From Nannocystis pusilla (lineage in GTDB: Bacteria; Myxococcota_A; Polyangia; Nannocystales; Nannocystaceae), in NCBI RefSeq assembly GCF_049060185.1, contig NZ_JBMEQO010000002.1: a stretch of DNA of 64,000 nt; one strand, written 5' to 3'. Positions 1 to 64,000 of the stretch are shown piece by piece. A model generated the notes under the pieces. It was not told where the DNA came from. It saw nothing but the letters and a program-made list of their open reading frames with translations, and searched no databases. Position numbers and translations under genes: made by a program. Each line of letters begins with the position of its first letter. Positions within the stretch are counted from its first letter, which is position 1.

Positions 1-950
1 GCATGTGGGCCCCGTTCTTGCTGCTGGTGTGCCGGCTGTTCCAGGGCCTCTCGGTCGGCGGCGAGTACGGCACCACCGCCACGTACATGAGCGAGGTCGC
101 CCTCCAGGGCCGGCGCGGCTTCTTCTCCTCGTTCCAGTACGTCACGCTGATCGGCGGCCAGCTGCTCGCGGTGCTCACGCTCGTGGTGCTCGAACACCTG
201 CTGAGCGAGGCCGAGCTCAAGGCCTGGGGCTGGCGGATCCCCTTCGTCCTCGGCGCGGTCGCGGCGGTGGTCGCCCTGCTGCTCCGCCGCACCCTGCACG
301 AGACCCAGAGCGCCGCGGCCAAGGCCGACGCCGAGGCCGGCAGCGTGGCCGGCCTGCTCCGTCACCACCGCGCCGCGTTCCTGACGGTGCTCGGCTACAC
401 CGCCGGCGGCTCGCTGTTCTTCTACACGTTCACCACGTACATGCAGAAGTACCTGGTCAACACGGTCCACCTGCCGATCCGGACCGCCAGCTACGTGATG
501 ACCGGCGCGCTGTTCGTCTACATGTGCATGCAGCCGGCCTTCGGCGCGCTGTCGGACCGGATCGGCCGACGCACCTGCATGCTGCTGTTCGGCAGCCTCG
601 GCGCGGTGGCCACGGTGCCGATCCTGACCGCCCTGCAGCGCACCACCAGCCCGGTGACCGCCTTCTTGCTTATTCTCGCCGCGCTGTCGATCGTGAGCCT
701 CTACACCTCGATCAGCGGCATCGTCAAAGCCGAGATGTTCCCGCCGGAGGTGCGCGCGCTCGGGGTCGGCCTCGCCTACGCGGTGGCGAACGCGATCTTC
801 GGCGGCTCGGCCGAGTACGTCGCCCTTGCCCTCAAGTCACTCGGCCACGAGACGTCGTTCTTCTGGTACGTGAGCGCGATGATGGTCCTCACCACCCTCG
901 TCAGCCTGCGCCTGCCGCGGCATCCGAGCTACCTGCAGCACGATCCGTGA
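1..950 (+). CDS. MFS transporter, metabolite:H+ symporter family (KgtP/ProP-like), C-terminal part; 5' end lies outside the window
   Basis: ORF 3..950 translates to about 10 TM helices with MHS-family motifs (…[20 protein letters not shown]…, …[20 protein letters not shown]…). It runs off the left edge of the window. Confidence 0.8.
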
Positions 951-974
951 AGCGCGCCGCCGAGCGCGGCGAAT

Positions 975-1045
975 CACATGTCTCTCGGGACAGCCTCGCG
1001 CGACATCGTCCGCGTCGATCCATGCCTGTCCCCGAGAACAGGTCG
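975..1045. repeat. GGACATGTCC-family palindromic repeat cluster
   Basis: CACATGTCTCTCGGGACAGCC…CATGCCTGTCCCCGAGAACAGG. This is an internally inverted version of the 21-nt core GACATGTCCCGAGAGACAGCC seen at 28997. It is intergenic, lying after the MFS stop. Confidence 0.6.
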
Positions 1046-2129
1046 ATCCTCGTCTCCCGCATCGACCCGTCTCCAGGCGCAGGTCGGTCCTCTTGCTCCA
1101 TCCCCCGCGACATCGTCGGCCGCACCAGACCCATCGGCCCGGCGCGTGCGTGCTCTACCGCTGCATGCACCGCCGAGATTTTGCCCTCGGGCTCGTCGCC
1201 GCCGGCGCCTGGGCTTGCGGCGAGCGCCCCACCTCCGCGCCGCCCCTCCTCGCCGCGCGCTCGCGCCCGAGCCCGAGCCCGAGCTCCCCGCGCCCGGTCC
1301 GCCCCCGCCGCCGGTCGCAACTGCGGCCCTCGGCCCGCCCCTCATTACTCGCGCTGCCCTCGACGCCCGCGCCGACGAATTGCGCGAGCGCCACGCCGGC
1401 CGCGGCTTCACCGTCCTCGTCGAGCCGCCCTTCGTCGTCCTCGGCGACGAGTCGCCCGCCGACGTCCAGCGGCGGGCCGATCGCACGATTCACTGGTCGG
1501 TGCTGCGGCTCAAGCAGGACTACTTCGCCCGCGACCCGGCGCGCATCATCGACGTGTATCTGTTCGCCGACCGCGCCAGCTACGGCCGCAACACCCGCGA
1601 GTTGTTCGGCGAGGAGCCAGACACCCCCTATGGCTATTACTCGCCGCGGCACGCCGCCCTGATCATGAACATCGGCACCGGCGGCGGCACCCTCGTCCAC
1701 GAGATCGTCCATCCGTTCATGGCCGCCAACTTCCCCGCCTGCCCCGCCTGGTTCAACGAGGGCCTCGCCTCGCTCTACGAGCAGTGCGGCGAGCACGGCG
1801 GCCGGATCGTCGGCTACCCCAATTGGCGCCTGCCGCACCTGCAGGCCGCCATCCGGTCCCGACGCCTGCGCTCGTTCGCCGAGCTGTGCGCCACCGACTC
1901 CGACGAGTTCTACGGCGCGCGCTCCGGCCTCAATTACGCCCAGGCCCGCTACCTCTGCTATTATTTACAGGAGCAGGATCGCCTGCGCGACTACTATCAT
2001 GCCTTCGTCGCCGGCGCCGACCTCGATCCCGGCGGCTACGCCACCCTGCAGAAGCTCGTCGGCCACCGCGACATGCCCCGCTTCGAGCGCGAGTGGCGGC
2101 GCTTCGTCCTCGACCTGCAGTGGAGCTGA
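978..2129 (+). CDS. Secreted zinc metallopeptidase-like protein (HEIVH … NEGLASLYE, peptidase MA-like); lipoprotein signal in a different frame, so an apparent frameshift
   Basis: The ORF frame carries HExxH plus a downstream NEGLA-x-x-E, the third-ligand motif typical of MA-clan peptidases. A lipobox signal MHRRDFALGLVAAGAWAC starts at 1165 in the +1 frame relative to the catalytic domain. This implies an indel between 1165 and about 1330. Confidence 0.55.
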   Translation: MSLGTASRDIVRVDPCLSPRTGRSSSPASTRLQAQVGPLAPSPATSSAAPDPSARRVRALPLHAPPRFCPRARRRRRLGLRRAPHLRAAPPRRALAPEPEPELPAPGPPPPPVATAALGPPLITRAALDARADELRERHAGRGFTVLVEPPFVVLGDESPADVQRRADRTIHWSVLRLKQDYFARDPARIIDVYLFADRASYGRNTRELFGEEPDTPYGYYSPRHAALIMNIGTGGGTLVHEIVHPFMAANFPACPAWFNEGLASLYEQCGEHGGRIVGYPNWRLPHLQAAIRSRRLRSFAELCATDSDEFYGARSGLNYAQARYLCYYLQEQDRLRDYYHAFVAGADLDPGGYATLQKLVGHRDMPRFEREWRRFVLDLQWS

Positions 2130-2138
2130 GCCGGGCGG

Positions 2139-3257
2139 CTACAGCCCGGCCGCCGCCGCCACCGCCGCCGTCGTCGCCTTGATCACGTCGGTCGCGAACG
2201 CGCGGTCGAGCGTGTCCGGAGTGTCGAGCCCGACCGTGCAGTGATACGCCGGGTTGCGGAACACCCCGGTGTCGAACACGTGCAGCGCCGGCAGGCCGCG
2301 CTCCCAGGCTGCGGTGGTCCGACATGCTCAGCACCCCGAACGCGTCGTCGTCGAGCTTCTCCGCGTCCGTCAGCGTCATCACCCCCGTCAGCCGGCCGAG
2401 GCGCTCCGCCTGCGCCTCCAGCTCGAGCGCGAACGGCTCGGCGGACGCGTCGGCGACCACCGCGATGAAGTCGGCACGGCCCTTGTTCGCCGTCAGCTCG
2501 TCGGCCAGCCCGGGGAACCGCTCCGCCAGCGGCCCCGGGAAGATCTGCGAGTGCTCCGCCGCGCTCGCGTAGCCGATCATGTCGAAGTTGAACGCCACCG
2601 CCAGCTTCGCGCCCGTGAACGACTGCGCGAACGCCCGCGAGCCGCGCAGCCCCAGCTCTTCCTCGTCCCAGCAGGCCACCATCAGCGTGCGCGGCAGCCT
2701 CGCCTGCCCGAGCACGCGCGCCACCTCGAGCGCCCCGGCCACCCCGCTCGCGTTGTCGTCGGCGCCGGGGCAGCCGCTGACGTGATCGTAGTGGGCTGCC
2801 AGCAGCACCACCTCGGACACCGCCGCGGTGCCCTCGCGCGTCCCGATCACGTTGATCCCGGAGCCGTAGTCCTGGCGCTGCACCACGAAGCCCGCCTGCT
2901 CGAGCTCCGCCGCGCAGCGGTCCTGCACCTTCTGCCAGTGGATCGATCCGGGCGGCCGCGGCTGGGCCATGAACGCGACGTCCTCGGCCCAGCGAACCGG
3001 GTCGACGCAATCCATCAGCGCCTCCGGGCTGTCGTGGCCGCAGAGGGACGCGATCCCGACGTCGGGCCCCGGCCCCGTGGTCGTCGGCGCCGCCGTCGTC
3101 CCGCCCGAGCTGCTCGAGCTGCTGGTCCCGCCGGGCGCGCCCGTCTCCGCCGCACCGCTCGTCGTCGTCGCCGCGTCGCTCTCGCCGCTCGTCGCCGGCG
3201 ACGGCACGCACCGAGCCCGAGCCACAACACCCCGACCGCACCGCGGACCGCTCGCAT
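2139..3257 (-). CDS. M28-family zinc aminopeptidase lipoprotein; disrupted by about 2 frameshifts
   Basis: AHYDHVSGCPGADDNASGVAGALEVARVL and EEELGLRGSRAF are M28 hallmarks. The true C-terminus (…WERGLPALHVFDTGVFRNPAYHCTVGLDTPDTLDRAFATDVIKATTAAVAAAAGL*) is in another frame, ending at 2139. The lipobox signal MRAVRGAVGVLWLGLGAC (ATG at 3257) is also out of frame with the Thr/Ser-rich linker. Confidence 0.7.
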
Positions 3258-3292
3258 CGCCGTCACTATAGCACCGGCCCGACCCCTCGCCG

Positions 3293-3775
3293 GTGGATCG
3301 CCCGCCGCCGATCGCTTATGACCGGCGTCATGGCCCACCCCTCACCGAACTCACAGGCTCATGGACCGGCCCCGCGCGCACCTGGCTCGACCCGACTGGC
3401 GGCGAGCCGGACGTCGGCGACTGGCGCGTCCAGATCGAGTCGCTGCTCGACGGCCGCTACGCGCGCCTCCGCTACGACGGCGTGTGCACCGGCAAGCTGC
3501 ACCACGGCGAGATGACCCTCGGCGTCGACGACCACGAGCACACCCTGTACTGGATCGACACCTTCCACACCGGCGCCTCCCCTGTGGTCGATCGGGCCCG
3601 CGGGCCCGCCGTCTCGGTCCTCGGCAGCTACCGCGCCGGCGACCAGCGCTGGGGCTGGCGCACCGCCTTCCGCCGCGACGGCGACGAGCTCGTGATCGAG
3701 GCCACCAACATCGAGCCGAGCGGCGAGGAGACGCGCGCCATCGAGGTCCGCCTCGTCCGCGTCGCGGCTGCCTGA
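3293..3775 (+). CDS. Hypothetical protein (about 160 aa)
   Basis: Clean ORF with coding-like composition (…WRVQIESLLDGRYARLRYDGVCTGKLHHGEMTLGVDDHEHTLYWIDTFHTG…). I recognise no named domain. Confidence 0.45.
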   Translation: MDRPPPIAYDRRHGPPLTELTGSWTGPARTWLDPTGGEPDVGDWRVQIESLLDGRYARLRYDGVCTGKLHHGEMTLGVDDHEHTLYWIDTFHTGASPVVDRARGPAVSVLGSYRAGDQRWGWRTAFRRDGDELVIEATNIEPSGEETRAIEVRLVRVAAA

Positions 3776-3790
3776 TCGACCATGCTCCTC

Positions 3791-3845
3791 GGGACATGCC
3801 CGTTCGGCCATGCCCGCACGGACATGTCCCTCACGGACAGGCGAC
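3791..3845. repeat. GGACATGTCC-family repeat, 14-bp periodic (3 to 4 units)
   Basis: GGGACATGCCCGTTCGGC CATGCCCGCACGGA CATGTCCCTCACGGACAGG. It lies between the convergent gene ends 3775 and 3831. Confidence 0.7.
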
Positions 3846-4983
3846 TATCTGCACGTCGTAGCTGAACGGCTGCGGCACCCCGTTCACCGCCACCGTGTAG
3901 GTCTTGCCGGCCTCCGAGGTCCAGCCCTGCGGTGTCATGGCGATCGCGCTGGCCGAGCCGAACCCGCCCATGAGCGCCGTCGTCTTGACCGGCCGGTCGA
4001 CCCCGCCCTCGCTGATCGTCACCTGCGCCGCGCCGAGGTCGATCGCATCGCTCTGGATCGTCCAGCCCGTCTCGTCGACGTCGGACCACGGCACCTCGGG
4101 CACGTGGATCGCGTCGATCGGCACCACCCGGGCGGCGGCCAGGCCGTCCACGCCGCGTCGCCGCCGCCCTGCCCGCCGATCACCCACATGCACGAGTTGA
4201 CGGCCGTCGATCCGAGCCCGACCGGCCCGAGCCCGTTCGAGAGGATCCACCGCCGGTGGCCGAAGGTCGTCGCATTGCCGGGGTCGACCATGTAGAGGTC
4301 GACCGCGACCACGCCCGGCGTCGACGAGATGTTGCTGTTCTTCGCCGCCTGCGCCCGTCGGCGCTGTAGCAGTCCCACTGCATCGGCGGGTCGTGCGACA
4401 GCTGCCCGTTGGCGTGCATCATCAGCGCGCACTGCTGCGCCTTGGCATTGAGCCCCGCGTCGTGCCCGACCGCCGGCAGCCCGGCCAGCCAGCGGTACAG
4501 GTTGATCAGCCTGAGCGCGTTGTCGCGGCCCGGCGCGCCCGTGTCGCCCGCCTGACAGCCGGCGACCGCCCCGCTCCATGTCCCTTCGGACATGTCCGCA
4601 CGGTCCGCCGTCCAGCGCGCGCACCTCCGCCGCCGGATCGATCGGCTCGCCGGTGGTGGTGATGTCGCCGGTGGTGGTCGTCGAAGCCGCGCTGGACGTC
4701 CCGCTCCCGGTCGGACCTGGCCCCGAGGACACCTCGTCCGGGCCCGTGGTCGTCGTGCCCGCGACGCTCGTGCTCGTCGGCTCCCCGCGGTCGACGCCTC
4801 GCTGGTGCCCGGCGCGCTCGCATCGCTGGTCCCCGGTCCGGTGCTCGCCGCGCTCGCGCCGGTGCTCGTCGCCTCGCTCGCGGTCTCGGGCATACCGATG
4901 CTCTCGGTCACCTCCGCGACGCCCGAATAGCAGCCGACGACGAGCACGGACATTGATGCGAGGACGACGCGAGAGGGCAGCAT
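3831..4983 (-). CDS. CAP/SCP/PR-1 domain lipoprotein with Ser/Thr-rich linker; at least 3 frameshifts
   Basis: Lipobox signal MLPSRVVLASMSVLVVGC. CAP-domain motifs (…NALRLINLYRWLAGLPAV…, …TTFGHRRWILSNGLGP…) are spread over three overlapping ORF fragments (4180..4983, 4019..4732, 3831..4250). Confidence 0.6.
4576..4606. repeat. GGACATGTCC-family repeat (2 units) inside the linker region of the CAP lipoprotein gene
   Basis: CCATGTCCCTTCGGACATGTCCGCACGG. It lies between the Thr/Ser-rich linker and the CAP domain and coincides with a frame change. Confidence 0.6.
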
Positions 4984-5218
4984 CTCATCTCCGCATACGA
5001 CCTGACCGCCGCCGCAGTCAACCGGCGCGCGCCAGGCGACTCGCGCCCGCTCGTGGGGTCGACGAGCCGCGATGCGATCGCGCGACGTCCTCGCTTCACT
5101 CGATCGCGCTCGCGCTCGCCGCCTGCAGACCTGCCGACTCCGGGAGCGAGACGTCGACCGACGACGCGCACCGCTCCACCGCGCCCATGCGCGCCTGCTT
5201 GCGTCGCGCGCCGCGCCG

Positions 5219-7545
5219 TCAGCCCGGCGGCGCGGCCTTGCGGCTCTCGGCCACGATCCGCACCAGGTCGGCCTCGTCCTCGCACAGCGCCACGATCAGG
5301 TCGCCCGGCACCAGAGTCTCGTCCGGCCGCGGGTTGACGATCAGCCGCCGCCGCAGCTCCGCGTGCGACGTCCCGCCCGCCGGCGCCTTGCCGCCCGGAT
5401 CGGCCGTGCGATACAGCCCCAGCGGCACCGCGCCGCCGCGGCCTTGCACCTCGAGCAGCGCGCGTCGGGCCTTGCGCCACGACTGTCCGATGAGCCAGGT
5501 CGGCGCCGGCGCCGTGTAGACCTCGGCGTTGTCGTCGGCGAACGCCACCAAGCGGTTGAACAGCTCCGCGAACGCGCGATCGCGGCACGCCATCACCAGC
5601 CAGCGGTGCGCCAGCGCCTGGCAGTCGACCGGCACCAGCCAGGCCGCGAACGGCGAGAACACCTCCTCGCGCTCCGCCTCCGACGTCTCGACCAGAGTCA
5701 CCGGCAGCGCCGGCGCAGTGCGGGCGATCTCCACCGACGTCGCCGCCACCCCGAGCGTCCGCGCCCGCTGCCCCCGCCGATCGGGTCGCGCGCGCACGCC
5801 TGGTGCACTGCGCGGGCGATCCGCAGCGGATCGTAGCTCGCCCCCGATCCATCGCCGTCGCCGAGCACGATCACCCGGGCGGCCCGCGGCAGCCGCAGCC
5901 CCGCCAGGTCCTCCGGCACCTCCGGGTTCGAGTGGTGGATCGTCAGCGCCTTGACCCGCGCCAGCTGCAGCCGCACCGCCGCGGCAGCGCGTCGGACACC
6001 ACCACGTGCAGCGGCCGGTGTCGCGTCGGCCCCGGGCTGCGCAGCAGGCGGATCAGCGGCAGCATGTCCTCGCGGAAGTTCAGCACCACCAGGTGCCGGT
6101 TGAGCCGCCGCCACAGCCGCGTCTGCTCCTGCGCGAAGATGTTGGTCAGCGTCGCGGTGAACCACGCCAGAAGGCCGAGCCCGAGGATCGTCGCCGCCGC
6201 CCCGACCAGCCGCGCCGTCGGCGTCTTCAGCGTCTCGGTCGTGAAGTTGCCGGTGGCGAACGTGTTCATCTCCCAGAACGAGTCATTCAGCGTCCTGAGC
6301 CTGGCGTTCGAGTCATGTTCCAAGGACCAGACGATGAACGTCGACAGCGTCACCACGCACGCGAACGCCGCGAACGGCACCAGCGGGTTCGAAGCTGGCT
6401 CTCGATCCCCGCGCCCGGGACTCGCCGCCGCCGCAGCGCCCGGCGCACCAGGTACAGCACCACCCCCAGCGCCGCCGCGAACGCCCGCCCTGCAGCCACG
6501 CCTGCCGGCGCTCGCTGGTCTCGTGCAGCTCGGCCACCGGGTGCAGCGGGATCGGCTCGCGCTCGGCGAACCCGCGCCACTCCACGCGGACCTTGAGGCT
6601 CGCGTACTGCTTGTCGCGCGCCAGCTTCTTGAGCCCCTGGACCATCGCCTCGACCGCCAGCCGGCGGTCGGCCAGAAGGCCTCGTCTTCCACCCGCTCGC
6701 GCGGCGTCGCCACCAGCACCACCGAGCTCACGCACACCGTCGGCATGCTGTACTCGAGGCCCGGATAGGTCCCGGTCTCGATCGGGCAGATCCGGTAATA
6801 CGGGTAGCCGTCGATCAGGCGGTTCAGCACCGCCTCGGGCAGCGGGTTCAGGGTCGCCAGGCCGGACGCCAGCACGTCGCGGATCTCCGTGTGCCCGGGC
6901 TCGGTGGTCCGCAGCATCGTCAGCAGCTCGCGCCGGCTCATCGCCGCCAGCGCCTCGTCGGCAGTGCCCGTGAACAGCGGCAGCTGCTCCGCGGTGTGAC
7001 CGGCCGCGCCGAGGATCACCTTGGCCGTCTCGTAGCTGCCCGAGCCGTCCTTGCCCATGAACAGCGGCTCGCGGCCGATCTCGGCGAAGTCGTCGAGGCG
7101 CACCGGCCGGCGCACCAGCACGTGGACCGCCGCGTCGGACACCGCCGCGATCACCCGCAGCTCGGCCTTGTCGGCCTCCTCGGGCGACAGCTTGCACATC
7201 CACCCGCCCTTCGGGATCGCGCTGTCGCCCGCGTCCGCGTCGGCCTGCCCGGCCTTGAACGCCTCCGCCGCCACGTCGTACTGCACCAGCGCCGCGTCGA
7301 GCTCGCCCGACAGCAGCTTGTGCACGTTCTCGCACGAGCCCTTGGTCGACTCCGGCGCGATCGTCACCGCCCCTCGCCCTGGACCGCCTCGGCCAGCGCG
7401 TGCGCGGTCACGTCGAACCCGCCCTTCTTGGCCCCCGAGCCGAAGCGGACCACGATCGCCTCGCCCGCCCGCGCCGCACCTGTCTGCAGGAACATGCCCA
7501 AAGCACAGGCGCGATCGACCATGTCCTCGAGAACATGCCCTTACG
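5219..7545 (-). CDS. TAXI-family solute-binding domain fused to an ion-channel pore and RCK_N/RCK_C cytoplasmic domains (putative ligand-gated channel); several frameshifts
   Basis: TAXI motifs (…FGSGAKKGGFDVTAHALAEAV…, TIAPESTKGSCENVHKLLSGELDAALVQYDVAAEAF, …GYPYYRICPIETGTYPGL…). TM/pore segment (…PFAAFACVVTLSTFIVWSLEH…FATGNFTTETLKTP…LGLGLLAWFTATL…). RCK_N-like (HLVVLNFREDMLPLIRLL…HVVVSD, …RVIVLGDGDGSG…). RCK_C (…LIVNPRPDETLVPGDLIVALCEDEADLVRI…, ORF 5219..5797). The pieces lie in different frames. The N-terminus is not resolved. Confidence 0.5.
7477..7545. repeat. GGACATGTCC-family repeat cluster (about 4 units)
   Basis: CACCTGTCTGCAGGAACATGCCCAAAGCACAGG…CCATGTCCTCGAGAACATGCCC. It overlaps the putative 5' end of the TAXI-channel gene. 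Confidence 0.65.
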
Positions 7546-7616
7546 GCCAGCCCACTGCGCCCGCGACGAGCTCGCTCCGGCCGCGCCGTCCTGCCGCCGC
7601 TCCTTGCGCCCGCGTC

Positions 7617-8405
7617 TCACTCGGCCTCCCCGGTCAGCACCAGCAGCGCGCTCGCGTCGCGCAGCGGGCGGGAGGGCGGCGGGCTCAGCAGCATCGCGTC
7701 CGGCCCGCCTTCGCCGGGCGCGAACAGCCCGATCAGCGTCACCGGGCGGCCGCGGCGGTCGACCTCCACGTTCAGGCAGGCCTCGCGGAACGTCCCCGCG
7801 CGCAGCTCCGGCGGCACCGGCCAGGTCTCGACGCGCAGGCGCCCGCCGAGCAGCGCCAGCATGAAGCGGAACGCCCCGAGGTCGACGCACGCGTGGGCCA
7901 GCAGCGCCGCGCGGAGAAAGCCCGGGTAGAAGATCGTCGCCACCCCCAGGCCCTCGAACTCGTGGGTCGCCTCCGGGTCCTCGACCGCCACCACCACGTG
8001 CGGCGGCTTGCCCTTGCAGGCGCGCAGGATCGCCGTGCACACCAGGCGCGAGAACGCGTCGGTTTCGCCGTGGCCGCGCAGCGGCAGCACGATGATCGCG
8101 TCGGCCGCCGGCAGCCCGGCGGTGTCGGCGAAGAAGCGCGCCAGCGCCTCGACCCCGCCGCTCGCCGATCCCTGCCAGTACTTTTGGACATGTCCCGCGG
8201 GCAACTCGGCCAGCGCCGCCGCGACCGCCTCCACCGGCGCCGGCCCGATCAGCGTCAGCTCCGGCGCCGGCTCGGCCGCCGCGATCGCCCGCACCAGCCC
8301 GAGCGCCTCCGGCGTCCAGTGGATCACCACCCAGCGCGGCCTCGTCGGCCCCGGGAGCCCCGTTGCGAAGTCCTCCGCCGCCGCAGTGTCCCCGCGCTCC
8401 GTCAC
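7617..8405 (-). CDS. CASTOR/POLLUX-type RCK (TrkA-N-like) domain protein
   Basis: …AADAIIVLPLRGHGETDAFSRLVCTAILRA…HVVVAVEDPEATHEF…ACVDLGAFRFMLALLGG… aligns with the RCK region of CASTOR/DMI1-family channels. Stop at 7617. Start is tentatively GTG at 8405. Confidence 0.5.
   Translation of the reverse strand: MTERGDTAAAEDFATGLPGPTRPRWVVIHWTPEALGLVRAIAAAEPAPELTLIGPAPVEAVAAALAELPAGHVQKYWQGSASGGVEALARFFADTAGLPAADAIIVLPLRGHGETDAFSRLVCTAILRACKGKPPHVVVAVEDPEATHEFEGLGVATIFYPGFLRAALLAHACVDLGAFRFMLALLGGRLRVETWPVPPELRAGTFREACLNVEVDRRGRPVTLIGLFAPGEGGPDAMLLSPPPSRPLRDASALLVLTGEAE
8184..8198. repeat. Single GGACATGTCC unit inside the CASTOR-like CDS
   Basis: TTGGACATGTCCCGC encodes …AGHVQKYW… in frame. Confidence 0.5.
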
Positions 8406-8763
8406 GCCGCCGCAGCGTCCGCCCCCGCGCGCCCACCTGTCAAGCCGCCTCGCCGCCTTTCGTCGCCGACACGATCGCTCGCAACGGCGCCGATGAACGC
8501 GGCCGATTGTCCAGCCCGACGATCCAGCCTCACGCCGAACGCATGCGCTGCCGTTCGCCGCGCGCGTCCTTCGAGTGCCCTCGCTCATCGCTCCGCATGC
8601 GACTCGCCGCGGATGAACGCGGCCTCATGCTCTTGCCGCGCGCGAGGCTCCGACGCGACGATCGGTCGTGACACGCTCGCGTCGGCGCAGGGGCCCGCTC
8701 CTCCACGCGCGCTCGCATCGGCGCGGTTGCCCGGACTCGCCGCGCGCGTGATAGCGTCGGCGC

Positions 8764-9554
8764 CTGCGCTCCACCGAGATCCTCGCGCTGGCGCTCATCG
8801 CGCTGGTCTCCTTCGGCCTCAGCTACATCGGCGCCACCGTCGGGCTCGTGCTCGGTCAGCTGCGGGTGGCCCTCCTCGTCTACGCCCTCGGCAGCCCCGT
8901 CGCCGGGGCCGCCACCAGCCTCGCCATCTCCACCGCCGGCACCCTCACCGGCACCTGGCGCCACGCCCGCGACGGCCGCGTCAGCCTGTGGCTGCTGGCC
9001 AGCGTCGGCGCCCCCTCGGCCGTCGCCGCCTTCGCCACCGCGCGCTGGGCCGGCAGCGTCGACGCCCGCCTCCTCAAGGCCGCCATCGCCGGCGTCCTCC
9101 TGCTCACCGGCGCCGCCATGCTGCGCCGCCGGCCCGAGCCCACCGGTCCTTCCGAACATGTCCCTTCGCGCACCTTCGCCGTCCTCGCCGAGGTCGTCGT
9201 CGGCGCCGTCCTCGGCGCGATCTCGAGCCTCGTCGGCCTCCTCCTCGGCAGCCTGCGCCTGCCGGCCATGATCCGCTACGCCCGCGTCCCCCGCCCGTGG
9301 CCGTCGGCACCAACATGGCGATCGGCGCAGTCACCGGGCTGTCGGCCGGCGTCGCCACCTTCCTCGAGGGACAGGTCGACCTCACCGCCTTCGCGGTCGT
9401 CACCCCGCTCACCCTGCTCGGCGCCAACCTCGGCGCCCGCCGCACCGGCGACCTCGACCCCGACAGCCTGCGCCGCTGGATCGCCTGGATCCTGCTCCTG
9501 TCCGCCGCCCTGATGCTCGGCGAACTCGGCCTCGAGCTGCGCCGCACCGCCTGA
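8764..9554 (+). CDS. TauE/SafE (DUF81) family membrane exporter; 1 frameshift near 9295
   Basis: 4+4 TM halves with Gly-rich TauE motifs (…LVSFGLSYIGATVGLVLGQ…; …MAIGAVTGLSAGVATFL…LLGANLGARRTG…). Stop at 9554. Start uncertain. Confidence 0.65.
9148..9175. repeat. Single GAACATGTCC unit in the central loop codons of TauE
   Basis: CCTTCCGAACATGTCCCTTCGCGCACC encodes …GPSEHVPSRT… in the inter-half loop. Confidence 0.55.
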
Positions 9555-9723
9555 CCGGCGGCTCTCGTCGCCGGGCCTGCGCGACGACTCGGCCGCGAGC
9601 TCCACCGGCTCACCCAATCAGCCGCTCGCAGCGCCTGGCCCCACGCGACGATTCGGCCGCGGGCTCCACTCCCGGCTGGACCGGCCGCTTTCGTCGCGCG
9701 GCCCCGCGCGCTACCTTTCGCTC

Positions 9724-11615
9724 GTGTCCGAGCGCGACCGCTTCCTCGCCTTCGCCGCCCGGGCCGTGCCCGTCGCGTTCGGCGCCCGGCCGGCGCCCGG
9801 CGAGCTCGCCGCCCACTGGCGGGCCGCGACCCAGGCGATCGGCGCCCGCCTCGTCCTCGCCTGCGCGCGCGAGCGCCTCGTCGAATTCGACCTTCAGGAC
9901 ATGTCCCTTCGCACATGTTCCTTGAGCCTCCCGCTGCGACGGCGCCGGGCCTTCGAGCTGCACGCCGCCGACCTCGACTGCGCCGACCTCCCCGACCTCC
10001 CCGACCTGCTCCCACGCCTCCTGCCCGCGCTCGCCCCCGCCGCCCGCGCCCGGATCGCGCGCGAGCTCGCCGACAGCCGCTGGAACCTCGCCCTCGCCCG
10101 CCTCGCCGCCGACCTGCGCCATCGGACATGCTCTGAAGGCCAGCCTTGGCCTGCCCCGCTCGACCCCGAGAACCTGGTCGTCGACGGTCACCCGTGGCAC
10201 CCGATGAGCAAGACCCGGCTCGGCCTGCGCGCCTGGGAGAACCTGCGCCACGGCCCCGACCTCCTGGCCCAGGCAGCGGTCCACGCCGTCGACGTCGCCG
10301 CCGAACACGCCCAGCTGGCCGAGCCGGCCCTCTACGCCGACCTCGCGCGCGCCCTGTTCCCGGCCCCGCCGCCTGGCCTGGTCCGCCTGCCCGTCCACGC
10401 CCTTCAGCTACGCCGCCTCCCGCGCCTGCTCGGCCCGCTGTGGGGCCGCGAGGTCCGCCCCGCCGGCCTGCCCCCGCTCCACGCGCGGGCCCTGCTCAGC
10501 CTGCGCACCGTCGCCCTCGCCGCGCCCGCGCTGCACCTCAAGCTCGCCGTCGACATCCACACCACCAGCGCGCGGCGCCAGGTCTCGCCCGCCTCGGTCC
10601 ACAACGGCCCGGCGATCGCCGCCCTCCTGGCCGCGATCCAGGCCGCCGATCCGCAGACCCGCCGCGGCCTGCAGATCCAGCCCGACCTCGCCGCCGCCGG
10701 CCTGCACCTCGCCACGGCCCCGCCGCCGGCCAGCTCGGCGTCGTCCTTCGCCCCGATCCGCTCCCCTCGCCCGACAGCTCCACGCCGACCTCGCCGCACC
10801 CGCCGACCCGTCCCGCGCGACGTCGACCGCCCCGGACTCGCCCGCCGGCACACCTGCCTCTTCCGACCTGTCCTCCGAGACATTACCCTCACGACATGCC
10901 CCCTGGGACCTGTCCCGCGCGACATATTCATTCAATCATGTCCGATCGCGCACCCCGCAGCTCGTCGTCTGCGCCGCCCTCGGCGAGCGCCGGCCCGGCG
11001 GCGACCTCCTGTTGCGCGAGCTCGCCGCCGACTACCCCGGCGATCCGCGCGCGCGTCTCGCGGCCTTCTTCCACGACTACCTCGACCTCCTCGTCCCCGC
11101 GGCCCTGCGCCTGCTCACCGCCCACGGCGTCGCCCTCGAGGCGCACCTGCAAAACACCCTCCTCGTCCACGCCGGGCGCCCTGCGGCTTCGTCGTCCGCG
11201 ACCTCGGCGGAGTGCGGCTCCACCGCGGGCGGCTGGCCGCGGCCGGCCATGCCCCCGCGCTCGCCCCCGACTCCTTCACCTTGACCTCCGACCTCGCCGA
11301 GGCTCAGGGCAAGCTGCTGCACACCCTCGTGCACGCCCACCTCGCGGCTGTGATCGGTTGGGTCGACGACGCCGGCGGCCCCGACCCCGACGTCCTGTGG
11401 CCCGCGGTGCGACGGATCTGCCAGCGCGAGTGGGATCGCTGGGCCGCCGATCCGGCGCTCGCGCGCGCGTGCGCCGACGATCGCGCGTTCTTCTTCGCGG
11501 CCACCTGTCGCAGCAAGGCGCTGCTGCGCATGCGCATCGACGAACGCGTCAGCGATTACGCCTATACCGAGGTCGCCAACGCGCTCGCCGAGGGGTACTC
11601 TTCCCCGCCGCATGA
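9724..11615 (+). CDS. IucA/IucC-family NIS siderophore synthetase with C-terminal FhuF-like domain; frameshifted
   Basis: …[17 protein letters not shown]…, …[29 protein letters not shown]…, …[16 protein letters not shown]…[11 protein letters not shown]… lie in three frames. The stop overlaps the downstream ATG (ATGA). Repeat units sit inside it at 9891..9925, 10124..10135 and 10866..10945. Confidence 0.7.
9891..9925. repeat. GGACATGTCC-family repeat (2 units) inside the IucA/IucC N-terminal codons
   Basis: CCTTCAGGACATGTCCCTTCGCACATGTTCC encodes …[11 protein letters not shown]…. Confidence 0.55.
10866..10945. repeat. GGACATGTCC-family repeat cluster (about 5 units) in the middle of the IucA/IucC gene
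   Basis: GACCTGTCCTCCGAGACATTACCCTCACGACATGCCCCCTGGGACCTGTCCCGCGCGACATATTCATTCAATCATGTCCGATCGCG. It coincides with a reading-frame switch. Confidence 0.65.
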
Positions 11616-12540
11616 CGACCCGTCCGCTCGTGTTCGCCACCCCCGAGTACGGCTACTTGCAGGCCGCGCTGTGCGGCTCGGCCGCGCTGGAGGCCGGCGA
11701 GATCGACACCTTCGCCTTCCCTGACGGCGAGCGCTACCTCCGCCTCGTCACCCCGGTCGAGGGCCGCGACGTCGTCCTGATCGGCGGCACCGTCGACGAC
11801 GCCGCCGCGCTCACCCTGTTCGACCTCGCCTGCGGCGCCGTCCATTACGGCGCCCGCCGCCTCACCCTCGTCGTCCCCTACTACGGCTACGCGACGATGG
11901 AGCGCTCGACCAAGCCCGGCGAGGTCGTCACCGCCAAGACCCGCGCCGCGCTGTTCTCGGCCATCCCGCCGGCCTCCTACGGCAACCGCGTGCTCCTCCT
12001 CGACCTCCACGCCGAGGGCATCCCGCACTACTTCGAGGCCGGCCTGGTCGCCACCCACGTCTACGCCAAGCCGGTCATCCGCGACATCATCCTCGACATC
12101 GCCGGCGGCCAGCCCTTCGTGCTCGCCTGCACCGACGCCGGCCGCGCCAAGTGGGTCGAGTCGCTGGCCAACGACCTCGGGGTCACGGCAGCCTTCGTGT
12201 TCAAGCGCCGCCACGACGGCGAGCGCACCGAGATCACCGCCATCGACGCCCAGGTCGCCGGCAAGCCGGTCATCCTCTACGATGACATGATCCGCACCGG
12301 CGGCTCGCTGATCGGCGCCGCCCGGGCTATCAGCGCGCCGGCGCCGTCAGCCTGGCCGCGGTCGCCACCCACGGCATCTTCCCCGGCGACGCCCTGCACA
12401 AGCTGCAGGCCACCGGCCTGTTCTCCGCCATCGCCTGCACCGACAGCCACCCCGCGCGCGCGCCCTCGCGGCCGCCAGCGCCGGCGACCCGACCCCGCTG
12501 CGGGTCGCCTCGATCGCCCCCTCCTCGCGCCTCACCTCGC
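11612..12540 (+). CDS. Ribose-phosphate pyrophosphokinase (Prs)-family protein; 1 frameshift near 12330
   Basis: …[21 protein letters not shown]…, …[20 protein letters not shown]… (PRPP-binding loop). Confidence 0.7.
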
Positions 12541-12578
12541 AGGACATGTCCTTTAGACCCTGTCCCCGGAGACATTGA
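12541..12578. repeat. GGACATGTCC-family repeat immediately upstream of the nadE ATG
   Basis: AGGACATGTCCTTTAGACCCTGTCCCCGGAGACATTGA-ATG. It contains a GGAG that could serve as SD. Confidence 0.7.
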
Positions 12579-14556
12579 ATGCACCTCGTCCGCGTCGCCG
12601 CCGCCGCCCTCAACCAGACGCCGCTCGACTGGGACGGCAACCAGGCCCGGATCGTCGAGGCGATCCGCCTGGCCCGCCGCGAGGGCGTCGCCGTCCTGTG
12701 CCTGCCCGAGCTGTGCATCCCCGGCTACGGCTGCGAGGACGCGTTCTTCGGCCGCGGCACGATCCTCGAGTCGTGGCGGATCTTGCAGGAGCTGCTGCCC
12801 GAGACGAAGGGCATGGTCGTCGCGCTCGGCCTGCCGATCATGCACCGCGCCGCCAACTACAACGCGGTCTGCCTGGTCGCCGACGGCCACATCGTCGGCC
12901 TGGTCGGCAAGCGCTTCCTCGCCGGCGACGGCATTCACTACGAGCCGCGGTGGTTCAAGGGCTGGCCGGCCGGCAAGTTCGTGCAGTGGGAGCACGACGG
13001 CCACAGCTACCCGCTGGGCGACCAGATCTTCGAGGTCGGCGGCCTGCGGATCGGCTTCGAGATCTGCGAGGACGCGTGGGTCCCGAACCGCCCCGGCGTC
13101 GAGCTCGCCAGCCAGGGCGTCGACGTGATCTGCAACCCCAGCGCCAGCCACTTCGCGTTCGGCAAGCACGAGGTGCGCAAGCAGATCGTCCTCAACGCCT
13201 CACGCAGCTTCCGCGCCACCTACGTCTACTCCAACTTCATCGGCAACGAGGCCGGCCGCGTCATCTACGACGGCGAGTGCATGATCGCCTCATCCGGCCA
13301 CCTGATCGCCGAGGGCCGCGGCTCGGCTACAAAGACGTCTACGTCACCAGCGCCGTGGTCGACGTCGACCTCGCGCGCATGGTCCACGCGCGCACGACCT
13401 ACGCGCCCACGGTCGACGACAATGTCCGCCGGATCACCCGGTTCGACATGCAGCTGCCGACCGCCGACCTGCCGCCGCACGCCATCGCCCCCGACGACGC
13501 GCTGCGCAACGACAAGCGCGAGGAGTTCTCGCGCGCCGTCGCTCTCGGCCTGTTCGACTACCTGCGCAAGAGCCGGTCGCGCGGCTTCGTCGTCTCGCTC
13601 AGCGGCGGCGCCGACTCGGCCGCGGTCGCCTACCTCGTCCACCTCATGGTCACTCTGGCCACGCAGGAGCTCGGCGTCGCGGCCACCTGCGCCCGCCTCG
13701 GCCTGCCCGAGGGCTCGTGCACCACCCCGCGGGCGATCGTGCGGGCGCTCCTGACTTGCGTCTACCAGGCGACCGCCAACAGCTCCGACACCACCCGCAA
13801 CGCCGCCCGCGCGGTCGCCGAGGCCGTCGGCGCCGAGTTCCTCGAGTTCGACGTCGACCCGCTCGTGCGCGCCTACGTGCGCACGGTCGAGGGCGCGATC
13901 GGCCGCGAGCTCGGCTGGAAGAGCGACGACATCGCCCTGCAGAACATCCAGGCCCGCGCCCGCGCCCCGGCGTGTGGCTGCTGGCCAACCTGCGCGGCGC
14001 CCTCCTGCTGGCCACCAGCAACCGCAGCGAGGCCGCCGTCGGCTACGCCACCATGGACGGCGACACCTGCGGCGGCCTGTCGCCGATCGCCGGCATCGAC
14101 AAGGCCTTCCTGCGCCAGTGGCTGCGGTGGGTCGAGCTCGAGGGCCCCGCCGGCGTCGGCCCCACGCCGGCCCTGAGCGCCGTCAACGTCCAGGCCCCGA
14201 CCGCCGAGTTGCGGCCCGCCGGGGCCAAACAGACCGACGAGGACGACCTGATGCCGTACCCGATCCTCGACGTCATCGAGCGCGCCGCCATCCGCGACAA
14301 GCTCGCGCCGAAAGAGGTCTACCGGGTCCTCGCCAGCCGCTTCCCCGAGCACGGCCGCGACCAGCTGCTGCTGTGGATCAAGCGCTTCTTCCGCCTGTGG
14401 AGCCAGAACCAATGGAAGCGCGAGCGCTACGCCCCGAGCTTCCACCTCGACGACGAGAACCTCGACCCCAAGACGTGGTGCCGCTTCCCGATCCTCTCGG
14501 GCGGCTTCGTGCGCGAGCTCGCCGAGCTCGACAACGTCGTGCCGAAGAGCGGCTGA
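12579..14556 (+). CDS. nadE: Glutamine-dependent NAD+ synthetase (nitrilase + NAD synthase domains); about 2 frameshifts
   Basis: N-terminal CN-hydrolase (…LCLPELCIPGYGCEDAF…, …GFEICEDAWVPNRP…). C-terminal NAD synthase (…GFVVSLSGGADSAAVAYLV…). Pieces in ORFs 12579.., 12575.., 13717... Confidence 0.85.
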
Positions 14557-14565
14557 GCCTGGCTA

Positions 14566-14598
14566 GGGGCATGTCCCCGAGGACATCCCGCAGGACGC
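14566..14598. repeat. GGACATGTCC-family repeat (2 to 3 units) downstream of nadE
   Basis: GGCTAGGGGCATGTCCCCGAGGACATCCCGCAGGAC. Confidence 0.65.
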
Positions 14599-14756
14599 GC
14601 GCCCCCGCGATCGCGGTTGAGCCTGCCAGGCGATTCCGACCTGCCCGAAAAGACAGCCGCCCGACCGCCGGTAAAATCCCCGGCCTCCCGCGCCTGAGAT
14701 CGCCGCGGCGCAGCACCTGCGCGGGCGTGCAGCCGATCGCGCGCTAGCCTGCCCGT

Positions 14757-15458
14757 ATGCGCCGAACGAGCCTCTCGCTGTGCCTGCTCGTCGCGTGCGC
14801 CGCCGCCATGGACGAACCGTCACATGCCCGCAGCCGGATGGTCGAGCAGCAGCTCGTCGCGCGCGACATCACGGACGAGGCTGTCCTCTCCGCCATGCGC
14901 CGGGTCCCACGCGAGCGCTTCGTCCCGCCGGAGGATCAGCGCTACGCCTTCGGCGATCATCCGCTGCCGATCGGCCACGGGGCCACGATCAGCCAGCCCT
15001 ATGTCGTCGCGCTCATGACCCAGCTGGCGCATGTCAAGCGGGGCGACCGCGTCCTCGACGTCGGCACCGGCTCCGGCTATCAGGCCGCCGTCCTCGCGGA
15101 GATGGGCGCCGAGGTCTACAGCATCGAGGTCGTCACCGACCTCGCGGAGCGAGCCGCGACGCTGCTCGCAGAGCTCGGCTACGACAACGTCCACGTGCGC
15201 GCCGGCGACGGCTACCGCGGCTGGCCCGAGGCCGCGCCGTTCTCCGCCATCATCGTCGCCGCCGCCGCGCCCACCCTCCCGCGCCCGCTCACCGAACAGC
15301 TGGCCGTCGGCGGCCGCCTGGTGATCCCCATCGGCGAATTCGTGCAGGACCTGCAGGTCCTGGAGAAACGCCCGCGCGGCGACCTGCACGTCGAGACCGT
15401 CCTGCCGGTGCGCTTCGTGCCGATGGTCGGCGAGGTCGAATCGCAGCCGCGGTACTGA
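14757..15458 (+). CDS. pcm: Protein-L-isoaspartate O-methyltransferase with N-terminal signal/lipobox
   Basis: …GHGATISQPYVVALMTQ…, …VLDVGTGSGYQAAVLAEMG…. The ORF is intact. Confidence 0.85.
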   Translation: MRRTSLSLCLLVACAAAMDEPSHARSRMVEQQLVARDITDEAVLSAMRRVPRERFVPPEDQRYAFGDHPLPIGHGATISQPYVVALMTQLAHVKRGDRVLDVGTGSGYQAAVLAEMGAEVYSIEVVTDLAERAATLLAELGYDNVHVRAGDGYRGWPEAAPFSAIIVAAAAPTLPRPLTEQLAVGGRLVIPIGEFVQDLQVLEKRPRGDLHVETVLPVRFVPMVGEVESQPRY

Positions 15459-15502
15459 CGGCTGCCCCGACCCGTTGTGAATCACTCCGCGGAGAGCCGC
15501 CG

Positions 15503-16219
15503 TCAACCGCGACCCGCGAGCAGCCGTTCGGTCCAGCGCTGTAGCGCCGCGAGCCGGGCCTGCTGCCGCCCGTCGCCGGCCTGCAGCGCCGCGCGCGTCA
15601 TGCAGAACACGTCGGACGTGATTGTGCCGACCTCGGGGTAGTCCTCCTCGAGCGAGCCGAGCTCGACCGCGCCGACCGCCGCCAGCAACGGCCGGGTGAC
15701 CAGGTTGCGCACCGGCCGGGCGACGACGGTGGCGAACACGAGGTCGCAGCCGTCCTCGAGCAGCCGCGCCAGCGCCCGCCACGCCAGGGCCGGCGCGCAC
15801 AGCCTGTACTTCGGGTCAGGCAGCACCGCGAGCTGATCGAGGTAGCCGAGGCGCAGCCCCTCGAGCGCCGCGAGCTCGCCGGCGCCGAGGCCCTCGCCCC
15901 AGGCGATGTGGGCGCGGCGCTGCCACAGCGCGCTGTGGCGCAGCGACGGATCCGGCAGCGCGGTGACGAAGCCGACCACCCGCGGGCCGTCGAGCAGGAC
16001 ATCGACCTGTGCCCCGGCCAGCAGCGCCTCGTACTGCGCGCGCGAGGAGCCGAGCAGAAATCCGCCGCGGCTGCTCTCGGCGACCCCGGGGTCGGGCTGC
16101 ATCCGCAGCTGCTGCTTGATCTGCAGCATGGCCTCGGCGTCGCCGAGGACGCCCGCCCGCAGGCGCAACACCGGCGATGGTGTTTGGGACATGTCCATCC
16201 GGTCAGCTTCGAGGTTCAT
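15503..16219 (-). CDS. GNAT-like acetyltransferase-family hypothetical protein
   Basis: The ATG at 16219 overlaps the desaturase stop (ATGA). Weak GNAT-like pattern. A GGACATGTCC unit lies in codons 6 to 12 (…DRMDMSQT…). Confidence 0.4.
   Translation of the reverse strand: MNLEADRMDMSQTPSPVLRLRAGVLGDAEAMLQIKQQLRMQPDPGVAESSRGGFLLGSSRAQYEALLAGAQVDVLLDGPRVVGFVTALPDPSLRHSALWQRRAHIAWGEGLGAGELAALEGLRLGYLDQLAVLPDPKYRLCAPALAWRALARLLEDGCDLVFATVVARPVRNLVTRPLLAAVGAVELGSLEEDYPEVGTITSDVFCMTRAALQAGDGRQQARLAALQRWTERLLAGRG
16184..16200. repeat. Single GGACATGTCC unit at the desaturase/GNAT junction
   Basis: TTTGGGACATGTCCATCC. Confidence 0.55.
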
Positions 16220-17180
16220 GGCGCCGCCTCCGGGCGGTCGACGAAGATGGGTCCGCGCAGCTGCTGCAGCACCGCGCCGAGGACCGTGCGGACCTCGCCG
16301 GGCGCCGGCCCGCGCAGGCGCCTCGCAGGCAGCATGTACCACGGCAGCCGCGGGTCGCCGTGGTGGGTGCTGTGCTCGTGGAAGTTGAGAAGCAGCCAGC
16401 TGAACAGCCGCCCCGGCGCGAGCGAGCGGACGTTGCCGCGGACGTCGGCGCCGAGCGGCGTGCGGTAGTGATAGATGTAGACCAGCAGCGAATAAATCCA
16501 CGCGAACGCGAGCGTGGGCAGCCCGAGAGTGGCGAGGTACACGTCGCGGCCCCAGACGCGCCACACCAGCGCGTGCACTGCGACGCCGAGGCCGAGCTCG
16601 ATCCAGGCGCGCAGCCGATGCCGCCCGCGCCAGCCCTTGAAGGCCGGGGAGATCCGGCAAGCCACGCGGACCGGCATCAGCAAGAAGAGGACGACCGAGA
16701 CCAGCCCGTGGATGTAGAAGCCTCCGAAGAACACGCCGAGCAGCCACCCCGCCCAGCCGATCGCCCACGCGAGGCTCCGCCGCCAGCCGGGCGCGCGGCA
16801 GCAAGACGACGTCGAGCGTGGCGATCTTGGGCGCTCGCCGGTTGTGCCCGTGATGGAAGGCGTGGATCTTGCGCACGACGGTCAGCGGCGCGAGCAGCGG
16901 CGCGAGCATCAGCGTGCCGACCAGATCGTTGAGGCGGGCGTGGTCGGGGAACAGCTTGCGATGCACGGCCTCGTGCCCGACCGTGAACATGCGGTCCATC
17001 CACAGCCCGAGCGCGAGCACCAGCGGCGCCTGCACCCACGCCCCCGCCCCCGCCTGCGCGGCCCATGCCGCCGCGCCGAGGAGGACGCCGTAGAGGCTGA
17101 CGGTCTCGAACACCAGCGCCGCCGACAGCCAGTTGTGCGCCGGCGACCGTGCCGACGCCCCGAACACCTCATTCGCCATG
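16216..17180 (-). CDS. Membrane fatty-acid desaturase family protein; 1 frameshift near 16750
   Basis: Three His boxes are present: HEAVHRKLF, HAFHHGH and HEHSTHHGDPRLPWYMLP. N- and C-halves lie in ORFs 15503..17203 and 16216..16734. Confidence 0.7.
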
Positions 17181-17440
17181 GAGCCCTCTCCCCGCCGCAT
17201 CACGCCGGCCTCCGGAACGTTGTGACGACCGCGTCCGCCGGCGCATGCGCCGACGTGGAGCAGTCCACGAGGACAGACCGATCGTCCGAGTCATCATGTC
17301 TCGAGGCTCGAGCGAGGAGTCGCCGGAGCAGCCCGAAAATTGCCGTGCCTGGCGATTTTCTGCGCGGATGCAGCAGCGCCGGCCGGCGCCCACGGCCGCA
17401 GCTCGCGCCGGCCGGCAGGCGCGCCGCCGCTCCGCCAAGC

Positions 17441-17923
17441 TCAGGTCGCGGTCGCCTTGTCCCAATTGCCGAACGGCATCGGCTTGCCGGTCTCGAGGAA
17501 CGTCTTGAGGTTGGAGAGAATGCCCGGCCACCCGCGCGACACGCCTGCCAGCACCTTGCTGTCGGGGATGAACTCGTCGTGCGTCAGCGTCAGTCGGACC
17601 ATCGGCCCGAGCGGCTTGAGCTCGAACGTCACGCGCGAGGCCGGCTCGGTCGCCGCGCCGTGGTCGACCCCGAACGTATACGAAAGCACCGTCGTCGGCT
17701 CGCAGCGCAGCACCTCGCCGGTGATGTCGGTCTTGCGGCCCTCGTCGTAGCGGTACACGATCGGCGCCCCCGGCTCCCACGTCGATTCGACCCGACGCCC
17801 GCCCCAATACTTCTCGGTGAAGTCGCCCCGCGTCAGCGCCTCCCACAGCTTCTCCGCCGTGGTGGTGATGAACGTGACATACACGAAGCTGGGTTTAACC
17901 GTTGTCGTCGTCGTCGTCGTCAT
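17441..17923 (-). CDS. SRPBCC/AHSA1 (Aha1-like) domain protein
   Basis: Intact ORF. It starts MTTTTTTTT and overlaps the arsR 3' end by 29 bp. Confidence 0.8.
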   Translation of the reverse strand: MTTTTTTTVKPSFVYVTFITTTAEKLWEALTRGDFTEKYWGGRRVESTWEPGAPIVYRYDEGRKTDITGEVLRCEPTTVLSYTFGVDHGAATEPASRVTFELKPLGPMVRLTLTHDEFIPDSKVLAGVSRGWPGILSNLKTFLETGKPMPFGNWDKATAT

Positions 17924-18236
17924 GATCGCGTCTCTCCTCGAGGCTCGTCTTGAGGGCGGACAGGGCCGCCAGGTGATGTTGTTGGTACTTGCCGATCCAC
18001 CGCTGGTAGATCTCGTGGATCGGCACCGGGTTGAGGTAATGCAGCTTCTCCCGCCCGCTGCGGACCACGACCACCAGGTTGGCCGCCTCGAGCACCGCGA
18101 GGTGCTTGGCCACCGCCTGGCGCGTCATGTCCAGCTGCTCGCACAGCGCGTGCAACGTCTGCCCGTTCTCGCAGAACAGCCGGTCGAGCAATTGCCGCCG
18201 CGTCGCGTCGGCCAGCGCCTTGAACACCTCGTCCAT
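17895..18236 (-). CDS. ArsR/SmtB-family transcriptional regulator
   Basis: HTH motif …LHALCEQLDMTRQAVAKHLAVLEAANLV…. It ends …DHDDDDDDNG*. Confidence 0.8.
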   Translation of the reverse strand: MDEVFKALADATRRQLLDRLFCENGQTLHALCEQLDMTRQAVAKHLAVLEAANLVVVVRSGREKLHYLNPVPIHEIYQRWIGKYQQHHLAALSALKTSLEERRDHDDDDDDNG

Positions 18237-18257
18237 GGTGCGGATGGGATAGTCCTA

Positions 18258-18284
18258 TCATGCAACTTATTGGTTGCATGTCAA
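18258..18284. promoter_or_regulatory. Candidate ArsR operator (inverted repeat ATGCAAC-N6-GTTGCAT) upstream of arsR
   Basis: TCATGCAACTTATTGGTTGCATGTCA lies 22 bp upstream of the arsR start, in a locally AT-richer stretch. Confidence 0.4.
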
Positions 18285-18399
18285 GACCAGGCAAGCGCTC
18301 CGAGCATCGCGCGATCCGCCCGCATCGCGCGACGCCCGCGATTCGTCTCGCAGGCGCAGCCCCGAATGCTAGCGAGCGCCCGAGGCCCGCCTCGTGGCC

Positions 18400-19641
18400 T
18401 CAAGACAGCTTCAATGTGAAGCTCGCGGATGTGCCATCAGCGACGCCATCCGCCGCGCACTCGCAAGCGCCGACCTGCAGCCGGCGCCACGCTTCGCCGC
18501 TCACTTCGGCGCTTCGGAGCGCCGGTGCCCGCCGAGCTTGAGCTTCATCCCCCTGCCCCGGGTCCGGCGCCGGCGCCTGCGGCTCGCTCGGGGTCGTCGT
18601 CTCCTCGCCCGCGCTCGCCGTCGGCTCCGTGCTCTCGCTCGGCGTCGCCGCGGGTTCTTCGCTCGCGCGCGGCTCTGCGATCCCGAGCCCGCGGTCGACC
18701 TCTGCCAGGCGGTCTTCGCGGGCCGCCTTCTCTTCCATCAGGATGAGGTTGATCCAGCGCTCGTCGGCGAACGACACCGTGCCGTCGGTCGCCACCGTGT
18801 ACTCGACCTGCGGCGAGATCGGGCGGACGAACGAGTTGGGCGCGCGCGGCATCTGGATGTCGCGGAGCACCACCGACAGACACTCCTGGACCTTCTGCGG
18901 CAGCGAGTTGGGCTCGACGCGGCTGACCAGGGTGTTGCCGTCGCGGTCGACCAGGTTGAGGCCCTCGACCGGGTACGTCCCGGCGCCGACGCGGCGCTCG
19001 AGGCAGCCCTTGCCGCGGATGGCCGCGATCGCCTGTTGCCGGCGCAGCTCGGCCTTGGCTTGCGGCGACTTGTCCTCCGAGCCGTCGCCGAGGCTGACCC
19101 AGTAGATCACGTCGAGGTACTGCACCACCCCGCTGCGGTTCTTGATCCACTTGCGGCCCTGGATCGCCTCCATGATGCACGGCTCGATCTCGGGGTCCTT
19201 GAAGCCCGTGTCGAGCACCTCCGTGCGCAGCACCTCGCCGTCGGGCGACAGGCGGGTGCGGATCTTGACCTGACCCTCGGGCACGTCGAGGTACGCCTCT
19301 TCGCCGTCGCGCTTGCCTCGCTTCATCGTCTCGATCGCCCGGTTGACGAAGCAGGCCGCGGCGGGCGGCCGCAGGGCCTGGGCGATCTCGTTCAGGCGCT
19401 GCAGGTCGAACAAGTTCTCGGCGCGCTTCGACGGCAGGATGATCACGCCCTCGCTGCTGCTGCGGACCGCCTTTTGGATGTAGCGCGTGCCCTGGCCGAA
19501 CGAGTTGAGGCCGGTCGGCGGCGCGCCTTGCGGGCCGCGCACGCGGGGCCAAAAGGGCGAGGCACGACGCCAGCGCGGCCATCGGCGCGAAATGCGCCGC
19601 ACGCCCTCGCGGTTTGCTTCCGGGTTCCTCTCGGAGCGCAT
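18400..19641 (-). CDS. Hypothetical protein with Glu/Thr/Pro-rich C-terminal tail
   Basis: Long coding-like ORF (…[40 protein letters not shown]…). No domain recognised. Start uncertain. Confidence 0.4.
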
Positions 19642-19711
19642 CGCCCCGGGGTGTAGCACGCCGCGGCCCTTCCCGCGGCGGCCGAAGTTGGCTATGGGAA
19701 CGGGGCAGCAC

Positions 19712-20832
<1,121 letters not shown>

Positions 20833-20848
20833 AGCCTGCTGTCGCTTC

Positions 20849-20903
20849 GTACCTGTCCCCGCGTACCTGTCCCCGAGTACCTGTCCCCGACAACCTGCCC
20901 CGA
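20849..20903. repeat. 14-bp tandem repeat x4 (TACCTGTCCCCGNG) between gcvT and gcvH
   Basis: TACCTGTCCCCGCG / TACCTGTCCCCGAG / TACCTGTCCCCGAC / AACCTGCCCCGAAG. It ends 9 nt before the gcvH ATG. Confidence 0.8.
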
Positions 20904-20912
20904 AGTTTCACC

Positions 20913-21302
20913 ATGAGCAACGTACCGAGCAACCTCCGCTACACCAGAGACCACGAGTGGGCCCGCCTCGAGGGCGACGGCACCGTCGTCGTCGGCATCA
21001 CCGACCACGCGGCCAACACCCTCGGCGACATCACCTTCGTCGACGTGCGGGTCGCCCCCGGCGCCAAGGTGACCGCCGGCGACCTGTTCGGCACGGTCGA
21101 CTCGGTCAAGGCCGTGAGCGACCTGTTCGTCCCGGTCGACGGCGAGGTGGTCGAGGTCAACGGCGAGCTCGAAGCCACGCCCGAGGACGTCAACACCGAC
21201 TGCTACGGCGACGGCTGGATGGTCCGGATCCGCCCGAGCGACGCCGCCGCGTTCGAGCGGCTGCTGACCGCCGCGCAGTACGAGGCTCTCCTCCAGGAGT
21301 GA
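20913..21302 (+). CDS. gcvH: Glycine cleavage system H protein
   Basis: …[24 protein letters not shown]… (lipoyl-lysine region). Confidence 0.9.
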
Positions 21303-22285
21303 CCGCCGTGGCCGCCTGGCTCGCGCTCGTCGCTGTGTTCGGCCTCGCGCCGCCCGCGACCTCGACGCCGGCCCCGCAGGGCCCGGCGCCCGCGAGCCCG
21401 TCGGCCAGCGCCACCCCGGAGGGCCCGAGGCCGGCGCCCCCGAGCCCGGCCATCCCCGCCGCGCCCGCGCCCGAGAACATCGAGGCCGAGGGCAACGAGC
21501 GCGCCGAGCCTCCGGGCGGGGTGCCGAAGATCCCCTCGCCGCGGTCCCTGCGGACTTACGGGACAGGTGCTTTCAAACCTGTCTCGGAGGACACCCTCGG
21601 CTCGCTCGGCCTCAAGCGCCAGCGCGACGGCACCATGATGTACGTCGACGCCGGCAAGCGGTTCACCGCCGTGTTCAACGCCGACGGCACCGTGCGCTTC
21701 GGCGACCGCTGGAACCGCGACCAGAACGGCAACAAGGTCAAGGGCTCGCGCGCCGCCCTGCGCCAGATCAACATGGCCGGCCTCGGCGTCACGGGCCCGT
21801 CGGAGTGGCTGGTCAAGCTGCAGGACCTGCTCGGCGGCCCCGAGACCGACGCCGCCGCCAAGCGCGAGTTCCTCAACCGCACGCGCGAGCTCCGGACGCA
21901 GATGGCGATCGAGTTCACCCTGCGGACCTTGACCTACCGCCTCGGCACGCTCGAGCGCGAGCTGTTCGAGCTGTGGAACGCCGGCGACGACCCGGCCAAG
22001 AAGCGCGAGCTGCTGTTTCAGCGCTGGGACGAGTGCGACGAGGCTTATCGCGTCGAGTTCGCCGGCGAGATCCCCGAAGAGGCCATGTCGGAGATCGATC
22101 GCACCCGCGCCGACGTCGCCGAGCAAGCGCGCCGGATCATCGAGACGTTCGTGCGCCGCCAGCTGCCGCGGTCCGGCCCCAACGGCTTCAGCAAGCGCGA
22201 GCTCGCCGACATGAACGGCCGCCGCACCAGCCGGCAAGAGTTCCGCCCCTACGACATCCACGCGACCCAGAGGACCGCCCAGTGA
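21299..22285 (+). CDS. Hypothetical secreted protein (signal peptide, Pro/Ala-rich linker, charged helical C-terminal domain)
   Basis: GTG start overlaps the gcvH stop (GTGA). Signal peptide [20 protein letters not shown]. Carries an internal palindrome at 21543..21590. Confidence 0.55.
21543..21590. repeat. GGACAGGT variant inverted repeat (GGGACAGGTG-N7-ACCTGTCTC) inside the CDS
   Basis: CGGTCCCTGCGGACTTACGGGACAGGTGCTTTCAAACCTGTCTCGGAGG. Confidence 0.55.
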
Positions 22286-23451
22286 CCCCGATCCTTCCCG
22301 AACTCCAGCCGCAGCTGGCCCGCTACCGCGACGACTATCCGATCCTCGCCCACTCGATCTACATGAACAGCAACAGCATGGGCGCCATGCCGCGGCAGGC
22401 CGCCGAGATGCTGCAGAAGTACGCCGAGGACTGGGCCAGCGAGGGCGTCGAGGTGTGGCCGCACTGGCTCGACGTCATGCGCGACACCGCCGACAGCGCC
22501 GCGCGCTTCTTGAATGCGCCGCCGGGGCAGACCATCCTCAACCAGAACGTCGCCTACTTCCAGGCCGCCATCGCCTCCTGCCTGGACTACTCGCGCGGCA
22601 AGAACCGCGTCGTCGTCGAGTCGCTGCAGTTCCCCAACGTCCTCTACGTGTGGGAGCGCTTCGGTGACCTCGGGGCCGAGCTCGTGCAGGTGCCCTCGGA
22701 CGACGGCATGACGATCCCGACCGAGCGCATGCTCGCGGCCATCGACGAGCGCACCGCCATCGTCCCGCTGTCGCACGGCATCTACGTCTCGGGCGCGCTG
22801 CAGGACATCACCGCGATCACGCGCCGGGCCCACGAGGTCGGCGCGCTCGTCATGGTCGACGTCTATCAGACCGCCGGCACCGTCCCGATCGACGTCGCCG
22901 AGTGGGGCGCCGACATCGTCGTCGGCGGCAGCCACAAGTGGCTGTGCGGCGGCCCGGGCACCGCCTTCATGTGGATGAAGCCCGAGCTGCGCGAGCGCCT
23001 GCAGCCGCGCCTCACCGGCTGGATGGGCCACCAGGACCCGTTCGCCTTCGAGCCGCCGCCGATCCGCTTCGCCAGCGACCACCGCCACTTCCTCGCCGGC
23101 ACCCCCTCGATCCCCGCCTATTACGTCGCCCTCGCCGCCTACAAGAACCTGCACGAGATCGGCGTCGAGCGGATCCGGGCCCACAACCTCGCCCTGTGCC
23201 AGCGCATCATCGACCGGGCGCAGGACGCCGGCCTCGTCGTCCATTCGCCGATCGACCACGAGCGCCGCACCGGCTTCGTCGCCGTCGACTTCGAGGGCAG
23301 CGAGGACGCCAGCAAGCAGCTCATCGAGGAGCGCTACAAGCTCGACTGGCGGCCCAACTGCGGCCTCCGGCTCGGCCCGCACTTCTACAACACCGAGGCC
23401 GAGGTCGAGCGCCTGATGGACCGCGTGGTCGCCCTCGCCGGCCGCAGCTAG
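22282..23451 (+). CDS. kynU: Kynureninase (PLP-dependent, aminotransferase class V fold)
   Basis: Intact 389-aa ORF (…LSHGIYVSGALQDI…, …VVGGSHKWLCGGPGTAFMW…). GTG start overlaps the upstream stop. Confidence 0.8.
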   Translation: MTPILPELQPQLARYRDDYPILAHSIYMNSNSMGAMPRQAAEMLQKYAEDWASEGVEVWPHWLDVMRDTADSAARFLNAPPGQTILNQNVAYFQAAIASCLDYSRGKNRVVVESLQFPNVLYVWERFGDLGAELVQVPSDDGMTIPTERMLAAIDERTAIVPLSHGIYVSGALQDITAITRRAHEVGALVMVDVYQTAGTVPIDVAEWGADIVVGGSHKWLCGGPGTAFMWMKPELRERLQPRLTGWMGHQDPFAFEPPPIRFASDHRHFLAGTPSIPAYYVALAAYKNLHEIGVERIRAHNLALCQRIIDRAQDAGLVVHSPIDHERRTGFVAVDFEGSEDASKQLIEERYKLDWRPNCGLRLGPHFYNTEAEVERLMDRVVALAGRS

Positions 23452-23452
23452 C

Positions 23453-23773
23453 ATGCACCCCGACTACGCCCGGATCTACGCCACCATCCAGCGGATCCCC
23501 CGCGGCCGCGTCGCCACCTACGGGCAGATCGCCGAGCTCGCCGGCTTGCCCGGGCGCGCCCGCCAGATCGGCTACGCCCTCCACGCCTTGCCCGGCGGCA
23601 GCCTCGTGCCGTGGCAGCGGGTCCTCAACGCCCGCGGCGAGATCAGCCTGGCCGGCCCCTCCGGCGACCGCCAGCGCGCCCTGCTGATCGCCGAGGGCGT
23701 CGAGTTCGGCGACGACGGCCGCATCGACCTCGGCGCATATCAATGGCGTCCGCGCGCCGCCCGGCGCCGCTGA
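23453..23773 (+). CDS. MGMT-family DNA-binding protein (alkyltransferase-like, Atl-type; no PCHR active site seen)
   Basis: …IPRGRVATYGQIAEL…PWQRVLNARGEIS…. Confidence 0.65.
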   Translation: MHPDYARIYATIQRIPRGRVATYGQIAELAGLPGRARQIGYALHALPGGSLVPWQRVLNARGEISLAGPSGDRQRALLIAEGVEFGDDGRIDLGAYQWRPRAARRR

Positions 23774-24275
23774 CCTCGCTGTGGCCAGGCACTGGCCGGC
23801 CCGACGTCCGACCTGTCCCGAAAACCGGTCCATCGAGACGTAACATTCGAGCAGGCTGCTGCGAATGGTCTGCGCCGACGGGCGTATCGCCATTGCTCGT
23901 GGCCATCGAACGGCGCTCGGACGATTGCTCGCACCACCCCGACGGCGCGCGTAAGGTCCGTGCAATGCCGTACCGCTTGTGCAGCGAGCCACGTTCTCAC
24001 ACCTTGGGGTTTCCCTGAATCAGTTCGCGTACATCCACCGACTGCGCCGGGGCGTAAAACACCTCCATCTTGTTTGCGCCCGAATCGGCCTGGAACGCCT
24101 GATTTCCCGCGAATTCACCGTTTCGCGTCGGCGCCGGAGCCGCAGTCCCAATTGACCCACTTCTGGCAGGCGCGGGGTCACCCGATACGTCGTTCTTGCG
24201 GCGACACCCGTGACGACCCGAGCCGACCTCGCCGCGATCACAACTTTCGCCGCGGTCGCCGCGAATGAACGGAGC

Positions 24276-26881
24276 ATGCGTAATCGTCTGTGTGGATGGT
24301 TCTCCACGCTCGCATGCATGGGCATAGGTTTCGGCGCCTTGGCGACGACCGCATGCGATTTCGTCTTCACCTGGAACGGCGACGGGGCCCCGGTCCTGGC
24401 TCGCCACCGGACGAGCCGGACGGACCGGACACGCCGGACGACGGCATCCCCGGCTCTCTGGCGAAGGAGAAGCTCCCGCCGCTGTTCGATCGGATCACCG
24501 GCAAGCCCGTCGAGCCCGACCTGATCGTCGACAACGACGCCGCGATCGCGCTCGGCAAGGCGCTGTTTTGGGACATGCAGAGCGGCAGCGACGGCCAGGC
24601 TTGTGCCAGCTGTCACTTCTCGGCCGGCGCCGACAACCGCTCGCGCAATCAGCTGACGCCGGGTCTCATCGGCGGCAACGGCAAGTTCGATCCGACCCGG
24701 ACCGGTGGCCAGGGCCCAACCTGCAGCTCGTCGCGGGCGACTATCCATTTCACGTCTTGAAGGACCCCAAGGACCGCGACTCGAAGGTGCTCTTCGACAC
24801 CGACGACGCCACCTCCTCGCAGGGCGTCCGGCGCGCCGACTTCGAGGCCGTCAAGCCCGGCGCGCTGGACGACAAGTGTGAGACCGTCCCCGATCCGCCG
24901 TTTCAGGTCGACGGCATCAACGTGCGCCGGGTCGAGCCGCGCAACGCCCCGACCGTGATCAACGCCGCCTTCAATTTCCGCAACTTCTGGGACGGCCGGG
25001 CCAACCGCTGGTTCAACGGCGTCGACCCGTTCGGCCGCCGCAACAAGGACGCCTTCATCCTCGAGGTCAAGGGCGGCAAGCCGGTCAAGCGCAAGCTCGA
25101 GATCGTCAACGGCTCGCTCGCCTCGCAGGCTGTCGGTCCGGTGCTCAGCCCGTTCGAGGCCTCGTGTCAGGGGCGCACGCTGCCCGACGTCGGCCGCAAG
25201 CTGGTGCGCCCGCCCACCGTCCCGCTCGCGTTCCAGAAGGTCCACCCCGACGATTCGGTGCTCGGCCCGCTGGCCGCGCCGAACAAGGGCTTGGAGACCA
25301 CCTACAGGAAGATGATCGAGGCCGCCTTCGCCGCCAAGCTGTGGCAGTCGGATCAATGGTTCGACGCCGACAAGAACCTGCTGAAGAACCCCGACTCCGT
25401 CCCGGCCGACCAGCGCTTCAGCCTGATGGAGATCAACTTCAGCCTGTTCTGGGGCCTCGCTATCCAGGCCTACGAGCGCACCCTCGTCTCCGACGACAGC
25501 CCGTTCGACAAGTACCGCGACGGCCGCGATGCCAAGGCGCTCGGCAAGCGCGAGCTCGCCGGCTTCGACGTCTTCCTCAATCAGGGCAAGTGCGTCAACT
25601 GCCACAAGACCGCCATGTTCACCGGCGCCTCGACCCTGCACCTCATCGACGAAGAGGAGGAGGACGGCCTGGTCGAGCGCATGCTGATGACCGAGGAGCA
25701 CTACCACTACGGCGTGCGCACCAACCCGCCGTTCAAGGTCCTGCCATTTTCGCAATGGAAGCCCGGCAAGGGCCAGCGCAGCCTCTCGATCGACGTCGAG
25801 GCCACCCCCACCGCCAAGAAGGACGACATCGTCCCCGGCAAGGCCGTCGGCCGGATCGTCCTCAGCAAGGTCGACGACGATGCCAGTTGCACCTACAAGC
25901 CCGAGACCATGACCTTCGGCGTCGACGACTCCGCCACCCGCGACGCCCGCATCGACGTCAAGCGGATCGACGGCAAGGGTTGCCCCTCGGCGCTGCGGAT
26001 CTCCGTCCTCGACGACGTCAAGGTCGCCAACGCCTGGCTCGACTTCGTCCTCGTCTACGACGACGAGGGCACCCTCGCGTTCGTCGGCCAGGGCCCCAGC
26101 ACCCTCGTCGAGCTGCGCCAGCCGGCCCTCTACGACAACGGCTTCTACAACATCGGCGTGCGGCCGACCGCCGAGGACATCGGCGTCGGCGGCGAGGACC
26201 CGTTCGGCTTCCCGCTGTCGTTCACCGAGCAGTACGTGCAGATGCTGCTCGGCAAGGACGCGCCCGACCCGTTCGAGGTCGACCCGTGCACCTTCGACGT
26301 CCCGTGGAACATCGTCGTCGACCGCCCGCTGTTCCCCGGCGGCTTCAGGGACAAGACCGACTGCAAGGACAAGCTCAAGACCCCGACCGGCGAGCCGAAG
26401 AACAACGCCGCCAACAAGCGCTACATCCAGCGCCTGCGGACCGCCGTCGGCGGCGCCTTCAAGACCCCGACCCTGCGCAACGTCCAGCTCACGGCCCCAT
26501 ACATGCATAACGGCGGCATGTCGACCCTCGAGCAGGTCGTCGAGTTCTACAACCGCGGCGGCGACTTCCACCGCAACCGCGAGCTCGACCCCGACATCAC
26601 CTTCCTCGACCTCGACGCCGAGCAGCGCAAGGATCTGGTGCTGTTCATGCAGTCGCTCACCGACCCGAACGTCGTCTACCAGCGGGCCCCGTTCGACCAC
26701 CCGCAGCTGTTCGTCCCCAACGGCCTCGACGACGTCGACGACGAGAAGCCGGACGACGGCCGCGCCGACGAGGACCTGTTCAAGGGAGACGGCCTCGAGA
26801 TCCCGCCGTCGGCGCCGCCGGCAGCCCCAAGCCGATCCGCACCTTCCTCAACCTCGAGGGCAACGACCTGCCCCCGCCCTG
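24276..26881 (+). CDS. Large di-haem cytochrome c peroxidase-family protein (about 860 aa) with signal/lipobox; about 3 frameshifts
   Basis: Two CxxCH motifs (CASCHF, CVNCHK). CCP-like motifs (…TPTLRNVQLTAPYMHNGGMSTLEQVVEFYNRGG…). Signal MRNRLCGWFSTLACMGIGFGALATTAC. True stop at 26881 (…LNLEGNDLPPP*). Confidence 0.7.
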
Positions 26882-26901
26882 ATCGACGCTGGCTTATACA
26901 T

Positions 26902-26940
26902 GTCTGCGAGGACATGTCCTAATGACATGTCCTCGCAGAC
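26902..26940. repeat. Near-perfect 18-bp-stem hairpin built from two inverted GGACATGTCC units
   Basis: GTCTGCGAGGACATGTCC-TAA-TGACATGTCCTCGCAGAC. It lies 20 bp after the CCP stop. Confidence 0.8.
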
Positions 26941-27058
26941 ATTCGGCGTCTCGCCCCGGCCGACCGCGCGCGGCTGCTCGCCCAAGCGCACGGCGCGCGG
27001 TCCGCTCCGACCGGCGCCGGCGGGTCGCGGTCTGCGCTAGGATGGATCCGGTCCGACG

Positions 27059-28143
27059 ATGCCGTCCGCGCTCCTCGCCGCAGTGCTCGCGTTCCAGGTG
27101 CCCGAGCCCCGTCTGCCGGCGCGATCGAGTGGCAGGCGCCGGCGGGCTGCCCCGATCGCCGCGCGCTGGCCGGGGCGATCGCCGGCCGCCTCGGCCGCGA
27201 GCCCGCCGCCGACGAGCTCTCCTGGTCGGCCGGGTCGAGCGGGACGGCGCCTCGCAGTACCACCTCGACCTGCGCCTCACCGTCGGCGGCCACGCCCAGA
27301 CCCGGCGCCTCAGCGCTCGGCGCTGCGCCGCGCTGGTCGACGCCGCCGCGCTCCTGGCCGCCCTCGCGCTCGACCCCACCGCCGCCGAGCGCGGTGGGCC
27401 GACCGACCGGATCGCGCCGGAGGTCGAGTCCACGCCGCCCGAGCCCGAGCCGCCTCCCGGCCCCGAGCCGGCCCCTGGCCCCGAACCCGCCCCACCCGTC
27501 GCCCTCGCCTCCGAGGCCGTCGTCGACGCCCCTGCCGCGCCGCTCCAACCCCCGAACCCGCGCCCGAGCCCGCCGTCGTCACCGCCGACGAGCCGCTCGC
27601 CCCGGCCCCGCCGCCGCGCAGGCGAGGTCCCGGCGCGCTGCTCCGCCTCTCGGCCGGCTTCGAGGTCGGCACCGTCCCCGCGCCGACCGCCGCGCTCGAG
27701 CTCGTCGCCGGCGTCCTGTGGCGGCGCGCTCGCCTCGAGTTCCACGGCGTCCACCTCGTCCCGCAGACCGAGGCGCGCCTGCCCAACGAGGTCCGCGTCT
27801 ACCTGCTCGGCGGCGGCGCCCGCGGCTGCGCTCGCCTGTCGCGCGGCCGCTTCGAGTTCCCTCTGTGCGGCGGCGCCGAGCTCGGCGGCCTGCGGGGCCA
27901 GGGTCGCGGCCCGGCGCGCGCGCGGCCACCGGCCTGTGGGCGGCGGTGCTCGTCTCGGCCGGCGCCACCTGGCGGTTTCACCGGCTGCTCGGCCTCAGCC
28001 TGGCCGCCCAGGGCCTCGTGCGCCTGGCCGCCCCGAGCTTCGACCTGGAGGACACCCCGGAGCCGGTCAACCTGTTCACCAGCGCGCCTGCGAGCCTGCG
28101 CCTGCTTCTCGGCCTCGAAGTGCGCCTCGGAGACCCGCGGTGA
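27059..28143 (+). CDS. Conserved hypothetical protein immediately upstream of the ECF sigma factor; frameshifted
   Basis: …IEWQAPAGCPDRRALAGAIAGRLGREPAADEL / [53 protein letters not shown]… and a C-terminal part ending …LGLEVRLGDPR* at 28143. Confidence 0.45.
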
Positions 28144-28181
28144 CGGAAACCGTCTCGGCCGGGGACAGCCCCCACAGCCCC

Positions 28182-28761
28182 ATGCTGCTCGCCACCGACC
28201 GCGAAGCGCGCTTCGCGCCATCTACGACCGAGAGTTCCACTTCGTGTGGTCGGCCGCGAAGTACTTCGGCGTCCCCGCGGCCGCCCGCGACGACGTGGTC
28301 CAGGACGTCTTCCTCACCGCCTACCGCCGCTTCGACCAGGTCCACTACCAGGTCTCGGCGCGCGCCTGGCTGTACGGCGTCACCCGCCGCGTCGCCTCGC
28401 ACTGGCACCGCGGCGTCGCCCGCCGGACCCGCCGGATCGCCGCCCTCGGCGACCTCACCGGCCACGTCGGCGAGGCCCTGCAGGAGCGCCACGACGCCGC
28501 CCGCCTGCTCGAGCGCCTGCTCGCCGGCCTGCCTCGCGGGACCCGCGAGGTGTGGAGCTGACCGAGCTGCTCGGCATGAGCGGCCCCGAGATCGCCGCCG
28601 AGCTCGAGCTGCCGCTCAACACCGTCTACTCGCGGCTCCGCCTCGCGCGCGCCCGCCTGCTCGAGCTGGCCGCCAGCCCCGAGCTGCTGGCCTCCGAGGT
28701 CGCCGAAAGCCGCCGCCGCGAGGCGCCCCGGCCGACGCCGCCTCGCGCACCTGGGCCGTGA
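28182..28761 (+). CDS. ECF (sigma-70 family) RNA polymerase sigma factor; about 2 frameshifts
   Basis: Region 2 (…IYDREFHFVWSAAKYFGVPAAARDDVVQDVFLTAYRRFDQ…). Region 4 (…ELLGMSGPEIAAELELPLNTVYSRLRLARARL…). Confidence 0.75.
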
Positions 28762-29665
28762 TGGTCCCGCTGTTCGGCCACGGCAAGCTCGCCACCGTGG
28801 CCGCCGCCTGGACCACCGCGCGCGCCGGCGTCATGACCACCCTCGTCGTCGCCGGTGCCACCACCGTCGTCGCGGTCGCCCCCGCCAGGCCCCGGGCCGG
28901 GCCACCGCCGCGCACGTCGAGGACCTGTCCGCAAAGCCAGCTGGCTCTCGTTCCAGCGGTGACATGCCTCGAGAGACTGCCGCGCCATCGCCCGCCGACA
29001 TGTCCCGAGAGACAGCCTCTCTTCCGCCCGACGACATGTCCCGAGAGACAGCCTCTCTCTCGCATTGTCATGTCTCGAGAGACCGCCTCGCCTCCGTCCG
29101 CCGACCTGTCTCGAAAGACAGCCCCGCCCCAGCCCGCCGGCACGTCGCGAGAAACAGCCGCGCCCCGCCCGACGCTGCCGGCCCGCAGCGGCCGCCCGCC
29201 CCGCCTCCCCGTTCTCGTTCTCCCACCTCCGCGCGCGGGTCTCTGCCCTCTGGACCCGCATCCCCTGTCGCCGGGCCCCGCGGCCGACCTGTCCCCGAGG
29301 ACAGCCTCTCCCGCGCCCGTCACCCGCCCTGCCTACGAGCAGCTGCTGTCCCGAGAGACATCCGCGCGCGCCCCGCCCGCGACGACCTCGCCCTCGAGGT
29401 CGGCCTCCTCGACCGCGCCCGCGCCCGCCTCGACGCCCGCGACCCGGCAGGCGCCGCCCAGCTCCTCGACGCCCACGCGCGCCAGTTCCCGCGCGGCGCC
29501 CTCGTCGACGCCCGCGAGGCTGCCGCTGTCGAGCTCCTGTGCCTGCAAGGCCGTCCCACCGACGCCGCGACCGCCGCCCAGCGCCTGGCCGCGCGCCTGC
29601 CCGACTCGGTGCTCGCCCGCCGCTTCGAGCGCTTCGTCTGCCCCGACGACGACGAGCCGCGCTGA
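28761..29665 (+). CDS. Membrane-anchored putative anti-sigma factor; the linker is occupied by a 36-bp tandem-repeat array
   Basis: ATG overlaps the sigma stop (TGATG). TM helix …GVMTTLVVAGATTVVAVAP…. C-terminal domain …DLALEVGLLDRARARLDARDPAGAAQLLDAHARQFPRGALVDAREAAAVELLCLQGRPTDA… in another frame. Confidence 0.5.
28921..29370. repeat. 36-bp tandem-repeat array (about 5 good units at 28961..29143, then degenerate units to about 29370)
   Basis: Units: GACATGCCTCGAGAGACTGCCGCGCCATCGCCCGCC / GACATGTCCCGAGAGACAGCCTCTCTTCCGCCCGAC / GACATGTCCCGAGAGACAGCCTCTCTCTCGCATTGT / CATGTCTCGAGAGACCGCCTCGCCTCCGTCCGCC / GACCTGTCTCGAAAGACAGCCCCGCCCCAGCC…. Further copies at 29287 (GACCTGTCCCCGAGGACAGCCTCTCC) and 29346. 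Confidence 0.85.
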
Positions 29666-29865
29666 GCTCCGAACCCGCAGAGATCTGCGCCGCAAGATCG
29701 CCGCAGACCGACGCGCTAGCCCGCTGGTCTGCGCGCTCCAGCTCCCGAGCCCCTCGCGGCGAAGCCGCGGAACACGCCGCGAGCACCCCGCCGCGCGTGA
29801 CCCTTGCGAGCGCGTACGAGTTTGCTGTCCGTGCCCTCACAGCCGCACCTCGAGCGCAGCCGAAC

Positions 29866-29888
29866 TCACCTGTCCTTCAGGACATCTT
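29866..29888. repeat. GGACA/TGTCC inverted unit (ACCTGTCC-TTCA-GGACATC)
   Basis: Intergenic. Confidence 0.55.
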
Positions 29889-30107
29889 TGCAATTCTCAA
29901 AGATCGCCCTGCCGGCCGGGGCCGGTGGCGGCCAGCTGTCCGCAGCGCCCGAGGTCGCCCGCAGGCCGCCGCGCCGCGCTCGCCGGACGGTCGCGCCTCT
30001 TGCGCTCACCGCTCCAAACGCGCTCCCAAGGCCCCGACCGTCGCTTTCGCCGGCGTGCGAGCCAGCGGCGGCTTGCCCTGCCCGGGGCCCCGCTCAATGC
30101 CTCGAGC

Positions 30108-30510
30108 ATGACGGCACCGACGAACCCGGAGCGTGACCGCGAGGTCGACGCGTTCTTGCACCTCCTCGGGCGCGCGCTGGTGGAAGGCGACGCCCTCACG
30201 GTGGCGACGCTGTACGAGACCCCGCCTTCGTGCTGGCGGACTCCGGGCGCAGGCCGTCGCCCGGCGCGAGGAGATCGAGCGCTTCTTCGCCGGCGCGCGG
30301 GCGCAGTACCTCGAGCGCGGCGTGACGATGACGCGCCCGGAGGTCGAGTCGCGCGAGTGGGTCGGCGACCGCGTGGTCCTCGTGCGCGTGGCCTGGCCCT
30401 ACATCGACCGCGACGGCCGCGAGGTCGGCCTCGAGCGCTCGACCTACGCCCTCCGCCGCGACGACTCGGGGGCCCTGCGGATCCGCGTCGTCATGCCCCA
30501 CCGCGACTGA
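30108..30510 (+). CDS. NTF2-like (SnoaL/DUF4440-like) small protein; 1 frameshift
   Basis: …EEIERFFAGARAQYLERGVTMTRPEVESREWVGDRVVLVRVAWPYIDRDGREVG…. Confidence 0.5.
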
Positions 30511-30529
30511 CCTGTCCCCTGGGACATCC
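30509..30529. repeat. GGACA/TGTCC inverted unit (ACCTGTCC-CCT-GGGACATCC)
   Basis: Lies between the convergent genes 30510 and 30544. Confidence 0.55.
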
Positions 30530-30543
30530 TCGCGTCTCCGCGT

Positions 30544-31031
30544 TCACTCGCTGGGCTCGTCGGGCGTGAACTTTCCCCACGAATAATCAGGGTGGTCCAC
30601 CGCGATCATGGTCCACGCCTCCACCTCGGTGTCCTCGTCGACCTCGAACAGCAGGCGGGCGCCGCCCGGATCGCCAGCATGCGACGGCCGTCTCGGTCGC
30701 GTCCGGTGGCGAAGGCCACCTGCTCCGCGGTGAGTCGCGCGACGACGGCGTCGTAGTCGGGCGCCTCCGGGCCGCCGAGGATCCACGCGTCGACCTCGCG
30801 CTCCCCGTCGGCTTCGAGCTGGAGCAGATAATCGTGATACAGCGTGTAGACGAGGTCCCCGTCGAAGAACAGCTCGAAGTTGCCGTAGCGCCAGACCTCG
30901 AGGCCGCCGCCGCTGGCCATGCGCTCGCTGGGTGGGCCGAGCCGCTCGAGGACGGTGGCCCGGTCGTCGCCGGGTCGCACCCCGCCGAGCTGACCTTCGA
31001 CCACGAGGCTGCGGATCGAGAACGCGATCAT
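30544..31031 (-). CDS. Hypothetical protein; 1 frameshift
   Basis: Two coding-like fragments (30606..31031 and 30544..31050). Confidence 0.35.
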
Positions 31032-31078
31032 CGTCCGTCGACGCTACCACGGAGCCGCGAGCGCGCCGCGACCGGCCT

Positions 31079-31330
31079 TCAGAACCGCAGCGCGCAGCCG
31101 CCTGGATCGCACTGCACCCGCTTCCGCTTGAGCCGCATCGCCGTGATCGACGCCGTGAGGAACAGCGCGCTCGAGATCAGCAGCAGCGACACGGTCACTC
31201 CCAGGCCCTGACGGGTCAGGCGCAGCTCGGCCTCCTCGCGCGGGCTCACCGGCTCGCGCATCGTCACCGCCGCGACCACCCTCCGGCCGCGAACCCGAGC
31301 GCCGGCACCCCGAACGCCGCGAGCCACCTG
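31079..31330 (-). CDS. Hypothetical small membrane protein
   Basis: C-terminal TM segment …GVTVSLLLISSALFLTASITAM…. Weak support. Confidence 0.25.
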   Translation of the reverse strand, partial: QVARGVRGAGARVRGRRVVAAVTMREPVSPREEAELRLTRQGLGVTVSLLLISSALFLTASITAMRLKRKRVQCDPGGCALRF

Positions 31331-31564
31331 GATCTTCGCCGCCATCTCCTCGTCGGTGGGCGTCGGCGGTGACGCGGCGACATCGGGCCGCGGCGGGGTG
31401 GGCGGCGGGCACGGCTCCCCTGCAGGCACGCAGCCGCCCGCGCACGTCGTCGCCCCCTCCGACAGGACTCCGGCGGCTGCAGCAGCAAAGCGACCGAGAC
31501 CAGCGCGGCGACGACCATGCCGCCCAGAGTACTCTATCGGCGGCCGCCCGTCACCGGTCCCTCG

Positions 31565-31630
31565 GAGCATGCCCTCACGGCCATGTCCTGACAGACATGT
31601 CCCCGACGACATGTCGCCGGGGACATCCAG
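31565..31630. repeat. GGACATGTCC-family repeat cluster (about 5 units, 12 to 14-bp period)
   Basis: GAGCATGCCCTCACGGCCATGTCCTGACAGACATGTCCCCGACGACATGTCGCCGGGGACATCC. Intergenic. Confidence 0.75.
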
Positions 31631-31636
31631 ACCGCC

Positions 31637-34600
31637 TCACACCGCGTCGCTGACGCTGGCGAAGTGGAAGTCCTTCGCCACCAGCGGCGGCACCACCGCG
31701 ACCATCCCGTCGCCGGCCGTGCGCTCCGGCTTGCCGATCGCCACCAGGTTCTTCAGCAGCGCCGCCGGGCTCTCGTTGTAGCGCATGTTCTTGACCGGCC
31801 GCGCGATCTTCCCCTGCTCGATGAGGAACGTGCCGTCGCGGGTCAGCCCGGTCGCCAGGATCTGCCGCGGGTCGAGCATGCGGTTGTAGAAGAAGCGCGT
31901 CACCAGCACCCCGCGCTCGACCCCGCGGACCAGCTCGAGCAGGTCCTTGCCCTCGGCCGGGTCGGCGGGCGCGAGGAAGATCGAGCGCGGCCCCGGCAGC
32001 GCCGGCTTGCTCTGCTTGTGGGCCCAGAACCGGCTGTACGCCAGCGCCTTCAGCATCCCCCGATCGATCCACGTCGTCGCCGGCAGCGGCAGCCCATCGC
32101 CTGCGAACGGGATCGACGGCCAGCGCGGGTCGGCCGGGTCGGAGCGCAGCGTCACCCGCGGGTCGAACAGCGCCTCGCCGATCGCGTTGCCGCCCGGGCG
32201 GCTGAAGAAGCTGCGGCCCTCGTCGGCCGCGCGGGCCTGCAGCGCCGACACCAGGAAGCCGAGCAGGTCGGCCACCGCCTGCGCCTCGAGCACCACGGTG
32301 TACGCCCCCGGCGCCAGCGCGTCCGCGCCCTGGCTCGACATCGTCGCCTTGTCGGCCGCCCGCCGCGCCAGCGCCGGCGCGTCGAGCTCGGCCAGGCGGT
32401 GCGACGCGCCGCCGGCCCAGCCGCTGCCCTTGCCGTCGGGTGTGCGCATCGTCGTCGTCAGCGACGCCTCGGTCGCCGCGTGGAGCGCGAACAGACCTGT
32501 CCGATTGGCCAGGACAGTCACCCCGTCCTCGTGCTCGACGATCCCCGACGCCACCAGCTTGGCCTCGCGCGCCACCTTCAGCACCCGCGCCACCACCTCG
32601 GTGCGCCCCTCGGGTCCGACCTCCGCCGTCTTCGCGTCACGGGCCGCCACCTTCGCGTACTGCTGCGGCCCCAGCGGCGGCTCGTGCTCCGGGTCCTTCG
32701 GCGCCAGCTTGGCCAGCGCCTCCGCCTCGCGCACCAGCGCCTGCAGCGACGCCGCGTCGCGCCCGGTGCCGGACACCGTCGCCACCCGCCCGTCCTTGGC
32801 CGCAGTCACCGACACCTCGAAGCGCGCCGCCTCACCGGACGTCGTCGGCGCGCCGGCGGCGAACCGCAGGTACGCCGTGCGCCGCGCGGTCACTCGCAGG
32901 CTCACGTCCTCGAAGCTCGCGGCGGACAGCGCCGACTTGATCAGCGCCCGCGCCTCGGCCGGGCTCAAGGAGACTGCGCGCTCACTTGTCACCCCGGTGT
33001 TGAGGATGTTGACGACGAAGCGCGCCGGCGGGCACCCGTGGCTGACCGCGTTGCTCTGCGACGGCTCGCCCTTGCCGTCGCTCATGCTGCCGCCGAGGCG
33101 GTACGTGTCTGTCCCTCCGAGCATGTCACACGAGCTCCAGAATTCGACCGTGTTGGCCTGATACGCCACGTCTCGCAGCGGCCGCGTCAGCCGCCCGTGC
33201 TTGATCTCCCAGAAGAACTGGCCCGAGAACTGGAAGTTGTAGCGCTGCTGGTCGATCGACCAGCTGCCGCGGCCCGTGATCAGCACCCCGTCGTCGGTCG
33301 CCGAGATCAGGTCCTCCGTCGTGTAGCCCTCGCTGCCCGGCTGCAGGCTCACGTTCGGCATGCGCTGGAACGGCACGCTCGCGTAGCTGTCGGCGTAGCT
33401 GCAGCCCCGGCTCGCCGGCTCGCCGGCCGCCGCCGCCAGGTCGCGCGTCGTCTGCCAGCCGACGAACGTCCCCTTCTTCACCAGGTCCCAGCGCTGCGAC
33501 GCCACCGCCTCGTCGTCCCACGCGGTCGTCGCCAGACCGCCGGGCTGCGTGCGGTCGGCCGCGAGGTTCACGATCTCGCTGCCGATCTTGACCTTGCCCG
33601 CCTTGTCGGGCCCGAGGAAGCTCGTGCCGGCGTAGTTCGCCTCGTAGCCGAGCGCCCGGTCGAGCTCCGTCGAGTGGCCGATGCTCTCGTGGATCGTCAG
33701 CCACAGGTTCGACGGCGCCAGGATCGCGTGCTTCTTGCCCGGCACCGCCGGCGCCGCGTGCAACTTCTGCAGCGCCTCCTCGGCGATCTTCGGCGCGCTG
33801 CCGACCAGGTCGGCCGCGGTCACGTGCTCCCAGCCGGCCAGCATCGGCGCCACCTCGTGGTCGCGCCCCGCGAAGCGACCGCGCCGGCGATCGATCGCCG
33901 TCGCGGTCAGCCCCGGAATCACGCGGAAGAAGATCTGGTGGACCCGCGAGCCCTCGCTCGTCATCACCAGCTTCTCCTCGCGCACGCACGCCACGTTCGC
34001 GTCCACGTGCGCCACCCCGGGCACCGCCAGCGCCGCGCGGGCCGCCGCCAGCAGCAGCTCCGCCTTCTCGGCCGGCGCGATCGAGAACGGGTCGACCTGG
34101 AACGGCGACACCCAGCCGCCCTGCAGCACCGGCGCCGGCGCCAGCGTCACCGGCTGCGGCATCAGCAGCGCGCTCTGGCGGGCCATCGCCACCGCCGCCT
34201 TCGCGATCCCCTCGACCGCCTTCGCGCTGCGCTCCGCCGTCGCCGCGAAGCCCCAGCCGCCGTCCGCGATCACCCGCAGACCGACCCCGTAATCCTCGCT
34301 GCGACCGATCCCGCTCACGTGGTCGTCGCGCACGCCGACCCGCTCGCGGCGCATCAGCACCAGGCGCGCGTCGGCGTAGCTCGCCCCGGCCTTCGTCGCC
34401 GCCTCCAGCGCAGTGCGCAGCAGATGCTCGTCGGCCAGCAAGCGGCTCGCGGCCAGCAGGGCCATGCCCGCGTCTGCGCTCGCGGGCGCCGACTTCGGCG
34501 CCGGGATCCGGCTCGGCGGCGGGCCGGCCCAGGCCGCGCGCGAGCCGTGGACCAGCGCCTCGGCCCCACAGAGCCCCGTGAGCGCGAGGAAGGAGCGGCG

Positions 34601-34660
34601 AGAGCTCGACATCGGCGCGATGATACCCATCCCGCCCGCGGCGCCGCGCCCGAAATGCAC
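31637..34660 (-). CDS. Secreted TldD/PmbA (peptidase U62) double-module metalloprotease with twin-arginine signal
   Basis: Intact 1007-aa ORF. Tat motif SRRSFLALTG. Two TldD/PmbA-like modules (…HESIGHSTELDRALGYEANYAGTSF…; …GVLVTRFFYNRMLDPRQIL…). Confidence 0.8.
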   Translation of the reverse strand: MHFGRGAAGGMGIIAPMSSSRRSFLALTGLCGAEALVHGSRAAWAGPPPSRIPAPKSAPASADAGMALLAASRLLADEHLLRTALEAATKAGASYADARLVLMRRERVGVRDDHVSGIGRSEDYGVGLRVIADGGWGFAATAERSAKAVEGIAKAAVAMARQSALLMPQPVTLAPAPVLQGGWVSPFQVDPFSIAPAEKAELLLAAARAALAVPGVAHVDANVACVREEKLVMTSEGSRVHQIFFRVIPGLTATAIDRRRGRFAGRDHEVAPMLAGWEHVTAADLVGSAPKIAEEALQKLHAAPAVPGKKHAILAPSNLWLTIHESIGHSTELDRALGYEANYAGTSFLGPDKAGKVKIGSEIVNLAADRTQPGGLATTAWDDEAVASQRWDLVKKGTFVGWQTTRDLAAAAGEPASRGCSYADSYASVPFQRMPNVSLQPGSEGYTTEDLISATDDGVLITGRGSWSIDQQRYNFQFSGQFFWEIKHGRLTRPLRDVAYQANTVEFWSSCDMLGGTDTYRLGGSMSDGKGEPSQSNAVSHGCPPARFVVNILNTGVTSERAVSLSPAEARALIKSALSAASFEDVSLRVTARRTAYLRFAAGAPTTSGEAARFEVSVTAAKDGRVATVSGTGRDAASLQALVREAEALAKLAPKDPEHEPPLGPQQYAKVAARDAKTAEVGPEGRTEVVARVLKVAREAKLVASGIVEHEDGVTVLANRTGLFALHAATEASLTTTMRTPDGKGSGWAGGASHRLAELDAPALARRAADKATMSSQGADALAPGAYTVVLEAQAVADLLGFLVSALQARAADEGRSFFSRPGGNAIGEALFDPRVTLRSDPADPRWPSIPFAGDGLPLPATTWIDRGMLKALAYSRFWAHKQSKPALPGPRSIFLAPADPAEGKDLLELVRGVERGVLVTRFFYNRMLDPRQILATGLTRDGTFLIEQGKIARPVKNMRYNESPAALLKNLVAIGKPERTAGDGMVAVVPPLVAKDFHFASVSDAV
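32497..32525. repeat. GGACAGGT variant inverted unit inside the TldD/PmbA CDS
   Basis: GACCTGTCCGATTGGCCAGGACAGTC. Confidence 0.4.
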
Positions 34661-35197
34661 GCCCCTGCAGCCGCCCCGCGGACCCGCGCCACGCGGAGGA
34701 TCCCCTGCCCGGCGGCAGCTCCGGGTCCTCCGGCCCCGACTGTCCCCGTACTGGTGCCTCGGTCATCGCCCCCAGCGCGACCCACGCCGGTGAGCAGCCC
34801 CTGCGGAGATCCCCGCGTCCGGTCCGCGCTCCCGACGCCGGCCCCCGCGCCGGCCCGCAATGCATCGACCCTCCGTCCTCCCCGCAATCACCACAGCCGC
34901 CCGGACTCCCCGCGAACCTCGCCGCAAGCCCTCCTGTCGCCCTCTCGCGGCCTCTCCTCGCATTCGCCCGCGCCCCGGCCCTCCGCGCATTCGTCTGCGC
35001 CCGTCGCCTGGCGACCCCGCCTCCGTCTCGCTGCTCGTGCCGGACACATGCTCGTCGCGAGCGCGTCGACGACGCGACATCGGACCCCCGCATGCGGGGC
35101 CCTCGGCGCTCCCCCGACGATGGATCCGAACATCCCCGTCTCGATCGCTTCGGTCGGGTACTTGCCCTCATGAGGGTGATCGTGCGTTCATCGCCCC

Positions 35198-36647
35198 ATG
35201 GTCTCCCCTCGTTTTTCGGTCGCATCCATGGCCGTCGCCGGTCTCCTCGTCGCCTGCGGTGACAGCGGGCGCGCCGACTCGGCCAGCGCCACGGCTCCGA
35301 CCACGGTGGCGACCAGCATCGGCAGCCTCACCCTGCCGCCCGAGACCACGATGACGGACCCCACGCAGGGTGGTTCGATGAGCGCCACCGAGGGCACCGA
35401 CGGCACCGTCGGTCAGACCGAGAGCGCCAGCGGCGACCCGCCGACCACCACCAACGGTTCGATGTCGGGCATGACCATGACCACCAACGGCGGCCCCAAG
35501 TTCGACCTCGGCGTCACGCCTGACGGCGGCATGGGCTGCGCCGGCGACATGGACATCGACGAGAGCTTCATCTGGATCCCCGCCACCAGCGACGGCCTCG
35601 TCTCCAAGATCAACACTCGCACCCTCGTCGAGGAGGCCCGCTACCTCACCGGTCCGAGCGGCGCCGCCGAGAGCGTCTCGCGCACCGCCGTCTCGGGCGA
35701 CGGTCGGTTCGTCGTCGTCAACGCGCGCGGCACCGGGCGTTCCACCGCCGTCGCCGCCAACATCGCCGATTGCATCGACTTCAACGGCGACGGCCAGATC
35801 ACCACCTCCACCAGCGTCGCCGACATCAAGCCGTGGGGCACCGACGAGTGCGTCGTGTGGACCCTCGTCCACCCCAACTGGTCGGGCCAGTACATCGAGG
35901 GTCCGCGCGGCATCACCTGGACCATCGGCGACTACGACAAGGCCACCTGCACGTACAAGAACCAGAAGGTCTGGCTCGGCTTCGGCGCCCTGCAGGCCGG
36001 CTCGGCCAACATGGTCCGGCTCGACGGCGCCACCGGCGTCATGGAGCAGTCGCTCGAGGCCGTGGCCTGGAACGGCAGCGGCTACGCCCCCTACGGCGGC
36101 GCCCTCGACCCGCTCGGCAACGCCTGGTTCACCGGCTTGCGCGGCGAGCTCGCGCGCGTCAACGCCAACGAGAACCCCATCAGCCTCACGCGGATCCCCA
36201 GCCCTCCAACATCCAGACCTACGGCATGACCGTCGACCGCAACGGCAACCCGTGGCTCGCCGGCTGCTCCGGCCCGGTCTCGACCTACGACGTCGCCACG
36301 AGCCAGTGGATCTCGGTCGCCGGCACCAACGCCTGCCACCGCGGCATGGCCATCGACCACGACGACCACGCCTGGGTCGCCTCCAACAGCCCGTGCGGCC
36401 TCGTCGAGATCGACGTCCCCACCCGCACCCTCGTCGCCCAGCACACCCTCGCCCAGTGCTCGACCCCGATCGGCGTCAGCGTCGACGTCGACGGCTTCGT
36501 GTGGCTGGTCGACCAGCAGGGCTGGGCGTGGAAGATCGACCCGCTCAACGTCCCGGCCATGCAGAACATCCCCGTCGCCGGCGACCACTACGTCTACTCC
36601 GACATGACCGGCGGCCAGCTCAAGAGCGTCACTCCCCGCCGGGCTGA
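35198..36647 (+). CDS. Beta-propeller lipoprotein (Vgb/NHL/SMP-30-like blade repeats) with Thr-rich linker; 1 to 2 frameshifts
   Basis: Lipobox MVSPRFSVASMAVAGLLVAC. Repeated blade motifs (…LDPLGNAWFTG…, …DRNGNPWLAG…, …DHDDHAWVAS…, …DVDGFVWLVD…). Confidence 0.6.
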
Positions 36648-37115
36648 TCGCGCCGGCACGGCGACGAGGACCGTCTACGCACGCGATTCGACGCGCACGT
36701 CGATTCGCGCAGCCCTTCGCGGGCGAATGGCAGCATCTCGGCTGCCATGATTCGCCGGGACGATTGTCCCGAACTACTCCGACCACGCGCCCGCTCGAAC
36801 GGTGCATCGACCTGCACCGCGACCCCGGTGATTCGTCCCGGCCGCGATCACGCCCTCTATTGATTGCGCCATCGAGGCAATCATCCGAGCACTGGATGCG
36901 ACCGCGCCGAAACGATGATTGCTCGGAGAACAATCGGAGCATTCGTCCTCTCATGATCGCCGCGACGCGCTTCGGGATGACCTGGCTCTTCGAGCAGCTC
37001 CGCCAGCCGCTCGGAATCGTCGGTCGGCGCTCCGCCCGCCCCTCACCGACATCCTCCGGTCCCGCCCGCCCCTGAAGCCCCGAGCCCGGCCCTCCTTGCT
37101 ATCCTCGCCTGCGCG

Positions 37116-38809
<1,694 letters not shown>

Positions 38810-39555
38810 CGGCGCATGGTAACCGCCGGCGCGGCCCGCAACCAGGCCGCCCGCGCGCCTGCGCGACCGCCTCCGACCCGCGCGCGGATCAGCCCCACAC
38901 CACCATCGAGCGCGACGCGCCGAGGCTGCACGTGATGCGGTCGGATCCCGGGCCGGACCGCCACGGCCCCAGGCGCTCGCCCTGCCACCTGCAGCGCACC
39001 TGCAGGCGCCACTTCACCCCGGGCGTGCCGCCGCATTCGTGGCCCCCCAATCGTCGGCCCAGCGGTTGCTGCACGTCAGGCCGTGCTGCGATTGCATCGA
39101 GCTGCCGCCGCGCGGGCCGCAGGCTCCGCCTCGTCGAGCTCGCTCGTCGCCCCTCGTCCCATTCGTCCGCCTCGTCGACGAATGACTGCACCTCCTCGCA
39201 ACCCGGCGAGACCATCAATGGCAGCACTCCGACGAACACGAGCCCGCGACGACAACGACGAATCTCCATGGCGTGGCCCTCCCCGGCCGCCTCGCGCTCG
39301 CGCCCCCGCGACGTCGCCAGCGCCTCGGCGAAGGCTATCGACGCTCCCCGTACGTGCCAGTCCGCCCTCGCCGCCGCACGACCGGCGGACGACCCGCCGG
39401 CGCCTCGGCCCCGACATCGACCCACTTCCTCCCCGGCCGCGCGCCCGCGTCTGCCCGCCTCGCCCGGCGCTCCGGCCCCGCCCTGCACTGAGCGGCCCGC
39501 GCCGCCCCGACCTCGAGCGCGCCCGCAGTGCACCCCGGTGATTCGCCGCCTTCGA

Positions 39556-39606
39556 TACATGCCCCCGAGGACATGTCCATGTAAACATGTCCATTCGAGC
39601 ATGCCA
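39556..39606. repeat. GGACATGTCC-family repeat cluster (4 units) upstream of the hybrid kinase gene
   Basis: ACATGCCCCCGAGGACATGTCCATGTAAACATGTCCATTCGAGCATGCC. Confidence 0.75.
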
Positions 39607-39778
39607 CCAACCCATCCGGTCCCCTCCTGACCCGCGGACACCGGCCTCCTCGCGCCGGGGCGGGGCGGCGGGCCCGCCCGCCGGTCGGCGTCGCGGCCGC
39701 GACGACACGGGCGCGGACGACCTCGTTCCTGCTCGCCCGCTTCGAACAACCTGCCCGCCTCACGTATTCTTGGCGAGC

Positions 39779-42700
39779 GTGCTGCCGGGGGCCGAGTTCA
39801 CCGAGTTGATGGACGACGCGCTCCTCGTCGTCTCGCCGGCCGGCGCCGTCGAGGCCGCCAACGCCGCGGCCGAGCGCGTGCTGGGGCCTCTCGCGCCGCC
39901 CTGATCGGCCGCGACCTCGCCGCCCTCTTGCCCGACTCGACGCTCGGCCAGGCCTGTCGGGGCGCCGAAGAGGTCCGCTTCTGCATCGACGACGGCCGCG
40001 GCGCCCGGCTCGCCGTGCGCGTCATCCCGCGTCCGGAGGGCGCCTGGGTCGTCCTCCGCCCCGAGCCCGCCGCGCTCGTCGCTCCCGACCTCAAGTCGGA
40101 CCAGCACCTCCGCGCGCTCCTCAGCCACGCCCCGGTCGTGCTGTTCGCCTGCGACGCCCGCGGCGTCCTCACCTTGAACGAGCCCCACGGCCTCAGCCCG
40201 CTGCGCCCGCACCCCGGCGACGACGTCGGCCGCTCGATCTTCGAGACCTACGGCGACATCCCGTGGGTGGTCGACGCCGCCCGCCGGGCGCTCGCCGGCG
40301 AATCGTTGACGGCGGTCGGCGCCCTGCGCGGCGTGATCTACGAGGCCCACTACAGCCCGATCCGCGTCGACGGCCGGGTGCAGGGCTTCATCGGCGTCGC
40401 CCTCGACGTCACCGAGCGCGAGCAGACCATCGCGCGCTACGCCAGCCAGCAGGCGGTGTTCAAGTACGTGCTGGCCAACGTCCCGCAGGCGATCTTCTGG
40501 AAGGACCGCGACTCGCGCTACCTCGGCTGCAACCAGCACTTCCTGCAGAGCACCCGCTTCACCAGCTTCGAGGAGGTGATCGGCAAGACCGACTACGAAG
40601 TCGTCGCCTCGCGCGAGGAGGCCGACTTCTTCCGCATGATGGACGACCGGGTCATGCGGAGCGGCGTCCCGATCTACAACATCGAGGAGCCGCTGCGCCT
40701 GTCCGACGGCACTGACTCGTACCTCTTGACCAGCAAGGTCCCGATCCGCGACGACAGCGGCGAGGTCACCGGCCTCCTCGGCATCCACGTCGACATCACC
40801 GAGCGCAAGCGCATGGAGCTCGAGCTGCAGCGGGCCAAGGAGGCCGCCGACGCCGCGCTACGGGCCAAGAGCGAGTTCCTCACCACCATCAGCCACGAGC
40901 TGCGGACCCCGCTCGCGCTGATCCTCGGCCCGCTCGAGTCTCTGCTCGCCGGCGCCGACGATCTGCGCAGCGAGCAGGCCCGAGCCTTGAACCGCATGTG
41001 GCGCAACGCCTCGCGGCTCGGCCGGCTCGTCGACGACATCCTCGACTATCAAAAGCTCGAGGCCGGCAAGCTGCGGCCCACCTGGGAGCCGGTCGACCTC
41101 CACGCCCTCGTGCTCGACATCGTCCTCGACGCCGAGCCGGCCGCCCAGGCCGCGGGCATCGACCTGCAGCACGCCCTGGCGGACGACCTCGGCGTCGTCC
41201 CGCTCGACCGGCGCATGTTCGAGAAGATCCTGCTCAACCTCCTCGGCAACGCCCTCAAGTTCACCCCCGCGGGCGGCACCGTCACAGTCACGCTCGCCGG
41301 TGATCGCGGGCGGCTGCGCCTCACCGTCCGCGACACCGGCCCCGGCATCGCCCCCGACGAGCACGAGCGGGTGTTTCAGCGCTTCGAGCAGCTCGACAGC
41401 TCGATCAGCCGCAAGCACGAGGGCACCGGCCTCGGCCTGGCGATCGTGCGCGAGTTCGCCGCGGAGCTCGGCGGCGCCGTCGAGCTCCATAGCGCCCTCG
41501 GCGAAGGCGCCTGCTTCGTCGTCGAGCTGCCGATCGACGCCGATCGCCTCGTCGACCTCGCCGCCGCGCGCGAGCCCGTCGTCGCCCGCCGCGGCCGCTT
41601 CGACGTCGTCGCCGACGAAGCCCGCCCCGAGCCCGCGCCCGACCTCCCGCGCCTCCTCGTCGCCGACGACAACCCCGACATGCGCGCCTACATCGCCGCG
41701 GTCCTCGGCCCCGACTACGCCGTCGAGCTGACCGCCAACGGCGTCGACGCCCTGCAGGCCGCCCGCGCTCGCCCGCCCGACGTCATCCTCGCCGACGTCA
41801 TGATGCCGGAGATGGACGGCTACGAGCTCGTCACGCGGCTCAAGCGCGACGACGACCTGCGCCACGTCCCCGTCGTCCTCCTCAGCGCCAAGGCCAGCCG
41901 CGAGGAGACCGCGCGCGGCCTCGACGTCGGCGCCGACGACTACCTGCCCAAGCCGTTCGCCGCCGTCGAGCTGCGCTCGCGCGTCCGCGCCGCCCTCCGC
42001 CTGCACCGCACCCACCTCGAGGTCGTGCGCCAGAAGCAGGCGCTCGAGCAGGCCCTGCAGGCCCTCCAGGACGCCCAGGAGCAGCTCGTCCAGTCGAGCA
42101 AGATGGCGGCCGTCGGCGCCCTCGTGGCCGGCCTGTCGCACGAGCTCAACAACCCGGTCGCGGTCATCCGCATGAGCGCGCAGATGCTGCTGCGCCGCAG
42201 TCCCCGCGACCCGTTCGTGCGCCGCGCCCTCGAGCGGATCGAGCGTCACTCCCAGCGCTGCGCCGCCCTCGTCGACGCCCTGCTCGCCTACACCCGCCGG
42301 CGCCCCCGAGCGCCGAGCGCTGCGAGCTCGCCCAGGTGCTCCGCTGGCTGGTGGAGCTCGCCCGGCCCGAGGCCGACGAGCGCGGCGTCCGCCTGATCGG
42401 CGGCTTCACCGGCGCCTCGCTGCCCGCGCTGGTGGTCCACCGCCCCTCGCTCGAGTCCGCCCTCCTCAACGTGTTCGGCAACGCCGCCGACGCCACCGGC
42501 CCCGGCGGCGCGATCGAGATCGAGGCCCGCGGCGCGCCCGGCGGCGACGGCCGCGAGGGCGCCGAGATCGTCATCCGCGACAGCGGCGTCGGCATCGCCG
42601 CCCACGACCTCCCGCACGTGTTCGAGCCGTTTTACACCACCAAACCGCCCGGCAAGGGCACCGGCCTCGGCCTGTCGATGGCGCAGAAGTTCGTCCGCGC

Positions 42701-42836
42701 CCACGGCGGCACCATCCGCATCGACAGCGAGCTCGGTCGCGGCACCGTCGTGCGCATGTGGCTGCCCCTGATCCCGCCCGACGCGGCCGCGGCCGACTGC
42801 CCCGCCCCCGCCGCAGCCGCCGAGCAAGCCCGATGA
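39779..42836 (+). CDS. Hybrid sensor histidine kinase: PAS–PAS–HisKA–HATPase–REC–HisKA–HATPase; about 2 frameshifts
   Basis: H-box [10 protein letters not shown] boxes …[13 protein letters not shown]…DTGPGI…GTGLGLAI…. Receiver …[11 protein letters not shown]…[14 protein letters not shown]…. Second H-box …LSHELNNPV… and second ATPase …[33 protein letters not shown]…. Confidence 0.75.
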
Positions 42837-42914
42837 ACCGCTCCGCGCTCGTGTCGCCGCCCCGGACCGCCTATCCTCGAGCGAGCGCTGCGACCTCCGT
42901 CGCCGCCGTCCGCG

Positions 42915-43532
42915 ATGAGGAAGAAGACCGTCCGCATGCTGCCGAGCCCGGGCAGCGCCCTCGTCAGGTCCCCCGCGGACGCGCTCGCCCATCACGAGCC
43001 CGGCCGTCCCGCTGCGCCCGCGCCCGGCGCCTCCGACTGCGAGTGGCGCCCCTGCGACGCCGAGCTCCCGGTGGTCATGGACGCCCTCGAATCGCTGGCC
43101 GAGAGCCTCGAGCTGCACGACCGCTCGTCGGCCGCCGGCCTGCACTGGCACCTCGACGCCAGCGACATCGGCCTCTGGGTCGACGTCACCGCCCTGGCGA
43201 CCGACAGCGGCACCACCGTGGGCCTGCAGATCCGCCCCGCCGGCGGCTCCTTCGCCGACAGCCCGTGGTGGCACAACGACTCCTACTTCTGGGGCGAGAT
43301 CGTGTTCGGCGCCGCCATGATCCTCGCCCTGTTCCTCGTCACCGGCGACCTGTGGGTGCTCGCCTTCATCGGCCTCATGACCAGCGCCTTCTTCGTCAGC
43401 GTCCTGCTGCTCCTGGTCGTGATCCCCGAGCACCGGCGGGCCCTCGCCCAGCGGGCCTGGACCGACCGCTGGCGCCGCGACTTCTGGCCCGCCCTCGAGG
43501 CCCGCCTCCACCAGCGCGCCCTCTACCGCTGA
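42915..43532 (+). CDS. Hypothetical membrane protein
   Basis: Intact ORF with a C-terminal 2 to 3 TM region. Confidence 0.45.
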   Translation: MRKKTVRMLPSPGSALVRSPADALAHHEPGRPAAPAPGASDCEWRPCDAELPVVMDALESLAESLELHDRSSAAGLHWHLDASDIGLWVDVTALATDSGTTVGLQIRPAGGSFADSPWWHNDSYFWGEIVFGAAMILALFLVTGDLWVLAFIGLMTSAFFVSVLLLLVVIPEHRRALAQRAWTDRWRRDFWPALEARLHQRALYR

Positions 43533-43533
43533 A

Positions 43534-43612
43534 AGGACATGTCCCGAGGGTCATGCCCCTTGCGCATGCCCGAGAGAACATGCCCCCGAGGTCATATCCC
43601 GAAGGACATATC
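43534..43612. repeat. GGACATGTCC-family repeat cluster (5 to 6 units) between convergent genes
   Basis: GGACATGTCCCGAGGGTCATGCCCCTTGCGCATGCCCGAGAGAACATGCCCCCGAGGTCATATCCCGAAGGACATATC. Confidence 0.8.
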
Positions 43613-44303
43613 ACAGCACGCACCCGAGCTCCACCAGCTCGGGCGGCGCCGACAGCGTCACCAGGGCGTCGACCGCCAGCGGTCCGTCGGGCGTCTCGAC
43701 CTCGACGTGGACCTGCGCCGCCAGCCCGTCGACCTCCGCCAGCTTGGCCAGCTCGTCGGGCGGGAACACCGGCACCACCCCGGTCACCCCGCCGTCGAGC
43801 TGCTCGCAGCCGATGTAATACGACTCCCCGTCGCGCTGGTAAAAGTGCCCGGTCGGCCCGATGTCGTAGCCCTCGACGTCGACGACCACCGACACCTGCG
43901 GGTGATACCCGCCGGGGTCGAAGCCGCCGAGCGACGGGTACAGCCCGAACATCCACAGGCCCTGCCCGCCGCACTCGAGCGGAAGCACCGCGCCGTCGAC
44001 CAGCGGCGCCCCGCCCATCACCGCCAGCTCGAAGAACGGCGCCGGCGCGTCGCGCTCGAACCCCTGGCAGTACACCACCGGCTCCGACGTCGTCGACGAC
44101 TCCTCCGTCGACGCCACCCCGGTCGACGTCGTCGGCGTCGGCTCGGTCGACGAATCACCGCTCGTCGTCGCACTCGACCCCGTCTCCGTCGTCTCGCCCG
44201 TGCCGGCTGTCGCCTCCGACGTCGCCTCGCTCGCCCCCGGCGACGCCGGCCCGCCCGAACATCCCACCACCACCACGATCCCCACGACCTGCAACCGGCG
44301 CAT
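43611..44303 (-). CDS. Hypothetical lipoprotein with Ser/Thr-rich linker
   Basis: Lipobox MRRLQVVGIVVVVGC. Intact. Confidence 0.55.
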   Translation of the reverse strand: MRRLQVVGIVVVVGCSGGPASPGASEATSEATAGTGETTETGSSATTSGDSSTEPTPTTSTGVASTEESSTTSEPVVYCQGFERDAPAPFFELAVMGGAPLVDGAVLPLECGGQGLWMFGLYPSLGGFDPGGYHPQVSVVVDVEGYDIGPTGHFYQRDGESYYIGCEQLDGGVTGVVPVFPPDELAKLAEVDGLAAQVHVEVETPDGPLAVDALVTLSAPPELVELGCVL

Positions 44304-44408
44304 GCGTCCACCCTATCCGCCGCCCGGCCTCCCGACCACCCGCGCGGACGCGAGCGCGACGAGAACTCGGGTTCGTCCGTCGCCCCCGCGCTATCCTGAT
44401 CCCTCCGC

Positions 44409-45504
44409 GTGCGACGCTCCTCCGCCACCGCCTCGCTGGCCGCGCTCCTCGCCTGCAGCGGCCCGCAAGTGCCCGAGCGGCCGCAGCCGCCCCCGATCTC
44501 GGAGTGCGCCGCGATCCTGGCCACGATCCCCTACGCCGCCACCGCGATGCCCCTGCAGCTCGACCGCGACGGCGCCGTCGAGCTCGACGAGTGGATCGCC
44601 CGCCTGCGCGCCGACCCGCAGGTGCGCGTCGAGCTCGGCGTCCACATGGCCGCGGCCGCGCGCCGGCGCCGACCCGCAGCAGGTCTCCGCGCAGATGCGG
44701 GCCCTCGGCGCCGACCTGCTCGCGCGCGTGCGCGCCGAGATCCGGCCCGCCGCGCGCGTCGGCCTGGTCGTCCACGGCGTCCCGGGCGGTCCTGCCGACG
44801 ATCTGTGGGCCGGCAGCTGGGTCCAGCTGCGGCGCGTCTGCCCGCCCTTCGCCCCCGACCGCGACGCCGACGGCCTCGCCGATGCCGTCGATCGCTGCCG
44901 CGACGATCCCGAGGATCACGACCGCTTCGCCGACGACGACGGCTGCCCCGATCGCGACAACGACGGCGACGGCGTCCTCGACGCCGCGCGCTGGACCGGC
45001 AGCGAGTGGATCAACTGCGACGGCAAGTTAGAGCGCGGCATCCATCGCCGCGACTGCCGCGATCAACCCGAGACCATCAACGGCGAGCAGGACGACGACG
45101 GCTGCCCCGAGGCCTTCGTCGCCGACTGCGGGCGCTTCGTCGTCCGCCTCGCCTACGACCCCGCCACCCGCGAGCTCGATCCCGAGGGCTTCCGCGAGCT
45201 CGACGCCCGGCGCAAGCAGCTCGGCCAGCGCCTCTCCACCCGCGGCGTGTTCGTGCTCGAGGGCCACACCGCCGCCGGCATGCCGCCCGCCGAGGCCCGC
45301 CAGCTCGGCCTCGACATGGCCGACAAGGCGCGCGCCGCCCTGATCGATCGCGGCTTCATCCACCACACCCTCGAGGTGCGCAGCCACGGCGCCGACCAGC
45401 CGATCGCCGACAACGACAGCGAGGAGGGCCGACGCGCCAATCATCGCGTCGAGATCGTCGCCGGCCTCGCCTGCCTCGAACCGTCGAGCCCGCTGTGCCC
45501 GTAA
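44409..45504 (+). CDS. OmpA-family lipoprotein with thrombospondin-type-3-like Asp-rich Ca-binding repeats; 1 frameshift
   Basis: Lipobox …LAALLAC. DxDxDGxxDxxD repeats. OmpA C-terminal motif …EEGRRANHRVEIV…. Confidence 0.7.
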
Positions 45505-45720
45505 GCCCGGGCAGCGCCGCGATCGCCCAAGGGACTCGCCGGGTGCGAACACCGAGGCCCTCGCTCGCCGCTTCTTCATCCACGAAGCGCCGTGCGCCGG
45601 CGCCTCGTCAGCGAGGCCCCAGCCCCGCGCGTGCGCGGCGCCGGGCGACGAATTGCCGGCAAGCGGCTGGCGCCGCGCGGCCCGCCCAGCCAAAATGGCC
45701 GCCACTCGGAGGAAGAACCC

Positions 45721-46422
45721 ATGCTCACCACCCGTTCGAGCCTCGCCCTCGCCGTGATCCTCGCTGCTGCTTGCGGCGGTGAGGCGGCCACCAAGCCCGC
45801 CCCCGTCGAGGCCGCCAAGCCGGCCGCGCCCGCGCCCGCCGACAAGCCCGTCGAGGCCGCCCCGGCCAAGCCCGCCGAGGCGCCCGTCCTCGCCGACAGC
45901 GGCCTCGGGGTCGGCGGCAAGTTCAAGCCGTTCGAGATCGTCAACTGCGACAGCGGCGAGAAGTACTGCCAGGTCTGCAAGTTCGGCGGCAGCCCCAAGA
46001 TCATGGCCGTCGGCACCATCGACGACGAGGCCTTCCGCAACGACATCAAGAACCTCGACGCCCTGGTCCAGAAGTACGGCGAGGACAAGGTCAAGGCGTT
46101 CGCGGTCATCACCGACATCAAGGACGGCAAGGCCACCACCCCGACCGGTGACCGCGCGGCCCTCGAGGCCAAGGTCAAGGCCCTGCGCACCGAGCTCGGC
46201 GTCAACATCCCGCTGGTCGTCCCCGCCGACGAGGGCGGCAAGAACGACGCCTTCGACGGCTGGTACAACATCACCAAGAGCCGCACCGTCATGTTCGCCG
46301 ACGGCCGCAACGCCGTGAAGTACTCCGGCGTCGCCCCGGCCGACCTCTCCGGCCTCAACACCGCCATCCAGGAGGTCCTCGGCGTCCCCGCCGACGCCGC
46401 CGAGCCGCCCAAGGCCGGCTGA
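45721..46422 (+). CDS. Hypothetical lipoprotein (Ala/Pro/Lys-rich linker, thioredoxin-fold-like C-terminal domain possible)
   Basis: Lipobox MLTTRSSLALAVILAAAC. Intact. Confidence 0.55.
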   Translation: MLTTRSSLALAVILAAACGGEAATKPAPVEAAKPAAPAPADKPVEAAPAKPAEAPVLADSGLGVGGKFKPFEIVNCDSGEKYCQVCKFGGSPKIMAVGTIDDEAFRNDIKNLDALVQKYGEDKVKAFAVITDIKDGKATTPTGDRAALEAKVKALRTELGVNIPLVVPADEGGKNDAFDGWYNITKSRTVMFADGRNAVKYSGVAPADLSGLNTAIQEVLGVPADAAEPPKAG

Positions 46423-46443
46423 GCGCCCGTACCTGCTGCCCTG

Positions 46444-46485
46444 AAAGACATGTCGCCCGGGCCATGCCCCTGGCGACATGTCTTT
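46444..46485. repeat. 14-bp-stem hairpin with CATG-centred arms (AAAGACATGTCGCC-N14-GGCGACATGTCTTT)
   Basis: The loop itself carries a CATGCCC half-unit. Lies 22 bp after the lipoprotein stop. Confidence 0.8.
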
Positions 46486-46519
46486 AAAGGCCCCGCACTC
46501 CTTCACGCGCGGCCCCGAG

Positions 46520-46780
46520 CGCGCCGTCCCTCGCGCCGCATCGGTGCTTCGCCCGCGCTCCGCAGCCGTCGCCTCGCTCGATCGCGCCGCCCCACGTCAG
46601 TTCGTCGCCGTCCCTCGGTCGCGCCGCCTTACGTAACTCTTCGCCTCGCTCGCGCCGCCCCAGTCCGTCGCCCGCCCTCGCTTGCGCCGCCCCGGTCGGT
46701 CCGTCGCCCGCCCTCGCTCGCGCCGCCCCAGTCCGTCCGTCGCCCGCCCTCGCTCGCGCCGCCCCACGCCCCATGTCCCT
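46520..46780. repeat. 36–40-bp GC-rich tandem repeat array x7 (GTCGCCCGCCCTCGCTCGCGCCGCCCCAGTCCGTCC)
   Basis: Direct tandem copies. The best three lie at 46657..46770; more diverged copies lie upstream. No unique spacers. Confidence 0.8.
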
Positions 46781-46850
46781 CAGGACATGCCCATCCGGCC
46801 ATGCCCATCCCGACATGTCCGTTCCGACATGTCCTCTCGCCCTCTCGCGA
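46775..46850. repeat. 14-bp tandem repeat x5 (CATGYCCNTYCSGR)
   Basis: CATGTCCCTCAGGA / CATGCCCATCCGGC / CATGCCCATCCCGA / CATGTCCGTTCCGA / CATGTCCTCTCGCC. Confidence 0.85.
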
Positions 46851-46857
46851 GCCAGCC

Positions 46858-47662
46858 TCAGGGCACCAGGTACGGCAGCCCCGGCGGCGGCGTGTAGCCG
46901 GGCAGCTCGCCGAGCGTGAGCACGGCGCGGAGCACCTGCGTCGCGGCGAACATCGCCGCCGGCACCAGCGCGACCACGAACCCGCGGATCGCCGGGATCT
47001 GGTGCGTCCCCGTGAGCGCGTTGCCGGCGACCACGAACGTCAGCAGGGTCAGCGCCCCCAGCCCGCCGAGGTAGACCGGCAGCGTCAGCTGCCCCAGGTA
47101 CAGCGGCAGGTCGAGCAGCGCGACCCCCAGCAGCGCGGGCGCCAGGGCGTAGCCGGTGGCCCGCAGGGTCGCCGCGATCGAGCGCGGCGCCCCGCCGGTC
47201 AGCGCCAGGGCCACGTGGGTGGCGATCCCCAGGCTCGCGTAGAGCAGCGGCACCCCGACCGGCGCCATCAACAGCAGCCACAGCGACAGCGCCTCGACCA
47301 GGCGCGCGTCGAACAGCGGGATCCCCTCCTGGATCGCGGCTGTCGGGCCTGCAAGGCCCAGCGTCACCAGCAGCGCCGCCCACAGCGGCAATCTCACCGT
47401 CAGCAGCAGCCGCAGCGCCGCTGCGTGGTCGACTGGTTCATGGACGTGTTGAAAGCTCCGGCGCGGCCGCAGCAGCAGCGCCGCCAGCGAGCGACGCACC
47501 CGCCAGCCCCAGCCCGGCAGCGCCGCGGCCGACCCGCCTTCGGCCTCGCGCGGCCACTCCACCGGCAGCGCGCTCCACAGCGCGCCCGAGTCGGCCAGCA
47601 GCTCGCGACCCTTCGCTTCCTGGCGGACGCGCGCCGCGCTCGCTGTTCCGGGCTCAGCCATC
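46858..47662 (-). CDS. Yip1-domain family membrane protein
   Basis: Five TM helices in the C-terminal 180 aa. Start tentatively at Met MAEPGT…. Confidence 0.5.
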
Positions 47663-47749
47663 GGCCGCGGAGTGTAGCCGACTCGGGCCGTCCTCGAACT
47701 GGCCTCGGGCACTTCCCGCGGGGCCGGGCTCGCGCGTAAGCTGACGGAC

Positions 47750-48411
47750 ATGTACCGCCCCCTCCTCGCCGCCGTGCTCGTGGTCGCTGCCGTCGGGTGT
47801 CGCAAGCGCGAGGTCGTCGCCGACATGGACTACGACGACCCCAAGGCGGCGATCGCCACCATGGAGAGCGAGGGGCGCGAGTCGTGGGAGATGCCCGACC
47901 GGATCGTCCGCGCCCTCCCGATCCCCGACAAGGGCGCAGTGATCGCCGACATCGGCGCCGGCTCCGGCTACTTCTCGCGCCGGCTGGCTCAGCAGGTCCC
48001 GACCGGCACCGTCTACGCCGTCGACATCGACGACGAGTTCCGCTCCCACATCGAGTCGCAGCGCGAGAGCTGGGGCACCCCAACATCCAGCCGCACCTCG
48101 CCTTCTACGACGACCCGGCGCTGCCCGAGAAGGCCATCGACCTGGTGTTCGTCGCCAACACCTACGCCTATCTGCGCGACCGCGTGCGCTACTTCAAGAA
48201 GGTCCACCAGGCGCTCAAGCCCGGCGGTCGCCTGGCGATCGTCGACTTCCGGCCCGACGCGCAGCCGCCGGAGAAGTTCGCACCTGACCCGAAGTACAGG
48301 CTCTCGCGCGACGCCATCGTCGCCGAGCTCGCCCAGGCCGGCTTCGCCCTCGAGCGCGAGGAGGACTTCCTCCCGCACCAATACTTCCTCATCTTCGCCA
48401 TGAAACCTTGA
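47750..48411 (+). CDS. Class I SAM-dependent methyltransferase with N-terminal lipobox; 1 frameshift
   Basis: SAM-binding motif …VIADIGAGSGYFSRRLA…. Confidence 0.65.
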
Positions 48412-48417
48412 CCATGC

Positions 48418-49210
48418 CCGCGCAGCGTCCGCCCCGTTTCCCCGGCCTCGTCGACACCCACTGCCACCTCGACTACCCGCCGATGATCGACGACCTCGCT
48501 GCCACCTTGCAGCGGGCCGCCGACGCCGGCGTCGTGCAGATGATCCACGTCGGCTGCTCGCGCGCCAGCGCCCGCGGGCCGTCGCCCTGGTCGCCCCGCA
48601 CGCCCACCTGTTCGCCGCCGTCGGCATCCACCCGCACGACGCCAAAGAGGCCGACGAGGTCGCCCTGGCCGAGATCGCCGCCCTCGCGCGCGACGCCAAG
48701 GTCGTCGCCGTCGGCGAGACCGGCCTCGACTACCACTACGACAACAGCACGCCCGAGGCGCAAAAACGCGCCCTGGCCGCCCACCGCGAGATCGCCCGCG
48801 ACCTCGACAAGCCGCTGGTCCTGCACATCCGCGAGGCCCACGCCGACGCCCTCGCCATCCTCGACGACGCCCCGGCCCTCCCGCGCGGCGGCGTCGTCCA
48901 CTGCTTCACCGGCACCCCCGCCGAGGCCGAGCAGTGGCTGGCGCGCGGCTACCTCCTGTCCTTCTCCGGCATCGCCACCTTCCCCCAGGCCGAGGCTCTG
49001 CGCGACGCGGCCCGCCTGTGCCCCGCCGATCGCCTGCTGCTCGAGACCGACGCCCCGTACCTCGCCCCGGTGCCCGTGCGCGGCCGCAAGAACGAGCCCG
49101 CCAACGTCGCCTTCACCTGCGCGCACCTCGCCGGCGTCCGGCGCGAAGATCCGGCCGCCCTGGCCGTGCAGGCCGGGGCCAACGCCCGCGCCTTCTTCCG
49201 CTTGCCTGCC
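48418..49210 (+). CDS. tatD: TatD-family metal-dependent DNase/hydrolase; 2 to 3 frameshifts
   Basis: …LVDTHCHLD…, …VVAVGETGLDYHY…, …LVLHIREAH…, …LLETDAPYLAPVPVRGRKNEPANV…. Confidence 0.7.
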
Positions 49211-49392
49211 CCGCCGGCGCGTGAGGCAAATCCGCCGCCGCCCCGGCCCCGGCGCGCCCGCAGGTTGACGCCCGGCGCGATCGCGGGCACCTTCCCCGTC
49301 CCTGCGGCGCCTCGCTCTTCGCTGATTCCAACGTGAAGGAAGCCGCGCACGCAGTTCCTCATACGGCCCTTCGGGCCTGAGTTCCGAGCCAA

Positions 49393-50064
49393 ATGAACTT
49401 CCAGATCGGTCTCATCGCCAAAAAGCTTGGAATGACGCAGGTGTTCAAGGACGAGGGCGACCGCGTCCCCGTCACCGTCCTGCACGTCACCGGCAACACC
49501 GTCACCGCCCACCGCACCGCCGAGCGCGACACGTACACGGCCCTGCAGGTCGGCTTCGCCGAGAAGAAGGCCAACCGCGCCAGCAAGCCCGAGAAGGGCG
49601 CCGCCGACGCCGCCAAGGTCGGCACCTTCTACGTCCACAAGGAGTTCCGCGTCCCCGCCGCGGCGCTCGCCGCCCACCCGGTCGGCAGCCAGCTCGGCGC
49701 CGACCTGTTCAAGGAGGGCGCCCGCGTCGACGTCACCGGCACCTCCAAGGGCAAAGGCTACCAGGGCGTCATCAAGCGCCACAACATGGAGGGCGAGAAG
49801 AACAGCCACGGCCAGCACGAGTTCTTCCGCCACGGCGGCTCGATCGGCTGCCGCAAGACCCCCGGCCGCGTCCACCGCGGCAAGCGCATGACCGGCCACA
49901 TGGGCCACGAGCGCGTCACCCTGCAGAACCTCGAGATCGTCAAGATCGACGCCGAGCGCGGCCTGATCCTCGTGCGCGGCCCGATCCCCGGCGCCAACAA
50001 CGGCTTCGTGACCATCCGCGCCGCCGTCAAGCCCGCCATCAAGGCCGGCAACAACAAGGGCTGA
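49393..50064 (+). CDS. rplC: 50S ribosomal protein L3 (divergent, located outside an S10 operon)
   Basis: MNFQIGLIAKKLGMTQVF…VPVTVL…, …KGKGYQGVIKRHNMEG…HGQ…, …GKRMTGHMGHERVTLQNLEIVKID…. Confidence 0.8.
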   Translation: MNFQIGLIAKKLGMTQVFKDEGDRVPVTVLHVTGNTVTAHRTAERDTYTALQVGFAEKKANRASKPEKGAADAAKVGTFYVHKEFRVPAAALAAHPVGSQLGADLFKEGARVDVTGTSKGKGYQGVIKRHNMEGEKNSHGQHEFFRHGGSIGCRKTPGRVHRGKRMTGHMGHERVTLQNLEIVKIDAERGLILVRGPIPGANNGFVTIRAAVKPAIKAGNNKG

Positions 50065-50082
50065 GACCCCGGTTCCGAAGGC

Positions 50083-50108
50083 CCTGTCCTTCGAGACATG
50101 TCCTTGGA
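50083..50108. repeat. GGACA/TGTCC units between rplC and rlmE
   Basis: CCTGTCCTTCGAGACATGTCCTTGGA. Confidence 0.6.
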
Positions 50109-50159
50109 GCCACACCGCTCGAGCCGGCCACGCGCCGGCTCGGCTGCTAGCCGCACGTC

Positions 50160-50779
50160 ATGACCCGCCACCGCCTCAGCGACAAGGCCCACCGCAACGA
50201 CGCCGCCTACCTGCGCGCCAAGCAAGAGAACTACGCCGCGCGCGCGGTCTACAAGCTCGAGGAGATCGACAAGCGGTTCCACATCCTGCGCCAGGGCGCG
50301 CGGGTGCTCGACCTCGGCTGCTGGCCCGGCTCGTGGATCCAGTACGCCGGCGACCGCGTGACCGAGACCGGCTACGTCCTCGGCATCGACCTCAAGCCGG
50401 TCGTCCTCAGCTTCCCGGCCCACGTCGAGCACCGCGTCGCCGACGTGTTCGAGTGGACCCCGCGCCCGAGCTGCAGCCGTTCGACGTCGTCCTCAGCGAC
50501 ATGGCCCCGCACACCACCGGCGACCGCCACACCGACGTCGTCCGCAGCGAGGGCCTGGCCGAGCGCGCCCTCGACATCGCCTGCATGGTCCTGCGCCCCG
50601 GCGGCCACTGCGTCGCCAAGGTGTTCCAGGGCGGCGGCTTCGGCGAGCTGCTCAAGCGCTTCCGCGCCACCTTCCAGGAGGCGCGCCCCTACCACGCCAA
50701 GAACTCGCGCACCACCAGCACCGAGCAGTACCTGGTCGGCCGCGGCCTCAAGGCCAACGCCACCGTCCGCCGGCCCTGA
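50160..50779 (+). CDS. rlmE: 23S rRNA (uridine-2'-O)-methyltransferase RlmE (FtsJ); 1 frameshift
   Basis: …RAVYKLEEIDKRFHIL…LDLGCWPGSWIQY…, …VVLSDMAP…GD…. Confidence 0.8.
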
Positions 50780-50789
50780 CGGGGCGCGC

Positions 50790-50858
50790 GGGACATGTCC
50801 TCCGAGACATGTCCCGACGCACCCTGCCGCCGGGACATGTCCTCCGCGACATGCGCCG
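50790..50858. repeat. GGACATGTCC-family repeat cluster (4 units): two GGACATGTCCTCCG-GACATG pairs
   Basis: GGGACATGTCCTCCGAGACATGTCCCGACGCACCCTGCCGCCGGGACATGTCCTCCGCGACATGCGCC. Confidence 0.85.
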
Positions 50859-50870
50859 AACGCCCGTCCG

Positions 50871-51718
50871 TCACAGCCCGGTCGGCAGCGGCCACGACTG
50901 CAGCGCCCCGGCGTTCAGGTACTTCACGGGCGTGAACCACAGCGCCCCGCTCGGGCTGACCGCCACCCGGCCCTTCGCCGGCATGGTCTCGAACGGCTCG
51001 ACCGCGCCGGTGAACGGGTGGACCCGCACCACCTCGAGCGTCGACAGGCTCGCGTACACGTGGCCGTCAAACGCGTCGTGGCGTAGGCCCGTGACGTCCG
51101 CCATCAAGTCGACCACGAACTCGGCCTCGTGGGTGACCACGTTGAAGCGGTACAGCTCGCCCCCGAGCAGCGCCACCAGGTTGTGCACCGGGCTGACCGG
51201 CGCGCTCGCGCTGACCCGGGCGACGAAGGTGAAGATGCACCCGCCCCGGCCGTCGCACGCGCTCCCCGGCCCGCACTCGGCCGCGTCGCACGCCGTGCTC
51301 GGCCCGGCCAGGGTGCAGCCGTCGCCGCCGTCCTTGCACTCGCCGCTGATCACGTCGCACACCTGTCCCGGCCCGCACGCGTCCGGCGAGCCCTGGCAGC
51401 CGCTCACGCACTCGCCCTCGACGCACTGCTGATGCGGCTGCGTGCAGTCCTGGCAGCCCACCGCGCTCGTGGTCGTCGGCGCGGTCGTCCCCGCCGTCGT
51501 CGCTTCGCTGGTCGACTCGCTGTCCGCCCCTGCCGTCGTCGGCGCGGTCGTCCCGCCGTCGTGATCGTCGCAGGCTCCGTCGCAGTGCCCGCCCCGGTCG
51601 CAGTCGTGACCGGGCTGCTCGCCGAACCAGTCGCGCCAGTGTCCCCCGCCCGTCGTCGCCGCAGCCCAGCACCGCCCAGGCCGCCGCCGCCGCCACCCCT
51701 GTCCGAACCCTGTGCATC
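50871..51718 (-). CDS. Cys-rich lipoprotein with beta-propeller-like C-terminal domain; frameshifted
   Basis: Lipobox MHRVRTGVAAAAAWAVLGC. Cys-rich segment (…CTQPHQQCVEGECVSGCQGSPDACGPGQVCD…). Confidence 0.45.
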
Positions 51719-52508
51719 ACCAGCCCGCGATGCTAGCGGGCCCAGCGCGCGGCGCCCGTCGCTTTCGCCGTCGCGCCCGTTGAGCCCACGGCGGCCCGCG
51801 CTTCCGTTTCGCGTAACCCGGAACCCCTGTCCCGGCGTCCGCGACGCCCCGCGAGGCGATCTCCCTGTCCCGAAGACCAGCTCGGCGCGCTGCCGCGCCC
51901 GCCCTTCGCGCCGCTCCACGCGCGTCTCCGCCCCGGCCCCGAAACGGCCCGCGGGCCGCTACAGGGGCCTATCTGCTCTTTCGCGCAGTTTTGCGCCGCG
52001 CGATTTGGTTTGTCTGCCTCTGATCAAGAGTTCAGGGCAGCCTCGGTGATCGCTGGACACTGATTGGGTGTTCAGTACAGATCCGATCCCATGCAACGCC
52101 GTCGCCGACTGCGGATCACCCCCACGCCGGTCCGTGGATACCGTCTCCGGACGACCCAGGTCTGCCGGACGTGGCGCCGCGGCCCGAGCCCGAACCGGAG
52201 CGCGCCCCGCCGGAGCCGAGTGGGCCGGATCTGCCCGCCCCGGTGCCACCGCGCGATCCCCGCGATTACCTCGGGGCGACCGTGGCCGAGCCGCACCTAT
52301 GGGCCGTCATGCGGACCCAGATCGACGCCGATCGCCGGAGGACGGCCGCTTTCGCGGCTGCGCGGCGACCGAACCGACCCCTGTTCGCCCCCGATTCACT
52401 CCTGTGACCGTCCTGTCGCCCGAAAATAAGCCCGCGCCGCTCACATCGGCGCGACTTGCCAGCGCAGCGCCGCCGGGTTACTTCCCGCCGCCGCCCAAAA
52501 CGGCGTCT

Positions 52509-54373
<1,865 letters not shown>

Positions 54374-54401
54374 GCCGACCTCCACCCTCGCCTGCGACGA
54401 A

Positions 54402-54438
54402 GCGCGACCCTCTTCCAAAGAGGGTCGCGCTTTCTTCG
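54402..54438 (+). terminator. Rho-independent terminator of typA
   Basis: GCGCGACCCTCTT-CCA-AAGAGGGTCGCGC gives a 13-bp stem. It is followed by TTTCTTCG, 29 bp after the stop. Confidence 0.7.
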
Positions 54439-54440
54439 CG

Positions 54441-54693
54441 CAGCGAGCGACGACAGTCATCGCAACGCAGCGCAGCGCATGACAGAGTCCTTCCCTCCGG
54501 AAGGCCGTTTTCGGGCTGCGAGCGACGCCCGCAACGCAGCCCAGCGCATGAATCGGCCTTCCGAAGGCCGTTCTTTTGGAGCTGCGAGCGACGCCCGCAA
54601 CGCAGCCCGGCGCATGACTCGGCCCTCTCGAAGGCCGCTTTTTCGAGCTGCGAGCGACGCGACGCAGCGGGGCGCATGACTGGCGTCCCGCGT
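54441..54693. repeat. About 66-bp tandem repeat x3.5, each unit with a small GC hairpin plus T-tract (terminator-like module)
   Basis: Unit: GCTGCGAGCGACGCCCGCAACGCAGCCCRGCGCATGAMTCGGCCYTCYGAAGGCCGYTYTTTTSGA (units at 54441, 54516, 54582, 54648). Confidence 0.8.
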
Positions 54694-54844
54694 CCCGCTG
54701 GCGCTGCGCCCCGCCCGCGAGCGCCTGGCCTCGCCGCTTGTGGCTCCTCGCGTGCCTCGCCGTGCGCCTTCGTCCCTGCCGTTGTATTGTCCATCGCAGA
54801 TGCTCGCTTCGCTCCCGTTCGCGCCGCGCCGTCGCTCGCAAGGC

Positions 54845-56149
54845 ATGGGTCGAAGCCTGGTGGTCCTCCTCGTCCTGCTCGCGGCCTGCCGACGCAGCGC
54901 CGAGACCACTGCTCCTGCCAGCGTCGACGCCCCTCAGGACAAGCCGACGAGCGAGCTGCGGCGGACCTACGACCTCCCGGCCGCCGACGCTCCCTGGACC
55001 GCGCAGGATTATCAAAGAGCCCGCGACGCCTTCGTCCGCCTCGAGCGCGAGCGCCCCGAGCTGCTGCCGCGGCTCGACGGACCAGACGCCGAATGGCTCC
55101 GGCGCCTCGTCGCCCTCGACGGCATCGAAGCCGCCGTCCGGAGCACCGCCGGCCCCGACGAGCTCACCGCCCTGCACCTCGCCCTCGCCGACATCCTGCA
55201 GCTCTACGCCGCCCGGGCGCTCTCGCGCGGCGAATACGGGCACGAGTACCTCGCCGTCGCCGCCGCCTTTTTCAAAGAGTCCGCCCTGCGCGTCGACCGG
55301 CTCGCCGGCGACGACGCCTCTCGCCGCACCTTCGTCGAGGCCCGCTTTCACCTCGCGCGCGGCGTTCACGACGTCCTCGCCAGCGCCCTCTCCCTCCCGG
55401 ACACCATCGATCCCGCCGCCGCGGTCGCCACCCTCGGCCCGCTCCGCGACCTCGTCGCCCCGTGGTTCCTCCCCGAGGAACGCGACCGGATCCTCGACCT
55501 CGCCGATCGCCTCGCCGCCGTCGACGTCCCCGCCACCGAGCTCGCCGCGCTGCGCACCGCCTTCGCCCCCGATCGCGAGCCTCACCCGCGCGTCGACGCC
55601 CTCGCCGAAGAGCTCCGCGAGCACCTCGATCAGCAGGAGGCCGTGCTCGCCGCGGTCGCGGCCGGGGCGCTCCAGCCGGTCGAGGTCGGGCGCGAGGGCT
55701 CGCAGGTCCGCTGGGCCTTCCCCGACGTCGGCTTCTCTGCCGCCTTCCCCCGGCGGCCCAACGCGCAGCGCCAGAGCTTCACCACCGCCGACGGCGTGGC
55801 CATGACCACCCGCATGCTCGCGCTCAAGCAGCCCGGCGACGTCTCGCGGCTCGTCACCTGCAGCGCGCGCGCCAGGCCGATCGCCGGGCGCACGCCCGCC
55901 GACGAGCTGCGCGGCATCGCCGACACCATGCACCTCCAGGGCGTGCGTGCGATCGACGTCGACGGCACCGCCGGCCTCGAGGGCACGCTCACCACCGACA
56001 AGGCCCACGGCCTCGTCCGCGTCGTCACCGTCGCCGACGCCACCTGCGTGATCGTCGGCGAGGTCCCGCGAGCGCAGGCCCGCGAGCACGCCGACGAGCT
56101 GCGCCGCTTCGTCGATTCGTTCCGCCCGGGCTCCGCCAGCGGCCGCTGA
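54845..56149 (+). CDS. Hypothetical lipoprotein (alpha-helical N-domain, alpha/beta C-domain)
   Basis: Lipobox MGRSLVVLLVLLAAC. Intact 434-aa ORF. Confidence 0.55.
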   Translation: MGRSLVVLLVLLAACRRSAETTAPASVDAPQDKPTSELRRTYDLPAADAPWTAQDYQRARDAFVRLERERPELLPRLDGPDAEWLRRLVALDGIEAAVRSTAGPDELTALHLALADILQLYAARALSRGEYGHEYLAVAAAFFKESALRVDRLAGDDASRRTFVEARFHLARGVHDVLASALSLPDTIDPAAAVATLGPLRDLVAPWFLPEERDRILDLADRLAAVDVPATELAALRTAFAPDREPHPRVDALAEELREHLDQQEAVLAAVAAGALQPVEVGREGSQVRWAFPDVGFSAAFPRRPNAQRQSFTTADGVAMTTRMLALKQPGDVSRLVTCSARARPIAGRTPADELRGIADTMHLQGVRAIDVDGTAGLEGTLTTDKAHGLVRVVTVADATCVIVGEVPRAQAREHADELRRFVDSFRPGSASGR

Positions 56150-56182
56150 CCGGCCCGCCCCGCCGCTCGATCGTGGCCTCGA

Positions 56183-56232
56183 AGACATGCCCTCTCAAGC
56201 ATGTCCGAAAGACCATGTTCGATAGGACATAC
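56183..56232. repeat. GGACATGTCC-family repeat cluster (4 units)
   Basis: AAGACATGCCCTCTCAAGCATGTCCGAAAGACCATGTTCGATAGGACATACC. Confidence 0.7.
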
Positions 56233-56350
56233 CGGCCGTCGCCGCAACACATCCATGTCCTCGTTCTGCTCGCACCGCCGTCCGAGCGCGGACGCCTGCG
56301 CGTGGTGTCCTCAGGACTTCGCGCCATTCGCGCATGGCTCACATTTAATT

Positions 56351-56379
56351 TTGACAGCGCAGTCAAGAACGCTTAGCTT
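56351..56379 (+). promoter_or_regulatory. Candidate sigma-70-type promoter (TTGACA-17-TAGCTT) with an overlapping palindromic operator TTGAC-N6-GTCAA; implies leaderless tetR mRNA
   Basis: ACATTTAATTTTGACAGCGCAGTCAAGAACGCTTAGCTTTCCATCCATG. The -10 element ends 7 nt before the ATG at 56387. Confidence 0.4.
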
Positions 56380-56386
56380 TCCATCC

Positions 56387-57040
56387 ATGCCCCGGCCACG
56401 CGAGTTCGATCGAGACGAGGCCATCGAGCGGGCCATGGCCGTGTTCTGGGAGCACGGCTACGACGGCACCTCGACCGATCAGCTCCTCCAGGCCATGGGC
56501 ATCGGCCGCCAGAGCATGTACGCCGCCTTCGGCGACAAGCACGGCCTCTACCTCGCCGCGCTGGAGCGCTACCAGGCGCGTCAGGGCGCCGACCTGCTGG
56601 AGCGGCTGCGGGCGGTGTCCTCCCCGCTGGGCGCGATCGAGGACATCCTGCTCGGCGTGGCCGGAGACACCGCCGAGGGGCGTTCGCGCGGCTGTTTCGG
56701 CATCCAGTCGATCATCGAGATGGCCGGGCGCGACCCCGAGGTCGTGACCCTGGCCCGCAGCGCCACTGCCCTGTGCGAGGCCGCCTTCGAGCGCATGGTC
56801 GCCGAGGCCAAACGCCGCGACGAGGTCGGCGCGCACGTCGACGAGCGCAGCGCCGGCCGCTTCCTCCTCTCCACCCTGCAGGGCCTGCGGGTCAGCGCTC
56901 GCACGGGCGCCACGCCCGAGGCCCTGCGGGCCGTCGCCGGCTTCGCCATCGCCGCCCTCCGGCCGCGCCGCCCGCCGCAAGTTCTTGACTCCATGGTCCA
57001 CAACCCTACCGCTCGCGGCAGCCAGCGACGCACCGCGTGA
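56387..57040 (+). CDS. TetR/AcrR-family transcriptional regulator
   Basis: HTH motif …FWEHGYDGTSTDQLLQAMGIGRQSMYAAFGDKHGLY…. Confidence 0.8.
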   Translation: MPRPREFDRDEAIERAMAVFWEHGYDGTSTDQLLQAMGIGRQSMYAAFGDKHGLYLAALERYQARQGADLLERLRAVSSPLGAIEDILLGVAGDTAEGRSRGCFGIQSIIEMAGRDPEVVTLARSATALCEAAFERMVAEAKRRDEVGAHVDERSAGRFLLSTLQGLRVSARTGATPEALRAVAGFAIAALRPRRPPQVLDSMVHNPTARGSQRRTA

Positions 57041-57200
57041 GCGGCCCGTCGTCGACTGCATCGTCTAAAAACTCACCGCTCGCGACAGCCCGCGACGGAC
57101 CGCATGCGCGGCGTCGTCGACTGCATCCTCCACAACCCACCGTTCGTGACAGTCGACGCCCACCGCCTCGGGCGGCCGTCGTCGACAGGAGTGATTCGTC

Positions 57201-58286
57201 ATGTCTCTCGATCAGTACTACCTGCTCGGCCGCTCCGGCCTGCGCGTCAGCCCCTTCGCGCTCGGCACCTTGACCTTCGGCACCGACGGCCCGTACGGCG
57301 CCTGGGGCTCGAGCAAGCAGGCCGCGCGCGCCGTGTTCGACCGCTACCTCGCGGCCGGCGGCAACTTCATCGACACCGCCGATCTGTACACCCGCGGCAC
57401 CAGCGAGTCGCTGCTCGGCGAGTTCATCGCCGACGGCAACCGCGATCGCCTCGTGCTCACCAGCAAGTACAGCTACAACCTCGCCGAGCGCGACCCCAAC
57501 GCCGGCGGCAACGGGCGCAAGAACATGATCCGCGCGCTCGAGGCCTCGCTGAAGCGCCTGCGGACCGACTACCTCGATCTCTACCTGCTTCACACCTGGG
57601 ACCGGATCACCCCCGCCGAGGAGGTCGTGCGCGCCTTCGACGACCTCGTGCGCGCCGGCAAGATCCGCTACGCCGGCCTGTCCGACGTCCCCGCCTGGTA
57701 CGCCGCGCGGGCCCACACCTACGCCGAGGCCCACGCCCTCGCGCCGATCGTCAACCTGCAGCTGCAGTACTCGCTGGTCGAGCGCGGCATCGAGGCCGAG
57801 TTCACCTCGCTCGCCACCAACCTCGGCATGGGCATCACCGCCTGGAGTCCGCTCGCCAGCGGCCTCCTGTCGGGCAAGTACCGGCCCAACAGCGACGGCG
57901 GCAGCGGCCGGCTCAGCACCGGCACCGGCAAGTCGCTCAGCCTCTTCACCGAGCGCAACTGGCAGATCGTCGGCGCGCTCGAGGCCGTCGCCGCCGAGCT
58001 CGGGCGCAGCATGGCCCAGGTCGCGCTGCAGTGGGTGCTCACGCGTCCGGGCGTCACCTCGGTGATCCTCGGCGCCACGCGGCCCGAGCAGCTCGAGGAC
58101 AACCTCGGCGCGCTCGACCTCCGGATCCCGCCCGAGCTGCTGCGCCGCCTCGACGAGGCCAGCACGCCGCCCCTCACCACCCCGTACGCGATGTTCGGCG
58201 ACCGCTACCAGGCCGCAGTGCACGGCGCCGCAGTCAGCGATCGCCCGCCCGCCTTTGCCCCGCCGGTCCGCGTCAGCCTCGGCTGA
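57201..58286 (+). CDS. Aldo/keto reductase (AKR family oxidoreductase)
   Basis: Intact. AGGAG SD 8 nt upstream. …GTLTFGTD…, …NFIDTADLYTRGTSE…, …IRYAGLSDVPAW…. Confidence 0.85.
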   Translation: MSLDQYYLLGRSGLRVSPFALGTLTFGTDGPYGAWGSSKQAARAVFDRYLAAGGNFIDTADLYTRGTSESLLGEFIADGNRDRLVLTSKYSYNLAERDPNAGGNGRKNMIRALEASLKRLRTDYLDLYLLHTWDRITPAEEVVRAFDDLVRAGKIRYAGLSDVPAWYAARAHTYAEAHALAPIVNLQLQYSLVERGIEAEFTSLATNLGMGITAWSPLASGLLSGKYRPNSDGGSGRLSTGTGKSLSLFTERNWQIVGALEAVAAELGRSMAQVALQWVLTRPGVTSVILGATRPEQLEDNLGALDLRIPPELLRRLDEASTPPLTTPYAMFGDRYQAAVHGAAVSDRPPAFAPPVRVSLG

Positions 58287-58484
58287 AATCATTCGTGTCG
58301 GTCGAGGTGGGCCGTCGCCGCGGAACGTCGATTGCCGCGGCGCACGGGCGTCGCCCGCGACCCGGCGAGTCGCCCCGACCACCACGAACCATCACGAACC
58401 GCATCGGTTCGAGGCCTCGCCGATCGCTGCGCGGAATCGTCGCGCCCCGCACCGACGTGGTACCTCTCGTCGCCATGGGATTCT

Positions 58485-58974
58485 TCGACAAGGCCAAGCA
58501 GTTCCTCGGCGGCAAGAACATGGCGAGCGTCGCCATCACGGTCATCGAGCGTCAACCGGCGGAGACCGCCACCTTCCCGGTCACCGACTCGGTCCTCAAG
58601 GGCACCATGGTGATCACCGCGCAGCAGGAGTGCACCTTGCTGGCGACCAAGTACGAGGTGTGGCTGTACATCAAGAAGGACGACATCGACTCCCGAACCT
58701 CGCCCGCGCCGAGAAGGATCCCGATCCGAACGTCAGCTACTCGGACAGCTGCCTCAAGATGCCTTGCGACCTCAAGCCCGGGCAGGTCATCACCCAGCCG
58801 TGGATGGTGAGCGAGGTCGACCTCGCCGGCATCCTCGCGCGCAACGGCTTCTCCGACCCGAACGCCGCCACGCGTGATCCGCGGGTGCGGCTCGTCGTCA
58901 AATGCATCGCCGACGTCAAGGGCTCGCCGTTCGATCCGAGCGCAGAGGTCACCGTCCGCCTCGCGCCGACCTGA
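58485..58974 (+). CDS. Spo0M-like (SpoOM/arrestin-fold) protein; 1 frameshift
   Basis: MGFFDKAKQFLGGKNMASVAITVIERQP…VTDSVLKGTMVITAQQECTL…. Confidence 0.5.
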
Positions 58975-59042
58975 ATCGCGCGCGCCGGGACATGGGCCCC
59001 GCGCGCCCCTGCGCGCCGGCCCGTGGCACATTCGCCGGCACG

Positions 59043-59653
59043 ATGAACATCGACCTCGCCGATGCTTGTCCGTCGCCGCCCTCATGAGCCAGGGCGTCGC
59101 CACAGCCGGCTGCACGATCAACCTCGGCGGTCTCTCCGATACCAACATCGGCCCCGAGTCGACCACGACCACGAGCACCGCCGGCACCACGGACGACACG
59201 ACCAGCACCGGCACGGCGGGCGAGACGACCGACGCCACCGAGACCGACCCCGGCACCAGCGTGCCGACGACCACCGAGGCCCCGACCAGCACCACCGAGG
59301 CCACCGCGGGCACCACCGAGGCCACCGCGGGCACCACCGGCGACGCCTTCGTCTGCAGCGACGGCACCGCGCTCGCGGACCCCGCCTGGGTCTGCGACGA
59401 GAACCCCGACTGTCCCGACGGCTCCGACGAGGTCAGCGGCTGCGGCCTCGAGGCCTTCACCTGCACCGACAAGAAGGAGATCCCCGCGACCTGGGCCTGC
59501 GACGAGGTCCCCGACTGCCTCGACAACTCCGACGAGGTCAGCGGCTGCGGCCTCGAGGCCTTCGTCTGCACCAACGGCACCGAGATCCCGGCGACCTGGA
59601 AGTGCGACATGGCCGAGGACTGCCCCGACGGCTCCGACGAGGCCGACTGCTGA
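59043..59653 (+). CDS. Secreted/lipoprotein with Thr-rich linker and 3 LDL-receptor class A (LDLa) Cys-rich repeats
   Basis: The pattern C..G…W.CD…DC.DGSDE..C occurs three times (…FVCSDGTALADPAWVCDENPDCPDGSDEVSGC… and two further copies). Lipobox …ATAGC. Start uncertain (59043 or 59084). Confidence 0.55.
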
Positions 59654-59663
59654 GATGACCGCA

Positions 59664-59752
59664 GGGACATGTCCTAAAGGGCGTGTCATGTCCCACGCGC
59701 GGCCGCTCCCGACGACCTGAAAGTCCACATGACCTCTCGGTCATGTCCCTTC
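59664..59752. repeat. GGACATGTCC-family repeat cluster (about 5 units) between convergent genes
   Basis: GGGACATGTCCTAAAGGGCGTGTCATGTCCCACGCG…GTCCACATGACCTCTCGGTCATGTCCCTTCAGG. Confidence 0.8.
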
Positions 59753-61035
59753 AGGCACACGCCAGCCGCCGACGAGCCGCCGCACTTCCGCCACGTCGGA
59801 GAACGGCCGCGTCTGGCCGCGCGCCGTCTGGCCCTCCTCGTGGCCCTTGCCGGCGATCACCACCACGTCGCCGGCCCCGGCCGCCGCGATCGCGTCCGCG
59901 ATCGCCTGCCCGCGGTCGAGCACGATCGACCAGCCCGCGCGGCCGCCCTGCAGCCCTTCCACCACCGCGGCCGCGATCGCCTCCGGCGCCTCGTCGCGCG
60001 GGTTGTCGCTCGTCACCAGCGCCACGTCGGCCAGCGCGCCGACTGCCGCGCCCATCGGCGCGCGCTTCTCCGGCGTCGAGTTGCCGCCGGCGCCGAACAC
60101 CACGAGCACCCGCCCCTGCGGCCCGCGAGCCGCCGCGCCGTCGCGCACGTATGCGTCAGCGCGTCGGGCGAGTGCGCATAGTCGACCGCGATCGTCGGCC
60201 GGCCGGGCCCGTGGGCCAGCACTTCGAAGCGCCCCGGCACGATCGGGCACTCGGCGATCCCACACGCCACCGCCTCGCCGGGCAGCCCGGCCGCGAGCCC
60301 CGCGAGCGCGGCCGCCAGCGCGTTCTCGGCGAACACCTCGCCCACCATTTTTGTGGAGAGCGCCCCGCCGAGCGCCGTTGCGGCCGGCGACGGGCGCAGC
60401 ACCACTCGCGTCCCGGTCGCCTCGACCTCGATCGTCTCGGCCTCGAGGTCCGCCGCGCGCAGCCGCGGTCCGCGACCCGGCGCCGCGAACCACCGCCGCT
60501 CCACGTCGGCGGGGATCGCCTGGTCGACGAACAGCGCGTGCTTGTCGGCCGCGTTGAGCACCGCCACACGCCCGGGCCCCAGGTGCATGAAAAGCTGGGC
60601 CTTGGCCGCCAGGTAGTGCTCCCAGTTGCCGTGCGTGCCGAAGTGATCGACCGACAGGTTGGTAAACACCCCGAGGTCGAACCGCCAGCTGCGCGCGTAG
60701 CCCTGCGCCAGCGCGTGGCTGGTCGTCTCGATCACCGCGTGCCTGGCCCCGCGCTCGTGCGCCCGCGCCAGAGTGGCGACAAAGTCGGTGAACCGCTTAC
60801 CGCGCGGCCACGCCTCGTCGTCGAACGCGACCCCGAGCGTCGACACCCGCAGCGCCGACAACCCGGCCGCCCGCACCGCCGCCGCCAGCATCCACGTCGT
60901 CGAAGTCTTGCCGTTGGTGCCGGTGACCCCGAACGAGAACATCGACTCCGCCCACGGAGCCGCCGCCGCCACCGGCCGCGAGACGCTCGTCACCCGGCGA
61001 GCATAACCCGGACCATGGGCACTGGTCTCGCGCAC
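59741..61035 (-). CDS. Mur ligase-family protein (central ATP-binding plus C-terminal domains; short N-terminus); 1 frameshift
   Basis: …FGVTGTNGKTSTTWML…, …DHFGTHGNWEHYLAAKAQLF…, C-terminal …VLVVFGAGGN…DVVVIAGKGHEEGQT…. Confidence 0.65.
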
Positions 61036-61364
61036 GAGGGTCCGGTCGCGGCACGACGATCACCGCCGCCCATGCTCGCCGCGACAGCGCCCGCTCCCGA
61101 CCGCGCCTCTCGTTCCGCTCGCGCTGCGCCCTCTCCGCGAGCGAGCGCTCCCTCCACCGCCCGCGCGTTGCTCGTCCCGGCTCTCGCCTCCGCGCCGTCC
61201 GCAGTCTTGGCCCGCGCGTGCCCGTCACGAGCGGGCGCTCGCCTCGACGCCCGCGTCGCTCGCCACGTCTCCTGGCTCGCACGAGCCTGTCCTCGAGCCA
61301 CACCTCGCCTCGAACGCCCGCGCCCGCCCGCGAGCAGCGGCGCCGGCACCGTCACGGCCTTGCG

Positions 61365-61460
61365 AGAGGACATGTAGATTCAAACATGACCTTTCGCGCA
61401 CGTCCTTTCGCACATGCCCCATCGGACATGCCCACTCGAACATGCTCAATCAGACAGACC
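61365..61460. repeat. GGACATGTCC-family repeat cluster (about 6 units) downstream of trpF
   Basis: GAGGACATGTAGATTCAAACATGACCTTTCGCGCACGTCCTTTCGCACATGCCCCATCGGACATGCCCACTCGAACATGCTC. Confidence 0.75.
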
Positions 61461-62075
61461 GCGACAGGCCGCCAGCAGCGCCACGATCGCCGCGCGGTCC
61501 TTCTCCCGCGGCGCGCTCCCGGCAACTCCGTCCCGCTGGCGACGTCGAGCCCGGCCGGGCGGACCTGCGCGATCGCCTGCGCCGCGTTGGCCGGCGTGAT
61601 CCCGCCGGCCAGCCACACCTCGAGCCCCGCGAGCTGCTGCACCGCCGCCGCGGCCCATGCCCAGTCGGTCGTCTGGCCTGCCCCGCCGTAACCGGGCACC
61701 GCCGCGTCGAGCAGCGCGCGGGCCGGCCGGGGTTAGGCGGCAGCAGCTCGGCCAGGGCAGGCGTGCCGCGGACCACCCAAAGGTACGGCAGCCCGTAGCC
61801 CGTCACCTCTTCGGCGCCGACGATCTGCACGAGGTCGAGCGCCAGCGTCTCGGCCGCGCGGCGGACCTCGTCGGCCGACGGCTCGACGAACACCCCCACG
61901 CGCTCGAGCGAGCGCGGCGGGTCGACCGCGCGCAGCAGCGCCTCTGCCTCGGTCAACGACAGCCCGCGGCGCGACCCGCTCCACAGGTTGATCCCGACCG
62001 CGTCGACCCCCAGCTCGACGCAGGCCGCCAGGTCCTCGGGGCGGGTCACCCGCACACCTTGAGCTTCACCGCCAT
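61446..62075 (-). CDS. trpF: N-(5'-phosphoribosyl)anthranilate isomerase; about 2 frameshifts
   Basis: MAVKLKVCGVTRPEDLAACVELGVDAVGINLW…, …PGYGGAGQTTDWAWA…, …GGITPANAAQAI…VASGTE…KDRAAIVALL…. Confidence 0.75.
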
Positions 62076-62084
62076 GCGCGCACC

Positions 62085-62122
62085 GACCTGTCCTTCTCGC
62101 CCTGTTCGGAGAAACATGTCCT
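62085..62122. repeat. GGACA/TGTCC units in the trpC–trpF intergenic spacer
   Basis: GACCTGTCCTTCTCGCCCTGTTCGGAGAAACATGTCCTG. Confidence 0.6.
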
Positions 62123-62184
62123 GAAAGCCAGGCCCCACGCGACCTCGCTCGCGCGCTCGCCTCGCCCCCGCGCACCGGCCAGCC

Positions 62185-62990
62185 TCACAGCGCCATCACC
62201 AGGTCGCGCAGCGCCTCGCCCGGCTGGTCGGCGGTCATGAAGTAGCTGCCGATCAGCAGCGCGTCGGCCCCCGAGTCGCGCAGGCGGAGCGCGTCGTCGA
62301 TGGTGCGGACCCCGCTCTCGGCCACATACGTAAAACTCTTGGGCACGTACTTGCGCAGCTTGGCCGCGCGGTCGGGGTCGAGCTCGAACGTCTGCAGGTC
62401 GCGCGAGTTGACCCCGATCAGCTTCGCCCCGGCTGCCATGGCGCGATCGATCTCCGCCTCGTCGCGGGTCTCGCACAGCACCTGCATCTCGAGCGTGTGG
62501 GAGAACTCGATCAAGTTGCGCAGCTGCGGCGCCGGCAGGGCGGCGACGATCAGCAGCACGCAGTCGGCCCCGACCCGCTTGGCCTCGACGATCTGGGTCT
62601 TCTCGAGGATGAAGTCCTTGGCCAGGAGCGGCAGCGCCACGCTCTGGCGCACCGTCCGCAGGTCTTCGAGCGAGCCCTGGAAGTGCCGGTCGCACAGCAC
62701 GCTCATGCAGGTCGCGCCGCCGGCCGCGTAGAGCATCGCGATCTGGCGCGCGTCGGCGCCTTCGCGCAGGACGCCGGCGCTGGGCGACGCGCGCTTGAAC
62801 TCGGCGATGATCCCCGGGCGCGGGCCCTCGCGCAGCGCGCCGATGAAGTCGCGCGGGCGCGGCAGGCGGGCGCCGAGCTCGATCAGCTCGCGGTCGGTCA
62901 GCGCTCCCGAGCGGGTCGCCCGGGGGCGGCGAGCTCGGCCCGCTTGGCGGCCAGGATCTTGTCGAGGTACGTGCTGCCTTTGTCGCTCAT
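62185..62990 (-). CDS. trpC: Indole-3-glycerol phosphate synthase; 1 frameshift
   Basis: …IIAEFKRASPSAG…, …CMSVLCDRHFQGSLEDL…, …LIGVNSRDLQTF…. Confidence 0.8.
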
Positions 62991-62999
62991 GTCCTGCCC

Positions 63000-64000
63000 T
63001 CAGGGTAGCGCAGCGCGGCTGGCGGCGACGAGCCGGTCGAGCACCGCCGCGGCCCGGCCGTCTTCGAGCGCGGCGCCGATCGCCCGCGCCTTGGCCGGCA
63101 GCGTCTCGATGCCGTCGTCGCCGGCCGCCAGCAGGGCCAGCGCCCCGCTGTACTGCACACTTGTACGGTAGGCCCCCGGCTCGCCGGCCAGAAGGCCCGC
63201 AGCGCGCTCGCGTTGCCGGCCGCGTCGTCGCCGGCGATCGCCGCGATCGGCACCTCCGGCAGCTCGGCGTCGGCCGGGCGCAGCGTGTACGTGCGCAGCG
63301 CGCCGCGGTGCCACTCGGCCACCGTGCTCGGCCCCTCGGGGCTGAGATCGTCGATCCCGGGCCGGTCTGCGCCGGCGAAGAAGCCGTGGACCACGAACAC
63401 GCGCTCGCTCCCCAGGGCGCCCAGGGCCGCGGCCATCGCCTCGACCTTGCCCGGGTCGAACACGCCGATCACCTGCCGGCGCACCCCCGGGTTGCACATC
63501 GGCCCGACCAGGTTGAACAGGGTGCGCAGCCCCAGCGCCTTGCGCGGGCCGGCCGCGTGGCGCATCGCCGGGTGCAGGCTGGGCGCGAACATGAAGCCGA
63601 CGCCGACCTCGTCGACGCACTGGCCGACGCGCTCGGGCGGCGCCGTGATGTCGACCCCGAGCGCGGCCAGCACGTCGGCCGAGCCGCACGGGCTCGAGAT
63701 CCCGCGGTTGCCGTGCTTGGCCACCCGCGCCCCGCAGGCCGCCGCCGCGATCGCCACCGCCGTCGACACGTTGCGCCGGGCCACCCCGCTGCCGCCGGTC
63801 CCGCAGGTGTCGATCGCGCCGCTCGCGCAGCGGCACCGGCACCACCGCCTCTCGCATCGCTCGCACCGCCCCGGCGATCACCGGCGCAGTCTCGCCGCGG
63901 ATCGCCAGCGCCACCAGGAGCCCGCCGATCTGGGCCGGGTCGGCCGCCCCGGCCACGATCTCGCGGAAGATCGCCAGCGCCTCGGCCTCGCCTAACGCCT
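63000..64000 (-). CDS. trpD: Anthranilate phosphoribosyltransferase, C-terminal about 330 aa; N-terminus lies outside the window; 1 frameshift
   Basis: …CGTGGDGIDT-like region, …GNRGISSPCGSADVLAALGV…, …LFNLVGPMCNPG…. Confidence 0.8.
   Translation of the reverse strand, partial: ALGEAEALAIFREIVAGAADPAQIGGLLVALAIRGETAPVIAGAVRAMREAVVPVPLRERRDRHLRDRRQRGGPAQRVDGGGDRGGGLRGAGGQARQPRDLEPVRLGRRAGRARGRHHGAARARRPVRRRGRRRLHVRAQPAPGDAPRGRPAQGAGAAHPVQPGRADVQPGGAPAGDRRVRPGQGRGDGRGPGRPGERARVRGPRLLRRRRPARDRRSQPRGAEHGGRVAPRRAAHVHAAPGRRRAAGGADRGDRRRRRGRQRERAAGLLAGEPGAYRTSVQYSGALALLAAGDDGIETLPAKARAIGAALEDGRAAAVLDRLVAASRAALP

What the first reader, a model, noticed from the sequence alone, without database searches (positions are those of the whole stretch)
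28921..29370. 36-bp tandem array (GACATGTCCCGAGAGACAGCC + 15-nt variable tail) embedded between the TM helix and C-terminal domain of an anti-sigma-like gene
Five well-conserved plus about three degenerate direct repeats lie head-to-tail. Each is a 21-nt conserved core that itself contains the GACATGTC palindrome and a TGTC-N6-GACA inverted repeat, followed by a 15-nt C/T-rich tail. The array sits exactly where the periplasmic linker of the putative anti-sigma factor should be. The gene starts at 28761, translationally coupled to the ECF sigma gene; its TM helix is upstream of the array and its conserved C-terminal domain is downstream at 29370–29665 in another frame. Either a repeat element has expanded inside a gene while keeping an open frame (it translates to T/C/P/R/E-rich 12-aa repeats), or the gene is disrupted. 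An inverted copy of the same 21-mer occurs at 975.
Basis: partly seen in the sequence, partly recalled or inferred. Interest (0 to 1): 0.72.

Follow-up and report, generated by a model that had tools for sequence, protein, structure and literature searches.

The report
Genus-wide DNA motif inside sigma-factor linker
The 36-bp array is real and encodes a floppy, length-variable linker in one fused membrane-anchored sigma-factor gene of Nannocystis, but what is conserved is a short DNA motif that otherwise marks the ends of genes across this genus, and the apparent gene breakage is most likely a sequencing-error artefact.

Summary
The array is real: TRF finds period 36 and 5.9 copies, and I count nine units in 28922-29363. 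The window is Nannocystis pusilla. In at least 15 homologues the "sigma gene" and "anti-sigma gene" form one ORF: ECF sigma, TM helix, variable linker, conserved C-terminal domain. The frame breaks here are 1-nt deletions. Against another N. pusilla strain, all 23 frameshifting indels in CDS are deletions, spread over 11 of 17 genes, which points to assembly error rather than gene decay.

Unit number varies: three more units than the other strain, and a 27-bp period in N. bainbridge. It always changes in multiples of three, so this is not an on/off switch.

The 21-nt core is 1.5 units of a genus-wide motif (CATGTCC / GGACATGTCC, strict 14-bp phase). That motif has 38 sites in the window against about 2 expected. 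It is dense after stop codons, nearly absent from divergent promoter spacers, and rare in CDS.

In the linker the nucleotides are conserved, not the peptide chemistry: Thr is ACA in 18 of 19 units (background 2%; 0 of 82 in the rest of the gene).

No hairpin covariation, fold signal or Rfam match was found. The motif's function is unknown; a sequence-specific DNA-binding factor is my best guess.

The parts
28140..29665 (+). One fused gene: ECF sigma (sigma2 + sigma4), juxtamembrane segment, TM helix, repeat linker, C-terminal helical domain. In this assembly it is broken by at least 7 small deletions.
   Evidence: Orthologues P0001-P0006 and P0008-P0018 are single ORFs of 365-497 aa covering all parts. 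The GTG start overlaps the upstream gene's TGA (GTGA). The stop is TGA at 29663-29665.
28223..28423 (+). Sigma-70 region 2 (in a different frame from region 4 in this assembly).
   Evidence: Pfam PF04542, E = 4.5e-08.
28555..28659 (+). Sigma-70 region 4.
   Evidence: Pfam PF08281, E = 1.3e-08. The frame switch at 28554 is a 1-nt G deletion relative to L001.
28827..28880 (+). Transmembrane helix GVMTTLVVAGATTVVAVA.
   Evidence: Translation. Nearly invariant in 16 homologues. The AF2 model of the orthologue has a helix at 183-212.
28922..29159 (+). Head-to-tail array of seven units (u0-u6). Each is a 21-nt core GAC-(A/C)TG-TCC-NNN-GRG-ACA-GCC plus a 13-18-nt variable C/T-rich tail. It reads D-[M/L]-S-R-E-T-A in phase 2 for u0-u3 and phase 0 for u4-u6.
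   Evidence: Units u4-u6 are absent from the other N. pusilla strain. The region shows no GC3 codon bias.
29286..29306 (+). Isolated unit u7, GACCTGTCCCCGAGGACAGCC (DLSPRTA). It contains an exact TGTCC-N4-GGACA palindrome.
   Evidence: Conserved in L001, L002 and L006.
29343..29363 (+). Isolated unit u8, CTGCTGTCCCGAGAGACATCC (LLSRETS), directly before the C-terminal domain.
   Evidence: The orthologous unit keeps TGTCC and ACA in N. exedens. N. punicea has lost both halves together (TG-GCG and ACC).
29369..29662 (+). Conserved C-terminal all-helical (TPR-like) domain with two invariant Cys residues, presumed to be extracytoplasmic.
   Evidence: Weak Pfam TPR_14 hit. Conserved in 16 homologues. 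AF2 pLDDT is about 94 with 5 helices. No sequence relative in the PDB.
27059..28143 (+). Upstream co-oriented gene of about 365 aa and unknown function. Its stop overlaps the sigma start by 4 nt. It is also frameshifted in this assembly.
   Evidence: Gene calls in L001, L002, L004, L005 and L006. Indels listed. No Pfam hit.
26897..26945 (.). Dispersed-motif copies at the stop codon of the cytochrome-c peroxidase-like gene. Two units with complementary spacers form a long perfect palindrome.
29869..29886 (.). Dispersed-motif copy (CCTGTCCTTCAGGACATC) about 200 nt downstream of the fused gene's stop.
   Evidence: Conserved in L001 at 11540.
31568..31628 (.). 14-bp-phased motif array just beyond the stop of the minus-strand tldD/pmbA genes. 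This is an example of the intergenic family.
   Evidence: The heptamers and their phase are conserved in six Nannocystis genomes while the spacers diverge.
976..995 (.). It is an intergenic motif copy starting 26 nt after a stop codon.

Best explanation
Shown:
- The window is Nannocystis pusilla.
- The 'sigma gene plus anti-sigma gene' is one gene for a membrane-anchored ECF sigma factor. Its order is sigma2, sigma4, a short juxtamembrane segment, one TM helix, a disordered linker, then a conserved helical C-terminal domain.
- The 36-bp array encodes that linker.
- The 21-nt core of each unit is an in-frame copy of 1.5 units of a Nannocystis-wide motif. That motif is the heptamer CATG(T/C)CC, which in full form is the palindrome GGACATGTCC, repeated at a strict 14-bp phase.
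- Elsewhere the motif lies just downstream of stop codons and between cistrons. It is almost absent from promoter-only spacers and is rare in coding DNA.
- In the linker the nucleotides of the motif are conserved, not the chemistry of the peptide.
- Unit number and period differ between strains and species, always in multiples of three.

Inferred:
- The frame breaks in this window are most likely assembly deletion errors.
- The motif entered, or arose in, a linker that tolerates almost any sequence. It was amplified by replication slippage or unequal recombination.
- It is kept intact by the same force that maintains the intergenic copies.

My best guess for that force, at roughly 35-40%, is sequence-specific recognition of double-stranded DNA by a probably dimeric factor. 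This factor would load cooperatively on phased arrays at the ends of transcription units, acting as a boundary, roadblock/termination or topology element. On that reading the linker copies are extra binding sites that the protein tolerates. Whether they also regulate this sigma factor is unknown.
For: Identity and architecture:
- P0007 is identical to the window's frame-2 ORF and is annotated as N. pusilla.
- 17 of 19 homologues are single ORFs carrying PF04542 and PF08281 as well as the TM, linker and C-terminal parts.
- Synteny is conserved in five species.
- In the AF2 model the TM helix is 183-212, the linker 211-349 has pLDDT below 50, and the C-terminal domain has pLDDT about 94.

Assembly errors:
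- All 23 frameshifting CDS indels are deletions in the window and none are insertions.
- 20 are 1 nt long, 13 of those in homopolymers.
- They hit 11 of 17 genes.

Dispersed motif:
- TGTC-N6-GACA occurs 25 times against 0.6 expected. GACATGTC occurs 23 times against 0.67. TGTCC-N4-GGACA with one mismatch or fewer occurs 38 times against 2.
- Pair spacings are 14 bp (23 pairs), 28 bp (12) and 42 bp (6).
- Density per kb is 16.9 in convergent spacers, 6-11 in tandem spacers, 0.75 in divergent spacers (none in 11 of 12) and 0.31 in CDS.
- About 60% of genes with a downstream spacer carry it, 0-45 nt after the stop.
- It is present in every Nannocystis genome sampled.
- Heptamers and phase are conserved in an orthologous spacer while the spacer sequences diverge.

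Nucleotide-level constraint in the linker (21 units, 5 species):
- Leu is CTG in 17 of 17 (background 48.5%).
- Ser is TCC in 19 of 20 (background 14%).
- Thr is ACA in 18 of 19 (background 2.0%).
- Codon 4 uses 11 different codons.
- Codon 5 is E, G, R or K but always -RG.
- In the same gene's conserved core Thr is ACC 74, ACG 8 and ACA 0, while 4-fold sites differ 14-23% between species.
- N. punicea lost both motif halves of one unit together.

Variation in unit number: three units differ between two N. pusilla strains. The period is 27 bp in N. bainbridge.

Sequence recognition rather than pairing:
- There are no compensatory changes. G at the partner position occurs in 12.9% of sites when position 5 is T and 13.6% when it is C, and there are 41 C·A combinations against 9 C-G.
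- The array RNA fold has z = 0.12.
- There is no Rfam hit.
Against: - No binding protein, transcript end or any experiment is available, so the function of the dispersed motif is inferred only from its distribution and substitution pattern.
- Lack of covariation does not fully exclude a hairpin if many copies are decaying from a palindromic master sequence.
- The motif also lies between gcvT and gcvH, which probably form an operon, so it cannot be an obligate terminator.
- In more distant relatives (L129, L130) the linker units with ACA codons exist while intergenic copies are sparse in the small flanks available. The linker copies may therefore not depend on the intergenic family.
- Shared descent of units inflates the codon statistics. 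The argument rests on the contrast between conserved motif positions and saturated neighbouring positions.
- The assembly-error conclusion comes from comparison with another strain, not from reads.
Confidence: 0.75

Rival explanations
1. Peptide-level repeat. The linker carries a functional short linear peptide motif, D-[L/M]-S-x-E-T-A (for example a protease or partner-binding site in the periplasm). On this view its resemblance to the intergenic DNA motif is coincidental, because L-S-x-E-T is naturally encoded by cTG-TCn-nnn-GAG-ACn.
For: All nine units read in the same peptide register once the frameshifts are allowed for. L/M, S and T are conserved in five species and in the distant homologues P0014 and P0017.
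Against: - Peptide selection does not explain the exclusive use of rare ACA (2%), CGA (2.4%) and GCA (1.5%), nor TCC (14%) and CTG for every Leu.
- Codon 5 varies between E, G, R and K while keeping -RG, and codon 4 is free.
- The same nucleotide motif, including its preferred CCGAG-type spacers, is 19-fold enriched in non-coding DNA.
- An unrelated ORF carries the motif in another frame, read as VSKDT.
- The homologues P0016 and P0018 function without any units.
Confidence: 0.07
2. REP-like element acting as RNA or single-stranded DNA. The motif copies would be short extragenic palindromes that form stem-loops (UGUCC-N4-GGACA). These would stabilise or terminate transcripts, or be mobilised by a transposase. 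The linker array would be an in-frame invasion, as with Rickettsia palindromic elements.
For: - The location at gene 3' ends and between cistrons, with exclusion from promoter spacers, matches the REP/BIME niche.
- The core is palindromic, and some copies form long perfect palindromes, for example 26897-26945.
- Canonical hairpin-plus-U terminators are absent at these gene ends, with 3 found against 4.6 in shuffles and none at a gene end.
- In-frame palindromic elements are known in Rickettsia (PMC10969869).
Against: - There are no compensatory substitutions, and C·A mismatches outnumber C-G pairs 41 to 9.
- A 5-bp stem is weak.
- The array RNA folds no better than shuffles, z = 0.12.
- There is no Rfam family.
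- Arrays are direct 14-bp repeats of a heptamer with diverged spacers at orthologous sites, which fits maintenance in place rather than transposition.
- Units are 14-21 bp with no terminal repeats or target duplications.
Confidence: 0.15
3. Uptake-signal-like sequence. The motif would be a genus-specific tag preferentially taken up or recombined, as with DUS and USS. It would be maintained by biased transfer (molecular drive) wherever it is tolerated, meaning 3' spacers and poorly constrained protein segments such as this linker.
For: - The motif is genus-restricted and has a high density, about 0.9 heptamers per kb.
- It shows a preference for terminator-side positions.
- Drive would explain nucleotide conservation inside a CDS without any local function.
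- Uptake sequences in coding DNA sit at poorly conserved positions and shape local peptides (PMC2817400).
Against: - Strict 14-bp phasing in tandem arrays is not a feature of known uptake sequences.
- Only about 15% of copies lie in ORFs, against 35-65% for USS and DUS (PMC2817400).
- Nothing is known about sequence-specific DNA uptake in Nannocystis.
Confidence: 0.1
4. The gene really is disrupted (a pseudogene), or the array is an assembly collapse or expansion artefact.
For: The window sequence as given has at least 7 frame breaks across the gene. Repeat arrays are prone to mis-assembly, and unit u3 is 34 nt long instead of 36.
Against: - The same deletion-only pattern affects 11 of 17 neighbouring genes, including housekeeping genes.
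- The array is present with intact frames in at least 8 independently assembled genomes.
- The exact copy number in this strain remains unverified.
Confidence: 0.05
5. Contingency locus. Slippage in the array would switch or tune ECF sigma signalling between isolates.
For: Copy number differs by three units between two N. pusilla strains and differs among species.
Against: Periods are 36 and 27 bp, both multiples of three, so no frame switching occurs. Linker length ranges from about 20 to 170 aa among apparently functional homologues, which argues that length matters little.
Confidence: 0.04

Closest known systems
ECF sigma factors with fused C-terminal extensions (e.g. ECF41, ECF42, ECF238/CorE2; Casas-Pastor et al. 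2021, PMC7826278)
   Same: The regulatory part is on the same polypeptide as sigma2 and sigma4, and there is no separate anti-sigma gene.
   Different: The described extensions are soluble: SnoaL-like, TPR, or short and Cys-rich. Here the extension contains a TM helix, a long disordered repeat linker and a presumably periplasmic helical domain, so it looks like a membrane anti-sigma factor fused to its sigma. The ECF group was not assigned.
Rickettsia palindromic elements (in-frame repeat insertions in protein-coding genes; reviewed in PMC10969869)
   Same: A dispersed palindromic DNA repeat family is found translated in-frame inside otherwise conserved genes, in regions the protein tolerates.
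   Different: RPEs are MITE-like elements of about 100-150 bp inserted once per site. Here the units are 14-21 nt, tandemly amplified, positionally conserved across a genus and mainly located at gene 3' ends.
REP/BIME extragenic palindromes of enterobacteria
   Same: They are short, high-copy palindromic repeats clustered after stop codons and between cistrons, and excluded from promoters.
   Different: REPs are imperfect hairpins of about 35 nt in alternating orientation. Here a heptamer or decamer forms direct 14-bp-phased arrays with no evidence of base-pairing constraint. No GTAG motif or associated transposase was examined.
DNA uptake sequences (Neisseria DUS, Pasteurellaceae USS; PMC2817400)
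   Same: Both are lineage-specific short motifs at about 1 per kb, common in terminator-side positions, and able to sit in poorly constrained coding positions where they dictate local peptides.
   Different: Uptake sequences do not form phased tandem arrays and are far more frequent in coding DNA. No uptake data exist for Nannocystis.
Membrane-bound anti-sigma factors of Myxococcota with a C-terminal 'LAxEvALLdrAR' helical domain (e.g. stand-alone homologue P0019)
   Same: They share the TM helix, low-complexity linker and C-terminal domain arrangement, and the C-terminal domain is homologous.
   Different: In this Nannocystis clade that protein is fused to the sigma factor, and the linker carries the DNA-motif units.

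Membership tests
ECF (group 4) sigma-70 factor | Sigma-70 region 2 and region 4 domains present, with no region 1 or 3 | tested here: met
   PF04542 and PF08281 hit the window translations. TIGR02937 sigma70-ECF scores 62.6 bits against a cutoff of 42.9 on the orthologue P0001. No other sigma regions were hit.
   17 of 19 homologues are one continuous ORF through the junction, reading ...RRREAPPADAASRTWAVMVPLFG.... The window's stop at 28759-28761 follows a 1-nt deletion.
   There are no Pfam hits on the juxtamembrane/TM segment (protein 3). The AF2 model shows only helices with modest confidence there.
ECF sigma with fused regulatory C-terminal extension | The extension lies on the same polypeptide and is conserved across the group | tested here: met
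   The alignment of 16 homologues has an invariant juxtamembrane W, a TM helix and a C-terminal domain.
ECF sigma with fused regulatory C-terminal extension | Assignment to a defined ECF group (ECF41, ECF42, ECF238 and so on) by group HMM | not testable with these tools
   ECF Hub group models are not available here. NCBIfam gives only generic hits below the subfamily cutoffs.
Contingency (phase-variable) repeat locus | Copy-number change shifts the frame or the promoter spacing | tested here: not met
   Unit periods are 36 bp (N. pusilla) and 27 bp (N. bainbridge), and strain differences are whole units.
Contingency (phase-variable) repeat locus | Copy number differs between isolates | tested here: met
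   The window has three more units than strain CP185339. RBIL2 has about 7 units and P0003 has 3.
REP/BIME-type extragenic palindromes | Extragenic, located at 3' ends or between cistrons, high copy number | tested here: met
   Densities per kb are 16.9 (convergent), 6-11 (tandem), 0.75 (divergent) and 0.31 (CDS).
REP/BIME-type extragenic palindromes | A stem-loop maintained by base pairing | tested here: not met
   There is no association between paired positions, with 41 C·A against 9 C-G. The fold z-score is 0.12.
RPE/MITE-like in-frame elements | In-frame presence of a dispersed repeat inside conserved genes | tested here: met
   Seen in the sigma linker in at least 8 genomes and as a second case in the L107 ORF in another frame.
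RPE/MITE-like in-frame elements | A discrete element of about 100-150 bp with terminal inverted repeats and target duplications | tested here: not met
   Units are 14-21 nt and tandemly phased, with no TIR or TSD structure.
Intrinsic (Rho-independent) terminator | A GC-rich hairpin followed by a U-tract | tested here: not met
   No terminator-like site coincides with the motif arrays. There were 3 hits against 4.6 in shuffles over 20 kb.
DNA uptake sequence | Preferential uptake of DNA carrying the motif | not testable with these tools
   This needs transformation or uptake assays.
Known RNA family (Rfam) | A match to a covariance model | tested here: not met
   No hits at E of 1 or below in 26000-32500.

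The most novel reading that the evidence does not exclude
The CATGTCC/GGACATGTCC arrays could be a genus-specific, sequence-defined 'end-of-gene' code. A dedicated DNA-binding factor would read them to set transcription-unit boundaries in an organism that lacks classical terminators. The copies kept inside the sigma-factor linker would then act as a regulated intragenic attenuator, setting how much full-length sensor-coupled sigma is made relative to truncated product. That would be one DNA stretch encoding both a protein linker and a transcriptional control site.
Probability: 0.12. Interest if true: 0.85.

Novelty: new variant of a known kind. Interest (0 to 1): 0.6.

Why it matters
Three reasons.

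1. It corrects the annotation. This locus is one fused, membrane-anchored ECF sigma factor, an architecture conserved across Nannocystis. It is not a sigma/anti-sigma pair and probably not a pseudogene. The source assembly carries systematic 1-nt deletions that will break many gene calls.

2. It reveals a motif family that I did not find described in three full-text searches: about 0.9 heptamers per kb, a strict 14-bp phase, a position at the ends of transcription units, and a distribution restricted to the genus. It is a concrete lead for how 12-13-Mb, 72% GC myxobacteria that lack classical terminators define gene ends.

3. The linker is a clear natural example of a nucleotide motif overriding codon preference inside a protein-coding region. 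The rare codon ACA is used in 18 of 19 units and in 0 of 82 Thr codons elsewhere in the same gene. That makes it a simple system for testing dual-use coding experimentally.

Tried and rejected
- RNA structure or riboswitch: the array folds no better than shuffles (z = 0.12), there is no Rfam hit, and there are no compensatory substitutions in about 480 kb of Nannocystis DNA.
- Classical terminators: none coincide with the motif arrays.
- Replication-polar motif (KOPS- or Chi-like): the heptamer is strongly strand-biased, 112 to 29. However, the window has a GC skew of -0.13, and shuffles already predict 58 to 23. Across other loci the heptamer simply tends to lie on the C-rich strand, 25 loci against 9. 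I attribute the polarity mostly to skew-driven decay of a palindromic core.
- Cyanobacterial hits in the genome scan: these are (CCCCATG)n 7-bp tandem repeats and are unrelated.
- Pseudogene: rejected as the leading reading because of the deletion-only, genome-neighbourhood-wide indel pattern.
- Protein search with the repeat segment alone: it returned nothing, not even the source protein, so it is uninformative.
- tblastn frame mapping: it ran through low-complexity frames and was not useful. DNA alignment was used instead.
- Ancestral gene boundary inside the linker: unlikely, because stand-alone homologues such as P0019 already have the TM, linker and C-terminal domain in one protein.
- Literature: full-text searches combining Nannocystis with 'palindromic', 'intergenic', 'repetitive' or 'terminator' found nothing relevant.
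Full report
**1. Observation**

Tandem Repeats Finder reports an array at 28961-29171 with period 36, 5.9 copies and 72% matches. The 21-mer GACATGTCCCGAGAGACAGCC matches five times with 3 mismatches or fewer, all inside the array, against none in shuffles.

Reading the sequence gives nine units. Units u0-u6 lie head-to-tail between 28922 and 29159, with spacings of 39, 36, 36, 34, 36 and 36 nt. Units u7 (29286-29306) and u8 (29343-29363) are separate.

The array lies between a hydrophobic helix (28827-28880) and a conserved C-terminal domain (29369-29662). Its central 14-mer is inverted but its flanks are direct.

**2. The gene**

A search with the conceptual protein found 19 homologues, nearly all named ones from Nannocystis. 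P0007 is exactly the window's broken frame-2 ORF and comes from a 12.69-Mb N. pusilla contig.

Seventeen of the 19 homologues are single ORFs of 365-497 aa. They carry Sigma70_r2 and Sigma70_r4_2 and also cover the TM helix, the linker and the C-terminal domain. The locus is syntenic in N. pusilla CP185339, N. exedens, N. bainbridge, N. radixulma and N. punicea. So there is no separate anti-sigma gene. This is a fused, membrane-anchored ECF sigma factor, preceded by a conserved unknown gene of about 365 aa whose stop overlaps its start (GTGA).

An AlphaFold model of the intact N. pusilla orthologue has three relevant features:
- a TM helix at 183-212;
- a linker at 211-349 with pLDDT below 50;
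- a five-helix C-terminal domain with pLDDT about 94.

The C-terminal domain has two invariant cysteines and no sequence relative in the PDB.

ECF sigma factors with fused C-terminal extensions are known, but the described extensions are soluble (PMC7826278).

**3. The frame breaks**

The frame plot shows coding frames switching inside many genes. I aligned 19 kb of the window to the 94-95% identical strain CP185339. The result:
- There are 23 frameshifting indels inside CDSs.
- All 23 are deletions in the window and none are insertions.
- 20 are 1 nt long, 13 of those in homopolymers.
- They fall in 11 of 17 genes, including gcvT and tldD/pmbA.

The breaks in the sigma gene (28212, 28233, 28554, 28726, 28879) are of this kind. 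The apparent TGA/ATG 'coupling' at 28759-28763 follows the loss of one C from a C-run. This is the signature of an uncorrected assembly, not of gene decay, although only reads can prove it. Once the shifts are allowed for, all nine units read D-[M/L]-S-R-E-T-A.

**4. The core belongs to a genus-wide DNA motif**

The core is strongly enriched across the window:
- TGTC-N6-GACA occurs 25 times against 0.6 expected.
- GACATGTC occurs 23 times against 0.67.
- TGTCC-N4-GGACA with one mismatch or fewer occurs 38 times against 2.

The family is best described as the heptamer CATG(T/C)CC, which in full form is the palindrome GGACATGTCC. It occurs in direct arrays with a strict 14-bp phase: 23 pairs at 14 bp, 12 at 28 bp and 6 at 42 bp. 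Each 21-nt array core equals 1.5 such units (GACATGTCCCGAGA|GACAGCC).

In five annotated orthologous loci the + strand density per kb is as follows:

| Region type | Density per kb |
|---|---|
| Convergent spacers | 16.9 |
| Tandem spacers | 6-11 |
| Divergent spacers | 0.75 (none in 11 of 12) |
| CDS | 0.31 |

About 60% of genes with a downstream spacer carry the motif. The first copy lies 0-45 nt after the stop and sometimes overlaps the TGA. The motif also lies between gcvT and gcvH.

A genome-collection scan found the 14-bp-phased form in every Nannocystis genome. The other hits were unrelated cyanobacterial (CCCCATG)n repeats.

In the orthologous spacer downstream of tldD, six genomes conserve the ACATG-CC blocks and their phase while the spacers diverge.

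Full-text searches found no description of this motif.

**5. Nucleotides are conserved in the linker, not peptide chemistry**

Across 21 units in five species, compared with background codon usage:

| Position | Observed in units | Background |
|---|---|---|
| Codon 2 (Leu) | CTG in 17 of 17 | 48.5% |
| Codon 3 (Ser) | TCC in 19 of 20 | 14% |
| Codon 6 (Thr) | ACA in 18 of 19 | 2.0% |
| Codon 4 | 11 different codons | not applicable |
| Codon 5 | E, G, R or K, always -RG | not applicable |

The other two units have GCA (Ala) and ATA (Ile) at codon 6, so the final A is kept.

Within the same gene, the conserved core uses Thr as ACC 74, ACG 8 and ACA 0, and all ACA codons of the linker are inside units. 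Four-fold sites in the core differ 14-23% between species, so there has been time to drift.

In N. punicea the one unit that lost TGTCC has also reverted its Thr to ACC. The array has no GC3 bias.

An unrelated lipoprotein-like ORF (L107) carries two copies in another frame, read as VSKDT-VSKDS, with the period stretched to 15 bp. The distant fused homologues P0016 and P0018 have plain Pro/Ala/Thr linkers without units, while P0014 and P0017 have two units each, again with ACA and CGA.

**6. How the motif is read**

A base-paired stem is not supported:
- When TGTCC becomes TGCCC the partner does not compensate. G at the partner position occurs in 12.9% of sites when position 5 is T and in 13.6% when it is C. 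There are 41 C·A combinations against 9 C-G.
- The array RNA folds no better than shuffles, z = 0.12.
- There is no Rfam match.
- Classical hairpin-plus-U terminators are not found at these gene ends.

The strong strand bias of the heptamer, 112 to 29, is largely explained by the window's GC skew of -0.13.

Four features point to recognition of double-stranded sequence by a protein that loads on arrays at the ends of transcription units: independent half-sites, a palindromic decamer, strict phasing, and positional conservation with free spacers. This is an inference, which I hold at about 35-40%. The rivals are a REP-like RNA or single-stranded-DNA element, and an uptake-signal-like sequence maintained by drive (PMC2817400).

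**7. Variation**

The window has three more units (u4-u6) than the other N. pusilla strain. RBIL2 has about seven units, P0003 has three, and N. bainbridge uses a 27-bp period. Among homologues the linker ranges from about 20 to 170 aa.

All changes are multiples of three, so this is linker-length polymorphism generated by slippage. It is not a phase-variable switch.

**8. Verdict**

The gene model and the disruption reading are wrong.

The closest analogues are in-frame Rickettsia palindromic elements (PMC10969869), REP/BIME elements, and uptake sequences in coding DNA. This case differs from all of them in unit size, 14-bp phasing and genus-wide positional conservation. I rate it a new variant of a known kind, of moderate to high interest, mainly because of the undescribed motif family and the clear dual constraint on a coding linker.

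Noticed in passing
window 1-64000: There is a very strong, uniform GC skew of about -0.13 (C 26,220 against G 20,108) whatever the gene orientation. Other Nannocystis loci reach |0.10-0.16|. This is unusually high for a bacterium and shapes the decay of the motif (the CATGCCC and CCTGTCC variants).
   Followed up: partly
window 18328-39564 (aligned to L001): The assembly carries systematic 1-nt deletions: 23 frameshifting deletions and no insertions in CDS over 19 kb. As a result the separate tldD and pmbA genes (449 and 543 aa in relatives) read as one 1042-aa ORF at 31637-34762.
   Followed up: yes
window 46567-46768: A second, unrelated 36-bp tandem array (5.8 copies, consensus CGTCGCCGCCCTCGCTCGCGCCGCCCCACGTCAGTT) lies in an intergenic region directly next to a five-unit CATGYCC array at 46772-46834.
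   Followed up: no
window 54493-54660 and 56997-57186: Two tandem repeats with periods of 66-67 bp (2.6 and 2.9 copies, 77-86% matches) lie about 2.4 kb apart. They were not examined.
   Followed up: no
window 26897-26945: Two motif units with mutually complementary spacers form a perfect palindrome with arms of about 19 bp (ACATGTCTGCGAGGACATGTC ... GACATGTCCTCGCAGACAT). It overlaps the stop codon of the di-haem cytochrome c peroxidase-like gene.
   Followed up: partly
window 20849-20903: A (GTACCTGTCCCCGA)x4 array at 90% identity lies between the gcvT stop and the gcvH start. Motif copies occupy this intercistronic spacer in all five other species, so the motif is not an obligate terminator.
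   Followed up: partly
L107 7210-7245 (ORF 6827-7831): An unrelated lipoprotein-like ORF carries two adjacent motif copies (TGTCTCCAAGGACA-C-TGTCTCGAAGGACA) in-frame at a 15-bp period, read as VSKDT-VSKDS. This is a different frame from the one used in the sigma linker.
   Followed up: partly
window 27059-28143; L001 8801-9898; L127 8959-9960; L128 3095-4309: A conserved gene of about 330-400 aa with no Pfam domain always precedes the fused sigma gene, even in distant homologues, and often overlaps it by 4 nt. It is a likely functional partner of unknown role.
   Followed up: no
L006 (N. punicea), codons for DQLLAPETS in gene 10001-11293: In the unit orthologous to u8, the Ser-to-Ala change destroys TGTCC and the Thr codon is ACC instead of ACA. 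Both halves of the motif were lost together.
   Followed up: yes
L008-L126, loci with GC below 0.6 (cyanobacteria): The 3-heptamer pattern also picks up (CCCCATG)n 7-bp tandem repeats in many filamentous cyanobacteria (Nostoc, Microcoleus, Oscillatoria, Tolypothrix). These are unrelated to the Nannocystis 14-bp form.
   Followed up: partly

Follow-up and report, generated by a model that had tools for sequence, protein, structure and literature searches.

The window analysed here, a stretch of 64,000 nucleotides from Nannocystis pusilla, contains a gap of 435 bp (46423-46857) between two convergent genes which is nearly entirely repetitive (Table 1). An earlier sequence-only reading had described an island of three repeat blocks between a lipoprotein gene and a convergent Yip1 gene; the hairpin, the 36-bp array and the 14-bp array are all present, more or less where it had put them, and each of the three lies far beyond chance expectation. 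The upstream neighbour, the codon third positions of which are high in GC, encodes a lipoprotein-like product whose translated N-terminus (MLTTRSSLALAVILAAAC) resembles a signal peptide with a lipobox; orthologues of 53-98% identity were found at 17 Nannocystis/Myxococcota loci, and a Pfam search gave no match. The downstream neighbour encodes a protein of 267 aa if translation begins at the ATG at 47661, or of 297 aa with a start at 47751, and is identical to NCBI WP_421059631.1 of N. pusilla. Homologues of this ORF carry PF04893 (Yip1) and the NCBI name “YIP1 family protein”, the window protein itself having no Pfam match at E<=0.01. Exact look-ups of the two flanking proteins matched no recorded contig. 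Between the hairpin and the 36-bp array is a linker which is still recognisable in other N. pusilla-group genomes. A promoter and terminator consensus scan of 45500-48000 returned nothing, no tRNA genes were found and no transposase was present among the window ORFs scanned. Rfam searches, carried out on the whole window at gathering thresholds and on 46300-47000 at E<=5, produced chance matches only, one to a flavivirus xrRNA and one to mir-1295 (25.8 bits, where the threshold is 100).

Table 1. Features of the convergent gap and its flanking genes, with positions in the window
Feature	Position	Strand	Details or basis
Lipoprotein-like ORF, 233 aa	45721..46422	+	Upstream neighbour; TGA stop 46420-46422
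Long hairpin	46444..46485		Arms 46444-46457 and 46472-46485, 14 contiguous perfect pairs, plus a 4-bp inner stem
Short non-repeated linker, GGCCCCGCACTCCTTCACGCGCGGCCCCGAGCGCGCCG...	46486..46526		Alignment and spacer comparison
GC-rich minisatellite, 36-bp period	46527..46768		Tandem Repeats Finder and unit parse
Five head-to-tail 14-bp units	46769..46837		CATG at 46772, 46786, 46800, 46814 and 46828; exact 14-bp phase
Small GC hairpin, CTCGC-N6-GCGAG	46836..46851		Between the 14-bp array and the YIP1 stop; predicted in folds of both strands
YIP1-family membrane protein	46858..47661	-	Convergent downstream neighbour; stop 46858-46860

The first block, reported as a perfect hairpin with a stem of 14 bp, was confirmed as such, and it begins 21 nt past the lipoprotein stop codon (18-25 nt among orthologues). 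It consists of three units of a 14-bp family centred on CATG, a composition which had passed unremarked: GACATGTC is found at 46447 and again at 46475, with CCATGCCC in the centre, and the whole is bordered by AAAG and CTTTAAAGG. The predicted RNA fold has an energy of -38 kcal/mol on the + strand (z -7.9, equalled by none of 200 shuffles) and -42 kcal/mol on the - strand (z -6.4), and the DNA fold has a z of -6.95. A hairpin occupies the identical site in eight Nannocystis genomes and in most of these a T-run lies 3' of the stem, which gives it the look of a terminator; the stem is preserved in all eight orthologous sequences, with double changes at two pairs. As the hairpin is preceded by an A-rich run and followed by a T-rich one, it reads as a hairpin plus U-run on both strands. 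The orthologue in N. radixulma (an 11-bp stem followed by TTTTTT) passes a terminator scan, and for N. punicea that scan picks out a sub-stem of 6 pairs together with the T-run. The most likely role of the element is that of a terminator of intrinsic type, possibly working in both directions, or of a stabiliser of the 3' end, for the lipoprotein gene. Like known intrinsic terminators, it is a stable GC-rich stem-loop shortly after a stop codon, at a position conserved across species. However, the window copy has a short and weak U-tract (UUUAAAGG) and does not pass the consensus scan, and its stem is unusually long (14+4 bp) and assembled from units of a dispersed repeat. Further long hairpins made of CATG units are also found at other gene ends within the window.

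The family to which these units belong has the consensus GGACATGYCC followed by four variable nucleotides, that is, a palindromic core of 10 bp with an invariant CATG. There are 48 phased 14-bp units in the 64 kb window, pairs of CATG sites lie 14 bp apart in 30 cases, 28 bp in 15 and 42 bp in 12, where the background is 1-2, and GACATGTC is found at 23 sites where 0.67 would be expected. The array next to the YIP1 gene, which lies 24 nt beyond the stop codon, had been given as five copies at 46775–46850; the count is correct, and the end is near 46837 and not at 46850. Its RNA folds are predicted at -42.1 kcal/mol (z -4.3) on the - strand, which is the sense strand of YIP1, and at -30.2 kcal/mol (z -5.2) on the + strand, with adjacent units able to pair as hairpins on either strand; it is not accompanied by any U-tract. 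This array would play the same terminator or stabiliser role for the YIP1 transcript.

The distribution of the family within the window follows the ends of genes. Of the ten arrays with at least three units, nine reach into the stretch of 80 nt that follows a stop codon, against an expected 16% (P about 7e-7), and by type of gap arrays are present in 8 of the 12 convergent, 1 of the 10 divergent and 4 of the 30 tandem ones, all of these statistics being based on a crude gene map of the window. Within genes the only “arrays” are three pairs of sites, which look like chance. In six other genomes arrays of the family stand at matching positions, in copy numbers that differ. The array next to YIP1 has counterparts of 3-6 phased CATG sites at its position in N. 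pusilla Na p29, RBIL2, exedens, punicea and L059-L061; bainbridge and radixulma have 2-5 CATG sites which are merged with those of the hairpin. Cultured Nannocystis species and their close metagenomic relatives possess the family, and it is absent from the more distant Nannocystis and Nannocystaceae MAGs examined. Two isolated matches to a two-unit pattern were found in metagenomes, both on viral contigs of 62-66% GC; these have no 14-bp periodicity and were treated as chance. Literature searches on the motif itself, and on intergenic, palindromic or REP repeats of Nannocystis or myxobacteria, found nothing relevant, and the family appears undescribed in the literature searched.

The closest known counterparts are the REP elements, families with a GTAG or CGTC tag which as REPINs are mobilised by RAYT (Y1/HUH) transposases. 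REP elements are palindromes of 20-40 bp (PMC3733652) and have been reported to terminate transcription or to stabilise mRNA when they lie in 3' UTRs (PMC3733652; bioRxiv 10.64898/2026.03.23.713779). As with REP and BIME elements, the units are short GC-rich palindromes in very high copy number, strictly intergenic and mostly downstream of genes, between convergent or tandem ones; they are clustered, can be folded into larger hairpins, and are specific to one lineage in which they are inherited vertically with turnover of copy number. However, the Nannocystis unit measures no more than 14 bp and its 10-bp core is perfectly symmetric, a two-unit hairpin being 24 nt, and most units follow one another head to tail in a constant 14-bp phase instead of forming inverted pairs. 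The unpaired GTAG/CGTC tag of REP elements is also missing, the four spacer positions are variable and the long hairpin is flanked by AAAG/CTTT. By analogy, the family behaves like REP/BIME elements in its distribution and likely mode of action, being a high-copy palindromic intergenic repeat located downstream of ORFs but without the tag.

Complementarity between neighbouring units does not exceed that of units paired at random (z -0.6 to +1.1), which implies that the consensus sequence is what is constrained, and not demonstrably the pairing. In addition, the bias of units towards CATGCCC tracks the C-rich + strand whichever direction the adjacent gene runs, and so looks like mutational skew rather than selection at the level of RNA. 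The constraint on the consensus could be taken to favour a protein, whereby the 14-bp arrays and the hairpin units would be phased sites for a Nannocystis-specific dimeric DNA-binding protein, such as a nucleoid-associated or boundary factor, forming platforms of 3-6 sites at gene ends. The palindromic core with its invariant CATG, the strict phase and the length of three units (42 bp, or about four helical turns) would suit such a role, as would the abundance of units, which extrapolates to roughly 10^4 in a 12-Mb genome. We nonetheless consider this quite unlikely, as no candidate protein was found, arrays are located at 3' ends and in convergent gaps and not at promoters, the family is missing from sister lineages which have the same genes, and many units are strongly degenerate. 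A broader proposal may be held tentatively, namely that the phased arrays are an undescribed family of core Nannocystis, distinct from tagged REP elements, which owes its upkeep or spread to a sequence-specific factor, either a nuclease of the HUH type or a DNA-binding protein acting as a dimer, and which seeds minisatellites such as the 36-bp array. If this were true, repeat DNA would have widened a gap of about 10 bp to a maximum of 463 bp inside a single genus.

The middle block is a 36-bp tandem array, for which Tandem Repeats Finder (TRF) reported a period of 36, 5.8 copies, 76% matches and a score of 188 over 46567-46768. Parsing by unit placed the starts at 46569 (36 bp), 46605 (36 bp), 46641 (27 bp), 46668 (36 bp), 46704 (36 bp) and 46740 (about 28 bp, truncated), so that start-to-start distances are 36, 36, 27, 36 and 36, with a degenerate stretch of about 42 bp (46527-46568) ahead of the units. 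The array described by the sequence-only reading as seven copies of a 36–40-mer at 46520–46780 is real; “seven” is generous and the units are 27-36 bp in length. A 27-mer core, allowing up to three mismatches, occurs three times against 0.00 expected. The 36-mer was confined to this locus across 572 kb plus JGI metagenome contigs, the latter giving no match to the pattern. A second array with a period of 36 bp is present in the window at 28961-29171, and kinship with it was rejected by eye since the units are unlike beyond the CATG core.

It had been proposed that the 36-bp array forms a structured, multi-site platform for protein binding, and the evidence does not support this. The array folds worse than its shuffles, both as RNA and as DNA (z +1.1 to +2.9), and it is locus-specific in the sequence searched, with close relatives doing without it, an outcome which the sequence-only reading had itself given as refuting; the phased-site reading of the 14-bp arrays does not extend to such a locus-specific and dispensable repeat. 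Nor was there any canonical G-quadruplex or i-motif in the array, defined as four or more runs of at least three G (or C) with loops of 1-7 nt; motifs appear only with loops of 12-15 nt, and the - strand of the window holds 40-63 such relaxed motifs.

Rho-utilisation (rut) sites are C-rich, G-poor and unstructured in the RNA. Over its 242 nt the array has 52.5% C and 26% G on the + strand, and its RNA is less folded than shuffles (z +2.25); it could be read as a rut tract backing up the lipoprotein terminator and blocking antisense transcription into the YIP1 gene, and termination at an E. coli REP element has been reported to be partly Rho-dependent (bioRxiv 10.64898/2026.03.23.713779). However, the + strand of the window is C-rich throughout (41% C, 31% G), and one N. 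pusilla genome as well as every other species lacks the array, its copies ranging from 0 to 6.6, which makes a rut function very unlikely.

The array had also been called a second minisatellite, unrelated to the CATG family. Minisatellite is the right term, the array being a head-to-tail repeat of a 10-100 bp unit beyond chance with a strain-variable copy number; “unrelated” is doubtful. Units in the window do lack CATG, as had been observed, yet they carry CCCCA(C/-)GTC at a constant register and one unit in strain Na p29 contains an intact CCCCATGTC. The 36-bp units seem to embed a decayed CATG unit, and the array probably derives from a unit of the 14-bp family, bearing in mind that the match is modest (scores of 7-9 against a background of 4.9 +/- 1.15) and that the units are not independent. 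An origin from single-copy sequence of RBIL2 or N. exedens was also considered and rejected, as local alignment was not significant (scores of 25 vs 18.5 +/- 3.3 for shuffles in RBIL2, and 21 vs 20.9 +/- 3.2 in N. exedens).

The variation of the array between strains agrees with the suggestion that the island is a hotspot of slippage or recombination, for which length polymorphism in other strains had been put forward as a check. TRF copy numbers in the four N. pusilla-group genomes are 0 (CP185339.1), 2.4 (JBMPIV01), 5.8 (the window) and 6.6 (Na p29), although identity in the flanks is 95-98%, and the array is absent in RBIL2, L061 and the other Nannocystis species compared. The 14-bp array likewise varies in copy number among species, the N. 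exedens gap has its own 38-bp duplication (x2), and in N. punicea an ankyrin-repeat gene is inserted at the same point of the gap. The Na p29 allele, which was reproduced by an independent short-read assembly, has units of 27, 38, 31, 38, 32 and 36 bp and a higher-order repeat of 69 bp. Left-hand units are common to strains (W1 vs J1/J2, 89%), and right-hand units are near-identical inside one strain (W4-W5, 92%; N2-N4, 92%; N3-N5, 94%). The 36-bp array is thus a locus-specific, strain-variable minisatellite. It resembles the VNTRs used in MLVA in having head-to-tail copies, each of some 36 bp, within a spacer which is non-coding, a copy number which varies by strain, nearly identical youngest copies and degenerate older ones, and in one strain a higher-order repeat; it differs in sitting between two hairpin-forming blocks of another repeat family and in being extremely GC-rich and strand-asymmetric.

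The same data bear on whether the island encodes anything. The distances between units in the window are all multiples of three and a long ORF (46450..47739, + strand) crosses the island, as might be expected of a repeat peptide. However, this ORF runs antisense to YIP1 and is of a kind that high-GC DNA typically produces as an artefact, and the unit lengths in Na p29 break the frame, which effectively refutes the coding explanation. As a structured non-coding RNA the array has no Rfam match above noise, no fold and no promoter-like site, and a degenerate CRISPR array would require spacers where the repeats directly abut, as the sequence-only reading had already pointed out. Taken together, a peptide, RNA or CRISPR identity for the island is barely conceivable.

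Comparison of the spacer across the genus suggests how it may have grown. In distant relatives the same two genes are only about 8-17 bp apart, the spacer is 85-463 bp in the Nannocystis genomes that have the repeats, and it reaches 1422 bp in N. punicea with its inserted gene. An ancestral gap of about 10-20 bp would have expanded by accumulating two kinds of repeat DNA. The first kind, units of the 14-bp family limited to core Nannocystis, would have produced both the long hairpin directly after the lipoprotein stop, from three units with complementary spacers, and the five tandem units after the YIP1 stop, with hairpins between neighbours. The second kind, the 36-bp minisatellite, would have arisen inside the N. 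pusilla group by tandem duplication, through replication slippage or unequal exchange, of a segment which probably included the leftmost CATG unit. The array appears to keep gaining and losing copies and is most likely neutral spacer DNA. We consider it rather probable, on balance, that both parts of this account hold together, with REP-like repeats providing hairpins at 3' ends and slippage between them giving rise to a minisatellite which is probably selectively neutral.

It could be argued instead that the whole island is selfish or neutral, the 14-bp units being remnants of a small mobile or self-expanding element which survive at gene 3' ends, where insertions do least harm, and the hairpin being kept by recent ancestry. 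The gene pair works in distant relatives with the ancestral short gap and no hairpin, the 14-bp family is limited to one lineage, copy numbers shift freely, compensatory covariation between neighbouring units is not seen and the decay of units tracks strand composition skew, all of which would fit. However, the stem is kept in eight genomes despite a surrounding spacer that is unalignable or absent, and two of its pairs have changed on both sides. Complementary spacers set the hairpin apart from the tandem arrays, long hairpins of this form are met again at other stop codons, and T-rich tails stand behind the stem although the genome is 73% GC. A wholly selfish or neutral origin is for these reasons unlikely, and functional 3'-end hairpins accompanied by a probably neutral minisatellite are the explanation we prefer.

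The island is real and explainable, and only modestly novel. The 36-bp array is ordinary biology, and may be of use as a PCR marker for typing N. pusilla strains. Of wider interest, the locus illustrates how the spacer of a convergent gene pair grew in steps, starting at about 10 bp and reaching 85-463 bp, apparently by invasion of palindromic 14-bp units followed by slippage between hairpin-forming blocks. Nannocystis is a genus studied for its natural products, and the 14-bp family marks most of the convergent gene ends in the window. If the family does terminate or stabilise transcripts, it would aid the annotation of operons and 3' UTRs and the engineering of expression in Nannocystis, and would widen the range of REP-like architectures known.

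The repeat island occupies the gap between two convergent open reading frames (ORFs) in a window of 72-73% GC; the upstream ORF is lipoprotein-like, and the product of the downstream one is identical to NCBI WP_421059631.1 of Nannocystis pusilla, with homologues that carry Pfam PF04893 and are named 'YIP1 family protein'. N. pusilla Na p29 has a lipoprotein orthologue of 98% identity, and those of other Nannocystis and Myxococcota genomes share 53-97%; these matches mark the window as DNA of an N. pusilla strain. The flanks of the gap are 95-98% identical in DNA between the window and other genomes of the N. pusilla group. In N. pusilla CP185339.1 (locus L059, 2836-3696) a frameshift after about residue 157 carries the lipoprotein ORF on through the repeat island, for a product of 286 aa; the frameshift is an assembly indel, or else the gene is a pseudogene. 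The surroundings of the YIP1 stop codon (46856-46865, CCTCAGGGCA) resemble a boundary between units in the 14-mer array (46778-46787, CCTCAGGACA); TCAGGG is also the end of the YIP1 gene in distant relatives without arrays. The three blocks claimed in the sequence-only reading, a hairpin, a 36-mer array and a 14-mer array, are all real, as seen by the predicted folds, by Tandem Repeats Finder (TRF) with a manual parse, and by the 14-bp phase of CATG.

Features of the convergent gap, and 36-bp copies and spacer length in four N. pusilla genomes
Feature or genome	Position	Strand	Description
Upstream ORF, lipoprotein-like	45721-46422	+	translation
Convergent-ORF gap	46423-46857		435 bp
Hairpin	46444-46485	both strands fold	14 contiguous pairs plus 4-bp inner stem
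36-bp array (TRF)	46567-46768		5.8 copies, 76% identity
36-mer units, manual parse	starts 46569, 46605, 46641, 46668, 46704, 46740		lengths 36, 36, 27, 36, 36, ~28
Five-unit 14-mer array	CATG at 46772, 46786, 46800, 46814, 46828		exact 14-bp phase
Downstream ORF, 267 aa, YIP1-type	stop codon 46858-46860	-	translation
N. pusilla CP185339.1			36-bp copies (TRF) 0; spacer 189 bp
N. pusilla JBMPIV01			36-bp copies (TRF) 2.4; spacer 323 bp
Window			36-bp copies (TRF) 5.8; spacer 435 bp
N. pusilla Na p29			36-bp copies (TRF) 6.6, plus 69-bp higher-order repeat x2.8; spacer 463 bp

Predicted RNA folding energies of the hairpin are -38 kcal/mol for the + strand (z -7.9) and -42 kcal/mol for the - strand (z -6.4); folded as DNA it has z -6.95. 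It holds three 14-bp-spaced units, GACATGTC at 46447, CCATGCCC in the middle and GACATGTC again at 46475, and by this make-up belongs to the same 14-bp family as the array; its stem is lengthened because the spacers, GCCCGGG and CCCTGGC, are mutually complementary. N. pusilla (Na p29, CP185339.1 and JBMPIV01), N. punicea, N. exedens, N. radixulma, N. bainbridge, Nannocystis sp. RBIL2 and two relatives from metagenomes all have the hairpin, 18-25 nt past the stop codon of the lipoprotein gene. When eight orthologues are aligned, 15/15 predicted pairs are retained, two basal pairs being altered on both sides. A T-rich run usually comes after the stem (e.g., TTTTTTGAGG, TTTTTTAAAGG, TCTTTTTAAAGG). 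In a consensus terminator scan the N. radixulma copy passes and the window copy, with its weak U-tract (tail TTTAAAGG), fails. The hairpin is probably an intrinsic-type, possibly bidirectional, terminator or a 3'-end hairpin.

The consensus unit of the 14-bp family is GGACATGYCC, followed by four variable bases. The window has 23 occurrences of GACATGTC, where 0.67 would be expected, and its CATG-CATG spacings of 14 bp (n=30), 28 bp (n=15) and 42 bp (n=12) stand over a background of 1-2. On a crude gene map built from third-position GC, nine of the ten arrays of at least three units touch the 80 nt past a stop codon (expected 16%, P about 7e-7), and arrays fill 8/12 convergent, 1/10 divergent and 4/30 tandem gaps. 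Further long hairpins of CATG units, with complementary spacers, lie at gene ends (26900-26942, 31597-31626 and 50782-50865), and among them a perfect 19-bp stem overlaps the stop codon of ORF 24757-26922. Six other genomes keep the arrays in place, at 2-6 copies. Every cultured Nannocystis species carries the family, as do close relatives from metagenomes, and MAGs of more distant Nannocystis and Nannocystaceae lack it; in these MAGs the same convergent genes are only ~8-17 bp apart. A three-unit pattern search matched 31 metagenome contigs, all with a GC content of 67-77%.

Neighbouring 14-bp units are able to pair, and on the YIP1 sense strand the predicted fold of the five-unit array has -42.1 kcal/mol (z -4.3). 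Complementarity is no higher between adjacent units than between random unit pairs; the constraint therefore acts on the consensus sequence, and none on pairing could be demonstrated. Degeneracy of the units towards CATGCCC tracks the C-rich + strand, regardless of the direction of the adjacent gene. On the + strand of the window the right half of the unit (YCC) is better preserved than the left (GGA); GC skew is negative in all 2-kb bins of 1-64000 (-0.02 to -0.23), the + strand having 41% C and 31% G.

The 36-bp array is a strain-variable minisatellite, with both minisatellite features tested, head-to-tail units and copy-number variation between strains. Its tandem copies had been read correctly from the sequence, but the count of seven and unit length of 36-40 bp were slightly generous (5.8 copies by TRF, lengths 27-36). 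The parsed units are preceded by a degenerate 42 bp; the last three are near-identical and the earlier ones diverged. An independent short-read assembly reproduced the Na p29 allele, and the array is absent from RBIL2, the metagenomic relative L061 and all other species compared. Left-hand units are common to strains (window W1 vs JBMPIV01 J1/J2, 89%) and right-hand units are recent within-strain duplicates (window W4-W5, 92%; Na p29 N2-N4, 92%, and N3-N5, 94%); the pattern of sharing is consistent with repeated slippage or unequal exchange. In every unit CCCCA(C/-)GTC stands at the same register, an intact CCCCATGTC is present in one unit of Na p29, and the final unit abuts the first 14-mer directly. 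From this we think that the 36-mer goes back to a duplicated segment that straddled the left edge of the 14-mer array; the statistical support is modest.

The array had also been proposed as a structured protein-binding platform, and this is not supported: it folds worse than shuffles as RNA or DNA (z +1.1 to +2.9), the 27-mer core is confined to the island locus in 572 kb of Nannocystis-type sequence, and the array is missing or variable in close relatives, the last two points being together the outcome named beforehand as counting against such a role. Neither the canonical G-quadruplex pattern, for which the array had seemed worth checking, nor an Rfam match was found in it, and the 36-mer had zero matches in JGI metagenome contigs. 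A coding reading was rejected, the reading frame not being kept in Na p29.

Across the genus the gap between the lipoprotein and YIP1 genes is a rearrangement hotspot. In N. exedens DSM 71 (locus L003, 6699-6774) an independent head-to-tail duplication (38 bp x2, 89% identity) spans the stop-codon-side flank and left hairpin arm. In N. punicea FL3 an ankyrin-repeat ORF (locus L002, 7132-7869; Pfam Ank, E 1e-15) has been inserted, with the conserved hairpin on one side and the 14-mer array on the other. The shortest spacer, with 14-mers only, is 85 bp, and the longest is 463 bp apart from the 1422 bp of N. punicea. The suggestion of a slippage hotspot is supported by these two rearrangements and by the 36-mer copy numbers among the N. 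pusilla genomes.

Other repeats occur in the window. A second array of 36-bp period (28961-29171; 5.9 copies, and 1.9 copies of a 106-bp higher-order repeat) has a unit that carries GACATGTC and then CGAGAGACAGCC, with no resemblance to the 46527-46768 unit outside the CATG core. At 54493-54660, upstream of an ORF starting near 54860, each unit of a 66-bp tandem repeat (x2.6) contains a GGCCTTCCGAAGGCC hairpin and then a T-run, so that the whole resembles a tandemly repeated terminator. A 67-bp tandem repeat (56997-57186, x2.9) is directly upstream of the ORF starting at 57201, and a perfect 15-bp inverted repeat with a 3-nt loop, AAGCGCGACCCTCTT / AAGAGGGTCGCGCTT, is found at 54400-54432.

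The 14-bp family behaves like REP/BIME elements: its units are palindromic and numerous, it is specific to a lineage, its copy number turns over, and it sits at 3' ends and in gaps between convergent genes. Unlike REPs, it is without the unpaired GTAG or CGTC tag, a defining REP feature, and its head-to-tail 14-bp architecture is unusual; for these reasons it is likened to REP in its working and not classed as one. REPs have been reported as terminators or mRNA stabilisers (PMC3733652; bioRxiv 10.64898/2026.03.23.713779). No description of the family was found in the searchable literature, and the remaining novelty is this apparently undescribed family and not the 36-mer. The island can be explained as a composite, in which REP-like palindromic units are joined by a minisatellite that is derived and probably neutral.

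Follow-up and report, generated by a model that had tools for sequence, protein, structure and literature searches.

Bacterial intergenic VNTRs, tandem transcription terminators and the enterobacterial REP/BIME sequences are the described systems that come closest to the repeat reported here. MIRUs constitute an interspersed family present at dozens of loci, often with mini-ORFs that are coupled to the flanking genes. Enterobacterial REP/BIME sequences are hairpin repeats, often found several in a row 3' of genes, which can stabilize the upstream mRNA or weakly terminate transcription; BIMEs occur as hundreds of dispersed copies in alternating orientation and without T-runs. Most of the catalogued tandem terminators are pairs of unrelated hairpins. 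In the WebGeSTer DB, tandem ('U-shaped') terminators account for 100,364 of 1.23 million predictions (PMC3013805). Our search of the literature yielded nothing specific on Nannocystis tandem repeats or on terminator minisatellites.

The locus analyzed in this work is the non-coding spacer that separates typA from a predicted lipoprotein gene in 64,000 nucleotides of DNA (hereafter the window) from a member of the Nannocystis pusilla group. We consider it likely that the array of repeats in this spacer is a lineage-specific tandem repeat of variable copy number (a minisatellite or VNTR), in which a weak secondary terminator has been duplicated, and that it is probably near-neutral.

The typA terminator and the units behind it

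The features of the region are as follows.

52509–54373, + strand: typA, for the translational GTPase TypA/BipA; a 1-nt deletion near 53523 interrupts the gene in the window
54400–54438, + strand: primary typA intrinsic terminator; a perfect 15-bp stem with a 3-nt loop, then TTTCTT
54441–54515, + strand: unit c0, 75 bp, diverged; core CGCAACGCAGCGCAGCGCATGA; hairpin B at 54489–54494 / 54499–54504, then GTTTTC
54516–54581, + strand: unit c1, 66 bp, interior type; hairpin A GGCTGCG...CGCAGCC; hairpin B at 54554–54570 (7 bp, loop of 3), then TTCTTTT
54582–54647, + strand: unit c2, 66 bp, last full unit; weak hairpin B at 54620–54637 (5 bp, loop of 8), then CTTTTTC
54648–54682, + strand: unit c3, truncated; first half only (CTGCGAGCGACGCGACGCAGCGGGGCGCATGACTG), without hairpin B and without T-run
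54770–54799, + strand: conserved block ending in ...GTCCCTGCCGTTGTATTGTCCATCGCAG, just before the lipoprotein start codon
54800–56149, + strand: predicted lipoprotein of 449 aa, with a signal peptide ending in the lipobox LAAC and no Pfam domain

The typA reading frame ends with a stop codon at 54371–54373, and the reconstructed TypA protein of 621 aa is 99% identical to TypA of Nannocystis sp. ILAH1. The terminator begins 26 nt past the end of the gene as an inverted repeat with arms at 54400–54414 and 54418–54432. It folds at −30.2 kcal/mol (z = −4.6), a value that was matched by no shuffle, and a scan of all 64 kb revealed that it possesses by far the longest stem among the terminator-like sites. 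The same terminator, with the tail TTTTTCT, is kept in seven loci of the Nannocystis lineage, from four named species/strains and two metagenomic contigs. The typA terminator is thus very strong and conserved.

The array spans 54441–54682, directly 3' of this terminator, and comprises four units: a diverged one of 75 bp, two of 66 bp and, last, a truncated one. Tandem Repeats Finder (TRF) reported it at 54493–54660 with a period of 66, 2.6 copies, 86% matches and a score of 246. A 22-nt core, CGCRACGCAGCNNNGCGCATGA, occurs four times (at 54461, 54530, 54596 and 54658) against a chance expectation of 0.03. Unit borders were set by cutting at the recurrent CWGCGAGCGACG, that is at 54441, 54516, 54582 and 54648. 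The sequence-only reading had described 3.5 copies of a 66-bp unit, which is a fair count of units measuring 75, 66 and 66 bp plus a truncated one. The units are head-to-tail direct repeats whose length falls within the 10–100 bp of VNTR units. The array is not a CRISPR array: the repeat takes up the entire 66-bp unit, which leaves no unique spacers.

A full unit consists of hairpin A (GCTGCG...CGCAGC), a single-stranded region containing GCGCATGA, and hairpin B with its T-run; the core GCGCATGA is the best-conserved stretch across all four copies. Hairpin B of c0 is CCTTCC-CTCC-GGAAGG, with 6 bp and −8.4 kcal/mol; that of c1 is CGGCCTT-CCG-AAGGCCG, with 5 GC pairs in its 7-bp stem and −12.4 kcal/mol; and that of c2 pairs GGCC with GGCC across 8 nt, at about −8.4 kcal/mol. 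Among these three, the c1 hairpin alone beat its shuffled controls (z = −2.5). Folded as a whole, unit c1 gave −29 kcal/mol with z = −2.6, and unit c2 gave z = +0.3. In the array of a second N. pusilla assembly (GCA_049337375.1, L079), hairpin B energies ranged unit by unit from −6.4 to −10.9 kcal/mol, and the last full unit contains GAAGACCG, a stem mismatch that disrupts hairpin B. Overall, hairpin B ranges from about −6 to −12 kcal/mol and is mostly no better than shuffled sequence.

The unit hairpins nevertheless have the form of intrinsic-terminator hairpins (GC-rich, stem of about 5–14 bp, small loop), c2 weakly so, and each is followed on its 3' side by a U-rich tract, given above for the window and represented in L079 by TTCTTTTT and CTTTTTTT. 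T-richness after hairpin B is kept in every full unit despite a genome of 72% GC; the exact sequence of the T-run differs. That a canonical terminator is followed downstream of typA by tandem, weak terminator-like modules, as had been proposed from the letters alone, is borne out by the inverted repeat, by TRF and by the folds, and the hairpins proved as weak as anticipated. The proposal that every copy carries a hairpin and a T-tract holds for the three units c0–c2; it fails for the last half unit, c3.

Variation among relatives and quality of the assembly

The content of the spacer in the window and in related genomes is listed below.

Window, Nannocystis of the pusilla group: c0, two full units and a truncated unit, i.e. 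3.5 copies
L079, N. pusilla GCA_049337375.1: array at the orthologous site, with c0, four units of 67/68/67/68 bp and the matching truncated end
L001/L002, ILAH1-like strains: about 1.6 units, decayed and with no convincing hairpin B; TypA 99% identical
L080, N. pusilla CP185339.1: a single unit
L085, metagenomic relative: about half a unit
L084, metagenomic relative: no units
L081 and L086, N. exedens and N. punicea: no units
L003–L005, relatives with TypA 86–90% identical: the gene order itself is different

In L079, TRF reported a period of 67 with 5.0 copies and 91% matches, for a copy count of 5–5.5. Since this independent N. pusilla assembly carries the array at the same position, the array is not an assembly artefact. 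Alignment of the units paired the first unit of the window with the first of L079 (win_c0 with pus_c0), the last full units with each other (win_c2 with pus_c4) and the two truncated ends together, while win_c1 resembled pus_c1–c3. The edge units are therefore orthologous, and the copy-number difference is confined to the interior unit, which is present once in the window versus three times in L079. Copy number hence differs among related strains at an orthologous locus, as it does at VNTRs, a polymorphism that rests on the two genomes which carry the array (n = 2). The sequence-only reading had held that absence of the unit elsewhere, together with lack of conservation in relatives, would speak against it; this is largely what was observed, the array being shared, with another copy number, by one close relative only.

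Across the relatives the typA–lipoprotein spacer varies from 129 to 573 bp. Conserved throughout are the strong terminator and ~50 bp right before the lipoprotein start codon; the block at 54770–54799 is kept in the window, L001, L079, L080, L084 and L085, and the rest of the spacer is variable. Conservation of the motif CTGCGAGCGACGA, immediately 3' of the typA terminator, extends to N. exedens. Within the repeat, the unit alignment revealed that the first half is the best-conserved part, and it is the sole part kept in the truncated last copy.

The lipoprotein is 93% identical to its ILAH1 counterpart and 92% to that of N. pusilla, and homologs were found solely in Nannocystis genomes and unnamed metagenomic contigs. 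Its start codon is fixed by relatives that lack the second ATG; genes for a TetR-family regulator and an aldo/keto reductase follow in that order. Directly before the ATG, the consensus of the conserved block is GCCGTTGTAT(T/C)GTCCATCGCAG, and the ~50 bp contain no Shine-Dalgarno sequence. The block probably holds the lipoprotein promoter or its −10 region, which would place the array upstream of it, and a −10-like TAT(T/C)GT within the block may give rise to a nearly leaderless mRNA. In a separate observation, the TGCGAGCGACG of the units (54517–54527, 54583–54593 and 54649–54659) was found to be an 11-nt perfect complement of lipoprotein codons 10–14 (54830–54840). We considered antisense pairing between the units and the lipoprotein mRNA and rejected it: the motif in the gene is also present in L084, which has no units, and encodes the conserved PRRRSQ. 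The complementarity is probably a coincidence.

The window assembly calls for caution. Its typA is split into two ORFs, 52068–53765 and 53132–54373, by a frameshift that reads GGGC-AGTGG versus GGGCAAGTGG in L079 and corresponds to a single A lost at about 53523 (within 53515–53530). Every difference in A/T-run length between the window and L079 over 52140–54740 is a deletion in the window, with under-length runs at 52140, 52480, 54417, 54431, 54508, 54574, 54644 and 54740. Compared with each of the relatives, the T-runs of the window consistently fall short by 1–2 nt, and by as much as 5 nt after c0; the T-run of the terminator tail is TTT in the window versus TTTTT in all seven relatives. 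This pattern suggests homopolymer under-calling in the window assembly and not a real typA pseudogene. The true T-tracts are probably longer and the true unit 67–68 bp; longer T-tracts would in turn make the units better terminators. In the complete N. pusilla genome CP185339.1 (L080, positions 1–4300), a long-read assembly, the gene calls include no upstream typA and give the lipoprotein in two pieces of 351 aa and 73 aa, which suggests indel errors there as well. The under-calling and the typA frameshift together are a practical warning to users of the window assembly.

Origin of the array and its possible roles

The preferred account of the array as a young minisatellite begins with a segment of ~66–68 bp just 3' of the typA terminator, which would have been duplicated head to tail. 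The founding segment presumably contained the GC-rich hairpin A, the core GCGCATGA and the small hairpin B with its T-run, and would thus have formed an intrinsic terminator, weak and secondary to the main one. Later gain or loss of the interior unit presumably involved slipped-strand mispairing or unequal recombination from one repeat to another. The full units have the architecture of Rho-independent terminators oriented like typA, and are predicted to act as such; a polymerase that escaped the main terminator would meet three more weak terminators in the window, or five in N. pusilla (L079), before it reached the probable lipoprotein promoter. Judged from this model, the units probably add redundant termination, which would be a by-product of what was duplicated rather than a selected function. 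An earlier suggestion that the repeat is a duplicated 3' UTR element was essentially right, in that it is a tandem duplicate of a segment 3' of typA.

Because the edges are orthologous, the interior count is variable and the array is absent step by step among relatives, we regard it as a young, locus-specific minisatellite and not a conserved functional RNA. The array is also probably dispensable and near neutral, since the main terminator is very strong, sister lineages do without the array and the last full unit has a hairpin B that is either weak (window) or broken by a mismatch (L079). The T-richness retained in the full units could reflect selection instead of neutrality.

That last observation bears on the strongest alternative, in which the array was selected as a set of fail-safe terminators: the typA terminator leaks, read-through into the lipoprotein, TetR and aldo-keto-reductase genes is harmful, and copy number sets the degree of insulation. 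A protective role for the lipoprotein gene had been put forward in the sequence-only reading and is mechanistically plausible. From three (window) to five (L079) hairpin-plus-T-run modules are co-oriented, T-richness is kept though the tract sequences change, our reading of the list of terminator-like sites places contiguous T-runs of at least 4 at few sites in the 64-kb window, and tandem terminators are a recognized class (WebGeSTer DB, PMC3013805). However, no sign of need or selection emerged. The primary terminator, at −30 kcal/mol, is already strong and is conserved; sister lineages with the same gene order have 0–1.6 units and depend on that terminator alone; and the hairpin B of the last full unit (the c2 type) is weak or disrupted in both array genomes. 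Compensatory double changes were seen at 0 of 15 base pairs, a count to which eight very similar units lend little power. Taken together, we judge a selected fail-safe array to be unlikely. A variant in which the array is a copy-number-tunable insulator, each unit cutting read-through from the highly expressed typA further and recombinational gain or loss of units setting basal expression of the lipoprotein, TetR and aldo-keto-reductase genes differently among strains or subpopulations, so that the 'terminator VNTR' acts as a slow rheostat, appears quite unlikely to us. Were copy number to tune read-through, the locus would exemplify modular terminator dosage in nature; none of the present observations calls for this.

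We give very little credence to a small-RNA locus, in which each unit would yield a 3'-UTR-derived sRNA made of hairpin A, the single-stranded GCGCAUGA region and a U-tailed terminator hairpin. Two hairpins and a U-tail do resemble a typical bacterial sRNA, and the core GCGCATGA is the part best conserved in all four copies. Against this, a search of Rfam 15 with 53800–57600 at E ≤ 10 returned no family match, with only sub-threshold chance hits to miRNA models (E ≥ 0.29), and no sigma-70-like promoter was identified in the array of either the window or L079. A 66-bp unit is too small to contain its own promoter, the array sits behind a strong terminator, and it is missing in strains whose TypA is 99% identical. 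The lack of compensatory changes described above points the same way, with the same small power. The proposal of a small-RNA locus made in the earlier reading accordingly found no support.

A DNA-level regulatory array is similarly improbable to a high degree. In this reading a regulator would bind at phased sites formed by the unit's first half (GCGAGCGACG...CGCAACGCAGC), or copy number would shift the spacing upstream of the lipoprotein promoter as a slow, phase-variation-like switch. The conservation of CTGCGAGCGACGA to N. exedens, the retention of the first half of the unit alone in the truncated copy, where it is also the best-conserved part, and the position of the units upstream of a conserved promoter-proximal block are all consistent with such a role. 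However, neither a regulator nor a binding consensus is known, more than 100 bp separate the nearest copy from the conserved block, which lies downstream of it, and strains without the array retain the lipoprotein gene. Moreover, the motif is GC-rich and codon-like, with chance occurrences at 47487 (forward) and 61254 (reverse).

The chances are slimmer again that the unit belongs to a family of dispersed repeats (REP/BIME-, MITE- or MIRU-like) and is in tandem here by chance. It is reminiscent of REP/BIME and MIRU elements in its size, in its hairpins and in lying at a gene's 3' end. However, BLAST and a covariance model, the latter built from 8 full units, turned up no further locus, either across the 64-kb window or among ~71 kb of related Nannocystis loci, so that additional copies, for which the earlier reading had suggested a BLAST search of the genome, are lacking outside the spacer across these sequences. 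The covariance model matched the array itself (c3 = 26.8 bits) and gave weak matches (E of 0.02–0.7) in the typA terminator region of relatives; the latter were rejected as homologs, being matches to a generic hairpin-plus-T-run shape. A scan of 185,579 species-representative genomes with the core pattern returned 39 single chance matches, none of them in Nannocystis. Because the scan gave no Nannocystis match, the array-bearing genomes are not among the representatives; the set includes neither the source genome nor the array-bearing N. pusilla assembly. With a unit-junction pattern, metagenomes gave 34 single matches of pattern length, for which BLAST showed no similarity past the pattern, and BLAST against plasmid and phage collections gave no match. 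Within the window, the related loci and the public collections searched, the multiple dispersed copies of an interspersed family were thus not found. In addition, inspection of the array flanks showed no evident terminal inverted repeats or target-site duplications, and the neighboring 67-bp array described below is unrelated (45 of 500 shuffles reach the alignment score).

Finally, a small protein of 22-residue repeats encoded by the 66-codon ORF at 54479–54679 has virtually no probability: the ORF is present and 66 bp is a multiple of three, yet its GC3 is 63% without codon periodicity versus 92–96% in the lipoprotein, TetR and aldo/keto-reductase genes, the 67/68-bp units of L079 destroy a common frame and leave stop codons in every frame, and the 66-bp period itself is possibly due to under-called T-runs, so that GC3 and the frame loss in L079 effectively refute a coding role.

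Neighboring repeats and comparison with known systems

Other tandem arrays were observed in the window. The spacer between the TetR and aldo/keto reductase genes, 2.4 kb downstream, contains a second array (window 56997–57186, L079 5335–5571, L080 5227–5451) with a period of 65–67 bp and no T-runs, present in 2.9 copies in the window, 3.7 in L079 and 3.5 in L080. A relationship between the two 66/67-bp arrays was considered and dismissed as not significant on the shuffle result given above. Given its place between a TetR gene and the gene that follows, a repeated operator or promoter element is conceivable as the role of the second array. Because it too is strain-variable, tandem arrays seem to be a general habit of these genomes. 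Two arrays with 36-bp units are located at 28961–29171 and 46567–46768, with about 5.9 and 5.8 copies, the first built around GACATGTC(C/T)CGAGAGACAGCC; large-unit tandem arrays (period of at least 36 bp) amount to about one per 16 kb in the window. Short arrays with a 14-bp period were located at 3792–3839, 20849–20903, 31582–31619, 43585–43612, 46771–46831 and 50792–50853. Their core, (G)ACATG(T/C)CC, as in GACATGTCCCCGA, recurs many times across the window and was likewise seen in L001 (8614–8668) and L084 (2767–2909); it may represent a binding site or a family of small repeats.

The typA array has little significance beyond annotation. It illustrates the multiplication of a weak terminator by simple tandem duplication, and its copy number is a candidate marker for strain typing. 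The range of spacer lengths and the variability of the second array nearby speak of fast intergenic evolution in Nannocystis.

The array resembles bacterial intergenic VNTRs, e.g. the MIRU-VNTR loci of M. tuberculosis, in having a head-to-tail unit of 40–100 bp in an intergenic position of a high-GC bacterium. As at MIRU-VNTR loci, copy number varies among close strains, and the interior units are homogenized while the edges are decayed. Unlike the MIRUs, with which it was compared by description, the typA array was found at one locus and has no conserved frame. With the tandem terminators of WebGeSTer and with rrnB T1-T2 it shares the presence of more than one hairpin, with or without a U-trail, within ≤50 nt in tandem and oriented with the gene (PMC3013805). 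It differs from them in that its extra hairpins are mutual copies produced by recent duplication and vary in number among strains, and in that their termination is predicted only. The REP/BIME sequences are likewise hairpin-forming repeats in a row just 3' of a gene; in contrast to these, the typA unit is strictly direct, carries a T-run and was found at one locus. The typA array is hence a further, ordinary instance of an intergenic VNTR, one whose unit is a weak intrinsic terminator.
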